Source of the DNA: a virus
Taxonomy: Duplodnaviria > Heunggongvirae > Uroviricota > Caudoviricetes
Direction: 5' to 3' (one strand)
DNA length: 64,000 bases
Virus record (IMG/VR): IMGVR_UViG_3300006139_000503
The translations under genes were made by a program, and so were the position numbers. Positions 1-64,000 of the stretch are shown one piece after another; within the stretch, counting starts at the first letter, position 1; every line of letters begins with the position of its first letter. The notes beneath the pieces are model-generated. The model did no database searches, had not been told where the DNA came from, and worked only from the letters and a program-made list of their open reading frames with translations.

Positions 1-136
1 GCGGTTGACTGGAAGTATGTGTTATCTGCTTCTGTACTGGCTGGCGTAGTGTCGATGCTTACATCGGTAGCGGGGCTTCCGGAGCTGGAAGAGTAGGGAC
101 GGGAATTTCACATCCGGGAAAGCAGCAAAAAGCATA

Positions 137-165
137 TTGCAAACGTGAAATGCATATGCTATAAT
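137..165 (+). promoter_or_regulatory. Near-consensus sigma-A promoter TTGCAA-17-TATAAT driving a convergent antisense RNA
   Basis: TTGCAA at 137-142, a 17-nt spacer, TATAAT at 160-165. It points toward the 3' end of the minus-strand peptide gene. The conserved box gcatatgcTATAATgccaataggcaaaa recurs, inverted, next to the other two peptide copies. Confidence 0.5.
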
Positions 166-171
166 GCCAAT

Positions 172-250
172 AGGCAAAAGGAAATGACAGTAATCTGTCA
201 TGGATACACAAAGCAAAAACCCCGGAAAGGCACTTCCGGGGTTTTCTTTA
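172..250 (+). ncRNA. Candidate antisense sRNA (putative RNA antitoxin) ending at bidirectional terminator
   Basis: Predicted TSS about 7 nt after TATAAT. Internal hairpin tgacag-taatc-tgtca. It ends at the terminator aaaaaccccggaaaggcacttccggggttttcttt (218-250), which also terminates the convergent peptide mRNA. Confidence 0.35.
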
Positions 251-277
251 TCCCTTTACGGAGGGACAAGACCGAGG

Positions 278-376
278 TTAGTTGTCATTATTACCGTTGT
301 CTAACCATTTGATAATGTAGTGGCAGGCTACATTAACCATGACAGCGGATAAAAAGGAAATAACAAACTCTGTCAA
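278..376 (-). CDS. 32-aa hydrophobic toxin-like peptide (Fst/type I toxin-like), family copy 1, TTG start
   Basis: (M)TEFVISFLSAVMVNVACHYIIKWLDNGNNDN. A TM-like N-terminus is followed by a KW and acidic/polar tail. An SD aaggggg lies about 8 nt upstream. It shares the CHYIIKWLD core with the copies at 33738 and 34260. Confidence 0.45.
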   Translation of the reverse strand: MTEFVISFLSAVMVNVACHYIIKWLDNGNNDN

Positions 377-423
377 TGGACACACCCCCTTTCCGTTGCC
401 GGATTGGGTATGACAACGGAAAC

Positions 424-453
424 AGTATAGCATAAATGTATATGATACGACAA
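424..453 (-). promoter_or_regulatory. Promoter of peptide copy 1 (TTGTCG-18-TGcTATACT, extended -10)
   Basis: On the minus strand: -35 TTGTCG (448-453), extended -10 TGCTATACT (424-432). A 5'UTR hairpin ccgttg...caacgg lies just upstream of the SD. Confidence 0.4.
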
Positions 454-534
454 GAGTATCTGCAAAACAGCACCGCTCAGAAATGGGCGGTGTTTTTTTA
501 GTGCTGCAAAAATGCAGCAAGAAGGGAGAATCGT

Positions 535-1404
535 ATGACATTAAATATTAAAAAGAACTATCTTACAAGGAACAGGTGCTATCAAACAGGGACGCGCTGT
601 AAAAAAATCGGTATTCAGCTCCACACTATCGGCACAGGTCAGGGAACAGCCCAGTCCGTAGCAGATTACTGGAACCAGGGGGCAGTATCAGCATGTGTGC
701 ATTACGTCGTAGACTGCGACACCCCCGGAAAAGTTTTGCAGCTTCTTCCGGAAGATTACCGCAGTTGGGCGGATGCCGGATGGGGGAACAATAACCTGAT
801 TACATTTGAAATCTGCGAATCCGATTATATCCGGTATACAGGCGGGGCAAACTACAATGTTCTGGATGCAGGGAAATTTAAAGCGGATATCCTGCGTGGC
901 TATCAGACGGCGGTGGAACTGTGTGCATCCATCTGTGAGAGATACGGCTGGAATCCACGGGCGAAGCTGCCAAACGGGATGTATTTGATTTCCTCCCACT
1001 ACGAGGGGAATCTGGCGGGGTTATCTTCAAACCACGGTGACCCCGACCATGTTTGGAGACGCTTCGGCCTGACTATGGACGGGTTTAGGAAAGACGTAGA
1101 AAAAGCAATGAAAAAACCGGAGCTGAAACCCGGCATGAAGGTAACGCTGACACAGGATATCGCCATCCGGGACGGCGTTTCAACCAAATCCCAGCAGGCG
1201 GGGTATGTGAAGTATACACAGCTTTCCGCGTCGGCAAAGAAAAAGTGCTGCCGCCTGTCTGGGAATAAAGCCAAGCTCAAAAAAGGAAGTGTGGTGGAGG
1301 TTAAGAAAGTCACCACCGCTTGGGACGGAAGTATCTGGATTCAAATTAAATCCGGTTGGCTTCCGGTTGTAATTAAAGATAAATACCGGATAAAAGCAGT
1401 ATGA
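535..1404 (+). CDS. Phage endolysin: N-acetylmuramoyl-L-alanine amidase (amidase_2/PGRP-like) with C-terminal SH3b cell-wall-binding domain
   Basis: 289-aa ORF. The N-terminal half has the amidase_2 pattern (GTGQGTAQSVADYWNQ ... VHYVVD). The C-terminal ~70 aa fit a bacterial SH3 domain (VVEVKKVTTAWDGSIWIQIKSGWLPV). A rho-independent terminator lies just downstream. Confidence 0.8.
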   Translation: MTLNIKKNYLTRNRCYQTGTRCKKIGIQLHTIGTGQGTAQSVADYWNQGAVSACVHYVVDCDTPGKVLQLLPEDYRSWADAGWGNNNLITFEICESDYIRYTGGANYNVLDAGKFKADILRGYQTAVELCASICERYGWNPRAKLPNGMYLISSHYEGNLAGLSSNHGDPDHVWRRFGLTMDGFRKDVEKAMKKPELKPGMKVTLTQDIAIRDGVSTKSQQAGYVKYTQLSASAKKKCCRLSGNKAKLKKGSVVEVKKVTTAWDGSIWIQIKSGWLPVVIKDKYRIKAV

Positions 1405-1408
1405 GGAG

Positions 1409-1440
1409 AAGGGGCGGCATTACCGCCCCTGCCATTCCTT
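1409..1440. terminator. Bidirectional rho-independent terminator between lysin (+) and RHH gene (-)
   Basis: GC-rich hairpin aggggcgg-cattac-cgcccct followed by a T-run on the plus strand. Genes converge on it from both sides. Confidence 0.6.
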
Positions 1441-1611
1441 TTATGAATTACGTTCTGTATTTTTATGTTCATTCAGCTCTTTGATATACTTCTTTAGAAC
1501 CAGATTAATGTACTGGCTAAGAGGACGGTCGTCCTCTTCTGCGAGGTCTCTTAGTATTAAAATTATATCTGAATCTATAGTGATGCTAATTTTGCTTTTC
1601 AATGGTTTCAT
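1441..1611 (-). CDS. Small ribbon-helix-helix (CopG/ParD-like) DNA-binding protein, 56 aa
   Basis: Hand-translated minus-strand ORF MKPLKSKISITIDSDIILILRDLAEEDDRPLSQYINLVLKKYIKELNEHKNTERNS. It shows a beta-strand then two helices typical of RHH. GGAGG lies 9 nt upstream of the ATG. It is below the 60-aa cutoff of the ORF track. Confidence 0.5.
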   Translation of the reverse strand: MKPLKSKISITIDSDIILILRDLAEEDDRPLSQYINLVLKKYIKELNEHKNTERNS

Positions 1612-1971
1612 AAATATCTACCTCCAATGTACAGTTTTAGAAAATTTGATTACGACATCGTGGGATTGCCAAAACAAGGTTACAACAAAAACGGCCTTGT
1701 GGAAACAGCTATAATAGTAAGAAAATCATTGGAATGAATTGCAGTTTACTACACCAACGCTATAATCGCCTCATTTACGCGTATTTGTATGTAGATAATG
1801 GGAATTGTATCAGAGGCATAAAAATGCCTATATAGGCTTATAAAACCTCTCAGAACGGCTCTCTGTGGTAGAATCAGGAATATTATTTCACGTATTGACA
1901 GCGTTAAAGTATACGCATATACTAAAAGCAGAACAGATATACGATATCAATTCTGAAAGGAGTCGAGAATC

Positions 1972-2406
1972 ATGGCATGTGTATTTGATGTAGCAAAATA
2001 CATCCTTTGTCAATGTGGGAAAATGAGCACATGGAAACTCCAAAAGTTGTGTTACTATGCACAGGCGTGGCATCTTGCGTGGACAGGTAATCCCATCTTC
2101 GCAGAAGATTTTCAGGCGTGGTCAAATGGCCCGGTATGCCCTGAATTATTCCATGCGCATCAGGGGAAATTCTCTGTTGATATACAAGATATCATTAAAG
2201 GAGACGATAACAGCCTGAACGACGACGAAAAAGAATCAATTGATATCGTCCTTAATGGATACGCAGGCAGAGAACCTTATGACTTAAGGGAACAGACTCA
2301 TGAAGAATCGCCCTGGAAAGATGCAAGAGGTGATTTACCGGATGGTGCACGATGCCAGAACGTAATCACTAAATCTTCTATGGGGGAATACTATGGAAGC
2401 TTATAA
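1972..2406 (+). CDS. Panacea-domain (DUF4065) protein, SocA/PanA-like antitoxin
   Basis: The DUF4065 signature is clear: KLQKLCYYAQAWHLAWTGNPIFAEDFQAWSNGPVCPELF. 144 aa. The next ORF follows 4 bp downstream, giving a TA-like bicistron. Confidence 0.7.
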   Translation: MACVFDVAKYILCQCGKMSTWKLQKLCYYAQAWHLAWTGNPIFAEDFQAWSNGPVCPELFHAHQGKFSVDIQDIIKGDDNSLNDDEKESIDIVLNGYAGREPYDLREQTHEESPWKDARGDLPDGARCQNVITKSSMGEYYGSL

Positions 2407-2409
2407 TCT

Positions 2410-2862
2410 ATGGCAAAGAAAATTTTAAAACAAAACAGAAAGCGCCATGAAAAGAAGATATCAGGCGAAATCAAAAACACTGATAGAGAGTGTCCCGTAT
2501 GGGTATTTACAGATATAGACCGTTCAGGTAAGTTTGCATTTGATTTATCCCGGGATGATTTTGAACATAAAGAAGTTCTTGAAAAGATGATTCATTATTC
2601 AAATATGACTTGGGCTGACATCAAAAAACAAACACATGATAATGGGAAATCAAAGCATCATTTAATAGATTACGAGAAAATGTCTAAAGATGCGCAAGAC
2701 AGACTAAAAGCAAAACATATGGAAGATGACAGCGACAGCATGTTCTCATTTGCTTTTAGAAACCTTTTGCGCATTATTGGAATTCGCAGAGGAAGAATGT
2801 TTCATATTCTCTGGTATGACCCTCTTCATGAGATATGCCCTTCTCAGAAGAAACACACATAA
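2410..2862 (+). CDS. Putative toxin partner of the Panacea-domain antitoxin (unknown family)
   Basis: 150-aa ORF only 4 bp after the DUF4065 gene. It is basic and lysine-rich, and I recognise no domain. The C-terminal stretch RIIGIRRGRMFHILWYDPLHE loosely resembles RelE/ParE-type C-termini. Confidence 0.4.
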   Translation: MAKKILKQNRKRHEKKISGEIKNTDRECPVWVFTDIDRSGKFAFDLSRDDFEHKEVLEKMIHYSNMTWADIKKQTHDNGKSKHHLIDYEKMSKDAQDRLKAKHMEDDSDSMFSFAFRNLLRIIGIRRGRMFHILWYDPLHEICPSQKKHT

Positions 2863-3010
2863 GTTCCATAAATAATAGCATACAATCATCCGGTATCTAC
2901 AATAGGTGGCGGATGTTTTTTGTTTCACCTTTGTACCTATTCACATTCCAGTAATCCATGCGTACAAATTTCATTGTTTGCTGGACACACTTTTCACCAG
3001 GAGGAATAAT

Positions 3011-3286
3011 ATGTATAGAATTATGATTGTAACTTCTCACCGGAACAACTATGAGTCTTTGTATAAGTATTTGACAACTACTGTCGACGGGGTTGTTACT
3101 CCGGTCGAAATCGAGACAAAAGAACAGCTTGATGCAAGAATCGAAAAAATGCTGAATGAGGACGGATATGCAAAAAAAGATTTCATCGTAGTACAGGTCG
3201 TTGATTATTCTATCGACGCTACAAACTATACGGACGACGAACCTGCTCCAGACGATTCTACTACGGATACCCAAGAGACTGAATAA
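3011..3286 (+). CDS. Hypothetical small acidic protein
   Basis: Internal ATG (MYRIMIV...) of track ORF 2906..3286 with AGGAGG 7 nt upstream. Acidic C-terminal tail. A terminator follows. Confidence 0.4.
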   Translation: MYRIMIVTSHRNNYESLYKYLTTTVDGVVTPVEIETKEQLDARIEKMLNEDGYAKKDFIVVQVVDYSIDATNYTDDEPAPDDSTTDTQETE

Positions 3287-3324
3287 TACAGACCGTGCTA
3301 GAAATATAGCGTCGGGGCAAATAA

Positions 3325-3362
3325 GAAGGCAGATTAGCGTATAGGCTAGTCTGCCTTTTTTT
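3325..3362. terminator. Bidirectional terminator between convergent genes
   Basis: Hairpin ggcagattag...ctagtctgcc followed by T9. It sits between the plus-strand ORF ending at 3286 and the minus-strand ORF ending at 3370. Confidence 0.55.
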
Positions 3363-3369
3363 TAGCGAA

Positions 3370-5082
3370 TTAGCAAAGTGCTTCCTTTTTCCCAAATCGT
3401 ACCTCACAGTCTTTCCGGAAAAACGACACCCCATAACAGTCTATGTTCCGATACCCCTCTGTGCGAAGCTCTTCCCTATATCTTTTTTCATATATCTGCT
3501 GCAATGCCTTTTCTGCATCGCTCTCCAAATCATCAATAGAATCTGATACCTTGACTTCCAGAACAAATGACCTGCCCCGCAAAGAAGGGCTTCTCACCAT
3601 AATATCAGACCTCCCGTACCCCGATTCCCGGTTGGATTTAACCAGATAATTTTCACTCTGACTTAAAATGCCAGTAAGAAATCCATGATAAAAATTTTCT
3701 GCGCTATCGTAAAAGCTAATGGTATAAGCAAGCTGCTCAGTCAGTATATTTGTCATCCTCTTCGCATTTCCATCTTCCAGTGCCTGGTACAAATCATGAA
3801 AGTTTTGTTTCTTTATTGTATTCTTAAACCAATTAAGAATCGTGTTCTGATAGACCGTCTTCACTTCTATATTCGGAATTCGTGCCCGTAAAAAAACTGA
3901 TGTCTCTTCGAAATATTCGCTTTCCTTCGTCAGATACCCCGTAAAGTAAAGAAAATTCCACAAATTCTCATCACTGCTGTACATGTCCCCATAAGTGACT
4001 TCCTCATGAACCTGGATATCAAGAGTCTTTCCGCTCAAGAGCGCTTCAATCTGCCCCTTCGTTTCCCTATCAGCCTTGGCTATCATATCTTTAATAATAT
4101 CATTTGAACTGGTATTAATCCAATATGGACGCGGAAATGCGTTGACGTCCGAATATAAATCATATAAAAACTTAATAACACTCCACGGGTTGTAAACCTC
4201 TGTATCTCCAAATAAATATCCGTCATACCATTCTTTCATTGTCGAAAAGCGGCTTTCTACTTCATAATAGGACATCATTTGGCTCACTTCTGATTCTGTA
4301 AATCCAAAATGCTCACTGTACTTTTTATCAAGCACAGAAATAATGTTCAGATGATTCAACCCGGTAAATATACTCTCTTTTGAAATCCTCAGGCACCCAG
4401 TAATAACCGCAAACTGCAAATACTGATTTGTCTTTAAGGCAGCTTCAAACAACGAACGGATAAAGCTGACCATCTTTTCATAAAAGCCTCTAAAATATGC
4501 ATTTTCTAATGGCACGTCGTACTCGTCAATTAGAATAACTGTATTCTTGCCAGTAATTTTGTACATACATTGGCAGAAAAGCCGCAAAGAATTTCTTATT
4601 GCTTTTTCCTCACCCTGCCCCTCCGCAATATCAGTATACTCTTTATATTCTTTGTTGGATAGACATTCTTTCCCGACTTCTATAATGCTCCTGTGCCTTT
4701 CAAACTCCGTGCTAACTGCATTTTGTATCATGTAATAAGCCATATCGTAGTTTTCCTGTTTCGCCGATTTCAAAGTCAGCTCAAACACAGAATACATTCC
4801 CATCTGGTTTGTGTAGCTTTCCCCGGCTTCCATAATCTTCATCCCCTGAAAAAGTTCTCTATTTTGCTCATTTCTTTTTTCGTTCCCGGTATCCTCAAAA
4901 AAATATCGGAGCATACTCATATTTAATGTTTTTCCAAAACGTCTTGGACGTGTAAATAGGTTCACTTCCCCTTTCAAATCAAGTAATTCCTTAATCAGCA
5001 TAGTCTTATCGACATAACAATAGCCATCTCTTATTATCTTCTCGAAATTGTCAACACCTACCGGCAATGGCTTCCTCATCAT
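3370..5082 (-). CDS. AAA-ATPase-like / PD-(D/E)XK (DUF1703, PDDEXK_9) family protein
   Basis: The N-terminal region [13 protein letters not shown]...[21 protein letters not shown] is the hallmark of the predicted AAA-ATPase-like family with a C-terminal PD-(D/E)XK module. 570 aa. Confidence 0.75.
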
Positions 5083-5151
5083 CCTACCTCCATTTCATAC
5101 CGTTTTCTATACCACATCCTACATCTCTTCGTTTTGCAAATGCGCTTGTTT

Positions 5152-6855
5152 CTATACAGCCTCATACTGACCGCCCCCAATCAATACCTGTTTCCCTTGG
5201 AACGCAAACCCATACTTCCGAATTTTCTCTTTAGGGATTCCCTTCTCTATCAACGATACCTCATACTGTTTCCTGTCTATCTGTTTTAAAGCTTCCTGCA
5301 CAGTATCAGAAAGTTCCTTCTCATCCTCTGAATCCCGCACCTTAAACTCCAGAATGATTGCATCATCGCCTTTTTCCCTAGGCTCCAGCATCACATCATA
5401 CCGTCCGAAACCACTTTCACGGTTCGAAGTCAGGATATATCGGTCAGTCAAATCCACCATCAACCCTAGGACAAAACCATGATAGAAACGCTCAGGCTCT
5501 TCCTCTGAGGGCTTTTTCCCAGTATCAAAATAACTAAACGTTGCCAATGCTACTTTGTTCATATATACATTCATTGCCTTCAAATCATTTACTAAAAGTG
5601 CATTAATGAAATCATTGTAACTATCACTGTATTCTGTAAACCAGTCTTGAATCATCCCTTCAAACATAATCTTCACTTCTTTATTTGTTAATGCTAGATA
5701 ATAATAAACCCTCCCTGTGCGCTCTACAAATTCCGTCCTAACCGCTTTCAGATAGCCGCTTGCCAGCAGGAGGCTCCAGATAGTACTTTCTTTTCCTGTA
5801 AGCTGGTCATATAGAATTTGTTCGTCTATCTGCGCCTTTAGGATTCCCCCTTGCAACATCCGTTCAAATTCCTGCTTTACTTTTTTATTCCCCTCACGCA
5901 AAAGCTTCCCGGCCAGACTGTTAGAACTGGTATTTGCCCAGTATGGCCGAAATTGTCTCGTATCCAGCAAATTGATAATAGACCACGGATTGTAAATGTC
6001 TGTCAGACTGCCAAAAGTAAACCCGTCATACCAGCTTTTTACATCCTGTTTCTTATTCGACAAACCATATTCATCCAGTGCCGCAAATACTTCCTCCTCT
6101 GTAAATCCGAAACTGTCTACATATTCCTCCGAAGTGGTAGTCACCACTTTCAGGTTATTTAAGTCAGAAAAGATTGACTCTTTACTAACTCTTGTTATCC
6201 CCGTCATCACTGCACGTTCCAAGTATGGGTTCGTCTTAAATGTAGAATTAAACAAACTCCTTGTAAACTCGGCAAGCTCGTTCCAATACCCATTCACATA
6301 GGCTTCCTGCATAGGCGTATCATACTCGTCTAAAAGAATAATCACTTTCTCCCCGTAATAGCGGTACAGATAATCAGAAAGCATTTTTAAAGAAAGAGTC
6401 GCCATATAATCTTCCATCTCAGCAGAAATTCTGCAGAAATCTTCTTTTTCTCTGCTGTTGAGCATATCTCCCTCAAGCAAAAAATCAAACTTGTTATATA
6501 ATAACTGGATAATCTTACAAATCTTTTTCCGCGCTCCCAAAAATGTTGTTTCCTTCACATCAGAAAAACTAAGTGCTATAACTGGATACTTCCCCTGCAA
6601 TTCCCTGTACTTCCCCTCTTGCCATATAAACAGCCCCTCAAACAAGTCACCCCGGCCTACATATTTTACAGAAAAGAATTGTTCCAACATGCTCATATTC
6701 AATGTCTTCCCAAATCTTCTCGGTCGGGTAATTAGAGTTACACTATCCCCTCTTTCCCACCATTCATGAATGAATGCTGTTTTATCTACATAAAAATAAT
6801 TTTCTTTCCGAATCGTCTCAAAATCCTGATGTCCTATTCCTACTGTCCTTAGCAT
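5152..6855 (-). CDS. AAA-ATPase-like / PD-(D/E)XK (DUF1703) paralog
   Basis: Same family signature (FYVDKTAFIHEWW...[21 protein letters not shown]). The likely start is the internal ATG (MLRTVGIG) with AGAGGTGG 5 nt upstream. It lies in tandem with the paralog at 3370..5082. Confidence 0.7.
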   Translation of the reverse strand: MLRTVGIGHQDFETIRKENYFYVDKTAFIHEWWERGDSVTLITRPRRFGKTLNMSMLEQFFSVKYVGRGDLFEGLFIWQEGKYRELQGKYPVIALSFSDVKETTFLGARKKICKIIQLLYNKFDFLLEGDMLNSREKEDFCRISAEMEDYMATLSLKMLSDYLYRYYGEKVIILLDEYDTPMQEAYVNGYWNELAEFTRSLFNSTFKTNPYLERAVMTGITRVSKESIFSDLNNLKVVTTTSEEYVDSFGFTEEEVFAALDEYGLSNKKQDVKSWYDGFTFGSLTDIYNPWSIINLLDTRQFRPYWANTSSNSLAGKLLREGNKKVKQEFERMLQGGILKAQIDEQILYDQLTGKESTIWSLLLASGYLKAVRTEFVERTGRVYYYLALTNKEVKIMFEGMIQDWFTEYSDSYNDFINALLVNDLKAMNVYMNKVALATFSYFDTGKKPSEEEPERFYHGFVLGLMVDLTDRYILTSNRESGFGRYDVMLEPREKGDDAIILEFKVRDSEDEKELSDTVQEALKQIDRKQYEVSLIEKGIPKEKIRKYGFAFQGKQVLIGGGQYEAV

Positions 6856-6974
6856 ATAAACCACCTCTTTCCCTGCTCCTTTAAAACTTATACCCATTTT
6901 ACAGTATCCCCAAACAAAATGCAATTAGATAAAGCCCTGAGGATTTTCCGCCTCAGAGCTTATATATTTACTGC

Positions 6975-8552
6975 CTATTTGATTCTCCATATTAACCGTT
7001 CTATTTTGTTACTCCTGTATGTACAGGAGTCACTAATCAGAACGTTCTTGCTCAGCCCTAAGTCGCCTAACACCCGCATATAAATATCAATATTCCCTTC
7101 CTTATCCACTTCTATCTTTTGAATAATCTGCTTTAGCTGTTCATTAGTCATATCACGGACTGAAGTAATATCTTCCATATTTTTAAACGTTTTCTGTATA
7201 ATGTTCTCCAACTGGCTGCCCTTGTCCAGATTGTGCTCCACTAGCTTCAAGTCATTTTCCAGCCGCTCTATCTCTTTTTTCGTCCCGCCAATTCTCTTAT
7301 TCAGCTCTTCACGGCTAATCAGGTCATCCATATACATATCCATATACTTCTGGCGGGTTTTCCTCAACTTCGTCAGGCTATCCTCTAACTCTTTTCTGTA
7401 GTTTACATTTTCATCCTTCTCTTTATAAATTTTTGAAAACTCCTTCACCAAATACTCGGTAACTTTCTTCTTCGATTTCAGCATTTGGGCGAAGTAGCAC
7501 TCCAGCTCCAGAATCAACTCCTCTTCATCCAGCGTTACAGCATTTGGACAGCTATCTACCCCCTTACCATTACGCCCGGAACATACCCAGCGGACATAGG
7601 TATTTTTATATGTACGAGCTGTTCGCCGGAATGACCATCCGCATTCCTTACATTTAATTAATGTACTAAATAGGTATTTATTGCTCTGCCTCTCCCTATT
7701 CATACGGAAAGCCCTATGCCTGCCCGTTAAAATTTCCTGCGCTTTGTCAAACTGTTCTTGTTGGATAATGCACAAATCCGGCCTGTCTGTCACCAGCCAC
7801 TCTGCCTCATCCTTATCCTTTCTTTCTCCTGTTAGAAAATCTGCCACTTCCTGCTTCCCATTGATGATTTTCCCTGTATAAAGCTCGTTTGTCAAAATCC
7901 TACATATGGCGTTCTGGCTCCAGCGGCTATTCCGCTTTGTCCTAGACCCTCTTTCATTTAACATGCTTGCAATTTTTGACGCGCCATAACCGCCTTCCGT
8001 ATACCAGTCGTAAATCTGGTGGATAATCCTTTCCTCTTCTTTGTTGATTTTCATGTCGAAATATTCTCCGGAAATTTTATCATAGCCGTAGACAATATTC
8101 GGGACTCTGCCTTTTTCCGCATTCATTTTCTTTCCAAACTTAATACGCTTTGAAGTATTTGCGCTTTCCTCCTGCGCCAGCGCCCCAAAAATAGTCAGAA
8201 CAAACTCCGACTGCCCTAACACGGTCATATTGGCTGTAAGAAACGTCATCTCAATCCCCAATGCCTTTAATGTACGGACGCTCTGTAGCAAATCCACCGT
8301 GTTTCGTGCAAATCTGGAGATATCCTTGACTACTACCATATCAAACATGCCACGCTTCGAGTCCTCCATGAGCTGTTGGAATTCTTTTCGATTCTTGATT
8401 TTTGTACCGGAAATCCCTTCATCCGCATATACTCTTACGAGCTTGTGGCCATTTTTTTCTGTATACTCCTGGAAAAATTTCTTCTGCGTTTCAAGGCTGT
8501 TTATCTGGTCACTTTTATCCGTAGACACCCTACAGTAAGCAGCTATATTCAT
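6975..8552 (-). CDS. Large serine recombinase (phage integrase/resolvase family)
   Basis: N-terminal resolvase catalytic domain (AAYCRVSTDKSDQ...SLETQ...YADEGISG...DMVVVKDISRFARN). A long C-terminal recombinase/zinc-ribbon/coiled-coil extension follows. 525 aa. Confidence 0.85.
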   Translation of the reverse strand: MNIAAYCRVSTDKSDQINSLETQKKFFQEYTEKNGHKLVRVYADEGISGTKIKNRKEFQQLMEDSKRGMFDMVVVKDISRFARNTVDLLQSVRTLKALGIEMTFLTANMTVLGQSEFVLTIFGALAQEESANTSKRIKFGKKMNAEKGRVPNIVYGYDKISGEYFDMKINKEEERIIHQIYDWYTEGGYGASKIASMLNERGSRTKRNSRWSQNAICRILTNELYTGKIINGKQEVADFLTGERKDKDEAEWLVTDRPDLCIIQQEQFDKAQEILTGRHRAFRMNRERQSNKYLFSTLIKCKECGWSFRRTARTYKNTYVRWVCSGRNGKGVDSCPNAVTLDEEELILELECYFAQMLKSKKKVTEYLVKEFSKIYKEKDENVNYRKELEDSLTKLRKTRQKYMDMYMDDLISREELNKRIGGTKKEIERLENDLKLVEHNLDKGSQLENIIQKTFKNMEDITSVRDMTNEQLKQIIQKIEVDKEGNIDIYMRVLGDLGLSKNVLISDSCTYRSNKIERLIWRIK

Positions 8553-8680
8553 ATCTGTATACCTTTCTATTTATTTTGTCGCACTCTGTCACTGCTTGTA
8601 TTGTAAGCTACGTAAACAAAAAAAGCAAGAGAGAATTGGATAAACGCTCTCTCCTGCTCTGTAAGCTAACCTTTTATCTC

Positions 8681-9139
8681 CTAAAATCTATTCACTTCCT
8701 TTAAATATTCTGTAGCCTTTTCATTAGCAGATTTGAAATCAACTTGGGGCAATACTTCTTCAATGTAATCTTTTAGGGAAATTTTTTTACTATTAATCTT
8801 TATCTCGATATCTGTCTTTTTCGTTAAGTTTCCGTTACTTAATTTGTCCAACACAATTATACACTGTGCCTTCTCTTCATCACCAATTCTATCAAATATA
8901 TTAAGTAACTCCAGTGATTCTTTAGCTCTTTCGCTACTTCTTTCTTCGATTTCCTTTTTGTACTCTTCTTCACTTTTAAATTTTTTACCTTCTTGTTTAA
9001 TCAAATTCTTTTGAGATTGCTTTAAACATAGTTCATACGCTTTCCCCATTAATTCTTTTTGATAATCATCATCCAATTTTGAAAACAGCATTATCAATTC
9101 TTTTACTTTATCAGGATTAATATTCATCTCATTCCCCAT
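8681..9139 (-). CDS. Hypothetical coiled-coil protein in AT-rich cassette
   Basis: 152-aa ORF rich in K/E with no recognisable domain. It lies in a markedly AT-rich segment next to the recombinase gene. Confidence 0.4.
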   Translation of the reverse strand: MGNEMNINPDKVKELIMLFSKLDDDYQKELMGKAYELCLKQSQKNLIKQEGKKFKSEEEYKKEIEERSSERAKESLELLNIFDRIGDEEKAQCIIVLDKLSNGNLTKKTDIEIKINSKKISLKDYIEEVLPQVDFKSANEKATEYLKEVNRF

Positions 9140-9164
9140 TATAAAAAAACAACACTTTACTAAT

Positions 9165-10511
9165 TTATTTTTCTTGATTTACGAAGGCTTCCCAATCATT
9201 AAACTTTATACGATTATAAAATACCATACCAAAATATGCAGACAGAAATGCAATAAATGTTATTATACAAACATATACCATATTAAAAATGTTCATTTTA
9301 TACCATACTAAAATAGAAGCTGAAAAAATGAAAGCAATTCCAGAAGTTAATTTGACTCTAGGTATATTATTTACAATCCTTTGTTTTACTCTAAATATAT
9401 GTGTATAATTTATAGTTCGCTTTTCTCTGTCGTTTATTATTTCTACATTATACTCATATGTTCCTCTTGCTATATCAAGTGAATGTCCATCTAATATGTT
9501 TTTATATTCTAACAAATCTGGAAATTTTCGTTTTAAACTCTCATAATTTTTTTTATTATACGACGCCGAAATGTATACCCCCATGTCATTAATTTTTTTA
9601 TCCATTATATTTCCAAAAATCAAGCTAATAACATATAAAATAATTGTAGTGATAGCAAATATCACTGGAATTATTTTAGGCGAATCTTTAAGTCCAAACC
9701 AGTATTTTATTTTCTCATTATCCCCCTCAATAATAATTGTAATAATAATTGATAATATATTTGTCGTAATGGTAGAGATTTTCAAAGTTAATAAATAATT
9801 CTCATATCTATCGCGATGCATATATAAAATTTTCTGTAAATATCTCATGTCTTCTAACCGCTTTACTTTATCAAAAGAAATTTTACTTTTATGCCTTTCC
9901 GAAAAAACGTTGGAACCACTCTTATTTACAATTATTTGATAAGCAAAAAAATCTAACATTATAAAAAAATAAAGAATCAATGATTCCCACGCTAATAATA
10001 TGGGAAAATTCAAATTGCATATAAACAAAATAATAACAGCAACGCTAACCATAACTAGTGCCCCAATAAATAATATATAACTTCTAATGACCTCTCTTTT
10101 ATTATGAAGGGTAACCCTCTTTCCTCTTTTGATATTATCTTTGTATATATCCAGCGGAGATATTAATTGCTCTGCCTTAATTTTATATCCATTTACAATT
10201 TCTGAAGGTGATTCATCATTTAATGCAGACAAATAATCTTTAACTATGTTCTTTTTTTTCCTAGTACTTTCAGAATTAATTAAAGCCATGATAACTGACA
10301 GCATAAATACAACTAATTCAATCATTGAAGGTGTTATATTCCAAAAACAAATTTTTTCATTAGAACTAAATGTACTCATAAAAACATATATGGTACAAAC
10401 ACCCATAGCAATAATTTCCAATAAAACTAAAAGCACCTCATGTATTCTCAACTTTTTTAATTTAGCAACGTAAACCGTTAAACTCTTTTCTTCCACTTTA
10501 ACCCCCTTCAT
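9165..10511 (-). CDS. Multi-pass membrane protein of unknown function (AT-rich cassette)
   Basis: 448 aa with several predicted TM helices (e.g. LLVLLEIIAMGVCTIYVFM, ILFIGALVMVSVAVIILFICNL, IIPVIFAITTIILYVISLIFG). Base composition is strongly AT-biased relative to the flanks. Confidence 0.5.
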   Translation of the reverse strand: MKGVKVEEKSLTVYVAKLKKLRIHEVLLVLLEIIAMGVCTIYVFMSTFSSNEKICFWNITPSMIELVVFMLSVIMALINSESTRKKKNIVKDYLSALNDESPSEIVNGYKIKAEQLISPLDIYKDNIKRGKRVTLHNKREVIRSYILFIGALVMVSVAVIILFICNLNFPILLAWESLILYFFIMLDFFAYQIIVNKSGSNVFSERHKSKISFDKVKRLEDMRYLQKILYMHRDRYENYLLTLKISTITTNILSIIITIIIEGDNEKIKYWFGLKDSPKIIPVIFAITTIILYVISLIFGNIMDKKINDMGVYISASYNKKNYESLKRKFPDLLEYKNILDGHSLDIARGTYEYNVEIINDREKRTINYTHIFRVKQRIVNNIPRVKLTSGIAFIFSASILVWYKMNIFNMVYVCIITFIAFLSAYFGMVFYNRIKFNDWEAFVNQEK

Positions 10512-10989
10512 CTAAAAGCAACATTTTAAAGCTATAAAATCTTTTCCATAATATTATAATATCACTAAGATGATAGTAAATCAACAGGCTTCTGGTTTTT
10601 ATATTACTAACACAACATTCATAAAACTTAATATCTTTGTCTTCTTTTCTATTCCTTCAGAAACGCATATTACACCGAAAGCCGCTACACTCCTGCAGCG
10701 GCTTCCTATCTTTTCATTTATTCATTACAGGCGCACTTCAATACCTCTTCTTTCAAGGCCTGTTCAAGCTTCTTTTTATTCGCCTCCATCAGTACCTTGA
10801 TTATGTAATCAGCCGTGACTTCTGGCGTATTTGGATTATGAAAACGATAATTCAACTTTTTCTTTTTAGAAATAGCGGCCACCTCCCTTTTACTGCCCCT
10901 TTGCGTTTCTCTAACTTATGAAGCGAAATCCTGAAATAGTCCTAAAGTTCGTCCGAAAAGTGATTCAATTCATTTTACAGCCATGCTTG

Positions 10990-11547
10990 TCAGGAATGGA
11001 CACTTTCCCACCTATTCCCGTCCTCCCATAATATAATCCTGCCAGCCTTTCTAGTCTTATCCATATTAATTATCCTCTGATTTGATGACCCCCGGAACTT
11101 CAACATAATATCCGCCAGCTCATCTATATATTTTCCTTCCACAAGCACGTCTATCATCCCCAGGAAGTCATCTGTAGTCCCGCATCGGCAGTGTTCTTTA
11201 TCATCCAGCAACTTTTCAAGTGTATATCCTGTATAGCACCATACATCTTTATCCGGGTATGTACTCCTGATGCGGCGAAGCAGCCGCAGGAGCACGGGCT
11301 GGTTCTCTGGCTCCATTGGCTCTCCTCCCAGTAAAGTTATCCCTTGGATATATGGTCTGGATAACAGTTCCATAATATGTTCTTGCGTTTCCTTCGTAAA
11401 CAATGTCCCATACTGAAAATTCCATGTCTCCGGCTGAAAACAATTCTTACAATGATTCCTGCATCCTGATACAAAAAGTGATACCCGGATGCCCGCCCCA
11501 TTTGCAATGTCAAGGTCTGCTATCTTCCCATAATACAATTTACTCAC
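10990..11547 (-). CDS. nrdG: Anaerobic ribonucleoside-triphosphate reductase activating protein (radical SAM)
   Basis: Motif GIRVSLFVSGCRNHCKNCFQPETW (CxxxCxxC radical-SAM cluster). The probable start is a GTG at about 11547 that overlaps the nrdD stop, so the start is uncertain. Confidence 0.75.
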   Translation of the reverse strand: MSKLYYGKIADLDIANGAGIRVSLFVSGCRNHCKNCFQPETWNFQYGTLFTKETQEHIMELLSRPYIQGITLLGGEPMEPENQPVLLRLLRRIRSTYPDKDVWCYTGYTLEKLLDDKEHCRCGTTDDFLGMIDVLVEGKYIDELADIMLKFRGSSNQRIINMDKTRKAGRIILWEDGNRWESVHS

Positions 11548-13795
11548 CGCCCCCAAGATGCACGTAACGTTCTTTGATTTCCTGCGTCCTTCCCTGGTTC
11601 CAGTCATTCGTGCCGATATACCCGCAAGTCCTGCGTGCGATATTCATTTTACTTTTGTCTCTATTCCGGCAATAGGGACACTCCCATATAAGTTTCCCAT
11701 CCTCATTCTCAACAATGGAAATCTCCCCGTCATACCCGCATACCTGGCAATAATCAGACTTTGTATTCAGTTCTGCATACATGATATGCTCATATATGTA
11801 CTGCATAACCGCGAGTACAGCATCAACATTTCCATTCAAATTCGATGTTTCAATATAAGAGATTGCTCCTCCAGGGCTTAACAACTGAAACTCTGCCTCA
11901 AATGCCAACTTTTCAAAAGCATTGATATGCTCCGCCACATGCACATGGTAAGAATTCGTGATATATCCTTTATCCGTAATACCCTCAATTACCCCAAAAC
12001 GTTTCTGCAGGCTCTTTGCAAACTTATATGTTGTGGACTCCAGCGGAGTCCCATACAGAGAATAGTCGATATTCTCTGCCGCTTTCCATTCCCGGCATTT
12101 ATCATTCATATACTGCATAACACGCAACGCAAACGGTTTTGCCTCTTCGTCCGTGTGACTCTTCCCGGTCATAGCCTTTACGCATTCGTACAGTCCGGCA
12201 TATCCAAGAGAAATGGTAGAATATCCGCCGTAGAGCAGCCTGTCAATCGTCTCTCCCTTTTTCAGCCTTGCCAACGCACCATTCTGCCAATGGATTGGCG
12301 ATGCATCTGATAACGTCCCAAGCAGCCTTTCATGCCTAAGGCGCAATGCCCTGTGGCACAGCTCCAGCCTTTCCTCAAAAATCCTCCAGAAAATTTCTTC
12401 CCTCGCATCCGCCCACTGTTCATCGTCCACATATGCACCCCCGTCTGTAGCCATCCTCTGTATGGCAGACAGCGCTACATCCGGAAGGTTGATTGTTACA
12501 ACGCCCTGATTAAAGCGGCCATAATATTTAGGTTTCCCATTTTCATCTACATACGGGGTCAGGAATGACCTGCATCCCATACAGGTATAACAATGCCCCT
12601 CACCATTCTTGTCAACTTTATTCTGGAGCATGATTTTCTCTGAAATGTAATCCGGCACTAGCCTCTTTGCAGAACACTTTGCACACAACTGGGTCAGATA
12701 CCAATACTTGCTGTCCGGCGTAATATTATCTTCTTCCAAAACATAAATCAGCTTCGGAAATGCCGGGGTAATCCATACACCCTTCTCATTCTTTACGCCC
12801 TCATACCGCTGTCTTACCACTTCCTCAATAATCATAGCGAGGTCATTTTTCGTCTGCTCATCCCGGACTTCATTAAGATACATAAATACCGTAATGAATG
12901 GTGCCTGCCCATTTGTGGTCATCAGCGTGACAACCTGGTACTGTATAGTCTGTACCCCTTTGCGTATTTCCTCCCGCAGCCTTGCATCAACTATATTCAT
13001 GTATTCCGATAGTTCAGCCTCACCCTGAGGTTCGCACCCAGTGAACGCAATGTATTCTTCCATTACCTGTTGCTTAATTTTCTGGCGGCTTATATCAACA
13101 AACGGCGCTAAGTGCGCAAGGCTGATGGACTGCCCGCCATACTGGTTCGATGCCACCTGTGCCACAATCTGCGTAGCCACATTGCAGGCGGTGCTGAAAC
13201 TGTGGGGCTTTTCAATCATCGTATCTGAGATGACTGTCCCATTCTGGAGCATATCCTCAAGATTAATCAGGCAGCAGTTAAACATGCGCTGCACAAAGTA
13301 ATCTGAGTCGTGGAAGTGGATGATTCCCTCATCATCCGCATGGCGGATATCCTTTGGGAGCAAAAGGCGGGCTGTCATATCACGGCTTACCTCCCCAGCG
13401 ATATAGTCCCTCTGTGTCGACTGGATGGCTGGATTTTTGTTGGAATTCTCCTGAATGGCAACCTCATTCACACCATCAACCAATGTCAGAATCTTCCCGT
13501 CTATCGTACTGCTGTTCCTCATCATTTCATGTTCGTGCCTGTACCGGATGTACGCCTTCGCGATATCATACGCCTGTTCCACCATAAGTTCCATCTCAAC
13601 ATCATCCTGGATTTCCTCAACAGACAGTGCCTGGCTCCTTTCCCTGTACCGCGCATCCAGCCTATCGGACACTAATACGGCAATATTTTGATACCCGCTG
13701 TCGCCAGTCACTTCTTTTACCGCCTTCTCAACTGCAGTTTGTATTTTACATTTCTTATACCGCTCTTCCTGGCCATTTCTTTTAATTACAATCAT
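11540..13795 (-). CDS. nrdD: Anaerobic ribonucleoside-triphosphate reductase (class III RNR) with N-terminal ATP-cone
   Basis: 751 aa. It opens with an ATP-cone (MIVIKRNGQEERYKKCKIQTAV). It has the glycyl-radical family architecture and a C-terminal Zn-ribbon (CQVCGYDGE...CPYC). Confidence 0.9.
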   Translation of the reverse strand: MIVIKRNGQEERYKKCKIQTAVEKAVKEVTGDSGYQNIAVLVSDRLDARYRERSQALSVEEIQDDVEMELMVEQAYDIAKAYIRYRHEHEMMRNSSTIDGKILTLVDGVNEVAIQENSNKNPAIQSTQRDYIAGEVSRDMTARLLLPKDIRHADDEGIIHFHDSDYFVQRMFNCCLINLEDMLQNGTVISDTMIEKPHSFSTACNVATQIVAQVASNQYGGQSISLAHLAPFVDISRQKIKQQVMEEYIAFTGCEPQGEAELSEYMNIVDARLREEIRKGVQTIQYQVVTLMTTNGQAPFITVFMYLNEVRDEQTKNDLAMIIEEVVRQRYEGVKNEKGVWITPAFPKLIYVLEEDNITPDSKYWYLTQLCAKCSAKRLVPDYISEKIMLQNKVDKNGEGHCYTCMGCRSFLTPYVDENGKPKYYGRFNQGVVTINLPDVALSAIQRMATDGGAYVDDEQWADAREEIFWRIFEERLELCHRALRLRHERLLGTLSDASPIHWQNGALARLKKGETIDRLLYGGYSTISLGYAGLYECVKAMTGKSHTDEEAKPFALRVMQYMNDKCREWKAAENIDYSLYGTPLESTTYKFAKSLQKRFGVIEGITDKGYITNSYHVHVAEHINAFEKLAFEAEFQLLSPGGAISYIETSNLNGNVDAVLAVMQYIYEHIMYAELNTKSDYCQVCGYDGEISIVENEDGKLIWECPYCRNRDKSKMNIARRTCGYIGTNDWNQGRTQEIKERYVHLGGGE

Positions 13796-14348
13796 CCTGT
13801 ATCTCCTTTTCTATGCTCTTCAAAATACTGTAAACATCATCCCATGATTTTGCCCTGATAATTCCATATTTCTCTTCCTCGAACTTGCGGTTATGCGGGA
13901 CATCAAACAAAATTCCCCTGTAACTGCCACCGATAAGATTCCCCGGATAGTCGTCAACCAGGACGTCCCCCATGACCATTTGCTTTCTCGAAGTTATTAT
14001 CACATTTTCATATGGAACAAATGGGAAATGCCTCAGCAACACGTTCCTCATTTTCATCCTGATGCTGTCATAATGCGATGCGGTCACAATCACTATATCG
14101 TGCCCTTCATCCATTAATTTCTTAATGTAATGTGCCGCGCCGGGCAGAGGCTCCACACTTTCCCACAAAGATTCTTCTAACAGCGGGGCATATATCTGCT
14201 CTTTCGATAATTCAGGGTAAGCTTTCTGCATGTCCCAGTCTTTAATATCATCCCGGCATACACCTATACCATACCTGCCTTTAAGGCATCCTGTCCATGC
14301 ATCCAAAAGCCCGCTGATTGTCTCGTCCATATCTACAAGAATTGTCAA
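13782..14348 (-). CDS. 5'(3')-deoxyribonucleotidase (HAD superfamily)
   Basis: N-terminal HAD motif ILVDMDETISGL. 188 aa. The position within the nucleotide-metabolism module supports the call. Confidence 0.6.
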   Translation of the reverse strand: MTILVDMDETISGLLDAWTGCLKGRYGIGVCRDDIKDWDMQKAYPELSKEQIYAPLLEESLWESVEPLPGAAHYIKKLMDEGHDIVIVTASHYDSIRMKMRNVLLRHFPFVPYENVIITSRKQMVMGDVLVDDYPGNLIGGSYRGILFDVPHNRKFEEEKYGIIRAKSWDDVYSILKSIEKEIQDDCN

Positions 14349-14359
14349 TCCAACACCCC

Positions 14360-15187
14360 CTAATCCAACAAATCAGCCATCTCCGCTGTCTCGCTACGTT
14401 CTGTCTTGAGCAGCTTCACATATCCGAAACGTGGATGTCCCTTCAATCTGTCTACTGCTTCCATAAGCCCGCTGTTCTTCCTGAATACATCCGCATCGCA
14501 CTGTCTGAAATCACCATTAAGCCATAAGGCCGAACCATCCCCAACACGACCAAGCAGCAACTGGATATGTTCTTTCGTCATATTCTCACATTCCGAGCAG
14601 ATGATAATGGAGTTCTTAATATCGCGCCCCCGGATAAATCCGAGATGCACAATGTCAATTTTCCCCTGGCTTATCATGAAGCTTAACCCGTCAACCCCGC
14701 CCAGATGGTCAGCAAGCGGCATGGCAAAAGGAAGAAGTTTCTCATTATATGACCCCGGCAGAAATCCGATGGGTTTTGAATCTTTCACCTCAATATTGTT
14801 CCTCACATATACGATTTTCTCAAATCTCTCCTGCTCTATGAGGTCAATTGCTGCTGCGCACATCAGAAAATCCTTGCCTGTGCCAAATTTCCCCGCAATA
14901 ATCTTGACAGTCATATAGTCGTCATACAGCATGTCGATGGCAAGATGCTGCTGAAGGTTCCTGGGTTTGACCTTCCCCATGAAATGCGTCTGGATTGTTT
15001 TGTAAGGAATCCTCCTCATCCCATACCCATCGCATTTGAACATATCAATTAAGTTTTCATTTTCATCCACGGCTATCATGTATTCGTTCTGGATACAGCC
15101 AAATGTGTTGTTTGATTCCGGGAGGTAGAGGTCATTGACCTCATCCCCGGATACTTTCATATTTTTAAAGCCAAGATACTCGCCCAT
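14360..15187 (-). CDS. phoH: PhoH-like ATPase
   Basis: Walker A IIAGKFGTGKDFL and the conserved PhoH core (GFLPGSYNEKLLPFAMPLADHLGG, VHLGFIRGRDIKNSIIICSE). Confidence 0.8.
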   Translation of the reverse strand: MGEYLGFKNMKVSGDEVNDLYLPESNNTFGCIQNEYMIAVDENENLIDMFKCDGYGMRRIPYKTIQTHFMGKVKPRNLQQHLAIDMLYDDYMTVKIIAGKFGTGKDFLMCAAAIDLIEQERFEKIVYVRNNIEVKDSKPIGFLPGSYNEKLLPFAMPLADHLGGVDGLSFMISQGKIDIVHLGFIRGRDIKNSIIICSECENMTKEHIQLLLGRVGDGSALWLNGDFRQCDADVFRKNSGLMEAVDRLKGHPRFGYVKLLKTERSETAEMADLLD

Positions 15188-15197
15188 AAAAGCCTCC

Positions 15198-15839
15198 TTA
15201 AACTATGTCATCCATGTCGCAGTCTACACCCAAAATGTAATCGCAGAAACCTTTCTCCTTTGCCTCATCCGCAAAGAGATACCACTCCACACGAAGTTTG
15301 CTGTCGTATTCCTCTTCTGTAATATGGCTACGCTCAACCACGTACTGCCGGATGCGGGCTTCTACTTTCTTCTGGAATTCCATCTTGTCCTGTGCTTTCG
15401 CCCCTGAATCCCAAATGAAGTTCGAACCATCATGCATAAGGAACTTCGCATTCGGAACTGCAAACCGCTTATGCCCTGCAAGCCCGATAAGGAATCCCAT
15501 GCTATACTGATATCCGAGATTGACCGTGTACACCGGGGTCTTGCTCCCTCTAATAACATCAATCAGCTCAAACCCTGCGTCTATTTCTCCGCCATTGGAT
15601 GCGACATAAAGGATAATCGGTTTGCGCTCTTCTATAGATTTCCCTTTGTCCTCTGCATTGTACTGCATAATATGCTTCGCGATATTCCCGGCGGAAATCT
15701 GTTCAACGTCCGTATCCAGGAACAATTTCCTCTGCTTCAGGTCTTTTAAGTAAAACAGTTCCTCGACCATCCCTCCCGAAGTAAGAATCTCATCCAATGT
15801 AATATCAATGTCATAATAGCCCCTGTTATCTCTTTTCAT
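15198..15839 (-). CDS. ClpP-family serine peptidase-like protein
   Basis: ClpP/S14-like core (ILYVASNGGEIDAGFELIDVIRGSKTPVYTVNLGYQYSMGFLIGLAG). The start was chosen at the internal ATG with AGGAGG 9 nt upstream. The longer track ORF overlaps the upstream gene. Confidence 0.55.
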   Translation of the reverse strand: MKRDNRGYYDIDITLDEILTSGGMVEELFYLKDLKQRKLFLDTDVEQISAGNIAKHIMQYNAEDKGKSIEERKPIILYVASNGGEIDAGFELIDVIRGSKTPVYTVNLGYQYSMGFLIGLAGHKRFAVPNAKFLMHDGSNFIWDSGAKAQDKMEFQKKVEARIRQYVVERSHITEEEYDSKLRVEWYLFADEAKEKGFCDYILGVDCDMDDIV

Positions 15840-15852
15840 AATTTTCATCCTC

Positions 15853-16224
15853 CTATTCGTGCCCGCATCCATATTCATAGTGCGGCATATCATCCAGTTC
15901 AAGCTGCCCAAGTTCCTGATGGTGCATAATCGCAAAGATATTCCACGCCGTAGCAGCCAAGTGGTCTTCATCTGTCATGCCCATTACATATTTGTCGAGA
16001 TGCCGTTTCGCTGAATCTACATACCTTGAAAATGGCATACCCTTTTCCCAGTTACGGTCGGCATATTTTTTTGCACCCTCTTCGTAATGCTGCGCCAGAC
16101 GCCTCATTGCAAAAGGCGACACAAGGTCATATCTTCCCTTACCTGCATTTGGTTCCCTGACTGCCATCCCTTCCCCATACGACATACGTTCTCCGCTGTC
16201 ATCGAGGTTTGTCTGTCCCCCCAT
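15853..16224 (-). CDS. dATP/dGTP pyrophosphohydrolase-like protein (phage nucleotide metabolism)
   Basis: Motif RYDLVSPFAMRRLAQHYEEGAKKYADRNWEKG matches the dATP/dGTP diphosphohydrolase N-terminal domain family. 123 aa. Confidence 0.5.
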   Translation of the reverse strand: MGGQTNLDDSGERMSYGEGMAVREPNAGKGRYDLVSPFAMRRLAQHYEEGAKKYADRNWEKGMPFSRYVDSAKRHLDKYVMGMTDEDHLAATAWNIFAIMHHQELGQLELDDMPHYEYGCGHE

Positions 16225-16227
16225 TTT

Positions 16228-16797
16228 CTACACCCCCTTTTCATTTTGGGCTACAGATTTCTCTCCGCTGACGCCACAATATGCACGGTTCATCCCACAG
16301 CAGTTAAACTCATCACATAAACCGCCCCGGTATACACAGTTAGGAACAAGCAGTCCCTCAAATTCAGGACTCGCTTTAACCACCTCGTCACATATCATCT
16401 GCACGATTTCTCTTGTTTCTTCTGAAGCCTGCATACACAGTCTTTTATGCGCGACTGTAATAAGCTCCTCTGCATTCATATACCAGCACATCGTTACCGG
16501 GGCGTTTTGCGGCGCGGTGTTCCTGTCATATTTATCCTGCCTGTCCACCCTCTGGGTAGAAACAAACGGAGTCGCATGTACATGCCGTGCAAGATGGACA
16601 GAAACCCAATATGGGATGTCCGTCAGCTTAAAGCAGAACTGCAGGACACGAATCGGTGAATGGCCGGATTTTAACAGTTTCACTTTCCAGTCATGGCTCG
16701 GCGGAGCCACCCCCGTTTTTGACACCGTAACTAATGTACATGTCTTGCATAATGCCCAATCTTCTTCTGTTGGATGTTTTAATATCTCAAGTTTCAT
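16228..16797 (-). CDS. thyX: Flavin-dependent thymidylate synthase-like protein (ThyX family, short)
   Basis: The segment FCFKLTDIPYWVSVHLARHVHATPFVSTQRVDRQ resembles the ThyX motif (RHR-x7-S). At 189 aa it is shorter than canonical ThyX. Confidence 0.5.
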   Translation of the reverse strand: MKLEILKHPTEEDWALCKTCTLVTVSKTGVAPPSHDWKVKLLKSGHSPIRVLQFCFKLTDIPYWVSVHLARHVHATPFVSTQRVDRQDKYDRNTAPQNAPVTMCWYMNAEELITVAHKRLCMQASEETREIVQMICDEVVKASPEFEGLLVPNCVYRGGLCDEFNCCGMNRAYCGVSGEKSVAQNEKGV

Positions 16798-16833
16798 CTC
16801 TTTCTCCTTTTGAATTATTTAATTATCTTTATT

Positions 16834-19800
16834 TCACGTTTGAAACATCTTTGCGTAACTCGTCATGCGGAAATATTGCCCATCTATTTCATAGTTTTTA
16901 CAATATATGATATCGCCTTTTTTCACCGGCTCTTTGTCATATACCCTGTTCAATACAGTAAATCTGCTCTCTATTCCGCTTCCGATGGATTTTGTAACTA
17001 CCGAAAAACCAAACTGCTTTTTATCTTTCTTACGTACAAGCACATACACATCAAGTACATATAGCTTCGGCCTGTCCTCCTCTTTGCCAGAAACATACCC
17101 CGCATATCCCATAACTTCTTCAAAATTCTGTACCTTGAGCAAAAGGCTTAAATCTTCCATATGCATAGCTTTTATAGCATCCTCTGTCTCACGTAGTATA
17201 GATTCGACATCCAACAGTGTATAACTTTTCGCTACACCTCCAGATTTCGTCATACCGACAGCATACTTTGATACAATTGGCTCTAAAGCCGTCCCATCGA
17301 CCTTTTCCTTATTGATTTTCTTCGCCTGCCCTTTCTTGAACATCCCGTAGAACAAGTCCGCAATCCTTATCAGCTCCCTTTGGTTGCCAAATTCAGAGAA
17401 AAAGTCAATTTTAATGAGAATATCCAACTGCCTTGTGTTTAGTGAAGATTTTGTGTCAATAGCGGTAAGCACATCCACAAACCTGGTGTATTTTCCCTCG
17501 TGTGCTATACGGAATATCTCTTCTGCCACCCCTGAACTCATATATTTAATAGAAGAAATCCCTTTTGCTATGATATTCCTGTCCTTATCAAAGAAATATT
17601 CCCCTTTCGACACTCCCCACTTAGGCATTGTGACCTGGATGCCAATTTTATTAGCGTATGATGTTCCGCTCTTGATATCATCATCATTTGCGGCATTGTT
17701 TAGGAATGCTGTAATAAACTCCAGCGGAAAATAGTATCGGTAATATGCACAAAGATAACCCAACAGGCAGTAAGCAATGCTATGATTATAGCCAAACTGA
17801 TAGCTTGCACTATCTTCAATAATTTGTAAAAATTCTTTTGCTTCGCTTTCTGCAATCTCCCGCGGCTGAGGCGACTTATTACAATACCCTTCAAGGATAG
17901 ACGGCATTGCCGCATCTAACCTATCTTTCTGCTTTCTTCCAATTGCCCGCCGGATATTATCAGCCTCGCTTCCAGACAGACCACAAATTTCCTGTAGGAA
18001 TTTAATCGTGTCCTCCTGGTAAATCAGATAACCAAGGTTATCCTTCAGCAGCTCGTCGATTATCGCAGATGGATTCTTATGCGGCTGTCTTGCCAATAAC
18101 GCATCCCTATACGATGTCCCGGAAGGCCTGATACACGCTGTAACAATGGACATATCAAATATGCTCTTCGGCGCAAACCGCTTTAAACACTCAAACGCAA
18201 AAACCCCTTCAAACTGAAATATGCCAGATGGGTTCCGAACCATGCTTTCCCACACCCTTTTGTCGCACCAGTCTACCTCATGTGTCTTTGGATATGGCTT
18301 GCCCAGATAACGGCATGTGTCCCGGATTACCTGTACTGTCTTTAATATAAGGAAGTCATACTTCGCAAGCCCAGTATAATCATGGACATTTTCCATATCC
18401 AGCATCAGGCAAATCTCACCGTCCTTCTCAAATACCCCGAAGTTATCATTTAGTGTAATAGGGCTGATTACCATGCCTGCTGGATGTACGGATTGAGAAA
18501 TCTTTGTCCCTAGAAGCCCGTCAAAGTAATAGAAAAGTTCCGGGTACTTCTGTTTTGTCTTGTCAGGGTCAGCTGCATACTCATCTTTAATCCTGGCGAT
18601 ATCCTTTAACGACCAGGGGTTATTTGGGACTTCTTTATCAAAGTATCTCCCTTCATGGGTATCCCATACTTTTTCGCCATTATAGTGCTCTGCGTTCCAT
18701 TTCTTTGCCAGATACCGCCCCACTTCATCAATAACACCTTTATCCTGCAGCGTCCCAAACGATGCTACGCGGGCTGTCCTATCCCGTCCAAACCGCTTGA
18801 CGATATGTTCAAAAATCGCAGGCCGGTCAGACTCAACGCAATCAATATCAATATCCCCAATCTCTATACGGTCTTCATTACAAAACCGCGAGAATACCGT
18901 GTTCCATGTTTCAGGGTTTAGGTCGATAATATCCATTACATATGCTACCCTTGAGCCGCCAACCGAGCCTCTGGCCGTCCCGATTGCCATTCCCTGCTCC
19001 TTGCACCACGAAATCAGTTCAGACATGGAAAGCATGAAACCATCCATCTCCAGTTTCCTGAATACACGCATCTCTTCTTCTATTGCCGTCCTGAACGCTG
19101 CCTCCTGACTTCTCGGAATAATTCCGGCCTCAAGCTTTTCGTCCAGTTTCCGATGCGCCGTTTCTGTAAATATCTTTGAATCCGCCTTCCTTGTTCCATA
19201 CAGAATCGGATATTTGATAGAAGTATCAAGTTCGATATCTTCCGTCATATCATATAAAAGACGCGTATTGGAAATCGCCTGCATGTATTCATCTTCTGGC
19301 AAAGCGTTCTGTGCCCTAAACATCTCCACAAGCTCATCATACGTTTTATAGCTCAAGTCAAAGGCATCCTCATCCCCATACGACTTACCTTTTGCAGATA
19401 TCAGCACCGAGCGGCATTCTGCCTTATACTTTGATGAGCTATGCGTGTCTGTGCCAGCTATTAATGGCGTCCCAATATCTCGTGAAAGTTTCAGAAGCCG
19501 CCTGTTAAACGCAACCTGGTCTGGATGGTTATGTGGTTGTATTTCGAAAAAATCATACTTTCTTGCCAATTCCATATATCTTGGATGGTCTTCCGGCAGC
19601 TTATTCAGCGGTGATGCAAGACAGGCACTTGTCGATATGATGTTATCTGAAATGCCCAGAAATTCATCAAACGTAATCCTATTGGTATAATAAGAATGCT
19701 CCTTATTACACGACAGGCTGACCAGCTTATTCAGTTCCATTACACCTTCCATATTCCTTGCCATCAGCACCGTATGGTAGTTGTCACGTACTTTTGGTTC

Positions 19801-20034
19801 CAGCGATTCCGTTAAATAAATCTCTACCGAATGGATGTACCTTAACCCCGCCGCCTTACATGCCCCCCACTTTTCCGTCCAGTCCAACGGCTTCCCATGC
19901 TCAGATATGGATAACGTCTTCTGGCCATTTGCTACTGCTAACTCAATATAATCCTGGTACTTTGTACAGCTATCAAGCAGGCTCAATTCTGTATGGCAAT
20001 GATACATTTCATACCACCTGCTATTTGAATCCAC
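16834..20034 (-). CDS. dnaE: DNA polymerase III alpha subunit (DnaE-type, PHP domain N-terminus)
   Basis: N-terminal PHP motif MYHCHTELSLLDSCTKYQDYIELAVANG. Start ambiguous (20034-20130); I chose a GTG with GGAGG upstream. About 1066-1098 aa. Confidence 0.85.
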   Translation of the reverse strand: MDSNSRWYEMYHCHTELSLLDSCTKYQDYIELAVANGQKTLSISEHGKPLDWTEKWGACKAAGLRYIHSVEIYLTESLEPKVRDNYHTVLMARNMEGVMELNKLVSLSCNKEHSYYTNRITFDEFLGISDNIISTSACLASPLNKLPEDHPRYMELARKYDFFEIQPHNHPDQVAFNRRLLKLSRDIGTPLIAGTDTHSSSKYKAECRSVLISAKGKSYGDEDAFDLSYKTYDELVEMFRAQNALPEDEYMQAISNTRLLYDMTEDIELDTSIKYPILYGTRKADSKIFTETAHRKLDEKLEAGIIPRSQEAAFRTAIEEEMRVFRKLEMDGFMLSMSELISWCKEQGMAIGTARGSVGGSRVAYVMDIIDLNPETWNTVFSRFCNEDRIEIGDIDIDCVESDRPAIFEHIVKRFGRDRTARVASFGTLQDKGVIDEVGRYLAKKWNAEHYNGEKVWDTHEGRYFDKEVPNNPWSLKDIARIKDEYAADPDKTKQKYPELFYYFDGLLGTKISQSVHPAGMVISPITLNDNFGVFEKDGEICLMLDMENVHDYTGLAKYDFLILKTVQVIRDTCRYLGKPYPKTHEVDWCDKRVWESMVRNPSGIFQFEGVFAFECLKRFAPKSIFDMSIVTACIRPSGTSYRDALLARQPHKNPSAIIDELLKDNLGYLIYQEDTIKFLQEICGLSGSEADNIRRAIGRKQKDRLDAAMPSILEGYCNKSPQPREIAESEAKEFLQIIEDSASYQFGYNHSIAYCLLGYLCAYYRYYFPLEFITAFLNNAANDDDIKSGTSYANKIGIQVTMPKWGVSKGEYFFDKDRNIIAKGISSIKYMSSGVAEEIFRIAHEGKYTRFVDVLTAIDTKSSLNTRQLDILIKIDFFSEFGNQRELIRIADLFYGMFKKGQAKKINKEKVDGTALEPIVSKYAVGMTKSGGVAKSYTLLDVESILRETEDAIKAMHMEDLSLLLKVQNFEEVMGYAGYVSGKEEDRPKLYVLDVYVLVRKKDKKQFGFSVVTKSIGSGIESRFTVLNRVYDKEPVKKGDIIYCKNYEIDGQYFRMTSYAKMFQT

Positions 20035-20141
20035 CGCATCACCTCCCGCTATTTTTATCCCCTGATTTGATTGGGCGTAAATCCGTAAAACTTCCACACA
20101 AGGTATTGCAAATTTGCAACACCTTTGCAAAACGCTAAATC

Positions 20142-21122
20142 TTATCTATATCTCAGCCTCTGCCTGTAAAGTGTCTCAAATACATTCAACCCTTTATCAA
20201 CTGGCGCATCTTTTTCATACAACAGATTATCCTTATCCCAAAGATACTCAACATTGACGTATTGCTTCAGCCGTCTGATATTATGGTCTTTTCTTATCTG
20301 AACGTCCTTATCAAGCGCAAATACCACCCTCACGCCAAGCCTCGCAAGCACCTTCATCTGTGCTGGATTTAAGTGCGATGTCAACAATGCCCCGGTATTT
20401 CGGATTCCCCATGAGTACGCCAGCAATACTGATTTGCATCCTTCGAACAGGATAACTTCATGTTTTGCCAGTATTTCTTCCATATTCTCGAACAGTCCGT
20501 ATATTACATCCATTTCCCCCCATGAAGAAAAGTACGTGTATTTGCGCAGGTCTTTTTCTTTCCATCCCGGGTCGAGCGTCCTGCCGCCGATGTTTACCAT
20601 CTGCCCTTCCATATTATAGATAGGATATACCAAGCGGTTCGAAAACCCATCGTAGTACACTTGGAACCTATCGAGGGCTTCCTTTGAAATCCCCTCAGAT
20701 TCCCAAACCGCAAGCTTCTCTCTGCGTTTTTCGTATCTCTCCATATAATTATCCGGAAATGCTTTTGCTTTGGATGCTTTTCTTCCTGACTTTTTATGCA
20801 AATACTTCCTACAAGCCGCCGTCGCCGCCATTTTCTGGCTTGGACGTATCTCCCCGTCATATCCCGCATACTCTTTCAGGATGTCTACAGCCTTTTTCGC
20901 ACTGCATTTGTTGTAGAACTTCACGAACGTAAACACATTCCCGCCAATGCCGCTGGAGAAACAATAGAAACTCTTCGTTTCCCCCCGCACAGAGAACGAC
21001 GGCGTTTTTTCTGATGAGAAAGGGCTTAACCCCCAATGCTCACCGTTTTTCTCTTCAAGCTCCACAAATTGGGATATATATTCAACAATATCTATGCAAT
21101 TTATTAACTCTTCAAGTTCCAC
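20142..21122 (-). CDS. dnaG: DNA primase (CHC2 zinc finger + Toprim)
   Basis: CHC2-type zinc-binding region (GLSPFSSEKTPSFSV...FYCFSSGIGGNVFTFV) followed by a Toprim-like segment. GTG start. Confidence 0.7.
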   Translation of the reverse strand: MELEELINCIDIVEYISQFVELEEKNGEHWGLSPFSSEKTPSFSVRGETKSFYCFSSGIGGNVFTFVKFYNKCSAKKAVDILKEYAGYDGEIRPSQKMAATAACRKYLHKKSGRKASKAKAFPDNYMERYEKRREKLAVWESEGISKEALDRFQVYYDGFSNRLVYPIYNMEGQMVNIGGRTLDPGWKEKDLRKYTYFSSWGEMDVIYGLFENMEEILAKHEVILFEGCKSVLLAYSWGIRNTGALLTSHLNPAQMKVLARLGVRVVFALDKDVQIRKDHNIRRLKQYVNVEYLWDKDNLLYEKDAPVDKGLNVFETLYRQRLRYR

Positions 21123-21166
21123 CGCCGCTTCCCCCTTTTTGCTAATTATTTAATTATCTTGACTGG

Positions 21167-22498
21167 CTAATATGGAACATTAGGAATATGTTGCTTTGCC
21201 TGTTCGTATGATATCAGGTTCCCGTTAAACTGCAGGTCTATGTACTCCCCCGCTGCGTGCTGCATACCATTCCGGTTCAGGATGACCCTCAGCTTTTTAT
21301 TGCCGCATTCAGCGCCGTCATTTGCTACTTCTTCCGGGGTTTTGTCTTGAATGATAGCGATTGTGCTTGCATTTCTTCCTATCTTAGCTGAATCTGCAAC
21401 CTTCCCTGTATTCGTAGCCTGCGCTGCGCCCACACCGCAAATTCCCATATCGCCGCATATTTTGTTCTTCACCATATCTACAAAACGCCCCAGCTCCTGG
21501 TAAGAATCAAATGCATCCCCATCCCCGGAACCTTTAAAATAATCCACAATCAGTACGTCAAGCCCCATCGTATGCTTCACCTTTTTGACTGCCGTGTAAA
21601 TCGTCTGCTGGTCAAACATCGGTATGTAGATATGCGTGAACTTCCGGGTCTTCAGCCAAGCCATTGCCTGCGAAATCTTTTCCGCTTCTTCGTCATTGTA
21701 ATTTCCTGCAGTCAGCCGCTTATACTCTACCCCTGACAGATGCGCCAGTATCCTGGCCGTAAACAGCCTTGTGTTCAGCTCACTGTCCAGATATAAAACC
21801 GCAAGGTCTTTCTTCAGCAAATCAACTGCGCAATTCAAAAGCATCATGGACTTTCCCTGCTTCGCTTCTGCCGCAAATATGAATAATTCACCCGGTTCTA
21901 TGGTGGCATATTCATTTAAAGCACTGAACTTAAACTGTATGCCGGAATAACCGCATCCCTGCCTGGATTTAATTTCTTCCCAGCACCCATCAATGACTTC
22001 ACTATACGCCGGGACATCATTCGCTGTAGAAAACTCTGTCATTACATCATCAATGATGGAGTAAATCTTCTGCTCTATGTCTGCTTCGCTCCTGTTATAG
22101 CATAGTGCCTGGCATTCCTTGAGCCTCTGGAATGTATCCCGCCGGAAGGCCGCATCCATCACATTATCTACAAGCATCTTATACTCTTCAACAGAATTCC
22201 TCGCCAGAATATCGCTCATTTCCATAAACTCGTTTAATTTTTCAATCGTCAGCTCATCTGCATACTTCCTTGTCGCTTCTGACGCATTTAGGCTCTCTAT
22301 AATATTGTACGAGTCAATTGTCATAATCCCGCGCCTCACAAGGTCGCCTATTGCCGTATACACACAGCGGTTCTCTTTATTCGTGAAATGGTTCGGCAGT
22401 AAATGCTCCGAATAAAATATAAATTCCGGCTTGTGTATCAGCGATGCGATAATGCCCGCCTCGCTCTCCAAGCTGTTAATATCATCCACACTGGTCAT
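21167..22498 (-). CDS. dnaB: Replicative DNA helicase (DnaB family)
   Basis: DnaB N-terminal domain (LESEAGIIASLIHKPEFIF) and RecA-like core (FAAEAKQGKSMMLLNCAVDLL..., IYIPMFDQQ). The start was chosen at the internal ATG to avoid overlap with the upstream gene. Confidence 0.8.
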   Translation of the reverse strand: MTSVDDINSLESEAGIIASLIHKPEFIFYSEHLLPNHFTNKENRCVYTAIGDLVRRGIMTIDSYNIIESLNASEATRKYADELTIEKLNEFMEMSDILARNSVEEYKMLVDNVMDAAFRRDTFQRLKECQALCYNRSEADIEQKIYSIIDDVMTEFSTANDVPAYSEVIDGCWEEIKSRQGCGYSGIQFKFSALNEYATIEPGELFIFAAEAKQGKSMMLLNCAVDLLKKDLAVLYLDSELNTRLFTARILAHLSGVEYKRLTAGNYNDEEAEKISQAMAWLKTRKFTHIYIPMFDQQTIYTAVKKVKHTMGLDVLIVDYFKGSGDGDAFDSYQELGRFVDMVKNKICGDMGICGVGAAQATNTGKVADSAKIGRNASTIAIIQDKTPEEVANDGAECGNKKLRVILNRNGMQHAAGEYIDLQFNGNLISYEQAKQHIPNVPY

Positions 22499-23288
22499 AC
22501 GCACCACCACCCTTCCAATAGCAGCAATGGCTACTGTAACTGCAAATATACCTGCATCCAAAAAATTCTATATTAGGCGGAAATTCATCCACATCTAATA
22601 TCTCTCGGATTTTCCCCTCTGCCCACAACAGGGCTTCGTGGTAAGCATCCTCCCTAAATGGTTCTTCGATGAGCATCCCTGTCTTGAAGCAGTTAAAGCA
22701 TAACAGCTTTGGCAATTTCCCATATTTTTGCCGTACCGCTTCCGCATAAATGTAAAGCTGCCGCAACATGATATCCAGTTCTTTATCCTTGAGCGTAGGC
22801 TTTGCCCTTCCGCTCCGCGGCTTCAAATCCCTCGACTTGTTATCCACAATCACATACTCCCCATCCTCTGTCCCCAAGTAATCTATACGCCCAGTAAATA
22901 ACATCCCGCCGATGTGGAAATCAATCTTTTCTTCGACGGACACCATATCAAAGCGCAGCGGCTTTAAATTCCTTATATACTCCTTGCCGCTCTGGAAATA
23001 TTTCCTGACAGTACCTGGGTTTGGCCTCCCGGCTCCCTGCGTCCTCTCTGGAAACTGCGTCAGGAATGCCAACATGACCTCATCCTTTGCCATTTTTGCG
23101 GTATAGTAGCTTTCAAGCAGCTCATGCATGAACAGGCCGTATACTGCATAGAACTTATCCTCTTTCATAAGTTTTGGATAGTGGATATACTGCAAATACC
23201 ATCGGTAAGGACAGCTATCAAACGCTTCAAGCCTGCTATAACTCCAGGTCATGTCCTTAATTAGCTCACGGTATATAGATTCTCCCAT
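22482..23288 (-). CDS. PD-(D/E)XK nuclease, Cas4/RecB-like exonuclease with Fe-S cysteines
   Basis: Pattern WSYSRLEAFDSCPYRWYLQYI, with C-terminal cysteines (CRYICSYSSHCCYW) typical of Cas4-like phage exonucleases. Confidence 0.7.
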   Translation of the reverse strand: MGESIYRELIKDMTWSYSRLEAFDSCPYRWYLQYIHYPKLMKEDKFYAVYGLFMHELLESYYTAKMAKDEVMLAFLTQFPERTQGAGRPNPGTVRKYFQSGKEYIRNLKPLRFDMVSVEEKIDFHIGGMLFTGRIDYLGTEDGEYVIVDNKSRDLKPRSGRAKPTLKDKELDIMLRQLYIYAEAVRQKYGKLPKLLCFNCFKTGMLIEEPFREDAYHEALLWAEGKIREILDVDEFPPNIEFFGCRYICSYSSHCCYWKGGGAYDQCG

Positions 23289-23312
23289 CCTTTAACCTCA
23301 AGCTATGCTATC

Positions 23313-23705
23313 TTAGAAAGGCAGGAGGGAATCTTCAACCTCCCCACTGTCAACAGGACTGCTTGGCTCCTGAAAAAACCCGTTAGATGAACCAGAACCC
23401 CCGGCATCAATCTCCGCCTTCGTTTCGAAGCTGAATACCTTAAAATTCGTATAGGTAACGTTTTTTTCTTTGACATACTTGGTGGACACATCCACATCCC
23501 CAAGTCGGATTTTATCCTTCTCTTTCAGCATCGAGGCTTTCCTGGCAACTGCTGTCCCGATAAAGTCAACAAACCCTGAAAAATCCGTCTCATATTCGCC
23601 TGACTGCTTGTTACGCTTACTAATAGAAATACGCGCCTTGGTTCTCATATCCGATGCTGCTTCTACACTCCAAACTGTTGCATAGCTCCCTGTCCTGAAT
23701 CCCAT
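23313..23705 (-). CDS. ssb: Single-stranded DNA-binding protein
   Basis: OB-fold SSB with a glycine-rich linker and an acidic C-terminal tail ending DSLLPF. Confidence 0.8.
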   Translation of the reverse strand: MGFRTGSYATVWSVEAASDMRTKARISISKRNKQSGEYETDFSGFVDFIGTAVARKASMLKEKDKIRLGDVDVSTKYVKEKNVTYTNFKVFSFETKAEIDAGGSGSSNGFFQEPSSPVDSGEVEDSLLPF

Positions 23706-23709
23706 AATC

Positions 23710-24405
23710 TTACTCTCCTTTTATATATTTAGTATTGAAATCTTCCAGAAGCTTAGCTGCCAATGCCGGCTCCTTGATTGCAAGGTAATTTGCATTTTTT
23801 GCATACTTGCTGACAAACTTCTTTACCTCGTCAGCCTTGTCCTGATTGTCCGCCAGGAACTGTTTGATAATGCCGTCAAATTCCGCAGTAATCTCTTCTG
23901 CAATCGCCCTGTCTTCCGATTCTGCCGCAACTTTCTGCTTGCTCCTGTATGCATCTACATCCGAATCAGCCTGGGCAATCTGGAAATACGATGTCAGGAA
24001 ATACCTTGTACAATATGTAAGCCCTGAACCGAATGCCTGTGAAGGGTCTCCCTGTGCGCCAGTGACAAACCACGGCACGTCGATGAACTCTTCCGGGTTA
24101 TCGTCATTAACCCACCGAAATACCATATCCGCCGTAGCCAGCATTTCTGTCGTGGTGCTGTCATAAGCCTTCCCTGTCTTATCAAACTTCGTATTAACGG
24201 TCACATTCTGGCATACCTTTGCAGTCCCTGGGACAATCTGTGGAATTAGGGAAACCCCATATTTCTTCATCCCCGCTGTTATCTTCGCCAAAATTGATGT
24301 AATATCCGCATAGGTATAGTTATACCCACGTTTTTCCTTAGATACCACATCCGATATCGCACGGATTTTTGCAAGCTTCTGTACTAAATTCAACTTTTCT
24401 TCCAT
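23710..24405 (-). CDS. ERF-family single-strand annealing protein
   Basis: N-terminal region KLAKIRAISDVVSKEKRGYNYTYADITSILAKITAGMKKYGVSLIP is typical of Erf. It is adjacent to SSB. Confidence 0.55.
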   Translation of the reverse strand: MEEKLNLVQKLAKIRAISDVVSKEKRGYNYTYADITSILAKITAGMKKYGVSLIPQIVPGTAKVCQNVTVNTKFDKTGKAYDSTTTEMLATADMVFRWVNDDNPEEFIDVPWFVTGAQGDPSQAFGSGLTYCTRYFLTSYFQIAQADSDVDAYRSKQKVAAESEDRAIAEEITAEFDGIIKQFLADNQDKADEVKKFVSKYAKNANYLAIKEPALAAKLLEDFNTKYIKGE

Positions 24406-24420
24406 AATCTTATCCTTTCT

Positions 24421-25188
24421 TTACGCCGCACGGTATTTCTCCCGGAGTTTCCCCATAATCCATACCTGCCCTTTCCCGGTAATGACTGTCTTAGGGAACA
24501 CCCTTGTACCATACGCCGTATCTTTTTTAACCTCGGCTACATCAAAATACCCACGGTTAATGTATTCCTGGTACGGCATCCTGTTTTCTTTGAGAATCCC
24601 GCTCTGCTTCAGCCATCTAATGAGCCTGTTTCTTCCAATCCTGATATTCTCGTCATTCAGAACCTTAGCCATTTCTTCCATATCAATCGTGTCTGACCCC
24701 TGCGATACCTGCAAAGCAAAATCTACAAGCGGCTTCTGTTCTACCAACTGTTTCTCTTTCTCCTGAATAAGAGAATCTTTCTCTTCAATCTGCTTCTGGG
24801 CAATCATCAGTGCTTTAGCCACAAGCTCTTCATCCGACATTTTTTCCTGCCCGTCTATATATCCTCCGTACTTACGAACTGACGGTAAGACTTCGTTTGT
24901 CACCCAATGTTTGAACCTCCTAGCTGATTCAAGCCTGCTTCCAAAAATCAAAGCATACATTCCAGACTCGTTAATAACCGTCATCCCTCTTGGAGATTCA
25001 AAAGTACCGTTTTGGTAGTTTTGCCTGTCTTCCTCGACAACATGTCGATTAATATCTCTACTTCCATTCTGGTATCCTAACGCCGTTGCCACATCTCTCC
25101 CCACAAACCACGGCTCACCATCAATGTTCACTGTTCTAACATCTCCAAATTCTTCATTGCTAAAAATTTTCACTTCATTCTTTTCCAT
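24421..25188 (-). CDS. Phage antirepressor, Bro-N domain with C-terminal KilA-C-like domain
   Basis: Bro-N signature FSNEEFGDVRTVNIDGEPWFVGRDVATALGY. 255 aa. Confidence 0.7.
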   Translation of the reverse strand: MEKNEVKIFSNEEFGDVRTVNIDGEPWFVGRDVATALGYQNGSRDINRHVVEEDRQNYQNGTFESPRGMTVINESGMYALIFGSRLESARRFKHWVTNEVLPSVRKYGGYIDGQEKMSDEELVAKALMIAQKQIEEKDSLIQEKEKQLVEQKPLVDFALQVSQGSDTIDMEEMAKVLNDENIRIGRNRLIRWLKQSGILKENRMPYQEYINRGYFDVAEVKKDTAYGTRVFPKTVITGKGQVWIMGKLREKYRAA

Positions 25189-25765
25189 CAGATTTCTTCC
25201 CTTCTTTTATATACGTCGCACTTTCGTCTGCTACATGCAGCAACCATGCAAACGGCAACTGCTCATATACGTTTCCTACATCCTTATTGCCATCCCAACA
25301 GCTCATATGGCAATTAATTGCCACAGCTTCTTCTGGTGTTAGCCTGATGAAATGTTGCGCTAAAAATACCGATTTGCTTCCATGCCCGCCAAAACAGAAT
25401 TTTTCGCTTACTTTATATGCATCATAGCTCTCCCATTGCCCCTGCTCATTTTTCCTGTTCCGTTTCTCGACAATATAATAATTGACTTTGCACAAATCAT
25501 GGAGCAATGCGGCGATGATTACACTTTCATCTTGTGATTTTACTTCTGGATATGCTGCCAAAAGCCGAACAAATTCGTCATACACATTCAGTGAATGCTC
25601 ACACAATCCACCCCGGTAATTCCCATGATATGCCCTTGACGCAGGTGCTTCGAAGAAATCCGTATCTTCCAGCCATTTCACCAGCTCATCTATACCATCA
25701 CGCTGGACTGTCGTAAGCAGCAAAACGAATCTGTCATGATTCGCTGTTCTTTTCTCATCAGTCAT
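25175..25765 (-). CDS. HD-domain phosphohydrolase
   Basis: HD motif in IIAALLHDLCK and conserved His residues. 196 aa. Confidence 0.6.
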   Translation of the reverse strand: MTDEKRTANHDRFVLLLTTVQRDGIDELVKWLEDTDFFEAPASRAYHGNYRGGLCEHSLNVYDEFVRLLAAYPEVKSQDESVIIAALLHDLCKVNYYIVEKRNRKNEQGQWESYDAYKVSEKFCFGGHGSKSVFLAQHFIRLTPEEAVAINCHMSCWDGNKDVGNVYEQLPFAWLLHVADESATYIKEGKKSDGKE

Positions 25766-25808
25766 TAGAGTCCCTCCTTTCTTTCCTATTTTTGGACTTG
25801 CGTCCGAG

Positions 25809-25870
25809 CATGGATAGCCGGAATCGAACCGGCATTATCAGAAACCCTGATACGCACCAATGCATCCATG
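25809..25870 (-). ncRNA. tRNA-like element (perfect acceptor stem and T-arm, but too short for a canonical tRNA)
   Basis: The minus strand reads CATGGAT-gcattggtgcgtatcagggtttctgataat-GCCGGTTCGATTCCGGC-t-ATCCATG. It has a 7-bp acceptor stem and a GCCGG/TTCGATT/CCGGC T-arm. Only about 30 nt separate them, so D-arm and anticodon arm cannot both be canonical. Confidence 0.25.
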
Positions 25871-25915
25871 TTATTGGCAGTTGCCCACGATGGGGCAACT
25901 ACAATGTCTAAGCCA

Positions 25916-26692
25916 TCAGCTTACTTTACTTAACCTCATATGGGTATTAGCATCTTTAATCATCTCTTCCAGATACAATGGAACCTCGTACGCATTCACA
26001 GCCTCATGCGCCGCACAAATGTATCTTCTTTTCAGAGCCTTGTAAGATTTCGGCCTCCCATCCTCTGCGTATAACCCAAACTCACGTCTAATCTGGTCGT
26101 AAATATCGCGGTAAACCTTTGAGCGGATATTCGTGTCTTTGTAGGCTTCTGACTGCTTCCCGCCAAGAACCGCGACCCCTTTCCTTTTTACGTGATTTGA
26201 AAGCTCATCCGCTTCGGAACCATACAGAGGGATGTCAAATTCTAATCTGTTGATGCGTGTGTCCATCTGCTTGATTTCTGCATCGTGACGGTTCAGAACT
26301 TCCACCGACTGCTGAATAATTTCCAACTGGGTGAGCGGCCTCCTTATCCGAAAATATGTATCCACCAAGTGGCCATATACTTCCCAAGCTTTATCGGTAT
26401 TCAGGGACTTGGCATGAAGGAATGCGCCTTTCTCTGTCCAAAGGTAGAACTTATTGGCATTTGGCAAAACATCATTTTGATTTTTTGCCCTGAATTCCCT
26501 TAATTCCTTCCCAGTCAAACAAATAAAGTGCTCTCCTTCTTCGTACCTATCCTTATTGCGATTAAAATTGTTTATAACGACCTGCGTCTCAGTTTCATAT
26601 GCTTCTGCAATCTGTTTCGTCGTCAATACCCGAATATTCTTATACTCTGTCACTACTAAATTACCCATTTCTCTAAATCCTCCTATTTGCAT
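25916..26692 (-). CDS. ORF6N-domain phage regulatory protein (antirepressor-like)
   Basis: The N-terminal segment LVVTEYKNIRVLTTKQIAEAYETETQVVINNFNRNKDRYEEGEHFICL matches the ORF6N domain. Confidence 0.6.
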   Translation of the reverse strand: MQIGGFREMGNLVVTEYKNIRVLTTKQIAEAYETETQVVINNFNRNKDRYEEGEHFICLTGKELREFRAKNQNDVLPNANKFYLWTEKGAFLHAKSLNTDKAWEVYGHLVDTYFRIRRPLTQLEIIQQSVEVLNRHDAEIKQMDTRINRLEFDIPLYGSEADELSNHVKRKGVAVLGGKQSEAYKDTNIRSKVYRDIYDQIRREFGLYAEDGRPKSYKALKRRYICAAHEAVNAYEVPLYLEEMIKDANTHMRLSKVS

Positions 26693-26912
26693 ATTAGTTA
26701 TCTGTTTTTTTAGCTAAACGATTTTCTTTTATTGGCGAAAGTTGTGGAAACCAAATCAGCCAAATCTTGGCTTTATTATAGAAACTTTCCCGGTGTTTCT
26801 CTTTTCACCTGCACCCTAAATCTAGGGTGCAGCTATCAAAACCCTCTCTTTGCGAATTATTTTTTTATCTTGATTTGTGTAATTGAAAGCCCGCCATATA
26901 GCAGGCTCTTTT

Positions 26913-27872
26913 TTACCCTTTGTAAATCCACGCAAGCTTCCATCTCTGGTAGTCTTCTTCGTAGTCCTTCACAAGCTGTCGCTGTTTTGCGCCTAAGGTT
27001 CTTCTCCCTTGCCCCAGCTCGTATGTCTTTCCTTCCATCTGTTGAATGACAATCGGGTTAAAGTCCGGAGTTCTCCCGCATAGCTCTTCCTCATACGCCC
27101 GGTAAAACAATCCGGACATCCATACTCTGAAGTAGCTTAGCTTTAACGGCGTCTTGTCGCTTTTCCCCCTAGACCTCCTTGAAAGTTCTGTCCTGATAGA
27201 GCTTACTGTTGGCAGCGCCCTGACGCCCCTCACCAACGTATCTCCTGCCACCCTGTCCTTCCATACTGTCTTTGTATAATTAGGATGATTAAACAAAAAC
27301 TGCTCAAGCTCCACACAGTTATGGAATGCCTGTAACGACTCTGGATACATTTGGACTACTGTATTCTTCTGAGGATAGTTCACAACCATATTCCGGAAAT
27401 CAACATCCGAACACTTAATGTCCAGTATATCCTTTTCTTCAACCCCTGCATATGCCAGCCAGTAGAAACATCTGTATATATTATCTGTTCCACCTTTTCC
27501 TTCCGGCTCACATATCGCATCCAAATAATTCTGAAGATGTTTAGGACTTGATACTGTCTGCTCCCTTACTTTTTCCAACCCAACATCCGTGATATTCAGC
27601 ATCCCGTCACATGCCCCTGGCACGTTCCTTCCAATGCACCATCTCACATAGTCCTTTAGGATAATTAAGCGCATCCATTTGCTCCGAACTCTCAGTCCCA
27701 CAATCCTATCAATGACGGGCTGTAACTCTTCCTTACTCTTCGTGCATAAATCCGCACCCCATTCTTCCTCTACCGGCGCTATAGCATTAAAAATCGTCTC
27801 ACATACAAGAGCTGTAGATATGCTTGTAATCTGTTCCCGGATAAAATTCTTTTTCAATTCCGCATTGTACAT
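26913..27872 (-). CDS. Hypothetical protein
   Basis: 319-aa ORF. It is co-directional with the module and I recognise no domain. Confidence 0.4.
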   Translation of the reverse strand: MYNAELKKNFIREQITSISTALVCETIFNAIAPVEEEWGADLCTKSKEELQPVIDRIVGLRVRSKWMRLIILKDYVRWCIGRNVPGACDGMLNITDVGLEKVREQTVSSPKHLQNYLDAICEPEGKGGTDNIYRCFYWLAYAGVEEKDILDIKCSDVDFRNMVVNYPQKNTVVQMYPESLQAFHNCVELEQFLFNHPNYTKTVWKDRVAGDTLVRGVRALPTVSSIRTELSRRSRGKSDKTPLKLSYFRVWMSGLFYRAYEEELCGRTPDFNPIVIQQMEGKTYELGQGRRTLGAKQRQLVKDYEEDYQRWKLAWIYKG

Positions 27873-28077
27873 ATAAGGCCTCCCCTCCGCGTAATGGGCT
27901 GTTATATCTTAATATTGCCCTTTCCGTTTTAGACATAAGCAACTCTGGCTTTATACAAGAAACCGCTGGCAATGCCAGCAGATAGACGCTCCAAAAGCTC
28001 AGTTCCTGTATGTTCTTTCCTACAAAATAACACACTTCCATCCACTTGTCAAGATAATTCTAAAATCCGCTTTTAGG

Positions 28078-28494
28078 CTATCTAACGTCGATTTTCTCCT
28101 GAGCAATGATGGTATATGTATCATCACCAGTCTCGTCTCTGCTCTCGCATACAACAGTGAAAAGGTCACCTAATACTGTCTTTTCTATAAAAATATGCTT
28201 TATACTGTCAAATTCAAGCCAGTTTTGCCTATACTTCGTATTCTTCTCAGAGTTGTCATTGTATATACATATCCTGTTTGGGTTAAAGCTAATTCTCATG
28301 TGGTAATACGTTGCAGTTGTCCTAATTGTGCAGCTCGGAGCAAACCATTTCTGGTTTCGTATCTCAAAGACATACCTGTAAAACTCTTTTCCCGCACAAT
28401 ATTCCTTAAATTCTTTCAGAGACAGCTTTAACCTCGTCTTTTTCTGGTTCATTGGTAGTATCCCTCCATTGACTTTTTGTTTATGTTGTGGCAT
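28078..28494 (-). CDS. Hypothetical protein
   Basis: 138-aa ORF in operon context. Confidence 0.35.
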   Translation of the reverse strand: MPQHKQKVNGGILPMNQKKTRLKLSLKEFKEYCAGKEFYRYVFEIRNQKWFAPSCTIRTTATYYHMRISFNPNRICIYNDNSEKNTKYRQNWLEFDSIKHIFIEKTVLGDLFTVVCESRDETGDDTYTIIAQEKIDVR

Positions 28495-28821
28495 ACTACA
28501 ATATGAATAAGTGTTTTACTTCTATCACTTATTTACATTGTAGCGGCTTGTTGCTTGGTCGTTACGTATGTTTTGTCTTTAGCCGAGCGGCAACTCGGCT
28601 GTTGATTCCATTTTGGATGTTGCCGGGAATGATACCCGGCTATAAAGCAGTTATTGCAATTGAGCTGTCACTCAGTTGCAACCTTTTCTTGTGTAGCTGG
28701 GCGGCACCCCGGCTACACTTTCTTCTTATTCCCCAAACTGCCTTGTCAATTTAAGGAACATTTGTTTGCTTTTTTTATATTATCACAAAAGTATGTATGA
28801 TGTCAATAGTATTTTTATTGA

Positions 28822-29430
28822 TTACCATAGGCGGGTAATCGGTGGCTCAAACCCCCGGGCGTAACGCGGAGCGTTATACTCCCAATATATCTTCCCCCTA
28901 TGTACTTCTGGGTAATATTCCTTTAATTTCCCATTTATCTTGCTCCCCGGCCTGTATACCATTTTCATATCGGGATACATTTCCTGCATACATCTTTCTA
29001 CAATCTGGCACCCTTTAACCGCAAATTCTACCTCACGAACCCCACCCAGGTCATATTGAAATGTTAAGTTCGGTATTTTCCCATGTTTCGCCAACAATAT
29101 GTTGAACGCAACTCCGTATGGTCTGGAAATACAAAGTATATCTACACTAATGGACTCTACAACCGCATCTTCCCGGAACCTGCTCTTCCACTCATCGCCG
29201 TAAACCTCGCGCAATTCATCACTGATATAGTCCAACGTTTTCCATCTCGTATCTTCCTTCACCAACGCTTCTTCTAATTTCGTTTCCATCCCATATGTTG
29301 CTCTTATTTTAAGCTCAGTTTCCGCTATCAGCTTCTCCCGTGCCTTATTAGCATTGTCATCCGCTTTATCTTCCGTATACTTAATAAGAAGATATACCCC
29401 TATCAAAAACAAAAAGAAAAAGTTCCACAT
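28822..29430 (-). CDS. Hypothetical membrane-anchored protein
   Basis: 202 aa with an N-terminal TM helix (MWNFFFLFLIGVYLLI). Confidence 0.35.
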   Translation of the reverse strand: MWNFFFLFLIGVYLLIKYTEDKADDNANKAREKLIAETELKIRATYGMETKLEEALVKEDTRWKTLDYISDELREVYGDEWKSRFREDAVVESISVDILCISRPYGVAFNILLAKHGKIPNLTFQYDLGGVREVEFAVKGCQIVERCMQEMYPDMKMVYRPGSKINGKLKEYYPEVHRGKIYWEYNAPRYARGFEPPITRLW

Positions 29431-29438
29431 ATTCCCTC

Positions 29439-29669
29439 CTACGCCGTAGCAGCCTCAATGCACTCCTTTGCAAAATCAACCTGCTCAACCGCTTCCTCTA
29501 ATTTATTTATCGCATCTTCCATTTTCTCACACTTTTCGCTATATAAAAGATTTTCCGGCATATTATCCAGACAATCTTGCTCATCGTCAAGTGCCTTTGA
29601 TAACATGCCGGAAACTTCCCGCAGAAGACCTGCAGCATTATGCAAAAGTGCGCGCCTCTGCCTATTCAC
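29439..29669 (-). CDS. Hypothetical small protein
   Basis: 76 aa. It lies within the minus-strand operon. Confidence 0.3.
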   Translation of the reverse strand: MNRQRRALLHNAAGLLREVSGMLSKALDDEQDCLDNMPENLLYSEKCEKMEDAINKLEEAVEQVDFAKECIEAATA

Positions 29670-29681
29670 ACAGTACCCCTG

Positions 29682-30032
29682 CTATGCTTTTCTTTCCCAA
29701 ATGCTTGGGAACACAAACTCCGCCGCCATCGCACCGCTTTCAGTTGCAGCAAAGCCGAACGAAACCGCACGCTGTGCGAGCGCAAAATACTTGTGCTGCG
29801 GAGATTCAATTGTCATATCCGAAACCTCTATCTGGATACGGATTCCCATATTGGTTTCATCCACTTCGACCTCCACGGACTCCCCACCGAACTCCTCGAT
29901 AAGCCCGTCTATCGCACCGCAATATTCCTCGAAGATTTTATACTTTTCTCCGTCTGGCTGCCACAGAGCAGAAAATCTTTTGTTCGCTTCCTCAATTACA
30001 GATGATGCCACATCAAACGTCTTAACCTTCAT
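29682..30032 (-). CDS. Hypothetical protein
   Basis: 116-aa acidic protein. Its stop overlaps the next start (ATGA-type junction with 30032..30424). Confidence 0.35.
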   Translation of the reverse strand: MKVKTFDVASSVIEEANKRFSALWQPDGEKYKIFEEYCGAIDGLIEEFGGESVEVEVDETNMGIRIQIEVSDMTIESPQHKYFALAQRAVSFGFAATESGAMAAEFVFPSIWERKA

Positions 30033-30424
30033 TACTGCTCACCTCCCTGTTCCTTATTTTTCAGGCCGTGGAACGTAAAGTTCATCTGTACCGTTCCATC
30101 CGTCTTCGGGTATACCTCGAAGTTTGTTGCTAAGTTCACCGCCCTCATAAACAGCTCTGGCTTCCCGAACGAAAGCCTGCTGCCTACTACGCTTACTACG
30201 CCCAGGCTGCTAGACGGGCTGAAAAGCTCATAGGACACCTTTGCTTCTTTGCCGCCCGCCAGTGCCCGGAGTAAGTTGTATGCGTACAAAACCTCACGGA
30301 CACGCTCTGGAACTGCATCTGGAGCTTTCTGCACCTGTTCATCTACAGTGCGTGCAAAAACCTCCGCCTCTTCTGTTGACATAAAATCTGTGTTTAATAC
30401 TTTGTTTTCTAAACTCATATTCAC
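30032..30424 (-). CDS. Hypothetical protein
   Basis: 130 aa. First gene of the minus-strand block ending at 29439. Confidence 0.35.
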   Translation of the reverse strand: MNMSLENKVLNTDFMSTEEAEVFARTVDEQVQKAPDAVPERVREVLYAYNLLRALAGGKEAKVSYELFSPSSSLGVVSVVGSRLSFGKPELFMRAVNLATNFEVYPKTDGTVQMNFTFHGLKNKEQGGEQ

Positions 30425-30648
30425 CGCTCCTTTCTAGCGTAATTATACATCATTTCGTGCAATAATACTATGTAATTTGTAATTATATCACCATCCCTTC
30501 GTCATATTTACGGATTCCAGCCTTGCCTTTCCTGCAAACTGCCATTCCCTTTGATGCTCCCCACGGCTAAAGCAGAGGTACTGCATGTCCGAATAAAAAT
30601 AAATAACGCCCGCTATACCAAGCGAGCGTTACATTCCCAGTTCCTGGG

Positions 30649-31944
30649 TCAGATACAAAACGCGGCATAAAGAGGAACTGTCTTTTTCCCGTCCTCAAAG
30701 CCAAAATTTTTTGCAGAGAGCTTGATGGCATAATCAGGTTTGTAGGATTCCATATAGACCTTTAAGCTTTTGGCTCTGGTGTTGTCAGCGGATTTGACCT
30801 CAATCGGGATAAGTTTGCCCTCACGCTGAATGACAAAATCAATTTCAGCTCCACGCTCGGACTGCCAATAGTAGGTGTTATATCCTCCTATGGTAAGCTG
30901 CACATTCACATAGTTTTCCGCCATGCCCCCTTTAAAGTCGTTCAGCTCCTCCACCATATAGAGGATGTCGTTTGCAGCTAAGTCTTTCTTGGCACAAAGC
31001 AGCCCCAAGTCTGATACATAAATCTTGAACGCATCAATGTCGCGATAATTTTCAAGGGGCTTTTTAATCTGCTCCACCTTGTAGACCTGTGACACGATAC
31101 CCGACAGGCAGAGCCATTCAATGGCATTTTCAAACTCCGAAGCCCGCCCGCCTTTTTTAATCAGCTTATACTGAAAACGGGTGTTTTTCTTTGAAAGCTG
31201 CACGGTAATGTTATCGTAGGTAAACCTTGTCTTTTTGATTTCATTCAAATTATTATACTTGCTCATATCGTTGAGGTAGCTTGCAAGGATAGTGTCCTGC
31301 GTGTGGCGGACGAGGATATAGTCCTTTGTTTCGGCAAACTGTGTTACACACTCTGGCATACCGCCCACAATGAGGTACTGGCGGTAAAGCTGCATCGCCG
31401 CATCATGGAGCGCTGAGGGCAGCGGCGTGTCGGCAGCAAAGCACTTTTTAATCTGCTCCACAAGGGCGTCCTCGCCCATTGCAAGCATGAATTCCTCCAT
31501 GTCCATCGGGTACAGGGTTTTCATATCCACCTTTCCGACAGGGAAAGAGAATCTTGCCCTATTCACCGCCACGCCGAGCAGACTGCCCGCCACGATAATG
31601 TGATACTCGGGAGCATCCTCACAAAAATATTTCAACGAAGTCAACGCCCTTTCACAAAGCTGTACCTCATCAAAGACAATCAGCGTCTTTCCCCTGACAA
31701 TCGTCTGTCCTGCGATATGGGATAAAATCGGTATCAAATAATCCGGGCTGATGTTTTCCTCAAAGGTTTCATTCAGCTTGGGATTGGTTTCAAAGTTGAA
31801 ATACGCCACATTTTCATAATGGGTGCGCCCAAACTCCAGAATGGAATAGGTCTTGCCAACCTGCCTCGCTCCCTGCAAAATAAGGGGCTTGCGGCGCTCG
31901 CTTTCTTTCCACGCTTCCAAGAATCCCATAATTTTTCTATACAT
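30649..31944 (-). CDS. ATPase, AAA_14 + DUF4143 family
   Basis: Walker A LILQGARQVGKTY, Walker B LIVFDEVQ, and the typical C-terminal DUF4143 region. The start was taken at the internal ATG (MYRKIMG) with GGAGGG 7 nt upstream. Confidence 0.7.
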   Translation of the reverse strand: MYRKIMGFLEAWKESERRKPLILQGARQVGKTYSILEFGRTHYENVAYFNFETNPKLNETFEENISPDYLIPILSHIAGQTIVRGKTLIVFDEVQLCERALTSLKYFCEDAPEYHIIVAGSLLGVAVNRARFSFPVGKVDMKTLYPMDMEEFMLAMGEDALVEQIKKCFAADTPLPSALHDAAMQLYRQYLIVGGMPECVTQFAETKDYILVRHTQDTILASYLNDMSKYNNLNEIKKTRFTYDNITVQLSKKNTRFQYKLIKKGGRASEFENAIEWLCLSGIVSQVYKVEQIKKPLENYRDIDAFKIYVSDLGLLCAKKDLAANDILYMVEELNDFKGGMAENYVNVQLTIGGYNTYYWQSERGAEIDFVIQREGKLIPIEVKSADNTRAKSLKVYMESYKPDYAIKLSAKNFGFEDGKKTVPLYAAFCI

Positions 31945-32275
31945 CAATCCGCCCTCCGTGAAAATGATGACTATAACATAGCATATATTCATGTAAATAT
32001 CAATGATTTTTCTTTTAATTTTTACACTGAAATGCATGAATATTTCAGAATCCGACACGAACTGCTGGAATGTAAACGAACCTATACCGCTCCGGGCAGC
32101 CCGTACAAGTTTTCTTAATCTATGTTGGAAAGTTCTTAACAACCGGGAAATACCACATTTTCAGCCCGCATAGGAGGAATACGGTAATCCGGTTATCCCT
32201 GCCGCTTATTGTGTTTCCGATTCTTAAAAATTCAAAATCCAATGTGATTTTAGAGCCTGCGCTAACTCACCATAT

Positions 32276-33442
32276 TTATCTACACAAAGCACTTACACAT
32301 CTAGCGATTATTTCCGCACTTTGTATCACCTCCTCTACTGTATTCATTGCTGAAAATGACACCCTGACCGAACTCCTCGCCTTTTCCGGCGTGACTCCCA
32401 TTGCCAAAAGCACATGGCTCGGCTCAGACTCATGGCTTCTGCACGCAGACCCGGCCGAAACGCAGACACCGCTTGCATCAAGCATAAGCAGCAACGTTTC
32501 CCCATCTATGCCTTCAAAGCACAGATTAAGCACTTTCGCGCTTCCCCCTGGATATGCGCCATTAACAGACATCATATTATCCATCCCAGATTTACGAAGT
32601 TCCTTTGTCAATTGACTGTAAAACAGGCTTCTCAGACTGGATATCGCTTCCAGGTTTTCTTTAGCGTATTTCTTCTGGAGTTCGCAGGCTTTCCCAAACC
32701 CTACAATCCCGGCCACGTTTTCAGTGCCGCCACGTAATCCATATTCCTGCTCTCCCCCTCCGCAAATCAAAGGAGTAAGCACGCTATTATCCCTCACATA
32801 CAAAGCCCCTGCTCCTTTTGCCCCATGTATCTTATGGGATGACAGCGACAGAAAGTCACATTGGATATCATCTACATTTATCTCCTGGCATCCGGCGGCT
32901 TGTACGCAGTCCGTGTGGAACAAGATTCCCCGCTCCCCGCACATCTTCCCTATCTCCCGCACAGGGTTCACAGCACCAGTCTCGTTATTCACATACATTA
33001 CCGATACAAATCCAACCTCCTTGTTGTCAATTATCTTCTGGAGTTCCTGTGTTTTGACTACACAATTCCCATTAACTCCTAAAGTATGTATGCAAAAATC
33101 TCCCTCCGCTTTTTCCAACGACTTTGCCGCTTTTAACACGGAGTCGTGTTCCACAGCAGACACTACGACATGCTTCTTCCCTATTGCTTTCAAATAAGGG
33201 GCAGCGCCCTTTAAAGCCGTATTGTTTGCTTCGCTGCCGCCGGATGTGAAAATAATTTGCTCTGGCATCGCACCGATGAAATCAGCCACCTGCTGTCGGG
33301 CGTTCATTACAGCGTCCGCCGCATTCCTGCCAAGCCCATAGATTGTCCCGGCGTTGCCATATTCCTCTGTTAAATACGGCATCATTGCTTCCAGGACTTC
33401 TGGATAGATTTTAGTGGTTGCTGCATTATCTAAGTAAATCAC
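32276..33442 (-). CDS. Cysteine desulfurase (NifS/IscS family, PLP-dependent)
   Basis: N-terminus MIYLDNAATTKIYPEVLEAMMPYLTEEYGN. The PLP-lysine region SLSSHKIHGAKG is recognisable. The active-site Cys region (SAGSACRSHESEPSHVL) is present. 388 aa. Confidence 0.85.
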   Translation of the reverse strand: MIYLDNAATTKIYPEVLEAMMPYLTEEYGNAGTIYGLGRNAADAVMNARQQVADFIGAMPEQIIFTSGGSEANNTALKGAAPYLKAIGKKHVVVSAVEHDSVLKAAKSLEKAEGDFCIHTLGVNGNCVVKTQELQKIIDNKEVGFVSVMYVNNETGAVNPVREIGKMCGERGILFHTDCVQAAGCQEINVDDIQCDFLSLSSHKIHGAKGAGALYVRDNSVLTPLICGGGEQEYGLRGGTENVAGIVGFGKACELQKKYAKENLEAISSLRSLFYSQLTKELRKSGMDNMMSVNGAYPGGSAKVLNLCFEGIDGETLLLMLDASGVCVSAGSACRSHESEPSHVLLAMGVTPEKARSSVRVSFSAMNTVEEVIQSAEIIARCVSALCR

Positions 33443-33737
33443 ATTAACTCCTCCTCGTTTTTTCTTGAATTCGTGCCTCGGCAGTTTCTTGAAAAATAAA
33501 AATGCCTGAGCGTGTAAACTCAGGCTAAACTTTTCCTATTTGTGTAAACAAAAATTATGAGTATTAACTGCACGAGAATCGCTTTGTGGCAATGTCCACT
33601 GAAATAGCGGGTGTCGGGTTATGTCAATTGCAATCCCCGTTACAAGCGATTTTGGAAAAAGATAGCAAGTCACCAAATAATATGTTATAATTTCCCTGTT
33701 GCTCACCGATACCCGGCAACAGGGAGGAGGTGTTCAC

Positions 33738-33836
33738 ATGGAGTTCTTTGCATCTTTTTTAATCGCTGTCGCGGCTGGTGTAACTTGCCACTGCATCATC
33801 AAATGGTTAGACGGAGACGACAGGAGCAACAAATAA
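33738..33836 (+). CDS. 32-aa hydrophobic toxin-like peptide, family copy 2
   Basis: MEFFASFLIAVAAGVTCHCIIKWLDGDDRSNK. GGAGG lies 8 nt upstream. Preceded by the conserved 5'UTR hairpin gttgctcaccgatacccggcaac and an extended -10 promoter (TGtTATAAT at 33683-33691). Not in the ORF track (below 60 aa). Confidence 0.45.
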   Translation: MEFFASFLIAVAAGVTCHCIIKWLDGDDRSNK

Positions 33837-33868
33837 CCTAGTGGGTGCTTTGCCACTATAAAAGAAAA

Positions 33869-33983
33869 GAAGAATCCCCGAACTGTGGTGCAACACGGTT
33901 CGGGGATTCGTTCTTTGTTCACATGGAACTTTTGCATCTTTTTTGCCTATTGGCATTATAGCATATGCAAAAACTTTTTTCAA
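33869..33983 (-). ncRNA. Candidate convergent antisense sRNA locus for peptide copy 2 (promoter TTGAAA-17-TATAAT on minus strand plus shared terminator)
   Basis: On the minus strand: TTGAAA (33978-33983), a 17-nt spacer, TATAAT (33955-33960). The transcript would run into the bidirectional terminator gaatccccgaac...gttcggggattc (33869-33916). Confidence 0.35.
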
Positions 33984-34259
33984 TATACTTTTGGCAATGT
34001 GAACTACCCACGAGCTAAAGCTCGGTGGGTTTCCTGCTTCATCGACCTCGTAACCTACTATAAGGATATCGTTACACAAAAATTGATTATTTGAGATGTC
34101 CACAGAGATAGTGTCCTATAGAGATAGCGAGCATCGGATTCTTGTAGCCATAATCCCCTCTACATTTTTTCGTATGAATTAATTATAGAAGTTTGTCGGA
34201 TAATATGTTATAATTTTTTCGTTGCTCACCGATACCCGCAACGGGGAGGAGGTGCTTGC

Positions 34260-34358
34260 ATGGAATTTTTTATCTCTTTTTTAGTTACCGTTTTGGGAGG
34301 TGTAGCCTGCCACTACATCATCAAATGGTTAGACGGTGACGGCAAAAGCAACAAATAG
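34260..34358 (+). CDS. 32-aa hydrophobic toxin-like peptide, family copy 3
   Basis: MEFFISFLVTVLGGVACHYIIKWLDGDGKSNK. Same SD, 5'UTR hairpin (gttgctcaccgatacccgcaac) and extended -10 promoter as copy 2. Confidence 0.45.
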   Translation: MEFFISFLVTVLGGVACHYIIKWLDGDGKSNK

Positions 34359-34391
34359 CCTAGTGGGTGCTTTGCCACTATAAAAGAAAAG

Positions 34392-34507
34392 AAGAATCCT
34401 CAGACGGTACTGCCATACCAATCTGGGGATTCGTTTCTTTTGCCCACATGGACTTTTTATCTCTTTTTGCCTATTGGCATTATAGCATATGTGAAAACCT
34501 TTTTCAA
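34392..34507 (-). ncRNA. Candidate convergent antisense sRNA locus for peptide copy 3
   Basis: On the minus strand: TTGAAA (34502-34507), a 17-nt spacer, TATAAT (34479-34484). It reads into the terminator hairpin at about 34392-34438. Confidence 0.35.
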
Positions 34508-34535
34508 TATGCCCTTATCAAAAAATTATCCTTAT

Positions 34536-34672
34536 CAAATTGACCCTCTCACGACTGAAGTCGTAAGATTCCTGCTTCATCGACTTCGTAACCTCCATCT
34601 CCACAGGCGTAACTTTCCGTCATTCCAACGGTAGATATATTTTTTAGACTGATGACAACCTCAATCCTTCAT
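34536..34672. repeat. ~137-bp structured repeat, copy A (second copy at 51963-52100, ~90% identity)
   Basis: Shared sequence caaattga(a/c)cctctcacga.tgaagtcgt.agattcctgcttcatcgacttcgtaacctccatctccacaggcgtaactttccgtc.ttccaacggtagatatat...ctgatgacaacctcaatccttcat. It contains mutually exclusive hairpins (ctcacga..tcgtgag versus gaagtcg..cgacttc). Confidence 0.6.
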
Positions 34673-34810
34673 GTCTAAAGCCACGAGTATTCTTGACATA
34701 CTTCATAAAATGCAAAAAGTAACTGTCCTCAACCTAGTAAACTGAGCCATAGAAAACAAAAAAAGTCCCCCACCACCGAAACGAATCCAGTGATAAGGAA
34801 CTTTCCCATT

Positions 34811-35170
34811 CTAAAAGACTATTTTATCTTTAATCTTCTGACGTTGTTGCTCGGTTAATATTGAATTTTCGACTAATGAATAGTTATCATGTAGCCATTC
34901 ATTAGTTTTTCTTCTGAAATACTCCGCTGGTTGTACTATTTGTGCTGTTCTGAAATCGAGTTTTCCCTGCGTAAAATCACTGCTCATAAATCTATTTGCT
35001 CCATCACCAGTTATCAATAGCTGGTCAATTAAGACTTTTTCATTAACTCCGTCCTGAACAAGTACATGCTCGATATTATTGATATAGGTTAGCAGACTTT
35101 CAAATGAAAGACACAGAATTAGTCTGCCATATCCTTCGCCACTAGTTTTGATAATAGTATATTCATTCAT
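34811..35170 (-). CDS. Hypothetical protein
   Basis: Start chosen at the internal ATG (MNEYTIIKTSGEGYG) with AGAGGAGAG upstream. 119 aa. It is divergent from the small-peptide promoter at 35250. Confidence 0.35.
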   Translation of the reverse strand: MNEYTIIKTSGEGYGRLILCLSFESLLTYINNIEHVLVQDGVNEKVLIDQLLITGDGANRFMSSDFTQGKLDFRTAQIVQPAEYFRRKTNEWLHDNYSLVENSILTEQQRQKIKDKIVF

Positions 35171-35249
35171 GACAGACTCTCCTCTCTTATCTACTTTACT
35201 GTTCCGAACCAATTAGAGCTAGACATTTTTTGTTCCTTCAAATAATAAA

Positions 35250-35278
35250 TTGACAATATATGGAATGTTTTGTAGAAT
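35250..35278 (+). promoter_or_regulatory. Consensus sigma-A promoter TTGACA-17-TAGAAT
   Basis: TTGACA (35250-35255), a 17-nt spacer, TAGAAT (35273-35278). It drives a ~110-nt structured leader and the 36-aa peptide gene. Confidence 0.55.
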
Positions 35279-35390
35279 GTACATAGGTTCTACCTAAGCA
35301 CGGTAGGACGGTTTGTCTTCCATCAGCGAGAACAAGCTCTGTTTACATAGAAACCTTTCGAGGAATCTACGAAAGGAGGACACTTTGCAT

Positions 35391-35501
35391 ATGATAACAA
35401 TTTCGCTACAATCTATTTATTACACGTTAGGTATTGCCAGTATTTTATGTGGTGCTGCATACAAATTAGGTTATGAGATTGGTAAGAATGCAAGAAAGTA
35501 A
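35391..35501 (+). CDS. 36-aa hydrophobic peptide (second toxin-like / bacteriocin-like family)
   Basis: MITISLQSIYYTLGIASILCGAAYKLGYEIGKNARK. The SD aaaggagga lies 9 nt upstream, and part of it pairs in the hairpin cctttcg...cgaaagg (possible SD sequestration). A 10-bp hairpin aagtaactgt...acagttactt spans the stop codon. A degenerate partial copy of the gene's 3' end occurs at about 34700-34745. Confidence 0.4.
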   Translation: MITISLQSIYYTLGIASILCGAAYKLGYEIGKNARK

Positions 35502-35891
35502 CTGTCCTCAGCCTGGTAAACTGAACAGTTACTTTCTTAGTATTGTAACATAGTAATTTTTCAAGGCAAACCATTCTGCTCTAGGTAGTACCTTGCTAAA
35601 TAGAAATGACTTCCATGACCGCCGCTCACCAAAATCCGGTCATTAATGTGTTATAGTATAATTAATTCTATAGCCGTCAAAACCTCTTTGGCTCACAAGC
35701 ATCTAACGGATAATTGCCTGTTTTAATAGTAAATTTCTTTCTATGCTCACTATTTTAAAACAAATCTATGTCATTGTCAATAGATTAATCCATATTTGTA
35801 TCCCATAGCTCAACTACTTGATATATGAACATGTATTGGCTCTAGTGGCTTATTCTCATTTGTCCAAAAATAAACCCAGTACGAGCCAAAC

Positions 35892-36164
35892 CTAAAAATT
35901 CGAGGCATTATCAAATCCCCCTTCCTGCGAAAATTCCAAAATTAGATGAGCCGTTGACTCAATGATTTCCTGAAAACGCTGGATATCCGCATCTGAATAT
36001 GCATATACGTCTTCCCATTTATATCCGGGAAGCCAGCAAGTAGCATGTCGAAAACACACCTTTTCATCCGGCGTTTCCATATATACTTTTACTCTTCCGT
36101 CCGGCTTCATTTCAGAATGTGTAATCTCTGTGTCATCGTCAAGTGTCATATATGGATACATCAT
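35892..36164 (-). CDS. Hypothetical protein
   Basis: 90-aa ORF upstream of the integrase region. Confidence 0.3.
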   Translation of the reverse strand: MMYPYMTLDDDTEITHSEMKPDGRVKVYMETPDEKVCFRHATCWLPGYKWEDVYAYSDADIQRFQEIIESTAHLILEFSQEGGFDNASNF

Positions 36165-36375
36165 AGCATTCCCCTCCGATATTTGCCAATATTACCCGTC
36201 CATTTCCTTCCTTGACATTATACCATTTGCTCATCATAAAAGCCACCAAATTTTCTTTTTCACCTATCTTCCTCCCGAACTGGAACAAATTTAATCCAGT
36301 TCCACAAATTCTTTCATTTGTTCTTCCGCCGCTCCTTCCCATGCTTTATCGCTTTATTTAGGCTCATCACATCAC

Positions 36376-37191
36376 CTACCCTGTCTGGCTTTCTACTTCT
36401 ACGATACTGCTATCCATGAGATAATTCCTGCGCATCCCACCTAAATTCAGATTCCGGTAGGCTTCCTCAATCTCTTCCGACGTAATTCCGATATAATCCA
36501 ATGTCTGCGCAGGCGATGAGTGGTTCAGCATTTTCTGGAGCAGAAGCAGCTTCCTGCTGTCATTATGGGACATCAGCATCTGGTGGTAGCAAAATGTCTT
36601 CCGCAGCGTATGTGTTGACACCTTTACGTTCAAGCTTAAATCCTTCGCAATTCCCTTTAAAATCCGGTCAATTGACTGAACAGAAAGCGGGGTGTTCGTG
36701 TTCCCGCCGCGATTTGACTCGCTTCGGAACATATAATCACTTAACGCTACCCCCGGCGTATTCTTCAAATACAAAGTGACCGCTTCTATTACCGCCGTGT
36801 TGATGGTAATATACCGGTTCTTCTTTCTTTTTCTTGTGTTCCTTGTTTTCTTTTCAAATACCGGGAAACTGTCGCGGTATGTGAAGTTTTCGTTTATCAA
36901 ATTGGAAAAACGCAACATCCTCAAATCGCTCACCCGTAGCCCAAAGTTAATTCCGACGATAAACAGCATGTTATCCCTATATCTCCCATTTTGGATAAGA
37001 AACTCTGACACTGTATAGATATCATCCAGGTTCTTAATCGGCTCTGCCGCATGTTCTGGTGCCAGCTCGCAACGGACTTCTTCTGTCGCCGGGGCAATAA
37101 GGCCTGCGGCAGACTGGGCACTGCCCTTCTGCAGTGCCTGCACATCAATTGTCTTTGCCTTAATATCCCCTATGCTTATTATTTTCCCCAT
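36376..37191 (-). CDS. Tyrosine recombinase / phage integrase family protein
   Basis: C-terminal catalytic region has HTLRKTFCYHQ (R, H-x-x-R) and LNHSSPAQTLDYIGI (nucleophilic Tyr context). 271 aa. Confidence 0.75.
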   Translation of the reverse strand: MGKIISIGDIKAKTIDVQALQKGSAQSAAGLIAPATEEVRCELAPEHAAEPIKNLDDIYTVSEFLIQNGRYRDNMLFIVGINFGLRVSDLRMLRFSNLINENFTYRDSFPVFEKKTRNTRKRKKNRYITINTAVIEAVTLYLKNTPGVALSDYMFRSESNRGGNTNTPLSVQSIDRILKGIAKDLSLNVKVSTHTLRKTFCYHQMLMSHNDSRKLLLLQKMLNHSSPAQTLDYIGITSEEIEEAYRNLNLGGMRRNYLMDSSIVEVESQTG

Positions 37192-37233
37192 CCGCTGCCT
37201 CCCCTAGATTATCATTTACCGCTCCTATATAGC

Positions 37234-37476
37234 TTACGCAACAACAAATTCATCGACCTGCTCTATGTACTTTGCAATGCACGCACTGTCAGCCTTCCCA
37301 TTGGTTTCGAATTGCAACTCCATTGGCTTTGTCAGGTCAACGCTGAAAATCCCCATAATGGACTTCGCGTCAACAATATACCTGCCAGCTTTCAGGCTTA
37401 CTTCCGTATCAAATCTGGAGGTAATGCTTACGAATTTCCTTACTTTCTCAATTGAATCCAACAAAACTTTACACAT
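37234..37476 (-). CDS. HPr-like phosphocarrier-fold protein
   Basis: 80 aa. The segment KSIMGIFSVDLTKPMELQFETNG aligns with the HPr core KSIMGVMSLG. The N-terminal His-15 region is not clearly conserved. Confidence 0.45.
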   Translation of the reverse strand: MCKVLLDSIEKVRKFVSITSRFDTEVSLKAGRYIVDAKSIMGIFSVDLTKPMELQFETNGKADSACIAKYIEQVDEFVVA

Positions 37477-37534
37477 GATTTTCTTCTCCTTTACATTCTT
37501 GCTATTTTTAATTCCCGAAAATCAATGATTTCCA

Positions 37535-37565
37535 GAATGGAGCTGAGGGAATCGAACCCCTGCTT
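37535..37565 (-). other. tRNA 3'-end-like fragment (T-arm + acceptor 3' strand) upstream of the tyrosine integrase; possible att-site remnant
   Basis: The minus strand reads gcaggGGTTCGATTCCctcagctcca. No matching 5' acceptor strand or other arms are found upstream, so it is not an intact tRNA. Confidence 0.35.
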
Positions 37566-37822
37566 AAAAAAACATTACTTACTATGAACTTTTACGCCGT
37601 CACGGGATATGTCAACCTTACCCACCACTCTGTTCCGCGACCTACTGTATACAGAGAACCGCTATGGATTCCGCTTGTTCTCAACCTCAACTCTTACCAG
37701 CGGCATCTGGGAGTATTTCGGTGCAACAAACAGGGCAATAGCATTCGCCTGATTGCGCTTGTTTGAGCTTTGATGATTACATCACTCTGGCGAATCATAG
37801 TATTGATGTTTTGCCAATCCAC

Positions 37823-38218
37823 TTACAGCCCCAACATACTTTCTAATGCTTCCTCTGCCTCTTTTTTAGTAAGGAAAACAGTTTTCCCAACATCTTTTAT
37901 CATGTTGTACCTGAAGAATGCAGCAGTCACTATTTTATACAAAGCATCACTGAAATTGTCCCTTTGGTTCATTATGACGTAAACTGTCCCGCCAATTTTG
38001 CAGGGCAGTCTCAGCAGTTTCCCTTGTTCCTCTAATTCCCGGTACTGTTTTAGTTCCGACACCAATTTATGGCATCTTTGCAACATAGAACAAGCAAACG
38101 CATCGCCTTCTTTCTTTTGTCTTTTCATCATACATTCAATTTCCATCAAATCTTTTTCTATATCCCTCATATTCTCCCTATTCCTCCCCAATAATTCGTC
38201 GCAAAATCCCTTTTGCAA
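37823..38218 (-). CDS. Hypothetical protein
   Basis: 131-aa ORF. Confidence 0.35.
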   Translation of the reverse strand: MQKGFCDELLGRNRENMRDIEKDLMEIECMMKRQKKEGDAFACSMLQRCHKLVSELKQYRELEEQGKLLRLPCKIGGTVYVIMNQRDNFSDALYKIVTAAFFRYNMIKDVGKTVFLTKKEAEEALESMLGL

Positions 38219-38675
38219 TGGTGTCAGAATTTCTGTGCTGCGATAATACCTGCTGCTCTTTTACTGAGCTTTCGATGCTTGCCTGAAACCCGTTGTACAA
38301 ATCTCCATGCCGCAATAACTCAGCCCTCAATACCTTCATAGCTTCTTGGACAGAATTGCCCCTTGTACGAGTCCTCCGCCCGGAGTTATGTACTTCTTCC
38401 ACTACAACCTTGCTGCATATCTGGAGTTTTGTATTATTAGCATATTGCAGATACATCTCGACCGCTTCCTCCGTACTAAATACCGGCATAATGTAGTTCT
38501 TTTCTCCCCGGAAATATAGAGTCTTCTTGCTTCCTTTTACCGGCTTGCCCTCAGCAAATTCTTCTATGATTACCATCTCATATGGGATTTTCCCATCGTA
38601 AGAAATCCCTTCAAAATCAACATTATATTTTCCTATTTCCTTAATCATTTCTTCTCCTCTCTGCACATACTTCAC
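38178..38675 (-). CDS. Hypothetical protein
   Basis: 165-aa ORF. Confidence 0.35.
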   Translation of the reverse strand: MKYVQRGEEMIKEIGKYNVDFEGISYDGKIPYEMVIIEEFAEGKPVKGSKKTLYFRGEKNYIMPVFSTEEAVEMYLQYANNTKLQICSKVVVEEVHNSGRRTRTRGNSVQEAMKVLRAELLRHGDLYNGFQASIESSVKEQQVLSQHRNSDTIAKGILRRIIGEE

Positions 38676-38723
38676 TATTTCTACTTAGGGGTTCCTTGCA
38701 TTTTGAATTTATCACCTGCACTT

Positions 38724-38981
38724 CTACAACCCGATGAATTGCTTCCCGGTTCCTTTGCAGCATATACAAATACCATCCCTATCGTGAATGCTACATCGGA
38801 AAACTCCACTTCCGGCACACTCAAGGCATGGTATTTCGAAGACAACATCTTTACAAACCGCTGGCCTTAATTTGACTATTGTATTTCTAAAAAATCCGCA
38901 ATAAACACCCACCTTCCTTTGACACTTGGTATGGAATTTATCCTGTATATTCTTCCAAAACGAATTCCGCATATTCCTCAC
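38724..38981 (-). CDS. Hypothetical Cys-rich zinc-ribbon-like small protein
   Basis: 85 aa with several CxxC pairs (CLECAGSG..CSIHDRDGICICCKGTG). Confidence 0.35.
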   Translation of the reverse strand: MRNMRNSFWKNIQDKFHTKCQRKVGVYCGFFRNTIVKLRPAVCKDVVFEIPCLECAGSGVFRCSIHDRDGICICCKGTGKQFIGL

Positions 38982-39150
38982 CTTATTCTATAATATCATT
39001 TCAGAAATTATCAATTATTCTTTCTATTATATTGACACGATATATGCAATGTATTATAATTATTATACTGATTTGATAAATCGAATCCCCAAACCTTCTG
39101 CAAATACACTAATGAAACTTAGTTTTTCATTTTTTAAGGAGGAATAAGTA

Positions 39151-39345
39151 TTGGATAAGATTTTTCAGTCAGCAGTATCATGTAGTAGTTTATATGGACT
39201 AATCTGTGTAGCTTTAATATGCATTACAATTGTCATTGTAATATTTTTCATATACAAAGCAATTAGTACATATAACTGCATTCATGCAACGTTTCATGGG
39301 ACGTCTGTTCAATCCGAAATAGACCTCCACGACAAGGCAGCGTAA
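39151..39345 (+). CDS. Small membrane peptide (TTG start)
   Basis: 64 aa. SD AAGGAGG 7 nt upstream. Single TM helix (LICVALICITIVIVIFFIY). The terminator hairpin acaaggcagc-gtaa-gctgccttgt follows. Confidence 0.4.
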   Translation: MDKIFQSAVSCSSLYGLICVALICITIVIVIFFIYKAISTYNCIHATFHGTSVQSEIDLHDKAA

Positions 39346-39724
39346 GCTGCCTTGTTACTTTTACTATTTTCTTACCCAATACCAGCCTTACACAGCTAAT
39401 TTCTTATTATACGCTCGCCTCTATCATCTATCCTCGATACGTCATATAATCTATATCTAATTCTCAAATATTTCTTGTATTTATATGTAGTGTATGATAT
39501 ATTTTATAGGAAACCTCTTCGCGGACGAAGGAGGTGGCTACATGAGTACATACGAAGTGTTGACGCTGATTTTCTTAGCATCCAACCTGTTAATTTCCAT
39601 TTTACAGTTTCGTCATGGCTCAGACCATTGATTTCGTCTTTTGTGCGGGTCGGAGCAAATACATCAAAAACGCGAAGAGGTCTTCTTTTTGAAATCTTCT
39701 GCATTACAACACTTTTCTCAATTG

Positions 39725-40051
39725 TCACACATCTTCCACCCTACTCAAATCTCCGCTCCAGAACAGCCATTTGGGATTTTCCTTCAAGCTAACAAAACAT
39801 CCCTCCTCGACATGTGACGTAAAAACCATGCCTTCTGATGATTCCACAAACTCCTTATATTCTGGATTCATCCTCACGTAATTCTTTCCCGCTTTAATCT
39901 TCTCTACATCCAAGCGGACTTTTGCACCCTCCGGAATCACCGGAATGGTCGTGCCCGCCTCAAGCATCACGATGTAAGCTTCTATGTATTCTTCTGGAAT
40001 TCCTTTGGATTTTGCCTTCTTCACAAATTTTCTTTTCTGCTCTCTGTTCAT
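39725..40051 (-). CDS. Hypothetical protein
   Basis: 108-aa ORF. Confidence 0.35.
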   Translation of the reverse strand: MNREQKRKFVKKAKSKGIPEEYIEAYIVMLEAGTTIPVIPEGAKVRLDVEKIKAGKNYVRMNPEYKEFVESSEGMVFTSHVEEGCFVSLKENPKWLFWSGDLSRVEDV

Positions 40052-40454
40052 ATACCCTCCTCATATATACTTTCTTACAAGCCCAATTTACAGTCACCCC
40101 TTTTACCTATAATCCATTATACAAAAAGCTATTAAAATCAGGAGCCTCAGCAGGGTCGTCTTCTTTCTGGCAGCGCGATGCTTGTGTTTTTCGTACTGTG
40201 CAACAGTTAGTTTAACGCCCACTTTTAGGATGAACATCTTGATATAGGGAACTTTTTTCCTAGTGTCATCGCGTGTTCCTTCTCCTTTCCCCCTGCTACC
40301 TTCATGAAACTTCTACTAACAGTTAGAAGCACTGCAATGCAGTCATATCATTATAGGCAAAATACTATTCTTATGTGGTGGCCGGAACCAGCCGTTTTGC
40401 TTGCGGCAATGCTACATGCATTGTTCCTATAACCAGCCCAGACCACCATTTTAC

Positions 40455-41324
40455 TTATTTACCCGTGCCAACTACCGCCGTCCCAGTCCCTTGGACTGTC
40501 ACCCAGCCATGCGTCAGCCGCGCTTCCGCTTCTTTCATCTGAATCAGCTCTGGCGTGATGCTCGAAGCCTTCAGTCGGTTTGCTTTCGCTTCTGCCTCAG
40601 CCTCAGTTATCCTGATTTCCGCCTCATTCTTGGCTCTAATCAGCGCCGTTTCTGCCTGAACCCTTGCGGTTTCTTGTTCAACTTCCGCCTGCTGCTTCTG
40701 TTGTAATGCTGTAACCCTATTGTCGATAGATGCTTTCAGCTTTTTATCTGGATGTACGTCAATAATACTTGCATCCAAGACATTGATGCCGTATGCCGTA
40801 GAAAACGCATCATCTAAGTACGCGGTGAGCTTATTATTAATCTCGCTCCTATTTCCAGAATAAATATCCATCATGGAGTAATCCGTCGTAACCTCTGAAA
40901 CCTTAGATTTCAGAACTGTCTTCACACGGCTCTCAATAATCGCCTCTCCATCCATGCCTTTGAATTTCTTATAGGTTTCCACCAATGTTTCCGGCCTGTA
41001 CCTATAGGACATCTGGAAGCTAATTGACAGCATAGCATCATCCGATGTAGATACTTTGAAAGAATCATCGCCTTCGCTACCCTCCCTGCTATCTTTGGAC
41101 AGAATAAGCTGCTCGTTGCTAACCGTAAATTCCTTGACTTTCTTTGTCGGTGCAACAATATGCCAGCCCTGGGTCAGCGTTTCCCCGGATACGCCTCCGT
41201 TCATGTTGTACACAACCGCTTCGTACCCAACCGGCACCTTTTCGATGCACCCTATTAGGCAAAACAATGCCCCAAAAATAATAATTGCTGTTACTACTGC
41301 TCCCACTAAACCGTTCTTTTTCAT
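40455..41324 (-). CDS. SPFH/band-7 (stomatin/prohibitin-like) membrane protein
   Basis: N-terminal TM helix followed by an SPFH core and a C-terminal coiled-coil (QQKQQAEVEQETARVQAETALIRAKNEAEIRITEAEAEAKANR). Confidence 0.7.
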   Translation of the reverse strand: MKKNGLVGAVVTAIIIFGALFCLIGCIEKVPVGYEAVVYNMNGGVSGETLTQGWHIVAPTKKVKEFTVSNEQLILSKDSREGSEGDDSFKVSTSDDAMLSISFQMSYRYRPETLVETYKKFKGMDGEAIIESRVKTVLKSKVSEVTTDYSMMDIYSGNRSEINNKLTAYLDDAFSTAYGINVLDASIIDVHPDKKLKASIDNRVTALQQKQQAEVEQETARVQAETALIRAKNEAEIRITEAEAEAKANRLKASSITPELIQMKEAEARLTHGWVTVQGTGTAVVGTGK

Positions 41325-41488
41325 CTCGACTTCTTCTCCTTTTCCTCTGTTTCTTCATATTTTATAATATTTGAAATTTCCCTCGTTATTTTCACAACGG
41401 CTCTGCCAATTGGAATGAACACGAAAGAAACCGCAAGCCAAAAAAGAAAGGCGTCACCCGCCACAAATAACCAAAATACTAAATTCAT
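41321..41488 (-). CDS. Small membrane protein translationally coupled to the SPFH gene
   Basis: Hand-translated 55-aa ORF MNLVFWLFVAGDAFLFWLAVSFVFIPIGRAVVKITREISNIIKYEETEEKEKKSR. GGAGGG lies 5 nt upstream. Its stop overlaps the SPFH start (ATGA). Confidence 0.45.
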   Translation of the reverse strand: MNLVFWLFVAGDAFLFWLAVSFVFIPIGRAVVKITREISNIIKYEETEEKEKKSR

Positions 41489-41699
41489 CACTTCCCTCCT
41501 CGTATAATAAGTTTATAGCCAATCAAAACAGGCTATGGACTTATTCTTTTTTGTGATATAGATGAAGGATAATTCAGAAGGAGAATCTTCCCCATATCCT
41601 ATCCCATCTATACTGTCAACAGTTACTTTGATAATCCTTTCTTAATGATATAGGTGAAGGCAATCAGGAGGATTCCCCTCCCACCCTTTCATCACCTGT

Positions 41700-43345
41700 A
41701 CAACCCAGTTTCATAATTGTTTATCCTGTGGTATGATATCAGGCAGAGTCTGATGTCCGAAGGCACTGCTGTTCCTCCTTTCAGCCGGCTTAGTCCGAGA
41801 CTGCTTCGATAGCATTCAGCCTGGCACATACGGCATATTCCGCTGACACAGAATTTTCATCCCCAGCCGTTAGCCCCAGCAAGAAAGGCTGACTGGGTGC
41901 ATGCTCATTGCGCGAGGTTTCGGTCACCGTATGCAGCACAGGATAACCCTTTTGCTTCAGGCTTCACAAATCCCGATCAGAACGGAGGTGATATCATGTT
42001 AAAGATCAACTATATGTCCACCTTGTTTGTAGGTATTGATGTAAGCTCAAAGACCAATGCTGTCTATGCGATGGACTTTGAGGAAAACAAATACATCTCA
42101 TCATCGTTTGGCAATAATCAGCCGGGTGCCGATCAGCTTGTGGATATGATTGCGGAGTGTATGCAGAAGCATCAAAACCTGGATACCCTTCTTATCGTGT
42201 TGGAATCCACTTCTGTGTACAGCGTGCATATTTCCAACTTCCTGTCGACCAGTGAGGTTCTCATGCCCTACAGACCTTACGTCTTCTGTGTAAACCCAAA
42301 GACCACTTCCAATTACCGAAAGTCCTATATCGGAATGGAGAAGACTGATCCCACAGATGCATATCTCATTGCAGACTTTGGCAGGGTAGGCCGCACGAAA
42401 AAACTGGAGCCATGGCACGGCGGGCAGTTCATAGCCCTGAAACGCCTTACAAGGCACCGTATGCACCTTTCTGAGTGCATCACCAGGGAGAAGACTTATA
42501 TGGTGTCTAATCTTTATCTGAAGTTTAGTGAGCTTCAGCTCCTTGAAGGTGATGATAAGCCTTTTGGCAGTCTCTATGGCGCCACGTCCTCAGCTGTCCT
42601 GACAGAATTTCTGTCACCACAGGAGATCATTGATATGCCGGAAGAGGATCTGCTTGCTTTTCTTGCGGAAAAGAGCAGGAACCGCATCTCTGACATATCC
42701 AAAACTTCCGAACTTCTGCGGAAGGCAGCCAGGGATTCCTACCGGTTAGACAAGTGCATGTACGAACCACTGAACATATCACTGGCAAGCTCGTTTAACT
42801 GCATCCATGCCTATCAGAAAGAAATCAGGCTGATAGAGCAGGCGATTGGGAAATGCATCAACGGAATGAACCCTAATGCCCTGATCATCCTCAGGTCCAT
42901 ACCTGGAATAGGTCCAGTATGGGCATCCGGGATCCTGTCAGAAATAGGCGATATAACAGCATTTCATTCGTCCGATGCCCTTGCCAAATATGCCGGGCTT
43001 TACTGGCCTAAAGGTGATTCCGGAGATTTCACTTCTGAGGACAACAACATGTCGAAAGCCGGAAATCCCTATCTTCGCTACTATCTTGGCGAAGCGGCAA
43101 ACAGCGTCAGGAAGCACATCCCTCAATATGCTGATTTTTATGCCAGAAAATATGCTGAGGTAACCAGACATCAGCACAAAAGAGCACTCGCGCTTACATC
43201 TCGTAAATTTGTACGACTCGTTTTTGGATTGCTGGTCAAAAACCAACTGTACACCGGCGAAAAGCTGGACACCGAATATAATATCGAGTCGAACTGACCT
43301 TCGGTTTTTCGTAAAATATACCGAAGGTCTGTTAAAGTTACCCTT
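41700..43345 (+). mobile_element. IS110-family insertion sequence (boundaries approximate)
   Basis: DEDD-type IS110 transposase gene with a long (~300-480 bp) non-coding 5' region and a 3'-terminal palindrome gaccttcggt...accgaaggtc (43306-43340). The family lacks terminal IRs, so I cannot place the ends from sequence alone. Confidence 0.5.
41996..43297 (+). CDS. IS110-family transposase (DEDD RuvC-like N-domain + C-terminal Tnp domain)
   Basis: The N-terminus MLKINYMSTLFVGIDVSSKTNAVYAMD is typical of IS110 (DEDD_Tnp_IS110). The C-terminal region contains the conserved GIGPVWASGILSEIGDI helix-hairpin-helix-like motif. GGAGGTGAT lies 5 nt before the ATG. Confidence 0.8.
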   Translation: MLKINYMSTLFVGIDVSSKTNAVYAMDFEENKYISSSFGNNQPGADQLVDMIAECMQKHQNLDTLLIVLESTSVYSVHISNFLSTSEVLMPYRPYVFCVNPKTTSNYRKSYIGMEKTDPTDAYLIADFGRVGRTKKLEPWHGGQFIALKRLTRHRMHLSECITREKTYMVSNLYLKFSELQLLEGDDKPFGSLYGATSSAVLTEFLSPQEIIDMPEEDLLAFLAEKSRNRISDISKTSELLRKAARDSYRLDKCMYEPLNISLASSFNCIHAYQKEIRLIEQAIGKCINGMNPNALIILRSIPGIGPVWASGILSEIGDITAFHSSDALAKYAGLYWPKGDSGDFTSEDNNMSKAGNPYLRYYLGEAANSVRKHIPQYADFYARKYAEVTRHQHKRALALTSRKFVRLVFGLLVKNQLYTGEKLDTEYNIESN

Positions 43346-43403
43346 TTTTCTGAAAAACATATCAAAATCTTTTTCAAAAAGTTCTTGACATATCACCAGA
43401 ATG

Positions 43404-44513
43404 CTATGCCAAGTAGTGGATATTTTTGTCCATCTTTCGGGTAATAACCAAGCACTCCGGCTCACTTGCTTTTGCTGCTTTGCAAGACTCTACATACGAC
43501 TCTATATAGTCGAGGCTGAACTTGTCAGGCGTTATTACATGGGCACACATGGAAGTGTCAAACACCGCGTCCGTCGGTGTAAACTCGACATCAACGAAAT
43601 TGCCCTCGTTATTATCGTATAAGTATACGGTCTCCCTTTCCTCCCCTCCGAACATATCCAGCTGTACTCTCCTATTCACCGCTGTGAATCCATTCGCGTA
43701 TTTCAAAGTGACTATATAGTACACCTTCTCAATATTGATGATATTTAAGTCTTTAATCGCCTCGCCAAATGCAGAACCCATCTGCAACTCAAATGCAATT
43801 GCGCGCAGGCAGTCGTAGTTCAGGTTTACCTTTCCGGAAAAAGAAACCACGTCTTCAATCTCCCCGTGGTATTTCTCCGGCAGTTTATCTCTCAGGTACT
43901 GTCTGACTTCCTGCACCGATGGATACTCAAACCGGAAATGGTAATGGAACCGCCCCGGCCTGTTTACCAAGTAATCACTCAAGTTCGCAAGCTCATTGCA
44001 TGTAACTACAAACAGCTTCTTCCCAACAGAAATCCCGTCAAACAAGGACAGCATCTGTGTTTGTGGGGATGCGTCCCCATCCTTTGCTCTTACAGTGCCG
44101 AAGGTCTTATCAAATTCGTCAAACAAAATCATTACCTCCTGTTCGATATCTTCGATATAAGAGGCAATTCCTGGATAATATGTGTCCACTATGATAACTG
44201 GCATACCGCCTTTAATAGAAGTTACCGCAAGCATCTTTGCAAGCAGCGACTTGCCGATACCTTTATCACCGCTCAAAATCACTCCCAGGCTACGGTTCAT
44301 TGTAGTAAATGCTTTCATAACTTTCTGTACCTTTTCGTCATGTACGCCATACACTTTCGGCTCTTTAATTTCCATTTCTGGACTCTTCACAAGGGAAAAT
44401 CCCCTGTTTTCGCTGAACCTCACTACATAGAACTGTGCAGGCAGCTGTTCATATACCTGCAGTGAATCATCAAAAATGTCATACGTATTGTTTCCCTGGC
44501 TAATTGCTTTCAT
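43404..44513 (-). CDS. Classic-clade AAA+ ATPase
   Basis: Walker A GDKGIGKSLLAKMLA, Walker B ILFDEFDK, sensor-1 VTCN, and the NRPGRFHYHF arginine-finger/sensor-2 region. 369 aa. Last gene of the putative RT operon. Confidence 0.7.
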   Translation of the reverse strand: MKAISQGNNTYDIFDDSLQVYEQLPAQFYVVRFSENRGFSLVKSPEMEIKEPKVYGVHDEKVQKVMKAFTTMNRSLGVILSGDKGIGKSLLAKMLAVTSIKGGMPVIIVDTYYPGIASYIEDIEQEVMILFDEFDKTFGTVRAKDGDASPQTQMLSLFDGISVGKKLFVVTCNELANLSDYLVNRPGRFHYHFRFEYPSVQEVRQYLRDKLPEKYHGEIEDVVSFSGKVNLNYDCLRAIAFELQMGSAFGEAIKDLNIINIEKVYYIVTLKYANGFTAVNRRVQLDMFGGEERETVYLYDNNEGNFVDVEFTPTDAVFDTSMCAHVITPDKFSLDYIESYVESCKAAKASEPECLVITRKMDKNIHYLA

Positions 44514-44777
44514 AATCTTCTCCTTGTTATATTGTTATTTAATTGTGACTATTCCCACAATCCGTAAGCTACTTTCATTGTGGAAGGAAAGTAGCTTATG
44601 CGAAAACCTGCCACTCATTTATGAGTGCAAGCTAGCTTTGCGAACCTCTCACTAACAGTCGAGAGTTATTACAATTCCTATATGGCTTTATCGCCACATA
44701 CACATTTGTACTGGAAAGGTAATTCATTTACATTGTGGGGTTTAATCAAGATGCGACATGCGCATTTAATATCAAAC

Positions 44778-45320
44778 CTATTGGTCTACGACTTTAATTG
44801 ATTCCAAAAATTTATCAACCTCGTCCGAATCAACATACATATCACCTGCTGGCATCAGCATATCTTTTGATATCTTCCACTCGGAATCATGTCCGAGATA
44901 CTCGTCATACTTAATTTCCGTAATTTCAAATTCAAGACCTCCTATACCGCTCTGCATTTCTTTAGTAAAACGGAAACGGCACTCAATCCATCCGTTCTCA
45001 GATACCCCAAACTCCTCTTCCATATCCTCCCAGTCGCGGATTTTTACCCAGTCACCAACCTGTGGGGCAAAGCTGTTTCTATATTCCCTGTCATACCCTT
45101 TCTGGATAACCTCTGTGTGCGTTGCTCCGTTTTCTACTAAAACAAGATAGCCGATATAGCCATCTTGCAAGTAACCGTTTTTGTCAACCACAATATCCCT
45201 GTCAAGGCACCCATTCTTGCTGTAATATCTCCTGCACCTATCCATTTTTGCTTTTCCCGGAACGCTTTTTGCAAAGCCTTCGGGAATTTTAATATCAGAT
45301 ATGTTCATCGTAAAACTCAT
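44778..45320 (-). CDS. Hypothetical protein in RT operon
   Basis: Start chosen at the internal ATG (MSFTMNI) with AAAGGGAGG 8 nt upstream. The track ORF extends to 45359. I recognise no domain. Confidence 0.4.
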   Translation of the reverse strand: MSFTMNISDIKIPEGFAKSVPGKAKMDRCRRYYSKNGCLDRDIVVDKNGYLQDGYIGYLVLVENGATHTEVIQKGYDREYRNSFAPQVGDWVKIRDWEDMEEEFGVSENGWIECRFRFTKEMQSGIGGLEFEITEIKYDEYLGHDSEWKISKDMLMPAGDMYVDSDEVDKFLESIKVVDQ

Positions 45321-45686
45321 TCTAATTTCCTCCCTTTTCATTTTTTCAGAGTCCTCCAAGCAATCTAGTGGGGAATACTACTTTAGTAAAAGGCCAATCT
45401 GGAGGCGAGCAGCCTGACTTAGCTGACGTTTCTGCTGATTACTATCTTCTGCAACCTTTGTAATACAGTACCTTTCAGTCTAATATACTGCGTTTTAATC
45501 AAATTTCCGTGGATTTCGGCATCTGTTGCCATGACCTTACACCGGACTCGGTTCCCTAGGCTGCTTATTTCCCTTTTCATCAAATTGTTACATCCCGCTG
45601 ACAGCTAGGAGCATATCCAAAAACAGATATAATATCATTGCAGCGGAAGACTCTTCGATTCTTTAAAGTTCTTATATATCGCGAAC

Positions 45687-46826
45687 TCAGATTTTCAAAT
45701 CTGTCTTAATTAACGCCACGATATCAACGCCAAATTTATCGCCAACATGTTTTACCATAGCGTCAATGGTTTCTTTCTCAATCATCCTATAGTAGTTCCT
45801 GTATCCTTCCATTACCCGGATGTCCGTCTTATCCCAGGGCGTCCCATTCCTCCTGTCCATGACATACGATGCCAGCATCGCCTGGAACTGCCGTTTCTTT
45901 TTGTATCCCACGGTAATCTGATTGTCTTTGTTCAGCATCACTCCAAGGTTCCAGTTTGAACCCGCGGATGACCCATACCGGGTCTTCCCTGGATTAATGG
46001 TAAACGGCGCGCCAAAATCAGCGAGCGTCGATATTATCAGTGCCTCAATCTCCCGGAAGCTGAACTGGTATCTGGATGAAACTAAAAAATCATCAGCGTA
46101 CCTTGTATAAACAAACCGCTGATGATTATATTCCCTTAATGTGTTTGCCAGCTTGAAATCCACCGGAATCATTATGATGTTAGTAAGCAGCGGGGATAAT
46201 GGCGTCCCCTGCGGCAAAGCCCCATCAAGGAATGCAAGCTCCAGTGCATCGCTTAATGCGCTTCTCCCAATCCCCTGCTTCAGTACCTCCGAAAATGGGA
46301 AAACCATCCCGAGCATATGCATTACATATTCCAGAGTCGTGCTCCCGAAGAAATTGGAAAGGTCGTATTTCCCAAACCACCTGCTTGCATTCGCCTGGTG
46401 TCTCTTCACAGCATCTAAGGTGCTGCGGTGTTTCACATATGCGAATGCGGACGTATGGTACAAGGCTTTGAAATCTTCCTCGAAAATGGTTTTCAGCCGT
46501 CTCAGCGCATCCATTAATTCTGCATTCGGGGCGTCAATCTTCCTTAACCCTCCGCTCTTCTTCGGGATATGGAACGTATGGTAAAGCTCATGTCTTGGAG
46601 CGCTCTTTAATTCTGCGACGGAATCATTGAACTGGACAAGCTTTGCTATCAATTTCCTTACATCTACCGTCCCTAAAAACCTTTCACTGATTTCCGCTAT
46701 TTCGTATGTACGTGTATTGGTCATATTTGGATTAATACATGTACTTTTAACTTCTGTATTAAACAGAAACTCTTCCAATGTCATTTGATGATACATTGGC
46801 GACTGCTTAACTGTAATATAGAACAT
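45687..46826 (-). CDS. Reverse transcriptase (retron/Abi/DRT-like, stand-alone RT domain)
   Basis: RT motifs: FHIPKKSGGLRKIDAPN (motifs 1-2), QGTPLSPLLTNI (motif 4), YTRYADDFLVS (motif 5, catalytic YADD), LGVML (motif 7). 379 aa with no endonuclease or maturase extension. AAGGAAGGTG lies 5 nt upstream. Confidence 0.85.
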   Translation of the reverse strand: MFYITVKQSPMYHQMTLEEFLFNTEVKSTCINPNMTNTRTYEIAEISERFLGTVDVRKLIAKLVQFNDSVAELKSAPRHELYHTFHIPKKSGGLRKIDAPNAELMDALRRLKTIFEEDFKALYHTSAFAYVKHRSTLDAVKRHQANASRWFGKYDLSNFFGSTTLEYVMHMLGMVFPFSEVLKQGIGRSALSDALELAFLDGALPQGTPLSPLLTNIIMIPVDFKLANTLREYNHQRFVYTRYADDFLVSSRYQFSFREIEALIISTLADFGAPFTINPGKTRYGSSAGSNWNLGVMLNKDNQITVGYKKKRQFQAMLASYVMDRRNGTPWDKTDIRVMEGYRNYYRMIEKETIDAMVKHVGDKFGVDIVALIKTDLKI

Positions 46827-47172
46827 ACTGCACCTTCCTTTCTATGAAAAGCATGTAATCTCATGTATTATGATGATGTCTTTGGAACCCTTCGGTCACC
46901 CTGGGGAGGGTAGAGGCTCCGAAATGATTTGATGATAAGAAAGACTGTGGGACAGTACTTTTACCAATCAAGCTGCTTACTCATTCGCTACTGTCGGATT
47001 TTTTTTTGAACCACCTGCCAATCTTGTACCAGGATTTAAAACCCTTTTGGCAGCCGTGGGATACCTCCCTGGCCTTTCTATCAAATTGTTACTCCCACTA
47101 ACAGTAAGGAGCTACCTCTTGGAGATAAATTTCATTACATGCTTATGTGAGGGCGCTTTAAGCGCCCATCCC

Positions 47173-47844
47173 CTAAAACGCCATCAAATCAAAACCAAAT
47201 CCGTCTATTAAAACCAGCTTCTTAATACCGTTGCCTTTGACAAAATTGATGTAGTTGTTTACTCCAAGCGCACAGACCAGACGGACTGTCGTAGCCACGC
47301 CAAGCGTCACTCCGCAGGCAGACACCGGGGTTTCCTCCTTCGCTTCATCATGGGAGAACTGCATGGAGTTCAGCAGGTCTTTCTTCATCTTATAGTCTGA
47401 CCAGTCAGCGGCATAGTGCTGTGCGCTTTCCAAGAGCGTCCTGAAGTCAAAGACCGCTTTCACATATGGGCTGTCCATATGCTTTTCAACAATTTCCCTG
47501 CGCAGTTCGATGCTGTCCACACACAGGAAGATATAGCCGGACATCATTTTCCCCTGCCATCCCTCCGGCTTCATATCAATGCCATCCGCTATTTCTGGAT
47601 TGATGTCTACCAGCATATCTTTCAGCGCCTCGACTTTAAGCTTCCCTACATCATTCTGGTTAAACATCTGGTTCACGATATTGTGGTTTTCCACCTTATC
47701 GAAGTCCCACAGTGTCATCTTTGTTACACCGCAGCGCGCCAGGTTTTCAGCAATCGTGGAACCGACCGAACCACACCCCACGATATGTATCCTCGCATTG
47801 TCCTTTTCTGGCTGGAAAAACTCATATGATTTGCTTAAATCCAT
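47173..47844 (-). CDS. ThiF/MoeB/E1-like adenylyltransferase-fold protein
   Basis: Rossmann motif IHIVGCGSVGSTIAENLARCGV, downstream LWDFDKVENHNIVNQ, and a conserved Cys in PVSACGVTLGV. 223 aa (adenylation domain only). Confidence 0.65.
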   Translation of the reverse strand: MDLSKSYEFFQPEKDNARIHIVGCGSVGSTIAENLARCGVTKMTLWDFDKVENHNIVNQMFNQNDVGKLKVEALKDMLVDINPEIADGIDMKPEGWQGKMMSGYIFLCVDSIELRREIVEKHMDSPYVKAVFDFRTLLESAQHYAADWSDYKMKKDLLNSMQFSHDEAKEETPVSACGVTLGVATTVRLVCALGVNNYINFVKGNGIKKLVLIDGFGFDLMAF

Positions 47845-47926
47845 AATTTTACATCCTCCTTTATGATTCCTAAGTGAATTATTTTACACGTTTGATGGGA
47901 CGAAATTCGTTGTCTCTATTTTCCTC

Positions 47927-48792
47927 TTATGTTTCTACATATCGCCACGACCCGATGTACCCCAGCGCGGCATCGAAATAGACAGGGTTTAAGTCCTTAT
48001 ACGAACCGCCACAGTCAAACTCTGCTTTTAACCCATTCCATAAGTTAATGAAGTAACTTTTAGAACAGCTCTTATATTCCTCAGAATGTGCGCCGCCGAG
48101 CAGATGGTTGATTCTGTCTTTCGCTGCTTTATAAATCCGCTGTTGCTGTCTGGTTGTCAGAGTCATGTTGTCTACTACCTGGTTCAATTTTCCTGACTGT
48201 TCCTGCATCATAGCTGACTGTTCCTGCATCATGGATTCTACGCTTTCCATCCGCTCATCAATTTTACTTTCTATATTGCTCATTCGTTCATAAACCATTT
48301 TCATATCACAGCTCATAGCTTCAAACATAGATTCCATCGTCCCCTCAGATGGTGCAATATACCTGCCTGTTTTGCGGATTGCAGGGAGAACTTCGGATGT
48401 TACCCAGTGTTTGAAACGCCTAGCAGATTCAAGTTTGCTTCCAAATATAAGGGCATACAAGCCAGATTCGTTAATGATGGTCATTCCACGATTCGGGATT
48501 TCTAAGGGGGCGGTTTGCCCCCTTTGGATTAACTGTCTATCCTCTTCATCAACATGAACTTTTAAAGCTTTTTTGCGTCTTTATATCCCAACGCCGTCGC
48601 CACATCTTTCCCCACAAACCACGGCTCGCCATCGGTGATTACCGCCCTGATTTCCCCGAATTTTTCATTGCTAAAAAAAATCTCAATTACTTCCACTAAT
48701 TTCTCCTCTCTAAGCAATAATGTTTCCGTAGCTCGTCCATAATTGTCGTTTCTGTGCTCCAAAGGGGATGTCCACCGAATGGACTCCCTCAT
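47927..48792 (-). pseudogene. Disrupted Bro-N/ORF6C antirepressor paralog
   Basis: A Bro-N N-terminal fragment (48562..48792) and an ORF6C-type C-terminal fragment (47927..48484) are separated by stops. The intact paralogs at 49884..50588 and 51137..51859 are colinear with the two pieces. Confidence 0.5.
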
Positions 48793-48813
48793 CGCTTATA
48801 GCAGTCATTTCCC

Positions 48814-49095
48814 TCAGTCATAAACCCAGCACTCCTTCGTAAAAAGCAAGTACAAAGCAAGCACCGCGATGAGGATAGTCCCGCACATGTCGCAGGGGAT
48901 TCCGTTGTTGCCCTCGAACTCCCACACAGTGATAAGCACGCATATAAGCAATATTTCTATCGCCACAAGCCGCTGCTTTAACATCCTGAGGCGTTTACCC
49001 CGCTTGCTGCGTTTTGCATATTCTCTTCTGCCCACAAAAACCCTCCTGTTATCTCCCTGGATATCTAAGCACCCAGCCCTTGCATTATCAGCCAT
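48814..49095 (-). CDS. Small membrane protein (duplicated at 59005..59286)
   Basis: Basic N-terminus then a TM segment LVAIEILLICVLITV and a second hydrophobic stretch ILIAVLALYLLF. The start is probably the internal ATG (MADNARAG) with GGAGTGG upstream, giving an 8-nt overlap with the upstream gene. Confidence 0.45.
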   Translation of the reverse strand: MADNARAGCLDIQGDNRRVFVGRREYAKRSKRGKRLRMLKQRLVAIEILLICVLITVWEFEGNNGIPCDMCGTILIAVLALYLLFTKECWVYD

Positions 49096-49807
49096 ATGAC
49101 CACTCCGAAATCCACCTTGCCGCAGCGTCATCTACCATATACTGCGGGTTTAAATCCCGGTAGGAGCCGCAAGAGAAGTACTCGCAGAAATCCTGCCAGA
49201 GATTCCTGAAGTATATCCTGGACGACTGCCTGTACCTGTCCGAATGTGCCCCGCCGAGAAGGTGGCTTACCCGCCGCCTTGCCGCCTGTAAAAGTTCCTG
49301 CTGTTGCTTATAGTTGATTGTGGAGTAGTCGAGCATCGACTGGAATATGCTTGCACACCCAGTCAGTGCATGGACTGCATCTGCAAAACCCTCTTGCGTG
49401 AGAACCATTCCTGTTTCCTCCGGGGTGGCGGATTCTACTACTTCTTTCATCTTGAAGTATGTGTTCACCAAATCCCTCTGGACTTTCCAAGCTAAGTCGT
49501 CAGTAAAAGACTTTACTAACATGAGATAGCCGCTTTCAGTAAGGAGGGTCATATCTTCATGTGCTTTGCTTGATATGTCCATAATGTTGTGCGTCCGAAT
49601 TTCGGACGCACAAACTTTAAAGTAATCAGTCCCCTCAAGAAATCGCCTCCTATTATCGTTGAACCGCCTTCTTGCCGTCCCATCCGGCCTCTGGTGAACT
49701 CTGTCAACATCCTTAAACGTCACAACCCTGTTCCCCTGATACTCTTTAATCTGTAATTCCGTCCCCTGAATTAATGCTACATTTTCCACTGTGAATACCT
49801 CTTTCAT
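49088..49807 (-). CDS. Antirepressor paralog, ORF6N N-domain + ORF6C C-domain
   Basis: ORF6N segment VVTFKDVDRVHQRPDGTARRRFNDNRRRFLEGTDYFKV. C-terminal segment LLGGAHSDRYRQSSRIYFRNLWQDFCEYFSCGSYRDLNPQY. Confidence 0.65.
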   Translation of the reverse strand: MKEVFTVENVALIQGTELQIKEYQGNRVVTFKDVDRVHQRPDGTARRRFNDNRRRFLEGTDYFKVCASEIRTHNIMDISSKAHEDMTLLTESGYLMLVKSFTDDLAWKVQRDLVNTYFKMKEVVESATPEETGMVLTQEGFADAVHALTGCASIFQSMLDYSTINYKQQQELLQAARRRVSHLLGGAHSDRYRQSSRIYFRNLWQDFCEYFSCGSYRDLNPQYMVDDAAARWISEWSYG

Positions 49808-49883
49808 TTTATTTTTATCTTGAAAGGGGGTCGCGATTTGCGACCCCCTTTGCTACTCAGACTGAAATTAAGTTATTTCCCGA

Positions 49884-50588
49884 CTATGTTTCCACATACC
49901 GCCACGACCCGATGTACCCCAGCGCGGCATCGAAATAGACAGGGTTTAAGTCCTTATACGAACCGCCACAGTCAAACTCTGCTTTTAACCCATTCCATAA
50001 GTTAATGAAGTAACTTTTAGAACAGCTCTTATATTCCTCAGAATGTGCGCCGCCGAGCAGATGGTTGATTCTGTCTTTCGCTGCTTTATAAATCCGCTGT
50101 TGCTGTCTGGTTGTCAGAGTCATGTTGTCTACTACCTGGTTCAATTTTCCTGACTGTTCTTGCATCATAGATTCTATATTGCCCATCTGTTCATAAACCA
50201 TTTTCATATCGCAGCTCATAGCTTCAAACATAGATTCCATCGTACCCTCAGATGGTGCAATATACCTGCCTGTTTTACGGATTGCAGGGAGAACTTCGGA
50301 TGTCACCCAGTGCTTGAAACGTTTCGCGGATTCAAGTTTGCTTCCAAAAATCAGAGCGTACATTCCAGATTCGTTAATGACAATCATTTCCTGTGTTCCC
50401 CCAGGGGAGCCCTGAATCGGGGCTCCCTTTTTATCCTCTACATCAACATGTGTAGCTATGGCATTTCTCGGCTTCTCATACCCCAACGCCAACGCTACAT
50501 CCTTCCCCACAAACCACGGCTCACCATCAATAACCACCGTTCTAATTTCACCAAATTCCTGGTTGCTAAAAATCTCAATCCCTTCCAA
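49884..50588 (-). CDS. Antirepressor paralog, Bro-N + ORF6C
   Basis: Bro-N FSNQEFGEIRTVVIDGEPWFVGKDVALALGY. ORF6C-like C-terminus shared with several paralogs. Confidence 0.7.
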   Translation of the reverse strand: MEGIEIFSNQEFGEIRTVVIDGEPWFVGKDVALALGYEKPRNAIATHVDVEDKKGAPIQGSPGGTQEMIVINESGMYALIFGSKLESAKRFKHWVTSEVLPAIRKTGRYIAPSEGTMESMFEAMSCDMKMVYEQMGNIESMMQEQSGKLNQVVDNMTLTTRQQQRIYKAAKDRINHLLGGAHSEEYKSCSKSYFINLWNGLKAEFDCGGSYKDLNPVYFDAALGYIGSWRYVET

Positions 50589-50862
50589 ATCTACTTTCCC
50601 TCCTAAATTATTTTCGTTAGTTCCCAGCCAAATACCCTTTTGCCATGTTTTACCCTACGACATTTCTAAACCAAGCGGGCGGATTTCACCCTCTTGGTTT
50701 AACTCGCGAAAATTCTCACATCCCAAATTTTTTTATCTTGAAATATGTCGCAAATTTGCGACAGTTCGATTCTACAATTTCCTTTTATTCTGTACATATA
50801 TATCAAAAGCCCACCTTGCGGTGAGCTTTTAAAATCAACTTGATATTTTCAGAATTTCCCTG

Positions 50863-50891
50863 TTGACTTTCTGTGCATTTCGTGGCATACT
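50863..50891 (+). promoter_or_regulatory. Promoter TTGACT-17-CATACT of candidate sRNA (copy 1)
   Basis: TTGACT (50863-50868), a 17-nt spacer, CATACT (50886-50891). The copy at 60956-60984 is identical. Confidence 0.4.
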
Positions 50892-50897
50892 AGATAC

Positions 50898-51042
50898 GAA
50901 CAAGTTTGTTTGTGCTTGTTCATTGAATAAAGTTGTGGTTGTTGTTCATGCAACCTCATTTTTTCTTAGTGTGAGTCGGAGTGATTGCCGACTAATTAGT
51001 AATACCCGTACAGTCGAGTTGCAGCTCGGCTGTACTTTTTTT
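50898..51042 (+). ncRNA. Candidate ~145-nt sRNA (promoter + 3 hairpins + rho-independent terminator), copy 1
   Basis: Hairpins gaacaag..cttgttc and agtcgg..ccgact. Terminator gtacagtcgag-ttgcag-ctcggctgtac followed by T7. It is plus-strand, antisense to the antirepressor array, and no ORF of 60 aa or more lies inside. Confidence 0.4.
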
Positions 51043-51136
51043 CAAAAAACCATTTCAAACATCCGTTTGCACTATCCTACCACAACCCCCGTGCTATGTC
51101 AATACCAATATCGTACAAATGTTCTTAAATTCCCGA

Positions 51137-51859
51137 CTATGTTTCTACATACCGCCACGACCCAATATACCCCAGCGCAGCATCGAAATAGACATGATTC
51201 AAGTCCTTATACGACCCGCCGCACTCGAACTCTGCTTTTAGACCGTTCCATAAGTTAATGAAGTAGCTTTTAGAACGGCTTTTATATTCCTCAGAATGTG
51301 CGCCGCCGAGCAGATGGTTGATTCTATCTTTCGCTGCTTTATAAATCCGCTGTTGCTGTCTGGTTGTCAGAGTCATATTGTCTACTACCTGGTTTAATTT
51401 CCCTGACTGTTCCTGCATCATGGATTCTACGCTTTCCATCCGCTCATCAAATTTGTTCATCTGCTCATAAACCATTTTCATATCACAGCTCATGGCTTCG
51501 AACATAGATTCCATCGTGCCCTCAGATGGTGCAATATACCTGCCTGTTTTGCGGATTGCAGGGAGAACTTCGGATGTCACCCAGTGCTTGAAACGCTTCG
51601 CGGATTCAAGCCTGCTTCCAAAGATAAGGGCGTACAAACCAGATTCATTAATGATGGTCATTTCCTGTATCCCCGATGGTGTTGCCGTTTTGGCAACACC
51701 TCTATCTTCTTTATCTACTCTTTTTGAAACAGCACTTCTCGGCTCAGAATATCCCAACGCCAACGCTACATCCTTTCCTACAAGCCACGGCTCTCCATCA
51801 ATAATTACCGTCCTAATTTCACCAAACTCCTCATTACTAAAAATATTAATCTCTTCCAA
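51137..51859 (-). CDS. Antirepressor paralog, Bro-N + ORF6C
   Basis: Bro-N FSNEEFGEIRTVIIDGEPWLVGKDVALALGY. Conserved C-terminal ORF6C. Confidence 0.7.
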   Translation of the reverse strand: MEEINIFSNEEFGEIRTVIIDGEPWLVGKDVALALGYSEPRSAVSKRVDKEDRGVAKTATPSGIQEMTIINESGLYALIFGSRLESAKRFKHWVTSEVLPAIRKTGRYIAPSEGTMESMFEAMSCDMKMVYEQMNKFDERMESVESMMQEQSGKLNQVVDNMTLTTRQQQRIYKAAKDRINHLLGGAHSEEYKSRSKSYFINLWNGLKAEFECGGSYKDLNHVYFDAALGYIGSWRYVET

Positions 51860-51962
51860 ATCTACCTTTCCCCTTGTATTATTTTCATTTTTCGTTAATT
51901 CCCCAGTCTGGGCACCATGTCTGCATGACCTGCCAGTTTCTTACCCTGAATCAAATTTTCCG

Positions 51963-52100
51963 CAAATTGAACCTCTCACGAATGAAGTCGTGAGATTCCT
52001 GCTTCATCGACTTCGTAACCTCCATCTCCACAGGCGTAACTTTCCGTCGTTCCAACGGTAGATATATCTTTTTAGGCTGATGACAACCTCAATCCTTCAT
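51963..52100. repeat. ~137-bp structured repeat, copy B (see 34536-34672)
   Basis: Located just upstream (in gene orientation) of the antirepressor gene starting at 51859. Confidence 0.6.
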
Positions 52101-52175
52101 TCATAAAAAAGGCATTGCAAAACCATCAAAATAGATGATTAAGCAATACCTTCTTACTAATTCAGGAATTGTATT

Positions 52176-52754
52176 TTATTCGATTCCCTCAAAAATTTCT
52201 CCTAATGTCATCTTGATATGTGGGAATTCCCTGAGACATATTTCTATCTCTGCATTATACTCATCGTCTTCCTTGTCGTTTTGGAGCATATAGTTCTGTT
52301 CCAGTATATATTTCCCATCCTGCAAGAAATAGATTTCTAAAGACCCCTGCGGCGAAACAATCCAGTATTCTTCCACGCCCGCCTTTTCATAGATATCTTT
52401 CTTTTCCGTCCTGTCTCTCTTCGCTGTCGAATGGCTTAATGTTTCAGCGATGAACTTGGGGACGCCACTGTAGGCTCCGCCCTTTAAATGTTTCCGGTCG
52501 CACATAACCATGATATCTGGACATAAGTAATCATCATTTATATCAGGATGGTATTTAAAATCCAAGTTTTCCATAGACACAAGGCATATGCTGCTTTTTA
52601 ATCCTTGCCTAATTATAGTATAAATATTACCATTGATAATGCAATGCCGATATCCTGGAGATGGTGACATATCATATATCACTCCGTCAATTTTTTCATC
52701 TTTTCTTCGTTCAAATTCAGCTAATCCCATACTAAGCACCTCCTTATTTGCCAC
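52176..52754 (-). CDS. Uma2-family (DUF820) PD-(D/E)XK endonuclease-like protein
   Basis: Typical Uma2 pattern (GVIYDMSP...PDIMVMCD...EYWIVSP). 192 aa. Confidence 0.6.
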   Translation of the reverse strand: MANKEVLSMGLAEFERRKDEKIDGVIYDMSPSPGYRHCIINGNIYTIIRQGLKSSICLVSMENLDFKYHPDINDDYLCPDIMVMCDRKHLKGGAYSGVPKFIAETLSHSTAKRDRTEKKDIYEKAGVEEYWIVSPQGSLEIYFLQDGKYILEQNYMLQNDKEDDEYNAEIEICLREFPHIKMTLGEIFEGIE

Positions 52755-52889
52755 TATATCATATTTCGCTGAATTTAGGAAGAATCATTTTCCGCCAGGG
52801 GGTCACCATTTTAGTGACCCCTACCAGCAATCACAAACGTTTCTTAGGCCTGAGGGTCAAATTTGACCCTCAGCTTTCCGCTTACACAC

Positions 52890-53402
52890 CTAATTGGTTT
52901 TCACGGCTCTCATGCCTGCCTCCGCCATCTCAGCGTTGCACAACCTGAACAATTCCCCAATGGAAACCGGCTCTTCTGGCGGCTCACACTCATAATCTGG
53001 TTCATATTCTTGGAGGGACGTATCCTCATCGGCTTCATCATCGGTTTCCTCGTCATATTCATCCTCCTCTTCTTCAAACACCCCCTCATTTTCCATCCAG
53101 CTAAGCACATATCCTTTATACCTCCTAAAATCCTCCTCGTCTAAGCCACTAAACCGGTCATATACTTCATCGTAATCGTAATAATCGTATCCCTGTGGAG
53201 CGTCCTCAAGCCATGATTTTATATCTTCCCAGTCAATCTCGTCTCTTACTCTATTGAACAGCTCACTGTTCATATAATCATCGTACATCTCTGTATCACG
53301 GACACGGGCGCACTCATCACAGTCATATTCTTCGCACAGGCTTATCAATTCCGACCATGTATTAACCACTTCAAGAAATGCTTCTCTCGTCATATACATC
53401 AC
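52890..53402 (-). CDS. Hypothetical highly acidic protein
   Basis: 170 aa with extreme D/E/Y content in the C-terminal half. Confidence 0.4.
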   Translation of the reverse strand: MMYMTREAFLEVVNTWSELISLCEEYDCDECARVRDTEMYDDYMNSELFNRVRDEIDWEDIKSWLEDAPQGYDYYDYDEVYDRFSGLDEEDFRRYKGYVLSWMENEGVFEEEEDEYDEETDDEADEDTSLQEYEPDYECEPPEEPVSIGELFRLCNAEMAEAGMRAVKTN

Positions 53403-53415
53403 CCACCCTTATATT

Positions 53416-54345
53416 TTAATGATAGTCACGCATGTACAGGCTTTCATAGAGCTGCTCGTCCAGCACATCCACATCGTCCGTACAGATGCCTGCCTTGCCT
53501 ACGTTGCTATTCTTCCCGTACCCATCTTTACGCCTGCCCTTACGTCTCCCTTTTTTCTTTTTATCTTTGGACTCCGTAAGGGCTTGCGTTTTTCCCGGCG
53601 TGCTGCCCCCGTTTTTTGGAGAACCTGCGAACGCCCCGGAATGTAAGCCATACCGCGTATCGTATCTCGATAAGTTCGCAGGGTATCCATGCCCATAGCT
53701 GACCACAGGCCTGTTTACCACCATCTCCCGCGCATTTTTAAGGAACTTTTCAATCCCGTCTTCGTCAGCTACTACTTCGATGCTTACGTCCTCCGTCTCA
53801 AAAAGCACATTGGTTTTCAGGTCATAAATCTTAACCATCCTGTCTTTCCTCTTGTTCCAAATCATGAAGATATAGAACATGTCGTCATCAAGCTGTTCAA
53901 GCAGACGGTCATACAGGGAAGTATCCACAGACGAAGGCGAAACACCCATATTCACATGGGAATGCCCCTGCATCCTGATGTTGTTGAAGATGTCGTCGTC
54001 GTGCCCCATAAGCCACATCTGGTATTTTTCCTGGTCTGTTGTGACCGTCGCGCCCGTAACTTCCTGCGGATACACCAGGATATCTGTGATATAATAGGTG
54101 TCCGGTTCGTCTCCCCGGCAAGCTATGCCATGCCATGCCACTTCCTTATCGAACTCGCGAATCAGCGTCTGCATTTTCAGCCACGCCAATTCCTTAAAAA
54201 GTACCCGTGCTTTCCTATTCAGCGTCCCCAGGGTTTTCGTAAATGTTACCTTCCCGTCCGGGAACTTGCCCCCGGACAGCGCTTCCATAAACTCTTTCTG
54301 GCACTGTTCTAAGCACTCCTGGGTTATTTTTACCATCTTACTCAT
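53416..54345 (-). CDS. JAB/MPN (JAMM) metalloprotease-domain protein
   Basis: Complete JAMM motif GHSHVNMGVSPSSVD (H-x-H-x7-S-x2-D) with an upstream Glu. The C-terminal tail is lysine/arginine-rich. The start was taken at the internal ATG (MSKMVKI) with AGAGGAGG 9 nt upstream. Confidence 0.6.
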   Translation of the reverse strand: MSKMVKITQECLEQCQKEFMEALSGGKFPDGKVTFTKTLGTLNRKARVLFKELAWLKMQTLIREFDKEVAWHGIACRGDEPDTYYITDILVYPQEVTGATVTTDQEKYQMWLMGHDDDIFNNIRMQGHSHVNMGVSPSSVDTSLYDRLLEQLDDDMFYIFMIWNKRKDRMVKIYDLKTNVLFETEDVSIEVVADEDGIEKFLKNAREMVVNRPVVSYGHGYPANLSRYDTRYGLHSGAFAGSPKNGGSTPGKTQALTESKDKKKKGRRKGRRKDGYGKNSNVGKAGICTDDVDVLDEQLYESLYMRDYH

Positions 54346-55852
54346 CGCCGCTACCTCCTCTTTTCTGCGTTTCATCTACCCCTGCTTTTGCATCCTCTTC
54401 CTGGATTCTATCTTCCTTTTTCATCCACCGAATGGCCTCTTCAGGTGTTACAATCTGTCCGTCCGGAAGTTCAATACAATGATATGGGCGGTCTCCGAAC
54501 CCGTACATGCGTTTCATGAATTCCTGCATAACTGTGCTGTCGCCAAAGTTCAGGCTCTTGCAGGAAGCAACGCCCTGCTCTAAAGCGCCAATGTAATCAC
54601 TACTCCCGATGCATTCGTTCATTGTCCGTTCGTAATCTCCCATACAGCTATACTCGTCAATGTGGGGGTTTGGCATACAGTCAGAAAATTCTTCGTTATA
54701 TTCATATCCGCTAATTGCATACACCCTCACCCCGAACTCAAATTTATACGCAGCGCAAAACTTGAGCTTCAGAGTCTGGTCGATAAAAATCGCATACATC
54801 AGCCGTTTCATATCCTGTTTCTCAATGCGGCTGTTGCAATCGTATCCACGAAGCCGATATACGTAGCTGTTCTCATTATCAACCATCGCCTTCGCCATGT
54901 CCTCGTCATAGTAAGTTACATACCCTTTCGCAACAAAGCACAATATATTCTCCGTTACATCCCTTAAAGAAAGGTTCCGGTTGCACAAGAAATATTCCAT
55001 AATTTCAGAATCGCCCTCTGTGCTCTGTGCGATTTTCGTTTCCAATCCAAGCAATTTAATTTCATGGTTGCGCTTAATTCGCAAAGTATCTGCCAACTTA
55101 TTCTGGAAACGCTCAATGTCAAGCATTAAATCTCTAATCTTATCTTTCTCTTCTTCTCGCTCTCTTTTCTCAAAGTTGGCTTCAAAACCTGCCAATGCTT
55201 TACGGATGTAATCGCTCCTGAAATCATACTGTGATGCAATTTTTGCTATGCATTTCAGATATTCATCAACGTCTTTTCCCCTAAGCGACTGGATGAGTTC
55301 CATTTCCTCCGTTTTCACGCCATCTTCCGGGTTGAAATACCACGGCATGAAAGCAAAGATTGCACACTGCAGGTAGTGCATTTTCTGCATGTTCAGAGGG
55401 TCTGTGAAAATCACAACCCTCCTTCTCTCCGGGTTCACAAAACACACACAGTAAAATGTCCTTCGGAAAAAATCCGTTACTTTTTCAAGACGTTGCCATC
55501 CCTGGTATACGTCGCAAAAAGATGACTCAATTACCTCGAAATTCGCACGGACATCTTCTTTTCTCCCTCGGAAATCATGGATTGTAACAGAGCCGTCATT
55601 AAAATACTGCGCATTATAAACAGCCCTGACCACTGCATCAGAACCTGCACCCTGGACGGAGCGTTCCTCATAGCTCGAATTTATAAACCTCACACAAACT
55701 TTTTCTCCCTCCTGCATCCTTGGTGCAACCAACGCCCTTAATGTGGACAGAAATGTGACGTCATCTGAAAAAGACTCTCCGTGAATACGCCCGAAATATG
55801 CGTCCGCCTCTGCTGTCGTTAATGCTGTTCCTCTTACAACCTGTCTAAACAT
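54338..55852 (-). CDS. Hypothetical 504-aa protein immediately upstream of the JAB gene
   Basis: Long ORF. AAGGAGG lies 8 nt upstream. I recognise no domain. It is co-transcribed with the JAB gene. Confidence 0.5.
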   Translation of the reverse strand: MFRQVVRGTALTTAEADAYFGRIHGESFSDDVTFLSTLRALVAPRMQEGEKVCVRFINSSYEERSVQGAGSDAVVRAVYNAQYFNDGSVTIHDFRGRKEDVRANFEVIESSFCDVYQGWQRLEKVTDFFRRTFYCVCFVNPERRRVVIFTDPLNMQKMHYLQCAIFAFMPWYFNPEDGVKTEEMELIQSLRGKDVDEYLKCIAKIASQYDFRSDYIRKALAGFEANFEKREREEEKDKIRDLMLDIERFQNKLADTLRIKRNHEIKLLGLETKIAQSTEGDSEIMEYFLCNRNLSLRDVTENILCFVAKGYVTYYDEDMAKAMVDNENSYVYRLRGYDCNSRIEKQDMKRLMYAIFIDQTLKLKFCAAYKFEFGVRVYAISGYEYNEEFSDCMPNPHIDEYSCMGDYERTMNECIGSSDYIGALEQGVASCKSLNFGDSTVMQEFMKRMYGFGDRPYHCIELPDGQIVTPEEAIRWMKKEDRIQEEDAKAGVDETQKRGGSGDE

Positions 55853-55880
55853 TTGAATTCCTCCTTCTAAAATTATTTAA

Positions 55881-55910
55881 TGGTGAATATGGGAATTGAA
55901 CCCATGCACC
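55881..55910 (-). other. tRNA 3'-end-like fragment (perfect T-arm ATGGG/TTCAATT/CCCAT + acceptor 3' strand)
   Basis: The minus strand reads gtgcATGGGTTCAATTCCCATattcacca. No upstream acceptor partner is present, so it is not an intact tRNA. Confidence 0.3.
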
Positions 55911-56482
55911 CTGTTCACTTTCCTCCGGCTCCTATCCCAGCCATCTCCAAATTCCATGCACTCGTATGGGTATTCTTTGTAGAATTCCTCACCGTACTGG
56001 ATGAAAAAAAAAACGGGGTGCTGCCAAGTTTCACCCACCTAAAAGAACAAGCGGGCTAGTTGCCTAACCCGCTTGCCACTGTGCTACAAGCTCCTATGCA
56101 TTCTATTATGTTCAGCATGGCTCGCTGTTCCATGCTGCCTCCAAAGAGATTTCTGTAAGTTTCCCTACAGTACAGACTATATCATCGCCCTTTTTCTCAG
56201 GGTGTCTACCACTTCGGACACCGACCGCTTGCGCCCTACTCCCTTACGGGATAGTCGTTGAACGTTCTCCTGTTCGGAGCTTCGCTGCTGATTGCCCATT
56301 GCAAAAGCGTTTAGGATTTAACCTTGCGCCATCTCGCAATTTCTTTCTACTTTCGTTACCGTCACGCTTAGATTTCTTTCATTCTTACGTTGTGGTATTG
56401 CGAGCTTTAGGGGTTCCCAGCAATTCGATAGATTTGCATGTGAAATTACTCTCACATGGGACTATTTAGCATTGCCTGCTAG

Positions 56483-56704
56483 TCAATCCGCTTTAACTAC
56501 GCTTAACAGGAAACATTTTTCAGCAATCCCGAAGCTTGCAAAGGTCTTATCGAGGTCACCCGGATTCACCGAAGCGCCATCCAGGTGCATCACACCCCTT
56601 GTATAGTCAATCCCTGCCTCTTCCAGCACGCTGCGCAGAGTCCTGTTAGCATCCACAATCATTTTTTCTCTCTTTACGTTATTTCCTACTGTAACCTGAA
56701 TCAT
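56483..56704 (-). CDS. Small beta-grasp / ubiquitin-like fold protein (YukD/EsaB- or MoaD-like), tentative
   Basis: 73 aa. MIQVTVGNNVKREKMIVDANRTLRSVLEEAGIDYTRGVMHLDGASVNPGDLDKTFASFGIAEKCFLLSVVKAD. It has the alternating hydrophobic pattern and the GI..GD motif of ubiquitin-like beta-grasp proteins. There is no C-terminal GG. Confidence 0.35.
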   Translation of the reverse strand: MIQVTVGNNVKREKMIVDANRTLRSVLEEAGIDYTRGVMHLDGASVNPGDLDKTFASFGIAEKCFLLSVVKAD

Positions 56705-56804
56705 ACTCTATCTCCTTTTCTTCTACGTTTTATTTTGGTTTATGGAATCCTATATTCAGTTGTCAATTTGGGCTGCCGCATTTTCACGGCAGCCGATGTA
56801 CATC

Positions 56805-57197
56805 CTACTGCGCAACAGTGATGTTGGACATGATTGCCTGTCTCTCAGCCTTAATCTCATCAATAACCCCCGGAAGTTTCTCTTCCAGCTTGCCTAAGTT
56901 GACGATTGCCGCACCAAGCTCGTCTGCTACGAACTCCTCGATATCGTCGCCGTCATACCCTGTAGTCATCGTCAGAACCGCCAGCTTCTCCTCATCCCGT
57001 GTTTCCATCTGGAAGGAAGCACCGAACTTATTGATTCCGCCTTCCCCTACTCCCAGGGCAAAGATAGGCTCCTTCCCATCTTCCCCGCCTCTCAGGGTGA
57101 GTGCATCCGGACGGTACTTCTTAACCATCTTGATATCCTCCAGTTTCAGTGTGCTGGTTACTACTACTGCCTGTCCTGCGATTGTGATTTTTGCCAT
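56805..57197 (-). CDS. Hypothetical protein
   Basis: 130-aa ORF. Confidence 0.4.
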   Translation of the reverse strand: MAKITIAGQAVVVTSTLKLEDIKMVKKYRPDALTLRGGEDGKEPIFALGVGEGGINKFGASFQMETRDEEKLAVLTMTTGYDGDDIEEFVADELGAAIVNLGKLEEKLPGVIDEIKAERQAIMSNITVAQ

Positions 57198-57337
57198 AAT
57201 TTTGTTCTCCTTTTTTATTTTATATTTACTCCGTTTGCGTTACCCGTTCACGCTTGGGATGGCATTCCCGGAAGCCGAGCATCAGTGAACATACCGGCAG
57301 GCTAAACCTAAAACCCGCCGGCTTATAGAAAGAAAGG

Positions 57338-57910
57338 TTATACATGGGCTTTTCCATCCTCGAATTCCATGCACTCGTATGGGTATTCTTCGTAGAATTC
57401 CTCACCGGTTTCTACATCTTCCATCCTCATTGGACGGAATATCGGAACTTCCCATTCCCGTGCCATATATTCCAGGAAACGCTCTTTCAAGTCCTCAAGC
57501 ATCTCCTCCATGTCATCGCCATCGTAATACGGCTCGCCCCCAATGACCGCCAGGTAAAACTGGCGAACCGCATCATCCAGTTCCTGCTCCCTCTCCTCGA
57601 TTGCGATGAGTTCATCCTCTTCCTGGGACTCATCATCACCAAAGATGTCCATTGCTTTGGATGTCAGGAACTTTTCGTAAATCTCCTCTGCTGTTTTCCA
57701 ACAATAGGAACTTCCCACGAGGATTTCACTGAATTCCTCTTCGCCGTCGACATACACCACTATCTCCGGCCACTCGTCCCCTACCGTTATATAGATTTCC
57801 ACACCGTAGTCAGAATTGCTCGCGACCCTGTGCATCGACGTTCTAAGGTCGTCTTTTTTCTCTTTGTAATAATCCCATAATTCATGTGGCTGTATTGCTA
57901 TGTTCTGCAT
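57338..57910 (-). CDS. Hypothetical acidic protein
   Basis: 190 aa. AGAGGTGA lies 5 nt upstream. A 50-bp duplicate of its 3' end occurs at about 55945-55995. Confidence 0.45.
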   Translation of the reverse strand: MQNIAIQPHELWDYYKEKKDDLRTSMHRVASNSDYGVEIYITVGDEWPEIVVYVDGEEEFSEILVGSSYCWKTAEEIYEKFLTSKAMDIFGDDESQEEDELIAIEEREQELDDAVRQFYLAVIGGEPYYDGDDMEEMLEDLKERFLEYMAREWEVPIFRPMRMEDVETGEEFYEEYPYECMEFEDGKAHV

Positions 57911-58200
57911 GGCTTCACCTCTCTGTATACAGCTTCTTTAAATGCTTTTGCCGGCCTGAAAACCGGGGCAACATGTGCCGGGATATGCACCGGCCTTCCT
58001 GCACATATGTTCCTTCCTGTTCTCGCTTTCTTTTCCACTGGCTCAAATGTCCCGAACCCGGAAATGGATACCTTTTCACCACCCGCCGTGGCCGACACGA
58101 CGTTTCCCAGCAGCGACTCCGTGATTTCCCTCACTACATCAGGGCTGTACTTGGTGTCCTTAGAAACCTTACGAACCATATCTTCCTTATTCAATCTCAT
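57898..58200 (-). CDS. HU/IHF-family nucleoid-associated DNA-binding protein
   Basis: Core VSISGFGTFEPVEKKARTGRNICAGRPVHIPAHVAPVFRPAKAFKEAV matches the HU beta-arm region (GFGxFE..R.ARxGRNP.TGE.I.I.A..VP.F..GK.LK). Confidence 0.8.
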   Translation of the reverse strand: MRLNKEDMVRKVSKDTKYSPDVVREITESLLGNVVSATAGGEKVSISGFGTFEPVEKKARTGRNICAGRPVHIPAHVAPVFRPAKAFKEAVYREVKPCRT

Positions 58201-58403
58201 CCCTCCTCGTTTTATATTCTTGAACTGCTGCGGAGGCTCAGCGCCCCGCAGCCCGTCCGTGTACTTGTTGCTCGCTTTTATTTATCTAAAACCTTCTGGA
58301 TTTCCCCTATTTACACAACCGGCTCTGACACTGGGCAAACAATCAGTGTCAGAGCCATTAAGAAAGGAGGTTCCAAAAATAGTCAGTAACCTTTTTTATG
58401 TTT

Positions 58404-58841
58404 TCAGTATTTCGTAACTACATCGTACCGCCAGCCGACTGCATCCGTGTAGTTGTTGCCCCATTCGTAGACACAGTACGTTGTCACCCTGGAACCCTTG
58501 CGGATTCCCTTCAGCCCGCTGTAGTTCATGTAGTAGCCATGTTCTTTCCCGGTATTGAAAACCTTGCCGTCTCCATTCCGGTTCATGACCTTGCCTTTGC
58601 AAACCTCGACGATGATTTCCCCGGAGCCTTTTCTGCGTAGGAGCATCCGGTTCGTCAGGTTCTTCGTCTGGATGAACTTCACTTTTCCATACTTACTAAA
58701 CTTTTTACTAATCGCCCGCCTTGCCTGCCTGCAGGTTTTATACTGCCTGTCCGATGACGCATGTGCTGTCTGCGAAACCAGCAGCAGCATTGCAAGAACC
58801 GCTATTACCATCAATATCAGCCTTTTTATACCTTTTCCCAT
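58404..58841 (-). CDS. Hypothetical secreted protein
   Basis: N-terminal signal peptide MGKGIKRLILMVIAVLAMLLLVSQTAHASS. 145 aa. Confidence 0.45.
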   Translation of the reverse strand: MGKGIKRLILMVIAVLAMLLLVSQTAHASSDRQYKTCRQARRAISKKFSKYGKVKFIQTKNLTNRMLLRRKGSGEIIVEVCKGKVMNRNGDGKVFNTGKEHGYYMNYSGLKGIRKGSRVTTYCVYEWGNNYTDAVGWRYDVVTKY

Positions 58842-59004
58842 CCTTTTACCCTCCTGGATTCCCTAATTTTATGCTTCCACTTCAGATAATGCTGCCGCGT
58901 TGCCAAAACTCAGGGGCATTTTGACCTTGAGCTTTAGAATTAATCCTATCTTCGACATCAACTATGTGTGATTACCGCCGCGATTCACGACGGTATCTTT
59001 CCCA

Positions 59005-59286
59005 TCAGTCGTAAACCCAGCACTCCTTCGTAAAAAGCAAGTACAAAGCAAGCACCGCGATGAAGATAATCCCGCACATGTCGCAGGGGATTCCGTTGTT
59101 GCCCTCGAACTCCCACACAGTGATAAGCACGCATATAAGCAATATTTCTATCGCCACAAGCCGCTGCTTTAACATCCTGAGGCGTTTACCCCGCTTGCTG
59201 CGTTTTGCATATTCTCTTCTGCCCACAAAAACCCTCCTGTTATCTCCCTGGATATCTAAGCGCCCAGCCCTTGCATTATCAGCCAT
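59005..59286 (-). CDS. Small membrane protein, duplicate of 48814..49095
   Basis: Nearly identical at the protein level. Confidence 0.45.
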   Translation of the reverse strand: MADNARAGRLDIQGDNRRVFVGRREYAKRSKRGKRLRMLKQRLVAIEILLICVLITVWEFEGNNGIPCDMCGIIFIAVLALYLLFTKECWVYD

Positions 59287-60022
59287 ATGACCACTCTGAA
59301 ATCCACCTTGCCGCAGCGTCATCTACCATGTACTGCGGGTTTAAATCCCGGTACGAGCCGCAAGAGAAGTACTCGCAGAAATCCTGCCAGAGATTCCTGA
59401 AGTATGTTCTGGACGACTGTTTGTACCTGTCTGAATGCGCCCCGCCAAGAAGCTGGCTGACCCGCCGCCTTGCCGCCTGCAAAAGTTCCTGCTGTTGCTT
59501 ATAGTTGATTGTGGAGTAGTCGAGCATCGACTGGAATATGCTTGCACACCCGGTCAGTGCATGGACTGCATCTGCAAAACCCTCTTGCGTAAGAACCATC
59601 CCTGTTTCTTCCGGGGTAGCGGATTCCACTACTTCTTTCATCTTGAAGTATGTGTTCACCAAATCCCTCTGGACTTTCCAGGCTAAGTCGTCAGTAAAAG
59701 ACTTTACTAACATGAGATAGCCGCTTTCGGTAAGAAGGGTTACGTTATTCTGCTGCCGCAAGTCCATATCCCCAATCGCTGTCCGAAATTCGGACGGCGT
59801 TATTTTAAAGAAATCCGTCCCCTCAAGAAATCGCCTCCTATTATCGTTGAACCGCCTTCTTGCTGTCCCGTCCGGCCTCTGATGTACCCTGTCAACATCC
59901 TTGAACGTCACAACCCTGTTCCCCTGATACTCTTTGACCTGTAATTCCGTCCCCTGAATTAATGCTACATTTTCCACTGTGAATACCTCTTTCATTTTAT
60001 TTTTATCTTGATAGGAGCGCAA
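59279..60022 (-). CDS. Antirepressor paralog, ORF6N + ORF6C (duplicate of 49088..49807 with a divergent central segment)
   Basis: Same N- and C-terminal sequences. The central 30 residues differ. Confidence 0.65.
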   Translation of the reverse strand: MRSYQDKNKMKEVFTVENVALIQGTELQVKEYQGNRVVTFKDVDRVHQRPDGTARRRFNDNRRRFLEGTDFFKITPSEFRTAIGDMDLRQQNNVTLLTESGYLMLVKSFTDDLAWKVQRDLVNTYFKMKEVVESATPEETGMVLTQEGFADAVHALTGCASIFQSMLDYSTINYKQQQELLQAARRRVSQLLGGAHSDRYKQSSRTYFRNLWQDFCEYFSCGSYRDLNPQYMVDDAAARWISEWSYG

Positions 60023-60185
60023 ATCGCGACCCCATTTGCCATTTGAGGTGTTGCCAGATTAGCAACACCTGAGAAGCAATTCCCCTATCGCTTCTATAAT
60101 GCAAAATCCCTGCTTATCATTTTAATGTTCCAAGATGAGGGGGCGTTTTGCCCCCCCCCATATTCCTTTTTATCTTGATAAGGGG

Positions 60186-60638
60186 TCACGAATCGTTACC
60201 CCTTGCTTGTTCTTGCATCATAGATTCTATATTGCTCATCCGCTCATAAACCATTTTCATATCGCAGCTCATAGCTTCAAACATAGATTCCATCGTGCCC
60301 TCAGATGGTGCAATATACCTGCCTGTTTTGCGAATTGCAGGAAGAACCTCGGATGTTACCCAGTGCTTGAAACGCTTCGCGGATTCCAGCTTGCTGCCGA
60401 AGATGAGGGAGTATAGGCCGGATTCGTTAATTATCGTCATTGTCTGCTCTCCTCTAGGGGTGGTGATTCGCCACCCCCTTTTATCTTCTTCGTCAATATG
60501 GGCTTTCAAGGAATTTACTGTATCCTTATACCCCAGCGCAACCGCCACGTCTTTCCCAACTAACCAAGGCTCACCATCAATAACCACCGTCCTAATTTCA
60601 CCAAATTCCTCGTTGCTGAAAATCTCAATCCCTTCCAA
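60186..60638 (-). pseudogene. C-terminally truncated Bro-N antirepressor paralog
   Basis: Bro-N domain is intact (FSNEEFGEIRTVVIDGEPWLVGKDVAVALGY). The ORF stops after MQEQARGNDS where the paralogs continue into the ORF6C domain. Confidence 0.45.
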
Positions 60639-60990
60639 ATCCGCTTTCCCTCCTAAATTATTTTCGTTAGTTCCCAGTCAAATACCCTTTTCCGCGTTTT
60701 ACCCTACGACATTTCTAAACCAAGCGGGCAGATTTCACCCTCTTGGTTTAACTCGTGAAAATTCTCACATCTCGATTTTTTATCTTGATATGGCGTCATG
60801 ATTCGTGACTCCATTTGGGGTTCGTCCGAAAAACGGACAAACCCCGTATTTCTTACTGTCCCTCCCTCCATTTTTATACATATATACTAAAAAGCCCACC
60901 TTACAGTGGACTTTCTTCGTTCAAATTCACAAATCAAAAAATTACAATTTCCCTGTTGACTTTCTGTGCATTTCGTGGCATACTAGATAC

Positions 60991-61133
60991 GAACAAGTTT
61001 GATTGTGCTTGTTCACCAAAAAAATTGTGGTTGTTGTTTTATGCAGCCTCTATTTCTTGATGTGAGTCGGAATGGTTTCCGACTAAATAGTAATACCCGT
61101 ACAGTCGAGCTGCAACTCGGCTGTACTTTTTTT
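60991..61133 (+). ncRNA. Candidate sRNA, copy 2 (duplicate of 50898-51042)
   Basis: Identical promoter TTGACT-17-CATACT (60956-60984), the same hairpins, and terminator gtacagtcgag-ctgcaa-ctcggctgtac followed by T7. Confidence 0.4.
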
Positions 61134-61228
61134 CTCAAAAACCATTTCAAACATCTGTTTGCACTATCCTACCACAAACCTCACGCAATGTCAATACTAA
61201 CATCGTACAAATGTTCTCAATTTCCCGA

Positions 61229-61993
61229 CTATGTTTCTACATACCGCCACGACCCGATATATCCCAGCGCGGCATCAAAGTAGACAGGGTTCAAGTCCTT
61301 ATACGAACCGCCGCACTCAAACTCCGCTTTTAACCCATTCCATAAGTTAATGAAGTAGCTTTTGGAGCGGCTCTTATATTCCTCAGAATGTGCGCCGCCT
61401 AGCAGGTGGTTAATCCTATCTTTTGCAGCCTTGTAAATTCTCTGTTGCTGTCTGGTGGTTAAGGTCATGTTGTCTACTACCTGGTTTAATTTCCCTGACT
61501 GTTCCTGCATCATGGATTCTACATTACTTATCTGCTCGCACATAGTTTCTATTTTGCCTTCCAAACCCATTCTTGCATCAAACGCAGACTTCTGTTCGTC
61601 TGTCTCGTAAAATGCCTTGTGAAGCACGTCTGCGGCTTCTAGCTGATACGAGAGGAGCTTCTGCGCTGCCTCTGGATTTTCCCTTTGCATGGTTGGAGTT
61701 ATATTGATTTGGGCAAGCCACATAGGTACAAACTTTTCAGCAATTACAATAATATTACGCCTTACATCTCTACTTCCCTCTTTTTGAACTGGATCAAATT
61801 TGATCCAGTTGCCCTTAAAGAGAATAGATGATTCAATCCTTCTTATTTCCTTTTTTGCCTGCCCTTCTGACAGTCCAATATCAAGGCACACTTTCTTAAC
61901 AGCCAGCCAAACTTTCCCATCTGGTGTTCTAACTCCCAACATCGTACCTCCGCTAAACGGAATCTCTTTTACCTCCGCTCTCATACTTACCAC
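61229..61993 (-). CDS. Antirepressor/regulatory protein paralog with KilA-N/Rha-like N-domain and ORF6C C-domain
   Basis: The C-terminus is shared with the Bro-N paralogs (TTRQQQRIYKAAKDRINHLLGGAHSEEYKSRSKSYFINLWNGLKAEFECGGSYKDLNPVYF). The N-terminal domain is distinct. Confidence 0.55.
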   Translation of the reverse strand: MVSMRAEVKEIPFSGGTMLGVRTPDGKVWLAVKKVCLDIGLSEGQAKKEIRRIESSILFKGNWIKFDPVQKEGSRDVRRNIIVIAEKFVPMWLAQINITPTMQRENPEAAQKLLSYQLEAADVLHKAFYETDEQKSAFDARMGLEGKIETMCEQISNVESMMQEQSGKLNQVVDNMTLTTRQQQRIYKAAKDRINHLLGGAHSEEYKSRSKSYFINLWNGLKAEFECGGSYKDLNPVYFDAALGYIGSWRYVET

Positions 61994-62211
61994 CTTCCAT
62001 ATAATAATTACAATTCGCTAACCCAAGAAATCCCGTTGGACATTCCAGGGATAATGATAAAAACCCTACGTTGCTCCAAATCTAAAAAACCTCAGGGCGG
62101 GCGGGATTCCCTGGGATTCTGGAAAACCCAAAAACCCCAGGAAAACCAGCTACCGCCCGCCGTTCTTCCCCTCATCCAAAACAAAACTGAAAAACCAGCC
62201 TTATCGCGGGC

Positions 62212-62970
62212 TTATTTGCTCGCCTTGAACTCAATCCCATACGCCTTATTCAGCACAACACGGTGGCAGATTTCCGCGAGATACTGCCGCATGAACTTAT
62301 GGTTCGCGCAGGTGACGGTTAAGGCTTTCCGCCCTTTCCGGCTGTATACGGATATCAGGAAGTTCACGTCATGGGATTTCGCCTTATATTCCTCGCCTAC
62401 CATTGCCTGGACTACCGAATTTAAGGTTTTCAGGATGTTCGTTTTGCTCGTCGGCGTTTTCCCCATGTCAATTTCCTTGCTGATATCACTCATAGCATAA
62501 CTGTCGTTTACCGCTTTCGGGTCGATACCGAGGTCGACCGCTTTCTGCGCGGTCATAAGCATATTAAACTTCTCCGCCATATACACCCACTGTTTGTCAG
62601 CGCCGATTCCGTCGCCGCCTACGTGCTTATGAAGCTTCAGTAAGTCGATAGGGCGTTCGATATCCTCAACTACGCGGACAGGAATCTTCTCTTCGCCCTC
62701 TTTCGTGTCCCTCACACGGATAGTCGGGTATGTCAACTGCTTTACCGCTTCTAGCATCGGATTTTCAGACGCTTTAAGGGCGTCGAAAACCTCTTTGCGG
62801 GCGATAGATGTATACTCGTTCACGTCAGCGCTGATAGCGTCGTTAAGTTTTGCCGCTTCTTCGAAATCGCTATTCTGGACAAAATCGTTAAACTCTTTTA
62901 CCTGCGCTTCCACTCTTTCCCTTAGTTCCGCCTTGCTTAATACCTTCTTTTCTACTGTTGTGTTTGCCAT
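62212..62970 (-). CDS. Hypothetical protein
   Basis: 252-aa ORF. I recognise no domain. Confidence 0.4.
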   Translation of the reverse strand: MANTTVEKKVLSKAELRERVEAQVKEFNDFVQNSDFEEAAKLNDAISADVNEYTSIARKEVFDALKASENPMLEAVKQLTYPTIRVRDTKEGEEKIPVRVVEDIERPIDLLKLHKHVGGDGIGADKQWVYMAEKFNMLMTAQKAVDLGIDPKAVNDSYAMSDISKEIDMGKTPTSKTNILKTLNSVVQAMVGEEYKAKSHDVNFLISVYSRKGRKALTVTCANHKFMRQYLAEICHRVVLNKAYGIEFKASK

Positions 62971-63439
62971 ATCGTTTTCTCCTTTCGGCTATTTATTTTT
63001 ATGGATAAGCCCATAACAGAACACCCGAAACGATGCCGCGTAGCCAGATTCATAACTAAAGTCTCGGATGCTCTATATATGCTCATCAACCGCCCCGGAG
63101 GGCGGCTGTCTCAATATTCTATTGTCTTCCCTTTACTCTGTCTTTTCAGACGTCCAGAAACAATCCGGCATTTAATTCCTCGGAACATAGCCGATGTGCC
63201 CTCGGGCACTGATATCGTTGCGTTGGACGCCCTCGAAGATTTTCAAGGTGAAGTCCCTCATGGTGACGCATTCAGGCAGATGCGACCTCTTTTCACATCT
63301 AATTGGGTGTAACTCTGGGGGTTTTCACTATCCGAACCATAGGCTTACTTCCTACGCACCCAGCGACGCATCTGGTAGCAGATGTACTCTCACAGGCGGA
63401 TAACCGCTCGTGCACTGATTACTCAGAGCGATAGTATCT

Positions 63440-64000
63440 TTTAAAACCGCTATCGAGTCGGTTTAAGGGCTTCCACCTTGTACCGTAAAGGGGGGAGTAA
63501 ACAACCGTTCGTTCCCCCGGCTTCCCAGCTCGTGCTGGCGGGGGGCGTTTGGCTTGCCCTCACTCTCTACCGCAAAGGGGGGGCAAACAACCGTTTGTGT
63601 CCCCCAGCTTCCCGGTTCACTCTGGCGGGGGCGTTTGGCTTGCCCTCACTCTCTACCGCAAAGTAGTGACCCTGAACATCCGTTCGTGTTCCCCCGGCTT
63701 CCCAGCTCGCACTGGCGGGGGCGTTTGGTTCGCCCTCACTCTCTACCGCAAAGGGGCAGGCAAACAACTGTTCGTATCCCGGCTTCCCAGTTCGTGCTGG
63801 CGGGGGCGTTTGGCTTGCCCTCACTCTCTACCGCAAAGGTACAACCGGAACAACCGTTCGTCCCCCGGCTTCCCAGCTCGTGCTGGCGGGAGTCGCTCGG
63901 TTTCCCTCACTCTCTACCGCAAAGGGGGGAGTAAACAACCGTTCGTGTCCCGGCTTCCCAGTTCGTGCTGGCGGGGGGGGCTTGGGTTCCCCCACTCTCT
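63440..64000. repeat. Tandem array of about six 85-90-bp GC-rich repeat units (continues past window end)
   Basis: Conserved unit core ccggcttcccagctcgtgctggcgggggcgtttggcttgccctcactctctaccgcaaag plus a 25-30-nt semi-variable segment (g5-6 ..aaacaaccgttcgt.. c4-5). Unit lengths of 85, 86 and 90 are not multiples of 3. Confidence 0.75.

Follow-up and report, generated by a model that had tools for sequence, protein, structure and literature searches.

[quoted passage not shown] To our knowledge, such systems have been described almost entirely from Bacilli. The Fst/Ldr family is defined by a Trp between a transmembrane (TM) helix and a charged tail, together with convergent promoters, direct repeats and a bidirectional terminator; the majority of its members carry a P/D/S/T-XXX-G(C) motif in the TM segment, and the PXXXG proline is essential for Fst toxicity (PMC7472228). 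For Clostridia, the literature records only 'Fst-like' peptides predicted in silico, from C. bolteae and C. asparagiforme (PMC6563280, citing Fozo 2010).

Here we describe a locus at one end of a 64,000-nucleotide stretch of DNA from a virus of the Caudoviricetes, hereafter the window. In a first-pass annotation it was read as a gene for an Fst-like type I toxin, with an antisense RNA transcribed towards it and one bidirectional terminator for both, as in par. Layout, profile homology and co-evolution all support this proposal: positions 137-453 very probably constitute a par/Fst-type type I TA cassette (copy 1). Two further copies follow at about 33.7 and 34.3 kb, arranged in tandem with a period of 522 nt. 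Judged by sequence, the clade to which they belong is a new, proline-less member of the known Fst/par kind. The features of all three copies are collected in Table 1.

Table 1. Features of the three cassette copies, in window coordinates.
Feature	Position	Strand	Details
Toxin ORF, copy 1	278-376 (incl. stop)	-	32 aa, TTG start; translation MTEFVISFLSAVMVNVACHYIIKWLDNGNNDN
Toxin mRNA promoter	424-453	-	-35 TTGTCG 453-448, 18-nt spacer, extended -10 TGcTATACT 432-424; promoter scan
Antitoxin RNA promoter	137-165	+	TTGCAA, 17-nt spacer, TGcTATAAT; promoter scan
Bidirectional intrinsic terminator, common to both RNAs	215-250	both	GC-rich 12-14 bp stem between A-tract and T-tract
Predicted toxin mRNA (RNA I equivalent)	205-417	-	about 213 nt, from a putative TSS near 417 to the U-tract past the terminator
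Predicted antisense antitoxin RNA (RNA II equivalent)	172-256	+	about 85 nt; 5' targeting region 172-210, then terminator hairpin
Translation-initiation region (-10 to +29), antisense target	347-386	-	RNAduplex -43.1 kcal/mol with antisense RNA nt 1-39
5' UTR fold	381-417	-	anti-SD CATACCC 412-406 pairs with GGGTGTG 387-381, around hairpin TCCG-GCAA-CGGA 403-392; MFE
Copy 2 module	33683-33983	+	toxin -10 33686-33691; ORF 33738-33836, MEFFASFLIAVAAGVTCHCIIKWLDGDDRSNK; terminator about 33866-33916
Copy 2 antisense RNA	33948 to about 33863	-	promoter 33983-33955; cognate duplex -37.3 kcal/mol
Copy 3 module	34206-34507	+	toxin -10 34209-34214; ORF 34260-34358, MEFFISFLVTVLGGVACHYIIKWLDGDGKSNK; terminator about 34388-34441
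Copy 3 antisense RNA	34472 to about 34388	-	cognate duplex -34.6 kcal/mol

The minus-strand toxin ORF proposed for copy 1, with its TTG start and Shine-Dalgarno (SD) sequence, is present as described. The SD, AAAGGGGGTG, occupies 392-383, 8 nt 5' of the TTG, and the same codon is ATG in close relatives (e.g. L004). The encoded peptide has a single hydrophobic span, followed by K-W-L-D and an acidic/Asn tail. Two longer ORFs over this region, of 64 and 87 aa, had been suspected to be artefacts; neither is conserved among the relatives.

We gathered related loci by pattern-based locus searches and family peptides by tblastn with ORF extension. The toxin peptide is clearly under purifying selection: in the family ORFs, entropy amounts to 0.60, 0.26 and 0.81 bits at the three codon positions, and single-nucleotide codon differences comprise 12470 synonymous and 7103 non-synonymous changes. 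TTG or GTG serves as the start codon in 74 of 179 family ORFs (about 40%). In-frame stops upstream of the toxin start are scattered 1 to 34 codons before it, and downstream of the toxin no single frame remains open across the family. One suspicious stop-free stretch 3' of the toxin, with a median of 63 codons, occupies four different frames and is therefore not a gene.

K-W-L is found in all 107 distinct family peptides, the three window copies included, so that the family possesses the conserved Trp of the Fst/Ldr superfamily. On average, a family tail has 2.5 acidic and 1.2 basic residues, and a C-H-Y motif just before IIKW is conserved in the clade. The TM glycine is kept in 99 of the 107 peptides; four residues before it stands A in 82, T in 19 and S in 5, never P. 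As a set, the window peptides depart from the P/D/S/T-XXX-G(C) pattern, copy 1 reading A..N, copy 2 AXXXG and copy 3 TXXXG. Copy 1 thus has A at the G-4 position and N15 in place of the conserved Gly, and for want of that residue it could be attenuated.

Both convergent promoters of the first-pass annotation (TTGTCG-18-TGcTATACT and TTGCAA-17-TATAAT) were recovered by a promoter scan. The scan is weak by itself, returning 7 promoter-like sites in 1.6 kb where 2.8 are expected; we judge the two promoters to be more than chance because they are conserved, at fixed positions, across 148 distinct related loci. On the toxin side, 138 of these 148 loci have a TG ahead of the -10 element, and in 137 the distance from the end of the -10 to the start codon is 45-48 nt. 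The antisense promoter is the most conserved DNA of the family: its -10 reads TATAAT in 132 loci and has the upstream TG in 142, with a -35 of TTGCAA or TTGAAA at a spacing of 17.

The terminator, which had been described as shared and bidirectional, indeed forms a hairpin on both strands. On the minus strand, the terminator scan gives a 14-pair hairpin at 246-215; the plus-strand RNA forms the same hairpin, followed by UUUUCUUU. A terminator was detected in all 148 unique related loci, with widely varying loop sequences. Low-scoring Rfam matches over 204-324 (His_leader, rnk, ohsC, CopA, MicC) were discarded as terminator look-alikes. With the toxin transcription start placed 7 nt after the -10, the predicted toxin mRNA folds with z = -3.6 against shuffles, and the predicted antisense RNA with z = -5.2. 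The latter ends short of the copy 1 toxin ORF, with no overlap. In the family, the antisense RNA has a median predicted length of 74 nt, and its gap to the toxin stop codon has a median of 33 nt and a minimum of 4 nt.

The two RNAs had been taken for a 3'-overlapping sense and antisense pair. They would end at one terminator, but their main functional complementarity lies outside the 3' overlap. It resides in the 5'-most ~39 nt of the antisense RNA (172-210), which repeat the toxin initiation region in direct orientation and diverged form; on the plus strand, the repeats 176-209 and 352-385 are 83% identical. Across the family, the antisense 5' end co-evolves with the toxin initiation region, as is characteristic of a type I antitoxin. 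In 127 distinct loci, cognate duplexes between the antisense RNA and the initiation region average -37.6 kcal/mol, as opposed to -19.9 kcal/mol for non-cognate ones (40 random partners per locus). The cognate duplex is the best in 97 loci, and in 121 at most two of the 40 random partners pair more strongly. Within the window, cognate energies are -43, -37 and -35 kcal/mol, while all other pairings fall between -11 and -28; by this model, the antisense/target pairs of the three copies would be largely orthogonal. Pairing of the repeat with the initiation region is the DRa/DRb principle of par.

The first-pass annotation also placed a hairpin in the 5' UTR upstream of the SD. A structure is predicted there, but it is better described as a C-rich anti-SD that pairs with the SD itself around a small GCAA-tetraloop hairpin. 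A simple GTTGYC...GRCAAC hairpin was considered and rejected, as thermodynamic folds and SD/anti-SD co-variation favour the nested anti-SD:SD helix around the GNRA hairpin. Anti-SD and SD co-vary between subfamilies (CCCC with GGGGG, CCTCC with GGAGG, CTCCC with GGGAG), and the GNRA hairpin is found in 69 of 111 family UTRs. The probability that the SD is paired upstream is 0.74, a modest excess over 0.55 in a shuffled, composition-matched control. RNAalifold returned no consensus structure from the raw MAFFT alignment of the UTRs, because the subfamilies are out of register in it.

Direct searches with the window peptides and the family consensus reached no family at E <= 10 (NF033608, Pfam Fst or Ldr toxin), and the window peptides matched no model in PHROGs or PADLOC. 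Only one of 34 family members touches PF13940 (Ldr_toxin), with E 0.0086. With hhalign, the family profile (A3) nevertheless aligns along its full length to six PGAP-annotated Fst toxins at 96.0% (E 3.7e-9; 31 columns, G and WLD falling in register), and also, at 97.9% (E 4.5e-13), to a Megamonas plasmid peptide. The latter carries the annotation of an Fst family toxin and itself passes NF033608 (type_I_tox_Fst) with 29.2 bits, the cutoff being 26.

The nearest relatives that we found are 'HY(I/F)CKWLD' peptides on plasmids of Megamonas, Enterococcus faecium/hirae, Mogibacterium and the rumen. Their loci on the Megamonas, E. faecium and Mogibacterium plasmids share with the window the UTR (GTTG..GGCAAC..GGAGGTG), the repeat and the antisense promoter; the peptides read (A/G/V)-His-Tyr-(I/F)-Cys where those of the window have Cys-His-Tyr-Ile-Ile. 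Against Rfam RF02442 (SpF66_sRNA), the E. faecium locus scores 59.7 bits on its toxin-mRNA strand, above the threshold of 42; Rfam labels this model only as a Streptococcus sRNA and not as a toxin mRNA. The window copies match RF02442 end to end at 17.8-20.5 bits, under the same threshold. From their matches to annotated Fst loci, we assigned RF02844 (RefA9) to par RNA II and RF02848 (RefB11) to par RNA I. Neither model's threshold is reached by a window copy: the copy 1 antisense RNA gets 23 bits with RF02844 (threshold 49), both models are absent from the Rfam match lists of copies 2 and 3, and RF01797 (fstAT) has no match in the window. Megablast of the first 12 kb of the window against phage records gave nothing relevant, and literature on the peptide motif and SpF66 yielded nothing usable.

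We compared the window locus directly with a canonical par locus (L169) and found the same order and spacing. Both run from an extended -10 promoter through an anti-SD 5' stem-loop (putative in the window; in par, the CGCCTC/GAGGTG hairpin) and SD to an ORF for a TM peptide of ~30 aa, then through a spacer of ~40 nt to the bidirectional terminator, a repeat of the initiation region beyond it and the convergent antisense promoter. Both also allow a non-ATG start, end the peptide in (K/R)WLD and an acidic tail, and have an antisense RNA that does not overlap the ORF. Several differences set the window clade apart. It lacks the proline, and copy 1 lacks the glycine as well; its 5' UTR is 7-10 nt longer, with the inner GNRA hairpin; its repeat is one block of ~35-40 nt with small internal loops, whereas par has the short DRa and DRb; and its hosts are Clostridia (Lachnospiraceae), with the cassette on prophages and small plasmids instead of enterococcal pheromone plasmids. 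In the pAD1 mechanism, a YUNR U-turn in the terminator loop starts the contact between RNA I and RNA II. Inspection of the copy 1 terminator loops (UGCC in the mRNA, AGGCAC in the antisense RNA) found no such U-turn, which is a feature of the pAD1 mechanism and not of the family.

Among other relatives, SprA1/SprA1AS of Staphylococcus aureus encodes an Fst-family peptide (PepA1) with an equal G-to-W spacing and a Cys near the Gly; one staphylococcal member was included in our A5 profile. SprA1 differs in its basic tail and PXXXGC motif, and its antitoxin matches RF01797. In SprA1AS, a 3'-located antisense RNA, the pairing that matters for function is made at the initiation region and not in the overlap (PMC7472228, PMC8594479). 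The prophage modules of Clostridioides difficile (e.g. CD0956.2/RCd10), for which a role in prophage stabilisation has been proposed (PMC6563280), are likewise type I TA systems in prophages of a clostridial host. Their toxins are 34-59 aa long with lysine-rich tails, and we detected no relationship to them: NF047374 gave only 15-17 bits (cutoff 60), in three relatives and not in the window peptides.

The genomic surroundings raise the question of whether the peptide serves the phage in some more specific way, as an antisense-regulated membrane protein acting as a holin-like accessory of lysis timing, in superinfection exclusion or as an abortive-infection effector. Copy 1 lies between a holin (phrog_443) and an amidase endolysin, with the defence/TA genes SocA/Panacea and RnlB nearby; an endolysin or holin is the neighbour in four of eight diverse viral loci sampled, and among 53 viral contigs of 20 kb or more, 26 have the module within 1.5 kb of the contig end, where 4.8 are expected. 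We nevertheless find such a role quite unlikely. The position after the lysis genes is a general moron hot spot and hence no pointer to lysis. The cassette also occurs beside terminase, repressor and replication genes and on plasmids of 2.4-7.3 kb, one of which, when examined, has it adjoining the rep gene with no lysis gene annotated. Copies 2 and 3 stand next to an integrated element beside a housekeeping aminotransferase. No neighbour is conserved, as homologues of the window's holin, amidase, recombinases and RnlB are almost absent from related loci, and PADLOC gave no match. A related proposal, that the proline-less Cys-His-Tyr clade is an Fst offshoot with a function of its own, carried at the lysis end of temperate gut-Lachnospiraceae phages and acting in phage biology (lysis timing, superinfection exclusion, abortive infection) rather than in plain addiction, seems rather unlikely too; were it true, the determinants of toxicity would differ from those of Fst, for example with Cys-mediated oligomerisation replacing the PXXXG kink.

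A secreted bacteriocin-like or signalling peptide, beside which the convergent RNA would be incidental, is scarcely plausible. The product is small, hydrophobic and cationic/acidic, and PepA1-type relatives can lyse cells from outside (PMC7472228), but it has no leader or double-glycine motif, and its antisense RNA co-evolves with the initiation region. The first-pass annotation had named an exporter or immunity context in homologous loci as the mark of a bacteriocin; exporter, immunity and modification genes were seen neither in the window nor in the loci sampled. It is also very improbable that the ORF arose by chance within a non-coding RNA pair, against which stands the coding selection in the family, or that copy 1 is a decayed, non-toxic relic. 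Its TTG start and N15 would suit a relic, but non-ATG starts are common among the homologues, and copy 1 still has both promoters and an undamaged SD, while its cognate duplex is stronger than that of copy 2 or copy 3; near-identical copies also persist in a viral contig (L001) and an isolate genome (L081, Lachnospiraceae bacterium 46-15, at 91% identity).

We now propose a working model for the par/Fst-type cassette. In it, a membrane peptide of 32 aa, with a single helix and homology to Fst-family toxins, would be translated from the ~213-nt minus-strand mRNA, while the near-consensus convergent promoter would drive the ~85-nt plus-strand RNA, presumably in excess owing to its greater strength. 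This small RNA may pair first, or additionally, through the terminator overlap and would then prevent translation by masking the start codon together with part of the SD; the C-rich anti-SD:SD fold could restrain translation further, as the 5'-SL does in par RNA I. If the carrier element were lost or antisense transcription fell, the labile RNA would decay and the peptide would be made and inserted in the membrane, so that growth stops or the cell dies. In this way, copy 1 would stabilise the prophage, and copies 2 and 3 the integrated element, much as par does for pAD1.

The distribution of the family is broad. Species-representative genomes contain at least 533 family matches, and the 80 listed are nearly all from Lachnospiraceae; viral contigs contribute another 96 matches, and on 14 metagenome contigs a gene has been called for precisely the copy 3 peptide. 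In public records, the family peptides are unnamed or 'hypothetical', with one labelled 'toxin'. Among gut Lachnospiraceae, as well as in their phages and small plasmids, this unannotated branch is very frequent. Its occurrence on small plasmids and near phage genome ends fits an addiction or stabilisation module.

The cassette is real but ordinary, and the understanding of type I TA systems is unchanged by it. What it adds is a coherent Clostridia clade with complete RNA architecture, missed by Pfam, NCBIfam, PHROGs and PADLOC. The repeated cassette may be a cause of assembly breaks at the ends of phage contigs, and its naturally orthogonal antisense RNA/target pairs would make a ready-made set. 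Altogether, the clade closes a gap in the annotation of gut commensals and their phages.

The elements that the first-pass annotation proposed for copy 1, lying between the holin and Amidase_2 endolysin genes, were recovered in window 1-460: the 32-aa TTG-initiated frame with its Shine-Dalgarno sequence (SD), and both convergent promoters. The terminator said to be common to both RNAs also held up, being called on the minus strand by scanning and reappearing as hairpin plus U-tract in the folded plus-strand RNA. The 64-aa and 87-aa frames of the mechanical ORF list, already suspected to be artefacts, are not conserved in related loci, and both were rejected as genes. A second plus-strand intrinsic terminator is found at 469-494, between the toxin-antitoxin (TA) cassette and the endolysin start. 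Holin and endolysin are therefore kept apart by a pair of terminators on the plus strand and by the toxin gene, which runs the opposite way.

Features of the three cassettes and their surroundings (window coordinates)
Feature	Position	Strand	Detail
Holin C-terminus	1-96		full-length homologue in related viral contig L001 matches phrog_443
Copy 1 antisense promoter	137-165	plus	TTGCAA-17-TGcTATAAT, promoter scan
Copy 1 bidirectional terminator	~215-250	both	GC-rich hairpin, A-tract on one side, T-tract on the other
Copy 1 toxin ORF	376-278	minus	TTG start, product MTEFVISFLSAVMVNVACHYIIKWLDNGNNDN
Copy 1 SD	8 nt 5' of TTG	minus	AAAGGGGGTG
Copy 1 toxin promoter	453-424	minus	TTGTCG-18-TGcTATACT, promoter scan
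Amidase_2 endolysin	535-1404		
SocA/Panacea antitoxin-domain gene	1972-2862	plus	
Two paralogous AAA-ATPase_like + PDDEXK_9 genes, then large serine recombinase	within 3370-6924, 6975-8552	minus	
Aminotransferase gene	32276-33442		
Copy 2 toxin ORF	33738-33836	plus	
Copy 3 toxin ORF	34260-34358	plus	
RnlB-antitoxin-domain gene	34811-35212	minus	just downstream of copies 2 and 3
Tyrosine integrase	36376-37191	minus	downstream of copies 2 and 3

A feature missed in that annotation is a plus-strand direct repeat (176-209 versus 352-385, 83% identity). Because the two RNAs converge, the repeat gives the antisense RNA a 5' end of complementary sequence to the start-codon region of the toxin mRNA: RNAduplex gives -43.1 kcal/mol for antisense nucleotides 1-39 against mRNA -10 to +29, and -37.3 and -34.6 kcal/mol for the cognate duplexes of copies 2 and 3. 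Over 127 distinct initiation-region/antisense-5'-end pairs, cognate duplexes average -37.6 kcal/mol (sd 6.1), against -19.9 kcal/mol (sd 5.8) with 40 random partners per locus; the cognate beats all 40 in 97 of the 127 loci, and has at most two better partners in 121. A smaller locus set yielded -38.9 (cognate), -20.2 (non-cognate) and -15.1 kcal/mol (shuffled antisense). Variable N-terminal codons of the toxin peptide are matched by antisense changes, and this tracking is the strongest computational evidence for regulation of the toxin by the small RNA.

Searching the window with the copy 1 region and peptide revealed a plus-strand tandem of two extra copies, ~66% identical to copy 1 in DNA and of the same architecture. 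Cross-duplexes reach -11 to -18 kcal/mol between copy 1 and copies 2 or 3, and -26 to -28 kcal/mol between copies 2 and 3; by predicted duplexes copy 1 is orthogonal to the other two, which are partly cross-complementary. More than one copy occurs in 14 related loci. Many relatives carry a doubled cassette within a few hundred bases, like that at 33.7 and 34.3 kb (L009, L034, L042, L044, L046, L054, L074, L138, L147, L159), and in some of them a CHYIIKWLD peptide is accompanied by a (S/G)YYICKWLDR peptide of greater divergence. Two of three occurrences of a ~120-nt repeat (33990-34120, 34528-34658, 51955-52085; core TTCCTGCTTCATCGAC(C/T)TCGTAACCT) come after TA copies 2 and 3; since none of the 163 related loci contains the motif, we rejected it as part of the TA module. 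Its minus strand gives RAGATH-18-like matches of 20-27 bits, below the threshold of 44.9. The window also holds a group I catalytic intron (RF00028, 56153-56477, minus strand; 82.5 bits, full model covered) and a RAGATH-16 RNA (RF03047, 63313-63384, minus strand; 75.1 bits versus a gathering score of 65.6).

Pattern searches yielded 96 confirmed relatives in viral contigs and at least 533 matches in one-genome-per-species contigs; among 80 matches listed for the latter, nearly all are Lachnospiraceae (Dorea, Blautia, Roseburia, Mediterraneibacter, Acetatifactor and MAGs). Element statistics were drawn from 148 unique loci with 107 distinct peptides. The peptides, 27-34 aa long, follow the consensus M-E-x-h-I-S-F-L-V-A-V-A-A-G-V-A-C-H-Y-I-I-K-W-L-D-(G/S)-D, with K-W-L invariant in all 107; start codons across the family are ATG (105), TTG (40) and GTG (34). 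Codon-position entropies of 0.60, 0.26 and 0.81 bits, and 12470 synonymous versus 7103 non-synonymous single-nucleotide codon differences, point clearly to coding selection on the toxin ORF. An extended toxin -10 is seen in 138 of 148 loci, and the -10 ends 45-48 nt 5' of the start codon in 137. On the antisense side the -10 is TATAAT in 132 and carries TG in 142, the -35 is TTGCAA or TTGAAA at spacing 17, and the predicted RNA (median 74 nt) overlaps the ORF in no locus. The terminator is present in 148/148.

The annotation's comparison with Fst/par is supported. Copy 1 and the canonical par locus (L169) have the same order of parts, those of par including a CGCCTC/GAGGTG anti-SD hairpin, a bidirectional terminator and an initiation-region repeat between terminator and antisense -10. 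Against a profile of six PGAP-annotated Fst toxins, pAD1-type Fst among them, the family aligns at 96.0% (E 3.7e-9, 31 columns), glycine and W-L-D in register. Fst-family loci are described as having convergent promoters, direct repeats DRa/DRb, a bidirectional terminator and a 5' stem-loop over the RBS, their toxins a Trp between TM helix and charged tail and, in most members, a P/D/S/T-XXX-G motif (Weaver 2020, PMC7472228); unlike these, the clade has no proline, its G-4 residue being A, T or S, and in copy 1 the glycine is replaced by Asn. Antisense RNAs that avoid the ORF and pair outside the overlap characterize the Fst/RNA II and SprA1 families (T1TAdb, PMC8594479).

Neither the window peptides nor the family consensus match any Pfam, NCBIfam, PHROG or PADLOC model. 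Plasmid records searched by tblastn contain relatives from Mogibacterium neglectum, Waltera intestinalis and uncultured bacteria (2.4-7.3 kb), the cassette adjoining the rep gene on the 4.5-kb M. neglectum plasmid, and further ones from E. faecium, E. hirae and Megamonas funiformis; UTR, repeat and antisense promoter are common to these loci and the window copies. The Megamonas gene is annotated 'type I toxin-antitoxin system Fst family toxin', its peptide scoring above the NF033608 cutoff (29.2 versus 26 bits) and aligning with the family profile at 97.9%. Reading Rfam models through their matches on annotated Fst loci, RF02844 (RefA9) matches par RNA II, RF02848 (RefB11) par RNA I, and RF01797 a staphylococcal antitoxin. 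On the toxin-mRNA strand, RF02442 (SpF66_sRNA) scores 59.7 bits in the E. faecium relative (threshold 42) and 37.1, just under threshold, in Megamonas. It covers copies 1-3 end to end in the correct orientation at only 18-20 bits, and RF02844 gives 23 bits on the copy 1 antisense; being sub-threshold, these window matches are consistent with an Fst assignment and are not counted as membership. Several Rfam families that carry only an sRNA label are parts of Fst-type TA loci (L169-L174, L161, L162), SpF66 corresponding to the toxin mRNA of the HY(I/F)CKWLD sister clade.

The 5'UTR hairpin proposed earlier is better seen as a nested fold: in the minimum-free-energy structure the hairpin TCCG-GCAA-CGGA (403-392) is enclosed by a helix in which the anti-SD CATACCC (412-406) pairs with GGGTGTG (387-381), covering SD and spacer. 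This pairing of a C-rich stretch close to the mRNA 5' end with the SD comes from minimum-free-energy folds of both the UTRs and the complete copy 1 mRNA. Subfamily anti-SDs match their SDs (CCCC/GGGGG, CCTCC/GGAGG, CTCCC/GGGAG), and 69 of 111 UTRs have a hairpin with a GNRA loop and compensating stem pairs (CCG/CGG, CTG/CAG). The probability of the SD being paired upstream is 0.74, versus 0.55 with the 5' part shuffled, a genuine but modest effect that is in part due to composition. RNAalifold on the raw UTR alignment gave no consensus structure. The predicted SD sequestration by the 5' fold is likely.

Neighbouring genes are not conserved across related loci. In a sample of eight diverse viral loci, however, the adjacent gene is an endolysin (3), large terminase (2), holin (1), repressor (1) or replication initiator (1). 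Copy 1 sits at the accessory end of a prophage, of which the large serine recombinase is probably the integrase; a 150-aa ORF after the SocA/Panacea gene, with no Pfam match, is possibly its toxin partner. Copies 2 and 3 lie between the aminotransferase gene and the RnlB-antitoxin and integrase region, which points to another integrated element, or to a defence islet, next to the aminotransferase gene. Such contexts, together with the small-plasmid occurrences, fit an autonomous addiction or stabilisation cassette landing in moron positions. Much less probably, its role is phage-specific. Of 53 viral contigs no shorter than 20 kb (L001-L080), 26 have the cassette within 1.5 kb of a contig end, versus 4.8 expected, reflecting either a genome-end location in phages or assemblies broken by conserved multi-copy segments.

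The cassette is very probably a type I TA system, judged from sequence. Sequence and comparative data show two predicted convergent transcription units with a common terminator, a coding peptide homologous to Fst and co-evolving complementarity over the start codon. Following the par paradigm, the small RNA would be in excess over the toxin mRNA, as its promoter is closer to consensus (family mean -35 matches 4.1/6 versus 3.4/6; -10 matches 5.9/6 versus 5.5/6), and would block translation initiation, while the 5' fold would delay translation of free toxin mRNA; loss of the element or lowered antisense transcription would then allow synthesis of the peptide, which would damage the membrane.

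This kind of system is already well known. Among Lachnospiraceae, two species, C. bolteae and C. asparagiforme, already had Fst-like peptides in in-silico lists (PMC2887945, PMC6563280), and a phage TPA record names one clade member 'toxin', the others being unnamed or 'hypothetical'. What is new is the delineation, with full RNA architecture, of a large and unannotated clade that lacks the proline and occurs in gut Lachnospiraceae as well as in their phages and plasmids.

Follow-up and report, generated by a model that had tools for sequence, protein, structure and literature searches.

The window, that is, the whole stretch of 64,000 nucleotides of viral DNA analyzed here, contains three modules of ~310 bp each (copy 1, ~137-432 on the minus strand; copy 2, 33677-33986; copy 3, 34200-34510). 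Module architecture, covarying RNA pairings, selection on the encoded peptide and homology to a pneumococcal locus of the Fst family, all established in silico, indicate that each module very probably consists of a gene for a small membrane toxin silenced by a convergent antisense RNA, and hence represents a type I toxin-antitoxin locus of the par/Fst type. The first-pass annotation of this DNA had described three copies of a type I toxin-antitoxin-like module, and comparison of ~170 unique related modules supports this description. Its account of the toxin, promoter, terminator and antisense promoter stands; however, it overlooked a direct repeat of the start-codon region, and hence missed the par/Fst identity. 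The modules reveal no new principle, and the benefit of the analysis is that a function and a testable mechanism can be proposed for a very common gene pair that is nameless in current annotation.

Architecture of the three modules

Each module comprises an extended -10 promoter, a structured 5'UTR, a GGAGG sequence, a 32-codon ORF, a bidirectional terminator and a convergent TTGAAA-17-TATAAT promoter, and all these elements are found in all three copies of the window. In addition, the interval that separates the terminator from the antisense promoter holds, in each module, a direct repeat of the toxin start-codon region; this repeat would render the antisense RNA complementary to the translation initiation region of the toxin. 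The 27-nt antisense-promoter box noticed earlier, TTTTGCCTATTGGCATTATAGCATATG, is found at exactly three places in the window (153-179 on the minus strand, 33941-33967 and 34465-34491), with no occurrence expected by chance; the 5'UTR segment GTTGCTCACCGATACCCG occurs exactly twice and the ORF core three times, although the form in which the core had been reported, CHYIIKWLD, is not that of copy 2, which reads CHCIIKWLD. Copies 2 and 3 are 82.8% identical over ~310 nt and follow each other with a period of 522 bp. The earlier suggestion that the module is actively duplicating is not supported, given the 17% divergence of these two copies, the conservation of the tandem pair in five independent metagenome contigs, and the assignment of copy 1 to a different lineage.

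In copy 2, the toxin promoter was read from the sequence as a -16/-10 element, TATGtTATAAT (33681-33691, plus strand), with a weak -35, TAGCAA (33663-33668, plus strand); the extended -10 proper, TGtTATAAT, occupies 33683-33691, and its counterpart in copy 3 lies at 34206-34214. The predicted toxin mRNA (RNA I-like, ~222 nt, 33698-33919, plus strand) has a folding energy of -80.5 kcal/mol (z = -4.4). In the MFE structure, its 5'-end arm, GUUGCUC (5'-UH-like, 33698-33704), pairs with a distal arm within the tail codons, GAGCAAC (33824-33830), or alternatively with a local GCAAC (33716-33720), and the corresponding arm pairs covary in the family. An anti-SD segment (CACC...CCC) and the SD, GGGAGGAGGUG (33722-33732), form a 5'-SL-like, SD-sequestering stem (33705-33732) in the class-specific alifold; there follow the toxin ORF, MEFFASFLIAVAAGVTCHCIIKWLDGDDRSNK (33738-33836, plus strand), which is confirmed at these coordinates and conserved in the family, and, immediately past the stop codon, a conserved hairpin, TAGTGGgtgctttgCCACTA (33839-33858), seen in the fold at the place where the family consensus has ...AGCCT.... 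The folds further show a bidirectional intrinsic terminator (33872-33909), common to both RNAs, with T-runs on both strands. Beyond it lie the direct repeat of the start region (DRa/DRb-like, 33916-33944, plus strand), the putative template of the antitoxin targeting segment, and the antitoxin promoter, TTGAAA-17-TG-c-TATAAT (33955-33983, minus strand; 11 of 12 positions matched). The antitoxin RNA predicted from this promoter (RNA II-like, ~87 nt, 33862-33948, minus strand; fold z = -5.9), the start of which was placed from the position of the -10, folds into an A-rich unstructured 5' half followed by the terminator hairpin.

Copy 3 has the same layout, with the toxin promoter TATGtTATAAT (34204-34214, plus strand, read from the sequence), a predicted toxin mRNA at 34221-34443 (plus strand; fold z = -3.0) whose 5' arm, GUUGCU (34221-34226), forms 6 bp with AGCAAC (34347-34352), the SD (34243-34254, plus strand), the likewise confirmed toxin ORF, MEFFISFLVTVLGGVACHYIIKWLDGDGKSNK (34260-34358, plus strand), the bidirectional terminator (34394-34432, from folds) and the direct repeat of the start region (34442-34468, plus strand), which departs from the cognate start region (DRa) at three positions, each of them G·U-compatible. 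The antitoxin promoter, TTGAAA-17-TATAAT (34479-34507, minus strand), again matches 11 of 12 positions and would give rise to an antitoxin RNA of ~88 nt (34385-34472, minus strand; fold z = -4.3). Re-reading of the sequence bears out the toxin-like ORFs of copies 2 and 3 with the peptides initially given for them, as well as the terminator after each ORF and both minus-strand promoters with their TG. Copy 1 has, on the minus strand, the toxin promoter TGcTATACT (424-432), a predicted toxin mRNA (~206-417), a TTG-initiated ORF, MTEFVISFLSAVMVNVACHYIIKWLDNGNNDN (278-376), a 5' arm, GUUGUCAU (410-417), with its partner, AUGACAAC (281-288), a terminator (~214-246) and a direct repeat (176-209); its antitoxin promoter, TTGCAA-17-TATAAT (137-165), and predicted antitoxin RNA (~172-250) are on the plus strand. 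Sub-threshold matches to RAGATH-18 and HPnc0580 just 3' of copies 2 and 3 were considered as a possible further part of the module and rejected, as they belong to a separate repeat of ~130 nt, which is absent from all 214 related loci compared.

Selection on the peptide and covariation of the RNA pairings

Loci that were retrieved with the antisense-promoter box alone retain an intact SD, start codon and KW[LF]D ORF in 68 of 75 cases, and K-W-L-D is invariant in the family, including these loci retrieved independently of the ORF. The small ORF evolves under purifying selection across relatives, with a pooled dN/dS of 0.38 overall and 0.21 in the core. As anticipated in the first-pass annotation, conservation in the family alignment is higher in the regulatory boxes than in the TM segment, and variation is concentrated in that segment and in the tail. 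A single helix (residues 2-30, pLDDT 83) is predicted for the peptide, and the family has a conserved Trp between the hydrophobic TM helix and the charged C-terminus, with tails GDK or GDDKSNK. A nearly invariant Gly, G14, corresponds in the alignments to that of Fst and of PepA1. With respect to the P/D/S/TxxxG(C) motif, the first residue is mostly Ala: copy 2 has AVAAG, copy 3 TVLGG (TxxxG) and copy 1 AVMVN, without the Gly.

Sequence searches with the peptides against Pfam, NCBIfam, PHROGs, PADLOC and PDB returned nothing significant. The Pfam model Fst_toxin (PF13955) matches none of 52 members and the NCBIfam model type_I_tox_Fst (NF033608) none of the window peptides, and Ldr_toxin (PF13940) gives weak matches in 4 of 52 members (E = 0.04); by way of calibration, even Fst (22.8 bits) and PepA1 (24.3 bits) fall short of the Pfam cut-off of 36. 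When the 45-aa upstream-extended ORF was used as a protein query, two mis-started proteins were the sole matches, and the motif HYIIKWLD did not turn up in any paper in a literature search. Some database 'proteins' extend past the peptide and look like gene-calling artefacts, because they carry on past the stop codon and across the terminator and the repeat. These run-on entries, the presence of several copies per genome and the location of many viral-contig matches at contig ends might be taken to mean that the modules are degraded fragments of a larger gene, or functionless, MITE-like selfish repeats. We give almost no credence to this explanation, given the sharp borders of the modules, which extend from the toxin promoter to the antitoxin -35, the lack of terminal inverted repeats, the purifying selection on the ORF and the compensatory covariation of the RNA pairings.

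Within the toxin mRNA, the 5' end pairs with the stop-codon region in a Watson-Crick helix of 7-10 bp in most modules and 6 bp in copy 3. This helix is present in the MFE structures of the mRNAs of copies 2 and 3, which begin at the predicted start site, and its arms vary together across the family (GTTACCG:CGGTAAC, GTTGTCAT:ATGACAAC, TGTTGTCCT:AGGACAACA and TGTTGCTC:GAGCAACA). In class-wise consensus folds, computed in silico, the SD pairs with upstream anti-SD segments in a second helix, with a mean P(SD paired) of 0.80; here covariation is strict (CCGCCCCT with AGGGGGTG and CCGCCTCC with GGAGGTG; likewise CCCCT:AGGGG and CCTCC:GGAGG), with a C-G to U-A change in a sister class. In copies 2 and 3 the SD has two possible alternative partners, the upstream CACC/CCC segment and the downstream UCUUUUUU. 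The segments that had been described as a 5'UTR hairpin are better read as parts of these two helices, the 5' arm pairing with the stop-codon segment and the supposed loop with the SD. The terminator, a single GC-rich hairpin that separates the ORF from the antisense promoter, has a stem in which compensatory changes are abundant (70 sequences). A global RNAalifold of 70 full-length mRNAs recovers the terminator and an ORF-internal hairpin and misses the 5' helices, where the sub-classes are misaligned; the 5' helices were therefore analyzed by class and by direct comparison of the arms.

The complementarity between the antisense RNA and the toxin mRNA falls into two blocks, -8..+4, including the start codon, and +8..+21 (codons 3-7), with a bulged gap between them. 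Start regions score 33-37 against their own downstream repeat and 17 in non-cognate pairs, and the cognate repeat ranks best or second best in 65 of 69 modules. Among 57 non-redundant sequences, 84.2% of the cells are paired, compared with 63.3% in shuffles (0 of 500 reach the observed value) and 35-43% when the alignment is slid; double-change cells number 238 as opposed to 84 in shuffles, and the toxin/antisense covariation score is 0.589, against 0.22 shuffled and at most 0.155 slid, all of these being statistics that relatedness among the sequences inflates. Moreover, the mismatches are polar, with 245 G·U-compatible transitions against 34 opposite ones (p = 1e-40, uncorrected for relatedness), a bias that fits only pairing of the sense start region with the antisense repeat. 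Gene conversion could in principle homogenize the direct repeats, but would leave the polarity unexplained. The predicted duplex energies are -44.3 (copy 1), -37.5 (copy 2) and -34.5 kcal/mol (copy 3) for the cognate pairs and -11 to -28 kcal/mol for non-cognate ones, with the cross-duplexes of copies 2 and 3 at -25 to -28 kcal/mol.

The pronounced structure of the ~220-nt transcript (z = -3 to -4.4), with helices that cross the ORF, and the typing of the Rfam family RF02442 as 'Gene; sRNA' could also be reconciled with a non-coding regulatory sRNA in which the small ORF is incidental. This is highly improbable in our view, considering that 68 of the 75 loci retrieved without reference to the ORF preserve its SD, start codon and frame, that the dN/dS values and the invariant KWLD point to selection on the peptide, and that the specific sequestration of the SD and the targeting of the start codon by the antisense RNA are sensible only if translation matters.

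Carriers and proposed mode of action

The comparison encompassed 172 unique modules, taken from more than 120 genome stretches and from 94 viral stretches, of which 80 were listed; at 50% identity, the peptide profile yielded 457 clusters. By motif scan, the module was located in more than 120 stretches of species-representative genomes, mostly of Lachnospiraceae (Dorea, Blautia, Mediterraneibacter, Enterocloster), and cultured carriers include Dorea amylophila H5_25, Blautia sp. BIOML-A1, Clostridium sp. AM49-4BH, Lachnospiraceae 62-35 and Mogibacterium neglectum ATCC 700924 (p_Mneg2); further carriers are many gut viral contigs and small Firmicutes plasmids of 2.4-9 kb, on one of which the module lies beside rep. 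GenBank phages are nearly devoid of copies, the exceptions being three 'bajarodino virus' records and one fecal phage, and the exact peptide of copy 3 is encoded, without a name, on 14 JGI contigs. The commonest neighbors are genes for phage lysozyme (47 loci) and holin (15 loci), and integrase, recombinase or repressor genes are usually found on the downstream side. The carriers are mobile elements, namely the lysis and integrase ends of prophages and small plasmids, and the modules constitute a large new clade of a known kind, to which none of the source databases or protein-family libraries consulted gives a name. Recognition of the modules accounts for a seemingly 'empty' intergenic stretch that recurs at the ends of prophages.

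Proximity to lysis genes extends to copy 1, which is located in a prophage lysis cassette, between the 3' end of an r1t-type holin gene and an Amidase_2 endolysin gene. Together with weak, sub-threshold matches of the peptides to holin families, it might indicate that the peptide is an accessory of the lysis cassette, be it a holin-like or an antiholin peptide, or a lysis-timing, superinfection-exclusion or abortive-infection effector, whose expression the antisense RNA tunes to the phage cycle. We consider such a role unlikely, because the complete module is also found at a distance from lysis genes, as in copies 2 and 3, which adjoin a host Aminotran_5 gene, and on the small plasmids, always possesses its own promoter and terminator and, in copy 1, is transcribed in the direction opposite to the lysis genes. 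Furthermore, the homologue in S. pneumoniae is a chromosomal locus whose product is toxic by itself (PMC2887945).

A variant of this proposal centers on the antitoxin promoter, a counterpart of which is present in 136 of 160 family modules. Two palindromic elements, GCATATGC and GCCARTAGGC, flank its -10, TATAAT, and the resulting block is at least 80-90% conserved at all but two positions across ~150 diverged modules, far above the toxin promoter, the TATG-TATAAT of which is at least 90% conserved. Conceivably, the block is an operator for a phage or host regulator that turns the antitoxin off at prophage induction or superinfection. Since the modules adjoin lysis cassettes, the peptide could then be a programmed lysis-timing or abortive-infection effector and not a post-segregational killer, which likewise appears improbable to us.

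For a par/Fst-type toxin-antitoxin locus, we infer the following course of events. A constitutive extended -10 promoter would produce a toxin mRNA of ~220 nt that is translationally inert, with its SD paired to the upstream anti-SD (in copy 2, possibly to the U-rich codons 5-7) and its extreme 5' end to a segment of 6-10 nt at the stop codon. A strong convergent promoter would yield an antisense RNA of ~85 nt, predicted to end at the common bidirectional terminator; because it is transcribed across the start-region repeat, its unstructured 5' half would be complementary to both blocks of the toxin start region and would block initiation, binding probably being nucleated, as for pAD1 par, by the complementary loops of the terminators. 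Once antitoxin transcription ceases on loss of the element, or possibly on transcription shut-off, the presumably more labile antitoxin would decay and the 28-32-aa single-helix peptide, the likely target of which is the membrane, would be made, resulting in cell arrest or death. Toxin release of this kind would stabilize the carrying prophage, island or plasmid, and the modules are a likely reason why prophages and plasmids are stably maintained in species that are difficult to manipulate.

Relation to known toxin-antitoxin systems

The closest relative found is the set of tandem fst loci of S. pneumoniae (RF02442 = srn502/F66, with the neighbor F67/srn503). Against the Rfam model RF02442, SpF66_sRNA, which has a gathering score of 42 bits, copies 2, 3 and 1 obtain sub-threshold scores of 20.5 (33698-33919), 17.8 (34225-34443) and 18.9 bits (204-423, minus strand), each aligning over the full model with matching ends. 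Five relatives (L016, L093, L047, L034 and L042) pass the model at full length with 42.5-52.6 bits, and an Aerococcus plasmid copy reaches 65.1 bits; judging by their 18-21 bits, the window copies form a diverged sub-clade relative to SpF66. The HMM search of the peptide that had been recommended, silent for the Fst models of Pfam and NCBIfam, succeeds at the level of profiles: the family profile aligns to the SpF66-consensus peptide, MSLILELVLTIIADVIAGIILYFVCKWLDGKE, with an hhalign probability of 96.3% (E = 1.5e-9), and because the pneumococcal Fst-family peptide itself matches NF033608 (E = 1e-3), the family is tied indirectly to that model. The RF02442 consensus encodes ...CKWLDGKE with equal Gly-to-Trp spacing, and the pneumococcal peptide differs in having DxxxG and no C-H-Y motif.

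The tandem arrangement is shared as well. F66, seen on Northern blots, has been mapped in S. pneumoniae TIGR4 to the gap that separates SP2168 from SP2169 (PMC3395615), and Fozo 2010 located a tandem pair of Fst homologues in S. pneumoniae R6, flanked by fcsR and adcA, demonstrated toxicity of one pneumococcal Fst homologue on overproduction, detected an antisense RNA of ~65-75 nt (PMC2887945), and included 'Fst-like' sequences from C. bolteae and C. asparagiforme. The pneumococcal loci occupy a fixed chromosomal position between two genes, whereas the modules described here reside on prophages, islands and plasmids. We take SP2168 and SP2169 to be fcsR and adcA, so that SpF66 would map at the pneumococcal tandem Fst loci. 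The 'sRNA' label of SpF66 in Rfam can be corrected: it is evidently a toxin mRNA.

The par locus of pAD1 (Enterococcus faecalis; Fst, RNA I/RNA II) resembles the modules in its convergent promoters and common bidirectional intrinsic terminator, in the two direct-repeat blocks (DRa, DRb) that give the antitoxin its complementarity to the toxin initiation region, and in the intramolecular helices that sequester the SD and the extreme 5' end, which were found here in silico (par features from PMC7472228). The toxins are alike in their length of ~30 aa, in having a single TM helix with a Trp/Val-Leu-Asp junction, and in a charged tail that terminates in S-N/R-K, and hhalign places the family profile on Fst (2KV5) at 60% and on PepA1 (4B19) at 44%, with the Gly and Trp/Val-Leu positions aligned. 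In contrast to this agreement, there is no significant direct sequence match to Fst, the family has AxxxG for PxxxG and a conserved Cys-His-Tyr core, its predicted antitoxin is ~85 nt long as opposed to the '~40' of the review (PMC7472228), and its carriers are mainly Lachnospiraceae prophages, whereas par lies on a conjugative plasmid. In par, a U-turn (YUNR) in the terminator loop, which is missing from some homologues, nucleates a kissing complex (PMC7472228); inspection by eye of the terminator loops of the three window copies gives no consistent YUNR.

The SprA1/SprA1AS system of S. aureus also encodes a 30-aa peptide of the Fst superfamily, PepA1, which aligns end to end with the family peptide, with the Gly and W-L in register, and its antisense RNA, transcribed from the 3' side, acts on the start region through non-overlapping complementarity (T1TAdb paper); it is set apart by the lower hhalign probability, the PxxxGC motif and an Arg-rich tail. 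Ldr/Rdl and Hok/Sok are organized differently, with the antisense RNA opposite a 5' leader and with a leader ORF, whereas here the antisense promoter is on the 3' side, beyond the terminator, and no leader ORF precedes the toxin ORF in the window modules. Finally, the type I systems of C. difficile prophages (CD0977.1-RCd11, phiCD630-1) are functional analogues that likewise combine small membrane toxins with antisense RNAs, although the toxin family is another one, the NCBIfam model CD_typeI_toxin matching none of the five family peptides scanned. In that species of gut Clostridia the systems are reported to help maintain the element (PMC7699646), and the modules described here might, as reported for C. 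difficile, serve as counter-selection cassettes.

Architecture of the modules and coding capacity of the small ORF

The toxin-like peptide ORFs, promoters and terminators are all present in the region, as the first-pass annotation described. The ORFs of copy 2 (33738-33836, +) and copy 3 (34260-34358, +) encode MEFFASFLIAVAAGVTCHCIIKWLDGDDRSNK and MEFFISFLVTVLGGVACHYIIKWLDGDGKSNK, respectively, and their antitoxin promoters, TTGAAA-17-TATAAT with an upstream TG, lie on the opposite strand (33983-33955 and 34507-34479). A third module, copy 1 (~137-432, minus strand), contains a toxin ORF at 278-376(-) that starts with TTG and encodes MTEFVISFLSAVMVNVACHYIIKWLDNGNNDN; in all three copies a terminator hairpin is located 3' of the ORF. 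The window holds exactly three occurrences of the 27-nt box TTTTGCCTATTGGCATTATAGCATATG, against a chance expectation of 0, and a search of the window recovered the 5'UTR segment twice and the ORF core three times. Copies 2 and 3, at a spacing of 522 bp, share 82.8% identity over ~310 nt.

Among related loci retrieved by the antisense-promoter box alone, i.e., independently of the ORF, 68 of 75 contain an intact ORF with a Shine-Dalgarno sequence (SD), a start codon and the ...KW[LF]D motif. The pooled dN/dS is 0.38, with 0.42-0.53 in the N-terminal and transmembrane (TM) part and 0.21 in the C-terminal core, the latter value being slightly too favourable, as KWLD served as the anchor for ORF detection. 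In the AlphaFold prediction, the peptide forms a single helix (residues 2-30, pLDDT 83). Comparison of these loci thus indicates that the ORF is a gene and that the peptide evolves under purifying selection, which disposes of one doubt raised in the first-pass annotation; the other is answered as well, the modules not being fragments of a larger gene. The longer database proteins traverse the stop codon, terminator and repeat. Four such proteins of 90-170 aa in public protein sets (P0004, P0018, P0057 and P0143) open with the toxin peptide and continue past its stop codon and across the terminator and direct repeat, probably because genes were called under an alternative genetic code or on mis-assembled reads.

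Pairing within and between the predicted RNAs

Between the terminator and the antisense promoter, every copy contains an element that was overlooked in the first-pass annotation, namely a direct repeat of the SD-distal, start-codon and first-codons region of its own toxin gene (33916-33944 in copy 2, 34442-34468 in copy 3 and 176-209(-) in copy 1), each of the three with a 1-nt deletion in its middle. Because transcription from the convergent promoter crosses this repeat, the antisense RNA would be complementary to the toxin translation initiation region, and it is predicted to stop at the same hairpin as the toxin mRNA.

The start region scores on average 33-37 against its own downstream repeat vs 17 against the repeats of other modules, and the cognate repeat is the best or second best in 65 of 69 modules. 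The paired blocks span -8 to +4 and +8 to +21 relative to the start codon, with a bulged, poorly paired stretch between them, and position-by-position comparison shows all four bases at many paired positions, with the partner tracking the change. We aligned 57 non-redundant sequences, each of them a start region joined through a linker to the 5' half of the antitoxin; 84.2% of the cells in this alignment are paired, compared with 63.3% in shuffles (none of 500 as high) and 35-43% when the partner is slid. The same alignment yields 238 double-change cells vs 84 in shuffles and a covariation score of 0.589 vs 0.22 (shuffled) and at most 0.155 (slid). Moreover, mismatches in the duplex of sense start region and antisense repeat favor transitions giving G·U by 245:34, a polarity that DNA-level homogenisation cannot yield. 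These patterns argue that toxin-antitoxin pairing is under selection. For the three cognate duplexes in the window, the predicted energies are -44.3, -37.5 and -34.5 kcal/mol, vs -11 to -28 kcal/mol for non-cognate combinations.

With respect to the structure of the toxin mRNA itself, the 5'UTR hairpin of the first-pass annotation holds only in part: the GTTGC...GCAAC inverted repeat is real, but in the minimum free energy (MFE) folds of the full-length mRNAs of copies 2 and 3 its 5' arm pairs with (G)AGCAAC at the end of the ORF. This long-range helix takes covarying forms across the family (GTTACCG:CGGTAAC; GTTGTCAT:ATGACAAC in copy 1; TGTTGTCCT:AGGACAACA; and TGTTGCTC:GAGCAACA in copy 2). 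As for the supposed hairpin, What was taken for its loop is an anti-SD segment: within the largest class, CCGCCCCT invariably co-occurs with the SD AGGGGGTG, and CCGCCTCC occurs with GGAGGTG. The mean probability that the SD is paired is 0.80 over 74 mRNAs, and in the folds of copy 2 the U-rich codons 5-7 may provide an alternative partner. Compensatory changes are also found in the terminator and in an ORF-internal hairpin.

The antitoxin promoter is embedded in a block, GCATATGC-TATAAT-GCCARTAGGC-AAAA (33941-33983, 34465-34507 and 137-179). In about 150 modules every position of this block except two is at least 80-90% conserved, and the toxin promoter displays no comparable conservation. 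Two palindromic elements surround the -10 box, GCATATGC upstream and GCCARTAGGC downstream. A promoter consensus alone does not account for this conservation, of which the -16 TRTG motif explains only part. Both the architecture of the modules and the RNA pairings are thus established in silico.

Genomic setting and distribution

The commonest neighbours of related loci include a phage lysozyme gene (47 loci), on either side and mostly in the orientation of the toxin gene; upstream of the module and in the same orientation are a holin (15 loci) and an unannotated, putatively tail-fibre-like protein that recurs in 23 loci, and genes for serine recombinases (19 loci), tyrosine integrases and HTH repressors are mostly downstream in the opposite orientation. 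Therefore, the module usually resides at the lysis-to-integrase end of prophages. Copy 1 itself is flanked by the 3' end of an r1t-type holin gene (1-93) and an Amidase_2 endolysin gene (535-1404). The main rival explanation is that the peptide functions in a lysis cassette or in abortive infection, a role that could coexist with a toxin-antitoxin function. Directly downstream of the endolysin gene is a SocA/Panacea-domain antitoxin-like gene (1972-2406, +), itself another candidate toxin-antitoxin or defence gene, followed by an unannotated 150-aa ORF (2410-2862).

Copies 2 and 3 are flanked by a host Aminotran_5 gene on one side and an RnlB-like gene and an integrase on the other. This tandem pair is kept in five metagenome contigs, in one of which similarity ends within the antisense-promoter spacer, so that the module border is defined there; unrelated DNA supplies a TTGCAA -35 box at the same spacing, followed by a different element. 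These observations argue against ongoing duplication, which the first-pass annotation had suggested.

Several other elements of the window deserve mention. A separate ~130-nt repeat (exact core TTCCTGCTTCATCGACYTCGTAACCT) occurs at ~34000-34110, ~34540-34660 and ~51965-52085; as one copy follows each of modules 2 and 3, the tandem duplication unit comprises module plus repeat. It was found in none of 214 related module loci, and its minus strand gives sub-threshold Rfam matches to RAGATH-18 (27 bits; gathering score 44.9) and HPnc0580 (28 bits; gathering score 37). A candidate gene for a second small hydrophobic peptide, a 36-aa ORF (35392-35502; MITISLQSIYYTLGIASILCGAAYKLGYEIGKNARK, no Pfam match) in the region 35250-35530, is preceded by a candidate promoter (TTGACA-17-TAGAAT, 35250-35278), a ~110-nt leader and AAGGAGG. 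The stop codon of this ORF is overlapped by one copy of a 30-nt direct repeat (93%; 35495-35524), and the other copy lies at 34716-34745, on the far side of the RnlB-antitoxin-like gene (34811-35212, -), which the pair thus flanks; together, ORF and repeats may represent another type I-like module. Furthermore, the window contains a group I catalytic intron (56153-56477, -; RF00028, full model, 82.5 bits) in its phage-like part and a RAGATH-16 RNA (63313-63384, -; RF03047, 75.1 bits, over the gathering score).

A degenerate DNA pattern for CH[YC]IIKWLD matched 94 IMG/VR stretches (80 of them listed) and at least 120 stretches of species-representative genomes, by record title mostly from Lachnospiraceae and other Clostridia (e.g., Dorea, Blautia, Mediterraneibacter, Enterocloster, Acetatifactor and Hungatella). 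Together these yield 172 unique modules and 139 unique peptides, in length classes of 28 and 32 aa with ATG, TTG or GTG starts. A profile search of 1.84 billion representatives yielded 457 clusters (E <= 1e-3), among them variants such as CHLICKWLD, SHLVCKWLD and AYYLCKWLD; none of the ten clusters looked up has a name in its source database. Tblastn detected copies on 2.4-9-kb plasmids of Mogibacterium, Waltera, Aerococcus and Mediterraneibacter gnavus and on larger plasmids of Lactococcus, Carnobacterium and Enterococcus, with no annotated feature over the copies among the matches listed. The two plasmid copies read (Mogibacterium and Aerococcus) have the same layout, the former adjoining rep. 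Among GenBank phage records, only PQ006100, PQ006166 and PQ006183 (bajarodino viruses, 7-8.5 kb, rodent gut) and one human faecal phage, the latter with a weaker match to the peptide only, contain the module; the matches fall under no feature, 'hypothetical protein' or 'DNA binding protein'.

Relationship to the Fst family

The Pfam Fst_toxin and NCBIfam Fst models do not match the peptides of this clade. Both perform poorly on peptides of this kind: even Fst and PepA1 fall below the Pfam cut-off. The link through the RNA is the decisive one. The window mRNAs match the Rfam family RF02442 ('SpF66 sRNA') over its full length but below its gathering score of 42 (20.5, 17.8 and 18.9 bits), and the threshold is passed by the related loci L016, L093, L047, L034 and L042 (42.5-52.6 bits) and by an Aerococcus plasmid copy (65.1 bits). 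The match ends coincide exactly with the predicted mRNA ends in L016 and L047 and lie within a few bases of them in the other passing loci. The peptide translated from the RF02442 consensus, MSLILELVLTIIADVIAGIILYFVCKWLDGKE, aligns with the family profile at a probability of 96.3% (E = 1.5e-9); the matches of the profile to Fst (2KV5, 60%) and PepA1 (4B19, 44%) are weaker, and both alignments run from end to end and keep the TM Gly and the Trp/Val-Leu junction in register. Rfam lists RF02442, encountered through L016, L047, L261 and others, as a non-coding sRNA. The RF02442 consensus contains AGGAGG, AUG and a 32-codon ORF ending in ...CKWLDGKE and is therefore evidently a type I toxin mRNA.

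The pneumococcal genes SP2168 and SP2169 are presumably fcsR and adcA, in which case the F66 locus is the tandem Fst locus of Fozo et al. F66 is a Northern-confirmed 239-nt transcript from between SP2168 and SP2169 of S. pneumoniae TIGR4 (PMC3395615), and its neighbour F67/srn503 carries an Fst-family toxin annotation (PMC12323649). Between fcsR and adcA of S. pneumoniae R6, Fozo et al. described two tandem Fst homologues, showed toxicity and detected an antisense RNA of ~65-75 nt (PMC2887945). The RF02442 family extends well beyond Streptococcus. C. bolteae and C. asparagiforme are Lachnospiraceae. Ldr/Fst-like sequences were reported earlier in both species by Fozo et al. (PMC2887945, PMC6563280).

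We propose that the modules are, with high likelihood, type I toxin-antitoxin systems of the par/Fst type. The toxin mRNA would be stable and self-silenced, and the convergent antisense RNA would pair with the toxin start region and block initiation; loss of the carrier element or of transcription would then set free a membrane-active peptide. For transcript ends, RNA half-lives, toxicity and role, this model draws on the family by analogy. Weaver's review (PMC7472228) defines the par locus of pAD1 by convergent promoters, a bidirectional terminator and the direct repeats DRa and DRb that cover the initiation site, together with a 5' stem-loop that masks the SD and an upstream helix that masks the 5' end; the window modules have these features, too. 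The modules are real and well characterised, and they form a large new clade, so far unnamed, within a known type of system.

Follow-up and report, generated by a model that had tools for sequence, protein, structure and literature searches.

A retron-like reverse transcriptase locus with several related structured RNAs in a phage of Clostridia

Gene content and phage context of the locus

The stretch of DNA analysed here, hereafter the window, is 64 kb in length and encodes a retron-like reverse transcriptase (RT) among the following genes:

43404-44513 (-), AAA+ ATPase (PF00004, e-value: 1.4e-10; phrog_2376, e-value: 4.8e-103)
44778-45359 (-), hypothetical protein, 193 aa from a TTG start codon or, if the ATG at 45320 is used, 180 aa
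45687-46826 (-), retron-like RT, 379 aa, with a YADD active site and a conserved N-terminal extension of ~55 aa
47173-47844 (-), ThiF/E1-like adenylyltransferase (Pfam ThiF, e-value: 1.1e-22), directly 5′ of non-coding RNA (ncRNA) copy 1
53416-54375 (-), JAB/MPN metalloprotease with the JAMM motif E...HSHx7Sx2D (alignment consensus, invariant residues) and a variable C-terminal tail
54338-55852 (-), E2-like protein, 504 aa, with RWD/UBC fold elements and a long coiled coil

The RT is part of a block with the conserved order E2-like protein, JAB protease, ThiF/E1, ncRNA, RT and at least one further ncRNA, which recurs in phage contigs of 50-150 kb from Clostridia, where the RT amino acid identities range from 35 to 82%. 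The window belongs to a large gut-Clostridia phage and not to a bacterial defence island. The ThiF-then-RT synteny is found in the RT-seeded loci that extend far enough upstream, as well as in 77 of the 80 JAB-seeded loci, and the ThiF/E1 protein is possibly a partner of the RT. The top Foldseek matches of the AF2 model of the JAB protein are Rpn11/CSN5 (e-value: 2.7e-7), while a search for a ubiquitin-like protein to accompany the E1/JAB/E2-like cassette found none. An RNase H1 with a hybrid-binding domain adjoins the RT in the related loci L001, L005-7 and L088, and up to five ncRNAs within 21 kb can be observed in individual relatives. In the only RT-less relative (L184), a tRNA array occupies the RT position and the bulged hairpin described below is absent from that site.

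The reverse transcriptase

An earlier note on this DNA, made from the sequence alone, described the RT as a stand-alone enzyme with the motif YTRYADD and without a maturase or endonuclease domain. This description holds, the only Pfam match being RVT_1 (e-value: 2.4e-17). Each of the best 25 PADLOC matches is to a retron RT model, with RT_II-A at the top (Bitscore: 150; e-value: 2.7e-44) and with no DRT model and no clearly preferred retron type among these 25. The comparison with retron and DRT profiles that the note had proposed likewise places the retron models ahead in NCBIfam: retron_St85_RT scores best at 167 bits, below its cut-off of 235, against 38 bits for Drt2 (cut-off 390), 21 for Drt3a (200) and 82 for the group II RT model TIGR04416 (300). 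The nearest solved structures are the RTs of retrons Ec83 and Ec78 (e-values: 5e-19 and 1e-16). In the HMMER alignments with these two proteins, the NAxxH motif, NAKIH in Ec83 and NAAAH in Ec78, is replaced by AVKRH, and the VTG which both carry is replaced by NLG. Motif 4 reads QGTPLSP, unlike the motif of diversity-generating retroelement (DGR) RTs. The N-terminal extension is strongly conserved and contains conserved tyrosines, and protein priming may be considered on this basis. The C-termini show no conservation across relatives and thus give no hint that the RT itself is conjugated.

Four related ncRNA elements

Four discrete non-coding elements of 186-292 nt, all on the RT strand, share a bulged hairpin as their conserved core:

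46851-47142 (-), ncRNA copy 1, 292 nt, immediately 5′ of the RT (covariance model: 47.9 bits); a1 47141-47134, candidate branching G 47133, hairpin 1 47126-47113, bulged hairpin 47111-47092, followed 3′ by GTAACAATTTGA and a2 46859-46852
45360-45643 (-), ncRNA copy 2, 284 nt, immediately 3′ of the RT (34.4 bits); a1 45641-45637 (only 5 bp in the window), G 45636, bulged hairpin 45611-45592, a2 45364-45360
44554-44739 (-), ncRNA copy 3, subfamily B, 186 nt (35.7 bits); a1 44739-44732 (CCCACAAT), G 44731, bulged hairpin 44665-44646, long near-perfect msd-like hairpin 44598-44565, a2 44561-44554 (ATTGTGGG)
40106-40357 (-), ncRNA copy 4, 252 nt, between an SPFH gene and a 108-aa gene (41.5 bits); a1 40357-40350, G 40349, bulged hairpin 40329-40310, a2 40113-40106

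Each copy forms an intergenic leader on the coding strand, 25-55 nt 5′ of the next start codon, and copies 3 and 4 sit up to 6.5 kb downstream of the RT. A terminator-like hairpin lies between ThiF and copy 1. A copy is also present in the relative L105 at the matching place 3′ of its SPFH gene.

The earlier note had reported the motif from three non-coding regions. All three copies are genuine, but the count was incomplete, as a fourth at 40310-40329 had been overlooked. The position given for the copy 3′ of the RT (45579-45612) is exact and that for the copy 5′ of the ATPase (44644-44664) lies within 1 nt of the actual 44645-44665, while the upstream copy, placed at 47061-47093, is found 19 nt away at 47080-47112. 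The perfect hairpin noted near copy 3 is indeed present, at 44565-44598. The two long copies had furthermore been said to differ by A-to-G changes throughout plus two indels, which does not stand, since their most economical alignment contains one indel and four substitutions. On the RNA strand, these comprise a compensatory change from A-U to G-C in the upper stem, a U to C change in the loop and an altered bulged base. The A-to-G pattern represents stem covariation and not adenine mutagenesis of the DGR kind.

In the bulged hairpin, which is specific to this RT lineage, a bulge of 1 nt separates a stem of 5 bp from one of 3 bp, the latter capped by a triloop. A covariance model of the hairpin yields only four matches in the 64 kb window, all four on the RT strand (e-values: 6e-13 to 1.5e-8), with the runner-up site scoring 10.6 bits, and recovers copy 2 although it lay outside the training set. 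The conservation of the motif in relatives, which the earlier note had proposed as a check, is borne out by 168 matches in 105 related loci, all on the RT strand (127/127 in 86 loci and 41/41 in 19 further loci). Across the whole of IMG/VR, the exact motif pattern occurs in eleven stretches, every one of which adjoins the same ThiF/RT block. Double changes are observed at five of the eight hairpin pairs, in pair-count sets that were partly chosen for pairing. Hairpin loops are identical in 69% of pairs within a genome as against 29% between genomes, a homogeneity which would be compatible with a single trans-acting partner. In an RT lineage at 42% identity, the ncRNA-RT-ncRNA layout is kept, while the hairpin sequence differs.

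Retron-like architecture of the ncRNAs

The suggestion in the earlier note that the repeated hairpins belong to structured ncRNAs of the msr-msd type is supported by the ends of the elements, as all four copies are closed by a1/a2 inverted repeats with a G following a1. In the related loci, this combination accompanies 87 of 304 generic hairpins on the RT strand and one of 237 on the opposite strand. The a1/a2 helix covaries, for example ACTGTAAT/ATTACAGT, CCCACAAT/ATTGTGGG and ACCGTAAT/ATTACGGT, as well as in alignment A7. In position-based alignments of the regions up- and downstream of the RT, AAT followed by G is invariant, and it is retained in the lineage at 42% identity. In an unforced search, the longest closing helix was directly followed by a G in 49 of 97 cases. 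The unpaired G 3′ of a1 is as such a candidate branching or priming nucleotide.

The copies differ in how well their folds are preserved. The minimum free energy fold of copy 1 is closed by a1/a2 (z = -2.8), and its orthologues can be aligned, whereby both hairpins as well as a1/a2 are seen to covary. Copy 2 is the weakest in the window, with a fold no stabler than those of shuffled sequences (z = +0.43), but its orthologues in relatives are well formed (e.g. L008 11466-11748, with an 8-bp a1/a2). The copy 3 orthologues in L001, L005, L008, L009 and L086 share their ends, while their long hairpins are unrelated in sequence. Such long, near-perfect hairpins of unrelated sequence are characteristic of subfamily B (window 44598-44565; L008, L009 and L073), whereas subfamily A has a variable, branched and poorly alignable middle with no single clean msd hairpin. 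A search of Rfam, including its retron and RT-associated RNA families, gave no match at an e-value of 1 or below in positions 42000-49000, and in a search of the whole window no match reached the gathering score in the RT region. None of the four elements contains a stop-free frame, and a repeated gene of the DRT2 type is therefore unsupported. Tracts of A9-A15 occur in some upstream copies, but homopolymer tracts are not conserved between copies.

Comparison with known systems

The closest known systems are bacterial retrons, namely those of type I-A (Ec83/Ec78) and the St85 family, with which the phage locus shares a stand-alone RT, apparently from one broad lineage, a neighbouring structured ncRNA with a1/a2 inverted repeats and an unpaired G ending a1, and the division into a conserved RT-proximal stem-loop and a variable, hairpin-rich, putative template part. 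To our knowledge, retrons described to date have a single ncRNA per RT together with an effector gene. The phage system, however, has paralogous ncRNAs, four in the window and up to five per 21 kb in relatives, which flank the RT on both sides and in some cases lie kilobases away from it. It also lacks a recognizable effector gene, and its RT lacks NAxxH and VTG and scores below the NCBI family cut-off. Furthermore, it is carried near-universally, as a block, in a family of phages of 50-150 kb, and not on a bacterial defence island. Retron Ec73, on the P4-like element phiR73, is similarly located on a phage-type mobile element, but as cargo of that element it is a retron of the usual kind, with one ncRNA and an effector, whereas here a block with several ncRNAs is conserved across a phage family.

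Less similar systems share individual features. The JAMM-motif JAB, ThiF/E1 and E2/RWD-like proteins neighbouring the RT recall the E1/E2/JAB cassettes of Bil and the Cap2/Cap3 proteins of CBASS, but are phage-encoded, with the RT and ncRNAs in place of the CD-NTase and no ubiquitin-like protein found. In DRT2 and DRT9, the core likewise comprises an RT and an upstream structured ncRNA with no obvious effector, and in DRT9 the RT has an N-terminal extension and its tyrosines act as primers (PMC12483538). The phage RT nevertheless scores low against Drt2 (38 bits), its ncRNAs have neither a stop-free repeat template nor a conserved homopolymer-templating tract, and their terminal duplex and G are retron-like. 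In type VI retrons, effector translation is reported to be controlled by RT-DNA (bioRxiv 10.1101/2025.10.22.683967). An ncRNA or RT-DNA in a gene leader could similarly affect expression in the phage, although the parallel is conceptual only: the phage genes following the ncRNAs are mutually unrelated and no toxin/antitoxin pair is evident.

Alternative explanations

The earlier note had interpreted the RT, the hypothetical protein and the ATPase as an operon, which would make the locus a three-gene retron- or DRT-type defence system with the ATPase as effector. Its identification of an AAA+ ATPase at 43404-44513 (PF00004, e-value: 1.4e-10) and its observation that the 180-aa protein lacks a recognizable domain (no Pfam, PADLOC or NCBIfam match) are both sound. 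In the window, the three genes share one direction and lie close together, their order is seen again in one sub-lineage (L105 and L123), and both the window and L001 have a subfamily-B ncRNA directly 5′ of the ATPase. They are, however, not kept together: in a tblastn comparison of ~190 related loci, the ATPase is near the RT in a sub-lineage only, and is otherwise mostly missing from the RT locus or 9-10 kb away. The gene set 3′ of the RT in ~100 related loci instead varies, including RNase H, small hypothetical proteins and NAD-salvage genes. The ATPase is a member of a common and widespread phage family (phrog_2376) and has a single, marginal PADLOC match (PDC-S73; e-value: 0.0011), and in L044 it has a 95-nt leader devoid of any ncRNA. 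The only signal of the hypothetical protein is a weak ParB-like PHROG match (e-value: 3.4e-5), and its homologues are sporadic and vary in position. The hypothetical protein is a lineage-specific neighbour, and neither it nor the ATPase belongs to the RT unit. Comparative genomics has thus largely refuted the three-gene defence operon, which we regard as highly improbable. An RT of a DGR, with the long copies as template and variable repeats, or of a group II intron, has a negligible probability. Read on the plus strand, two substitutions that distinguish the long copies are A-to-G, but the shared segment extends over only 33-34 nt, neither copy is coding, the differences compensate each other within the hairpin, and motif 4 is not of the DGR type. 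Likewise, no intron RNA domain is found in the 42-49 kb region at an e-value of 1 or below, a maturase domain is lacking, and the 82 bits for TIGR04416 fall short of its cut-off of 300. Both readings, which the earlier note had set as a check, are refuted on these grounds.

Two further explanations retain the ncRNAs as functional elements. The RT may use them in the manner of DRT2/DRT9, as a scaffold with an internal template and with protein or 3′-OH priming, a1/a2 merely closing the fold. In favour of such use are the missing NAxxH and VTG motifs and the sub-threshold retron score, the N-terminal extension with its conserved tyrosines (cf. DRT9; PMC12483538), the absence of an evident separate effector gene, and the A9-A15 tracts. 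We nonetheless consider it unlikely, given the Drt2 and Drt3a scores of 38 and 21 bits against 167 for the retron model, the stop codons in all ncRNA frames, which leave no repeated gene of the DRT2 type, the lack of conservation of homopolymer tracts across copies, and a terminal duplex that covaries and is followed by a conserved unpaired G, an arrangement that corresponds to retron priming geometry. Quite improbably, the elements are cis-acting leaders of phage early transcripts, with a role in antitermination, RNase processing or translational control, and are linked to the RT by gene order only. Their consistent position on the coding strand of intergenic regions, 25-55 nt before a start codon, and the terminator-like hairpin upstream of copy 1 would fit such leaders, and phage gene order is frequently kept without functional coupling. 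Yet the elements cluster near the RT and are absent elsewhere in the window, the exact motif occurs in IMG/VR only beside this RT, the hairpin sequence varies with the lineage of the RT and has been homogenised inside individual genomes, the genes 3′ of the copies are mutually unrelated, and the RT-less relative has no elements at the RT site.

Proposed mechanism and role

The locus is, on balance, probably a phage-borne, retron-like reverse-transcription system in which one enzyme serves several templates. The data directly show its anatomy and synteny, the covariation and strand bias of the ncRNAs, and their co-occurrence with the RT. From these features, we infer that the RT binds the ncRNAs and primes cDNA synthesis from the G. 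The bulged hairpin would be recognised by the RT, the 2′-OH of the G after a1 would serve as primer, and the variable region upstream of a2 would be copied into several different small, msDNA-like RT-DNAs. The template may be trimmed by RNase H, which is phage-encoded beside the RT in some relatives.

Any role of this retron-like system is a matter of conjecture, and our low-confidence guess is a conflict function that would help the phage during infection, whether as a decoy, in counter-defence or in inter-phage competition. As the block occurs near-universally in the phage family, we prefer such a function to that of a defence island of sporadic occurrence, and this distribution lends a defence role no particular support. 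We found no published description of one enzyme with many templates on a phage. The occurrence of at least four related retron-template-like RNAs around one phage RT apparently represents a previously undescribed arrangement.

Genes at the locus and nature of the reverse transcriptase

The three open reading frames described in the earlier note are all present, in the order reverse transcriptase (RT), hypothetical protein and AAA ATPase.

Genes at the RT locus
45687-46826 (-), RT, 379 aa, with a YTRYADD motif and RVT_1 as the only Pfam domain
44778-45359, 180-193 aa protein, follows the RT
43404-44513, AAA ATPase (PF00004, 1.4e-10; phrog_2376, 4.8e-103)

When the RT was compared with retron and DRT profiles, as the earlier note had proposed, the best matches were retron models. 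In PADLOC, retron RT models account for each of the 25 best matches, without clear preference for one type. The best NCBIfam match is retron_St85_RT (167 bits, below the cut-off of 235); the scores for group II RT and Drt2 are 82 and 38 bits. The closest solved structures are the retron Ec83 and Ec78 RTs, which carry NAxxH and VTG motifs, whereas AVKRH and NLG stand in their place in the window RT in those alignments. As the score falls below the retron_St85_RT cut-off and both motifs are replaced, the RT is retron-like but not a member by curated tests. A group II intron origin was ruled out by Pfam, Rfam and NCBIfam tests. RT residues 1-22 (46761-46826; MxYITVxQxPMYHQMTLEEFLF), which include two tyrosines, are strongly conserved down to approximately 60% overall identity, while the C-termini are variable among the RTs.

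The other two proteins had been proposed as partners in a defence operon, a proposal which the defence databases do not support: the hypothetical protein (44778-45359) has no match in Pfam, PADLOC or NCBIfam, and the ATPase, a member of the common phage ATPase family phrog_2376, gives a marginal match to PDC-S73 (E 0.0011). The gene order is likewise not that of a conserved operon, since the genes downstream of the RT vary among relatives and the order recurs only in a sub-lineage represented by loci L105 and L123.

Conserved bulged hairpin

On the coding strand the recurring motif (CTNNN-N-RCY-NNN-RGY-NNNAG) forms a hairpin with a lower stem of 5 bp, separated by a 1-nt bulge from an upper stem of 3 bp, which is capped by a triloop. 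The copies at 45579-45612 and 44645-44665, as well as the adjacent hairpin at 44565-44598, had been placed correctly to within 1 nt. The copy upstream of the RT exists but lies at 47080-47112, 19 nt from its reported position, and a fourth copy at 40310-40329 had been overlooked. The A-to-G pattern remarked upon between the two long copies is what the plus strand shows of three events: the replacement of an upper-stem A-U pair by G-C, one change in the loop and one in the bulge. A diversity-generating retroelement was rejected, as the A-to-G changes are compensatory, neither copy is coding and the repeats span just 33 nt. Differences between hairpin copies are compensatory in general, with both-sided changes at five of the eight pairs among 24 distinct copies, a set that was pre-selected for pairing and in which covariation alone counts as evidence.

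When the 64 kb window was searched with a covariance model of the hairpin plus flanking sequence, four sites and no others were recovered, each of them on the RT strand (E 6e-13 to 1.5e-8). Copy 2, which was outside the training set, is among them; the next best score is 10.6 bits. Among the related loci, 127 matches were found in 86 loci and 41 in 19 further loci, 100% of them on the RT strand. Usually one match precedes the RT start by approximately 300 nt and one to three lie just downstream of the gene, with others up to 10 kb downstream, and the maximum copy number is five in 21 kb. A search of the whole IMG/VR collection for the exact pattern of hairpin and 3′ flank yielded only 11 stretches, all of which lie beside this ThiF/RT block. 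Hairpin loops match in 69% of within-genome pairs versus 29% of between-genome pairs, as would be expected if one protein must fit all copies.

Non-coding RNA elements

Every hairpin lies within a discrete element closed by an inverted repeat (a1/a2), which is 8 bp long in three of the four window copies and just 5 bp in copy 2.

ncRNA elements in the window
47142-46851 (-), copy 1, 292 nt
45643-45360 (-), copy 2, 284 nt
44739-44554 (-), copy 3, 186 nt
40357-40106 (-), copy 4, 252 nt

The last three bases of the 5′ arm are AAT, after which comes an unpaired G; the 3′ arm opens with ATT, usually preceded by G. Across copies and genomes the arms covary freely (ACTGTAAT/ATTACAGT, CCCACAAT/ATTGTGGG, CCTATAAT/ATTATAGG, ACCGTAAT/ATTACGGT and CCTGTGAT/ATCACAGG). 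Among generic hairpins of the related loci, which were not selected on closure, such a closure with G was found for 87 of 304 on the RT strand versus 1 of 237 on the opposite strand. RNAalifold analysis of ten orthologous upstream copies yielded three covarying helices, namely a1/a2, a first hairpin and the conserved one; the central part of the RNA is unalignable among the same copies. In some genomes, though not in others, the upstream ncRNA contains A-tracts of 9-15 nt (window 47000-47008 (-), in copy 1; L009 9067-9435; L073 9676-9980).

A second subfamily (subfamily B), which includes copy 3, starts with CCCACAATGTAGATTG and contains long near-perfect hairpins differing in sequence between relatives. 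The ATPase was considered as its partner; the association holds in the window and L001 and fails in L005, L008, L009, L086 and L044, the last of which has an ATPase with a short leader that lacks an ncRNA. No Rfam family matches the RT/ncRNA region, comparison of the variable parts with the rest of the window revealed no antisense or target matches above chance, and a promoter and terminator scan remained at background level and was uninformative. A stop-free template of the DRT2 type was sought in the ncRNAs and not found.

Relatives and downstream genes

Relatives of the RT share 35-82% identity with it; they are found both on viral contigs 50-150 kb long and in MAGs of Lachnospiraceae, Oscillospiraceae and other Clostridia. 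The phage collection searched holds no close relative, the best being an unannotated faecal phage with 39% RT identity. A lineage with 42% RT identity retains the ncRNA-RT-ncRNA layout and the a1-G/a2 closure; its bulged hairpin differs in sequence. The one relative found to lack the RT, L184, has no hairpin at the RT position. Where all other relatives have the ncRNA-RT-ncRNA block, a run of sequences resembling tRNAs by eye is located in this locus (9050-9500).

Among the products of the variable genes downstream of the RT are small hypothetical proteins, NAD-salvage proteins, DNA ligase and an RNase H1 that carries a hybrid-binding domain. This RNase H1, whose hybrid-binding domain is Cauli_VI (L001 7479-8111; L005-L007; L088 7500-8114; L110 6082-6684), comes immediately after the RT and ncRNA in several relatives, and in others it shortly precedes the 504-aa gene; the RT region of the window does not contain it. 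In L001 and L002-L004, genes downstream of the RT, at 8-13 kb of these loci, encode proteins of the NAD-salvage type, namely NAMPT, a PRPP synthetase-like protein, an NMN transporter, a nicotinamidase-like isochorismatase and a CTP_transf_like/AAA_28 protein, as well as DUF6273, a radical SAM protein and a DNA ligase, a gene content which suggests an accessory or counter-defence region.

The ATPase is mostly absent from related loci or located 9-10 kb away. Between the ATPase and SPFH genes of the window lies an ORF of 466 aa on the opposite strand (41897-43297 (+)), which by eye reads like an IS110-family transposase; in L105 these two genes are approximately 1.7 kb apart.

Upstream E2-like/JAB/E1 cassette

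Phage-encoded upstream cassette in the window
47173-47844 and 52890-55852 (-), E2-like protein (504 aa), JAB/MPN protease (319 aa), acidic 170-aa protein and ThiF/E1 adenylyltransferase

In RT-seeded loci that reach far enough upstream, the conserved order before the RT is 504-aa protein, 319-aa protein and ThiF. Furthermore, when the search was seeded with the 319-aa protein, ThiF and then the RT followed in 77 of 80 loci, two of the three exceptions being truncated. The 319-aa protein is a JAB/MPN protease, with an intact JAMM motif and a predicted Rpn11-like fold; this identification came from a fold search, while its alignment, used as a profile against PDB sequences, gave no match. Two candidates for conjugation partners were rejected: the RT C-terminus as an E1 target, as the C-termini are not conserved among RTs, and the 170-aa protein as ubiquitin-like, as it is acidic and lacks such a C-terminus.

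The window cassette is interrupted by approximately 5 kb of Bro-N/ORF6C/Uma2 genes (47927-52754). Paralogous Bro-N/ORF6C-type genes form an array within 47927-52061 (-), and the C-terminal halves of two of them (47927-48484 and 49884-50588) are long and nearly identical. Two RNAs with Rfam matches are encoded elsewhere: a Group I catalytic intron (56153-56477 (-); RF00028, 82.5 bits, match over the full length of the model), approximately 300 nt upstream of the 504-aa gene, and a RAGATH-16 RNA (63313-63384 (-); RF03047, 75.1 bits; gathering score 65.6).

A GC-rich terminator-like hairpin, GGGCGCTTAAAGCGCCC (47150-47170 (-)), directly follows the ThiF stop codon, approximately 10 nt from a1 of copy 1. 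Terminator-like hairpins occur at the same position in relatives, leaving no space for a promoter before a1.

Mechanism and role

Judged by sequence, the elements resemble retron msr-msd RNAs in having a terminal a1/a2 duplex with a G in the priming position where it ends, stem-loops conserved in the 5′ part and a putative template that is variable and hairpin-rich. What the analysis demonstrates is the anatomy of the elements, the covariation of their closing helix and hairpins, their confinement to the RT strand, their co-occurrence with the RT and the synteny of the upstream block. Beyond this, we consider it probable that one joint mechanism operates, in which the RT would bind the bulged hairpin, prime on the G following a1 and reverse-transcribe the variable parts of several of the RNAs to give small DNAs, with RNase H trimming the template. 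The main rival explanation accepts the same RNAs and supposes that they are used in a non-retron way, for instance with protein priming, the mode of DRT9 (PMC12483538).

As to the role of the retron-like system, a phage-side conflict function is preferred, with low confidence, over a sporadic defence island, because nearly all members of the phage family carry the block, which lies in an early or accessory region that in relatives is rich in counter-defence-type genes. A wider proposal, which we regard as rather doubtful, is a new class of phage reverse transcription: a core block, passed on vertically in large phages of Clostridia, whose single retron-derived RT would make various small DNAs from a paralogous template array and work with the E2-like/JAB/E1 cassette for the benefit of the phage (counter-defence, exclusion of rival phages or early-gene control), rather than as a bacterial abortive-infection toxin/antitoxin.

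Neither a phage-borne retron with several ncRNAs nor an RT/E1/JAB association is described in the papers searched. Known retrons are bacterial anti-phage systems in which a single RT is combined with a single template RNA and a single effector, and they also serve genome editing as in-cell DNA factories. If the small recognition hairpin does let one RT serve a family of templates, it would be useful for multiplexed retron tools. Should a retron-type enzyme with several natural templates be confirmed, retron chemistry would have been recruited by viruses and the enzyme fixed in an abundant gut phage family, where reverse transcription may be tied to a ubiquitin-like conjugation cassette.
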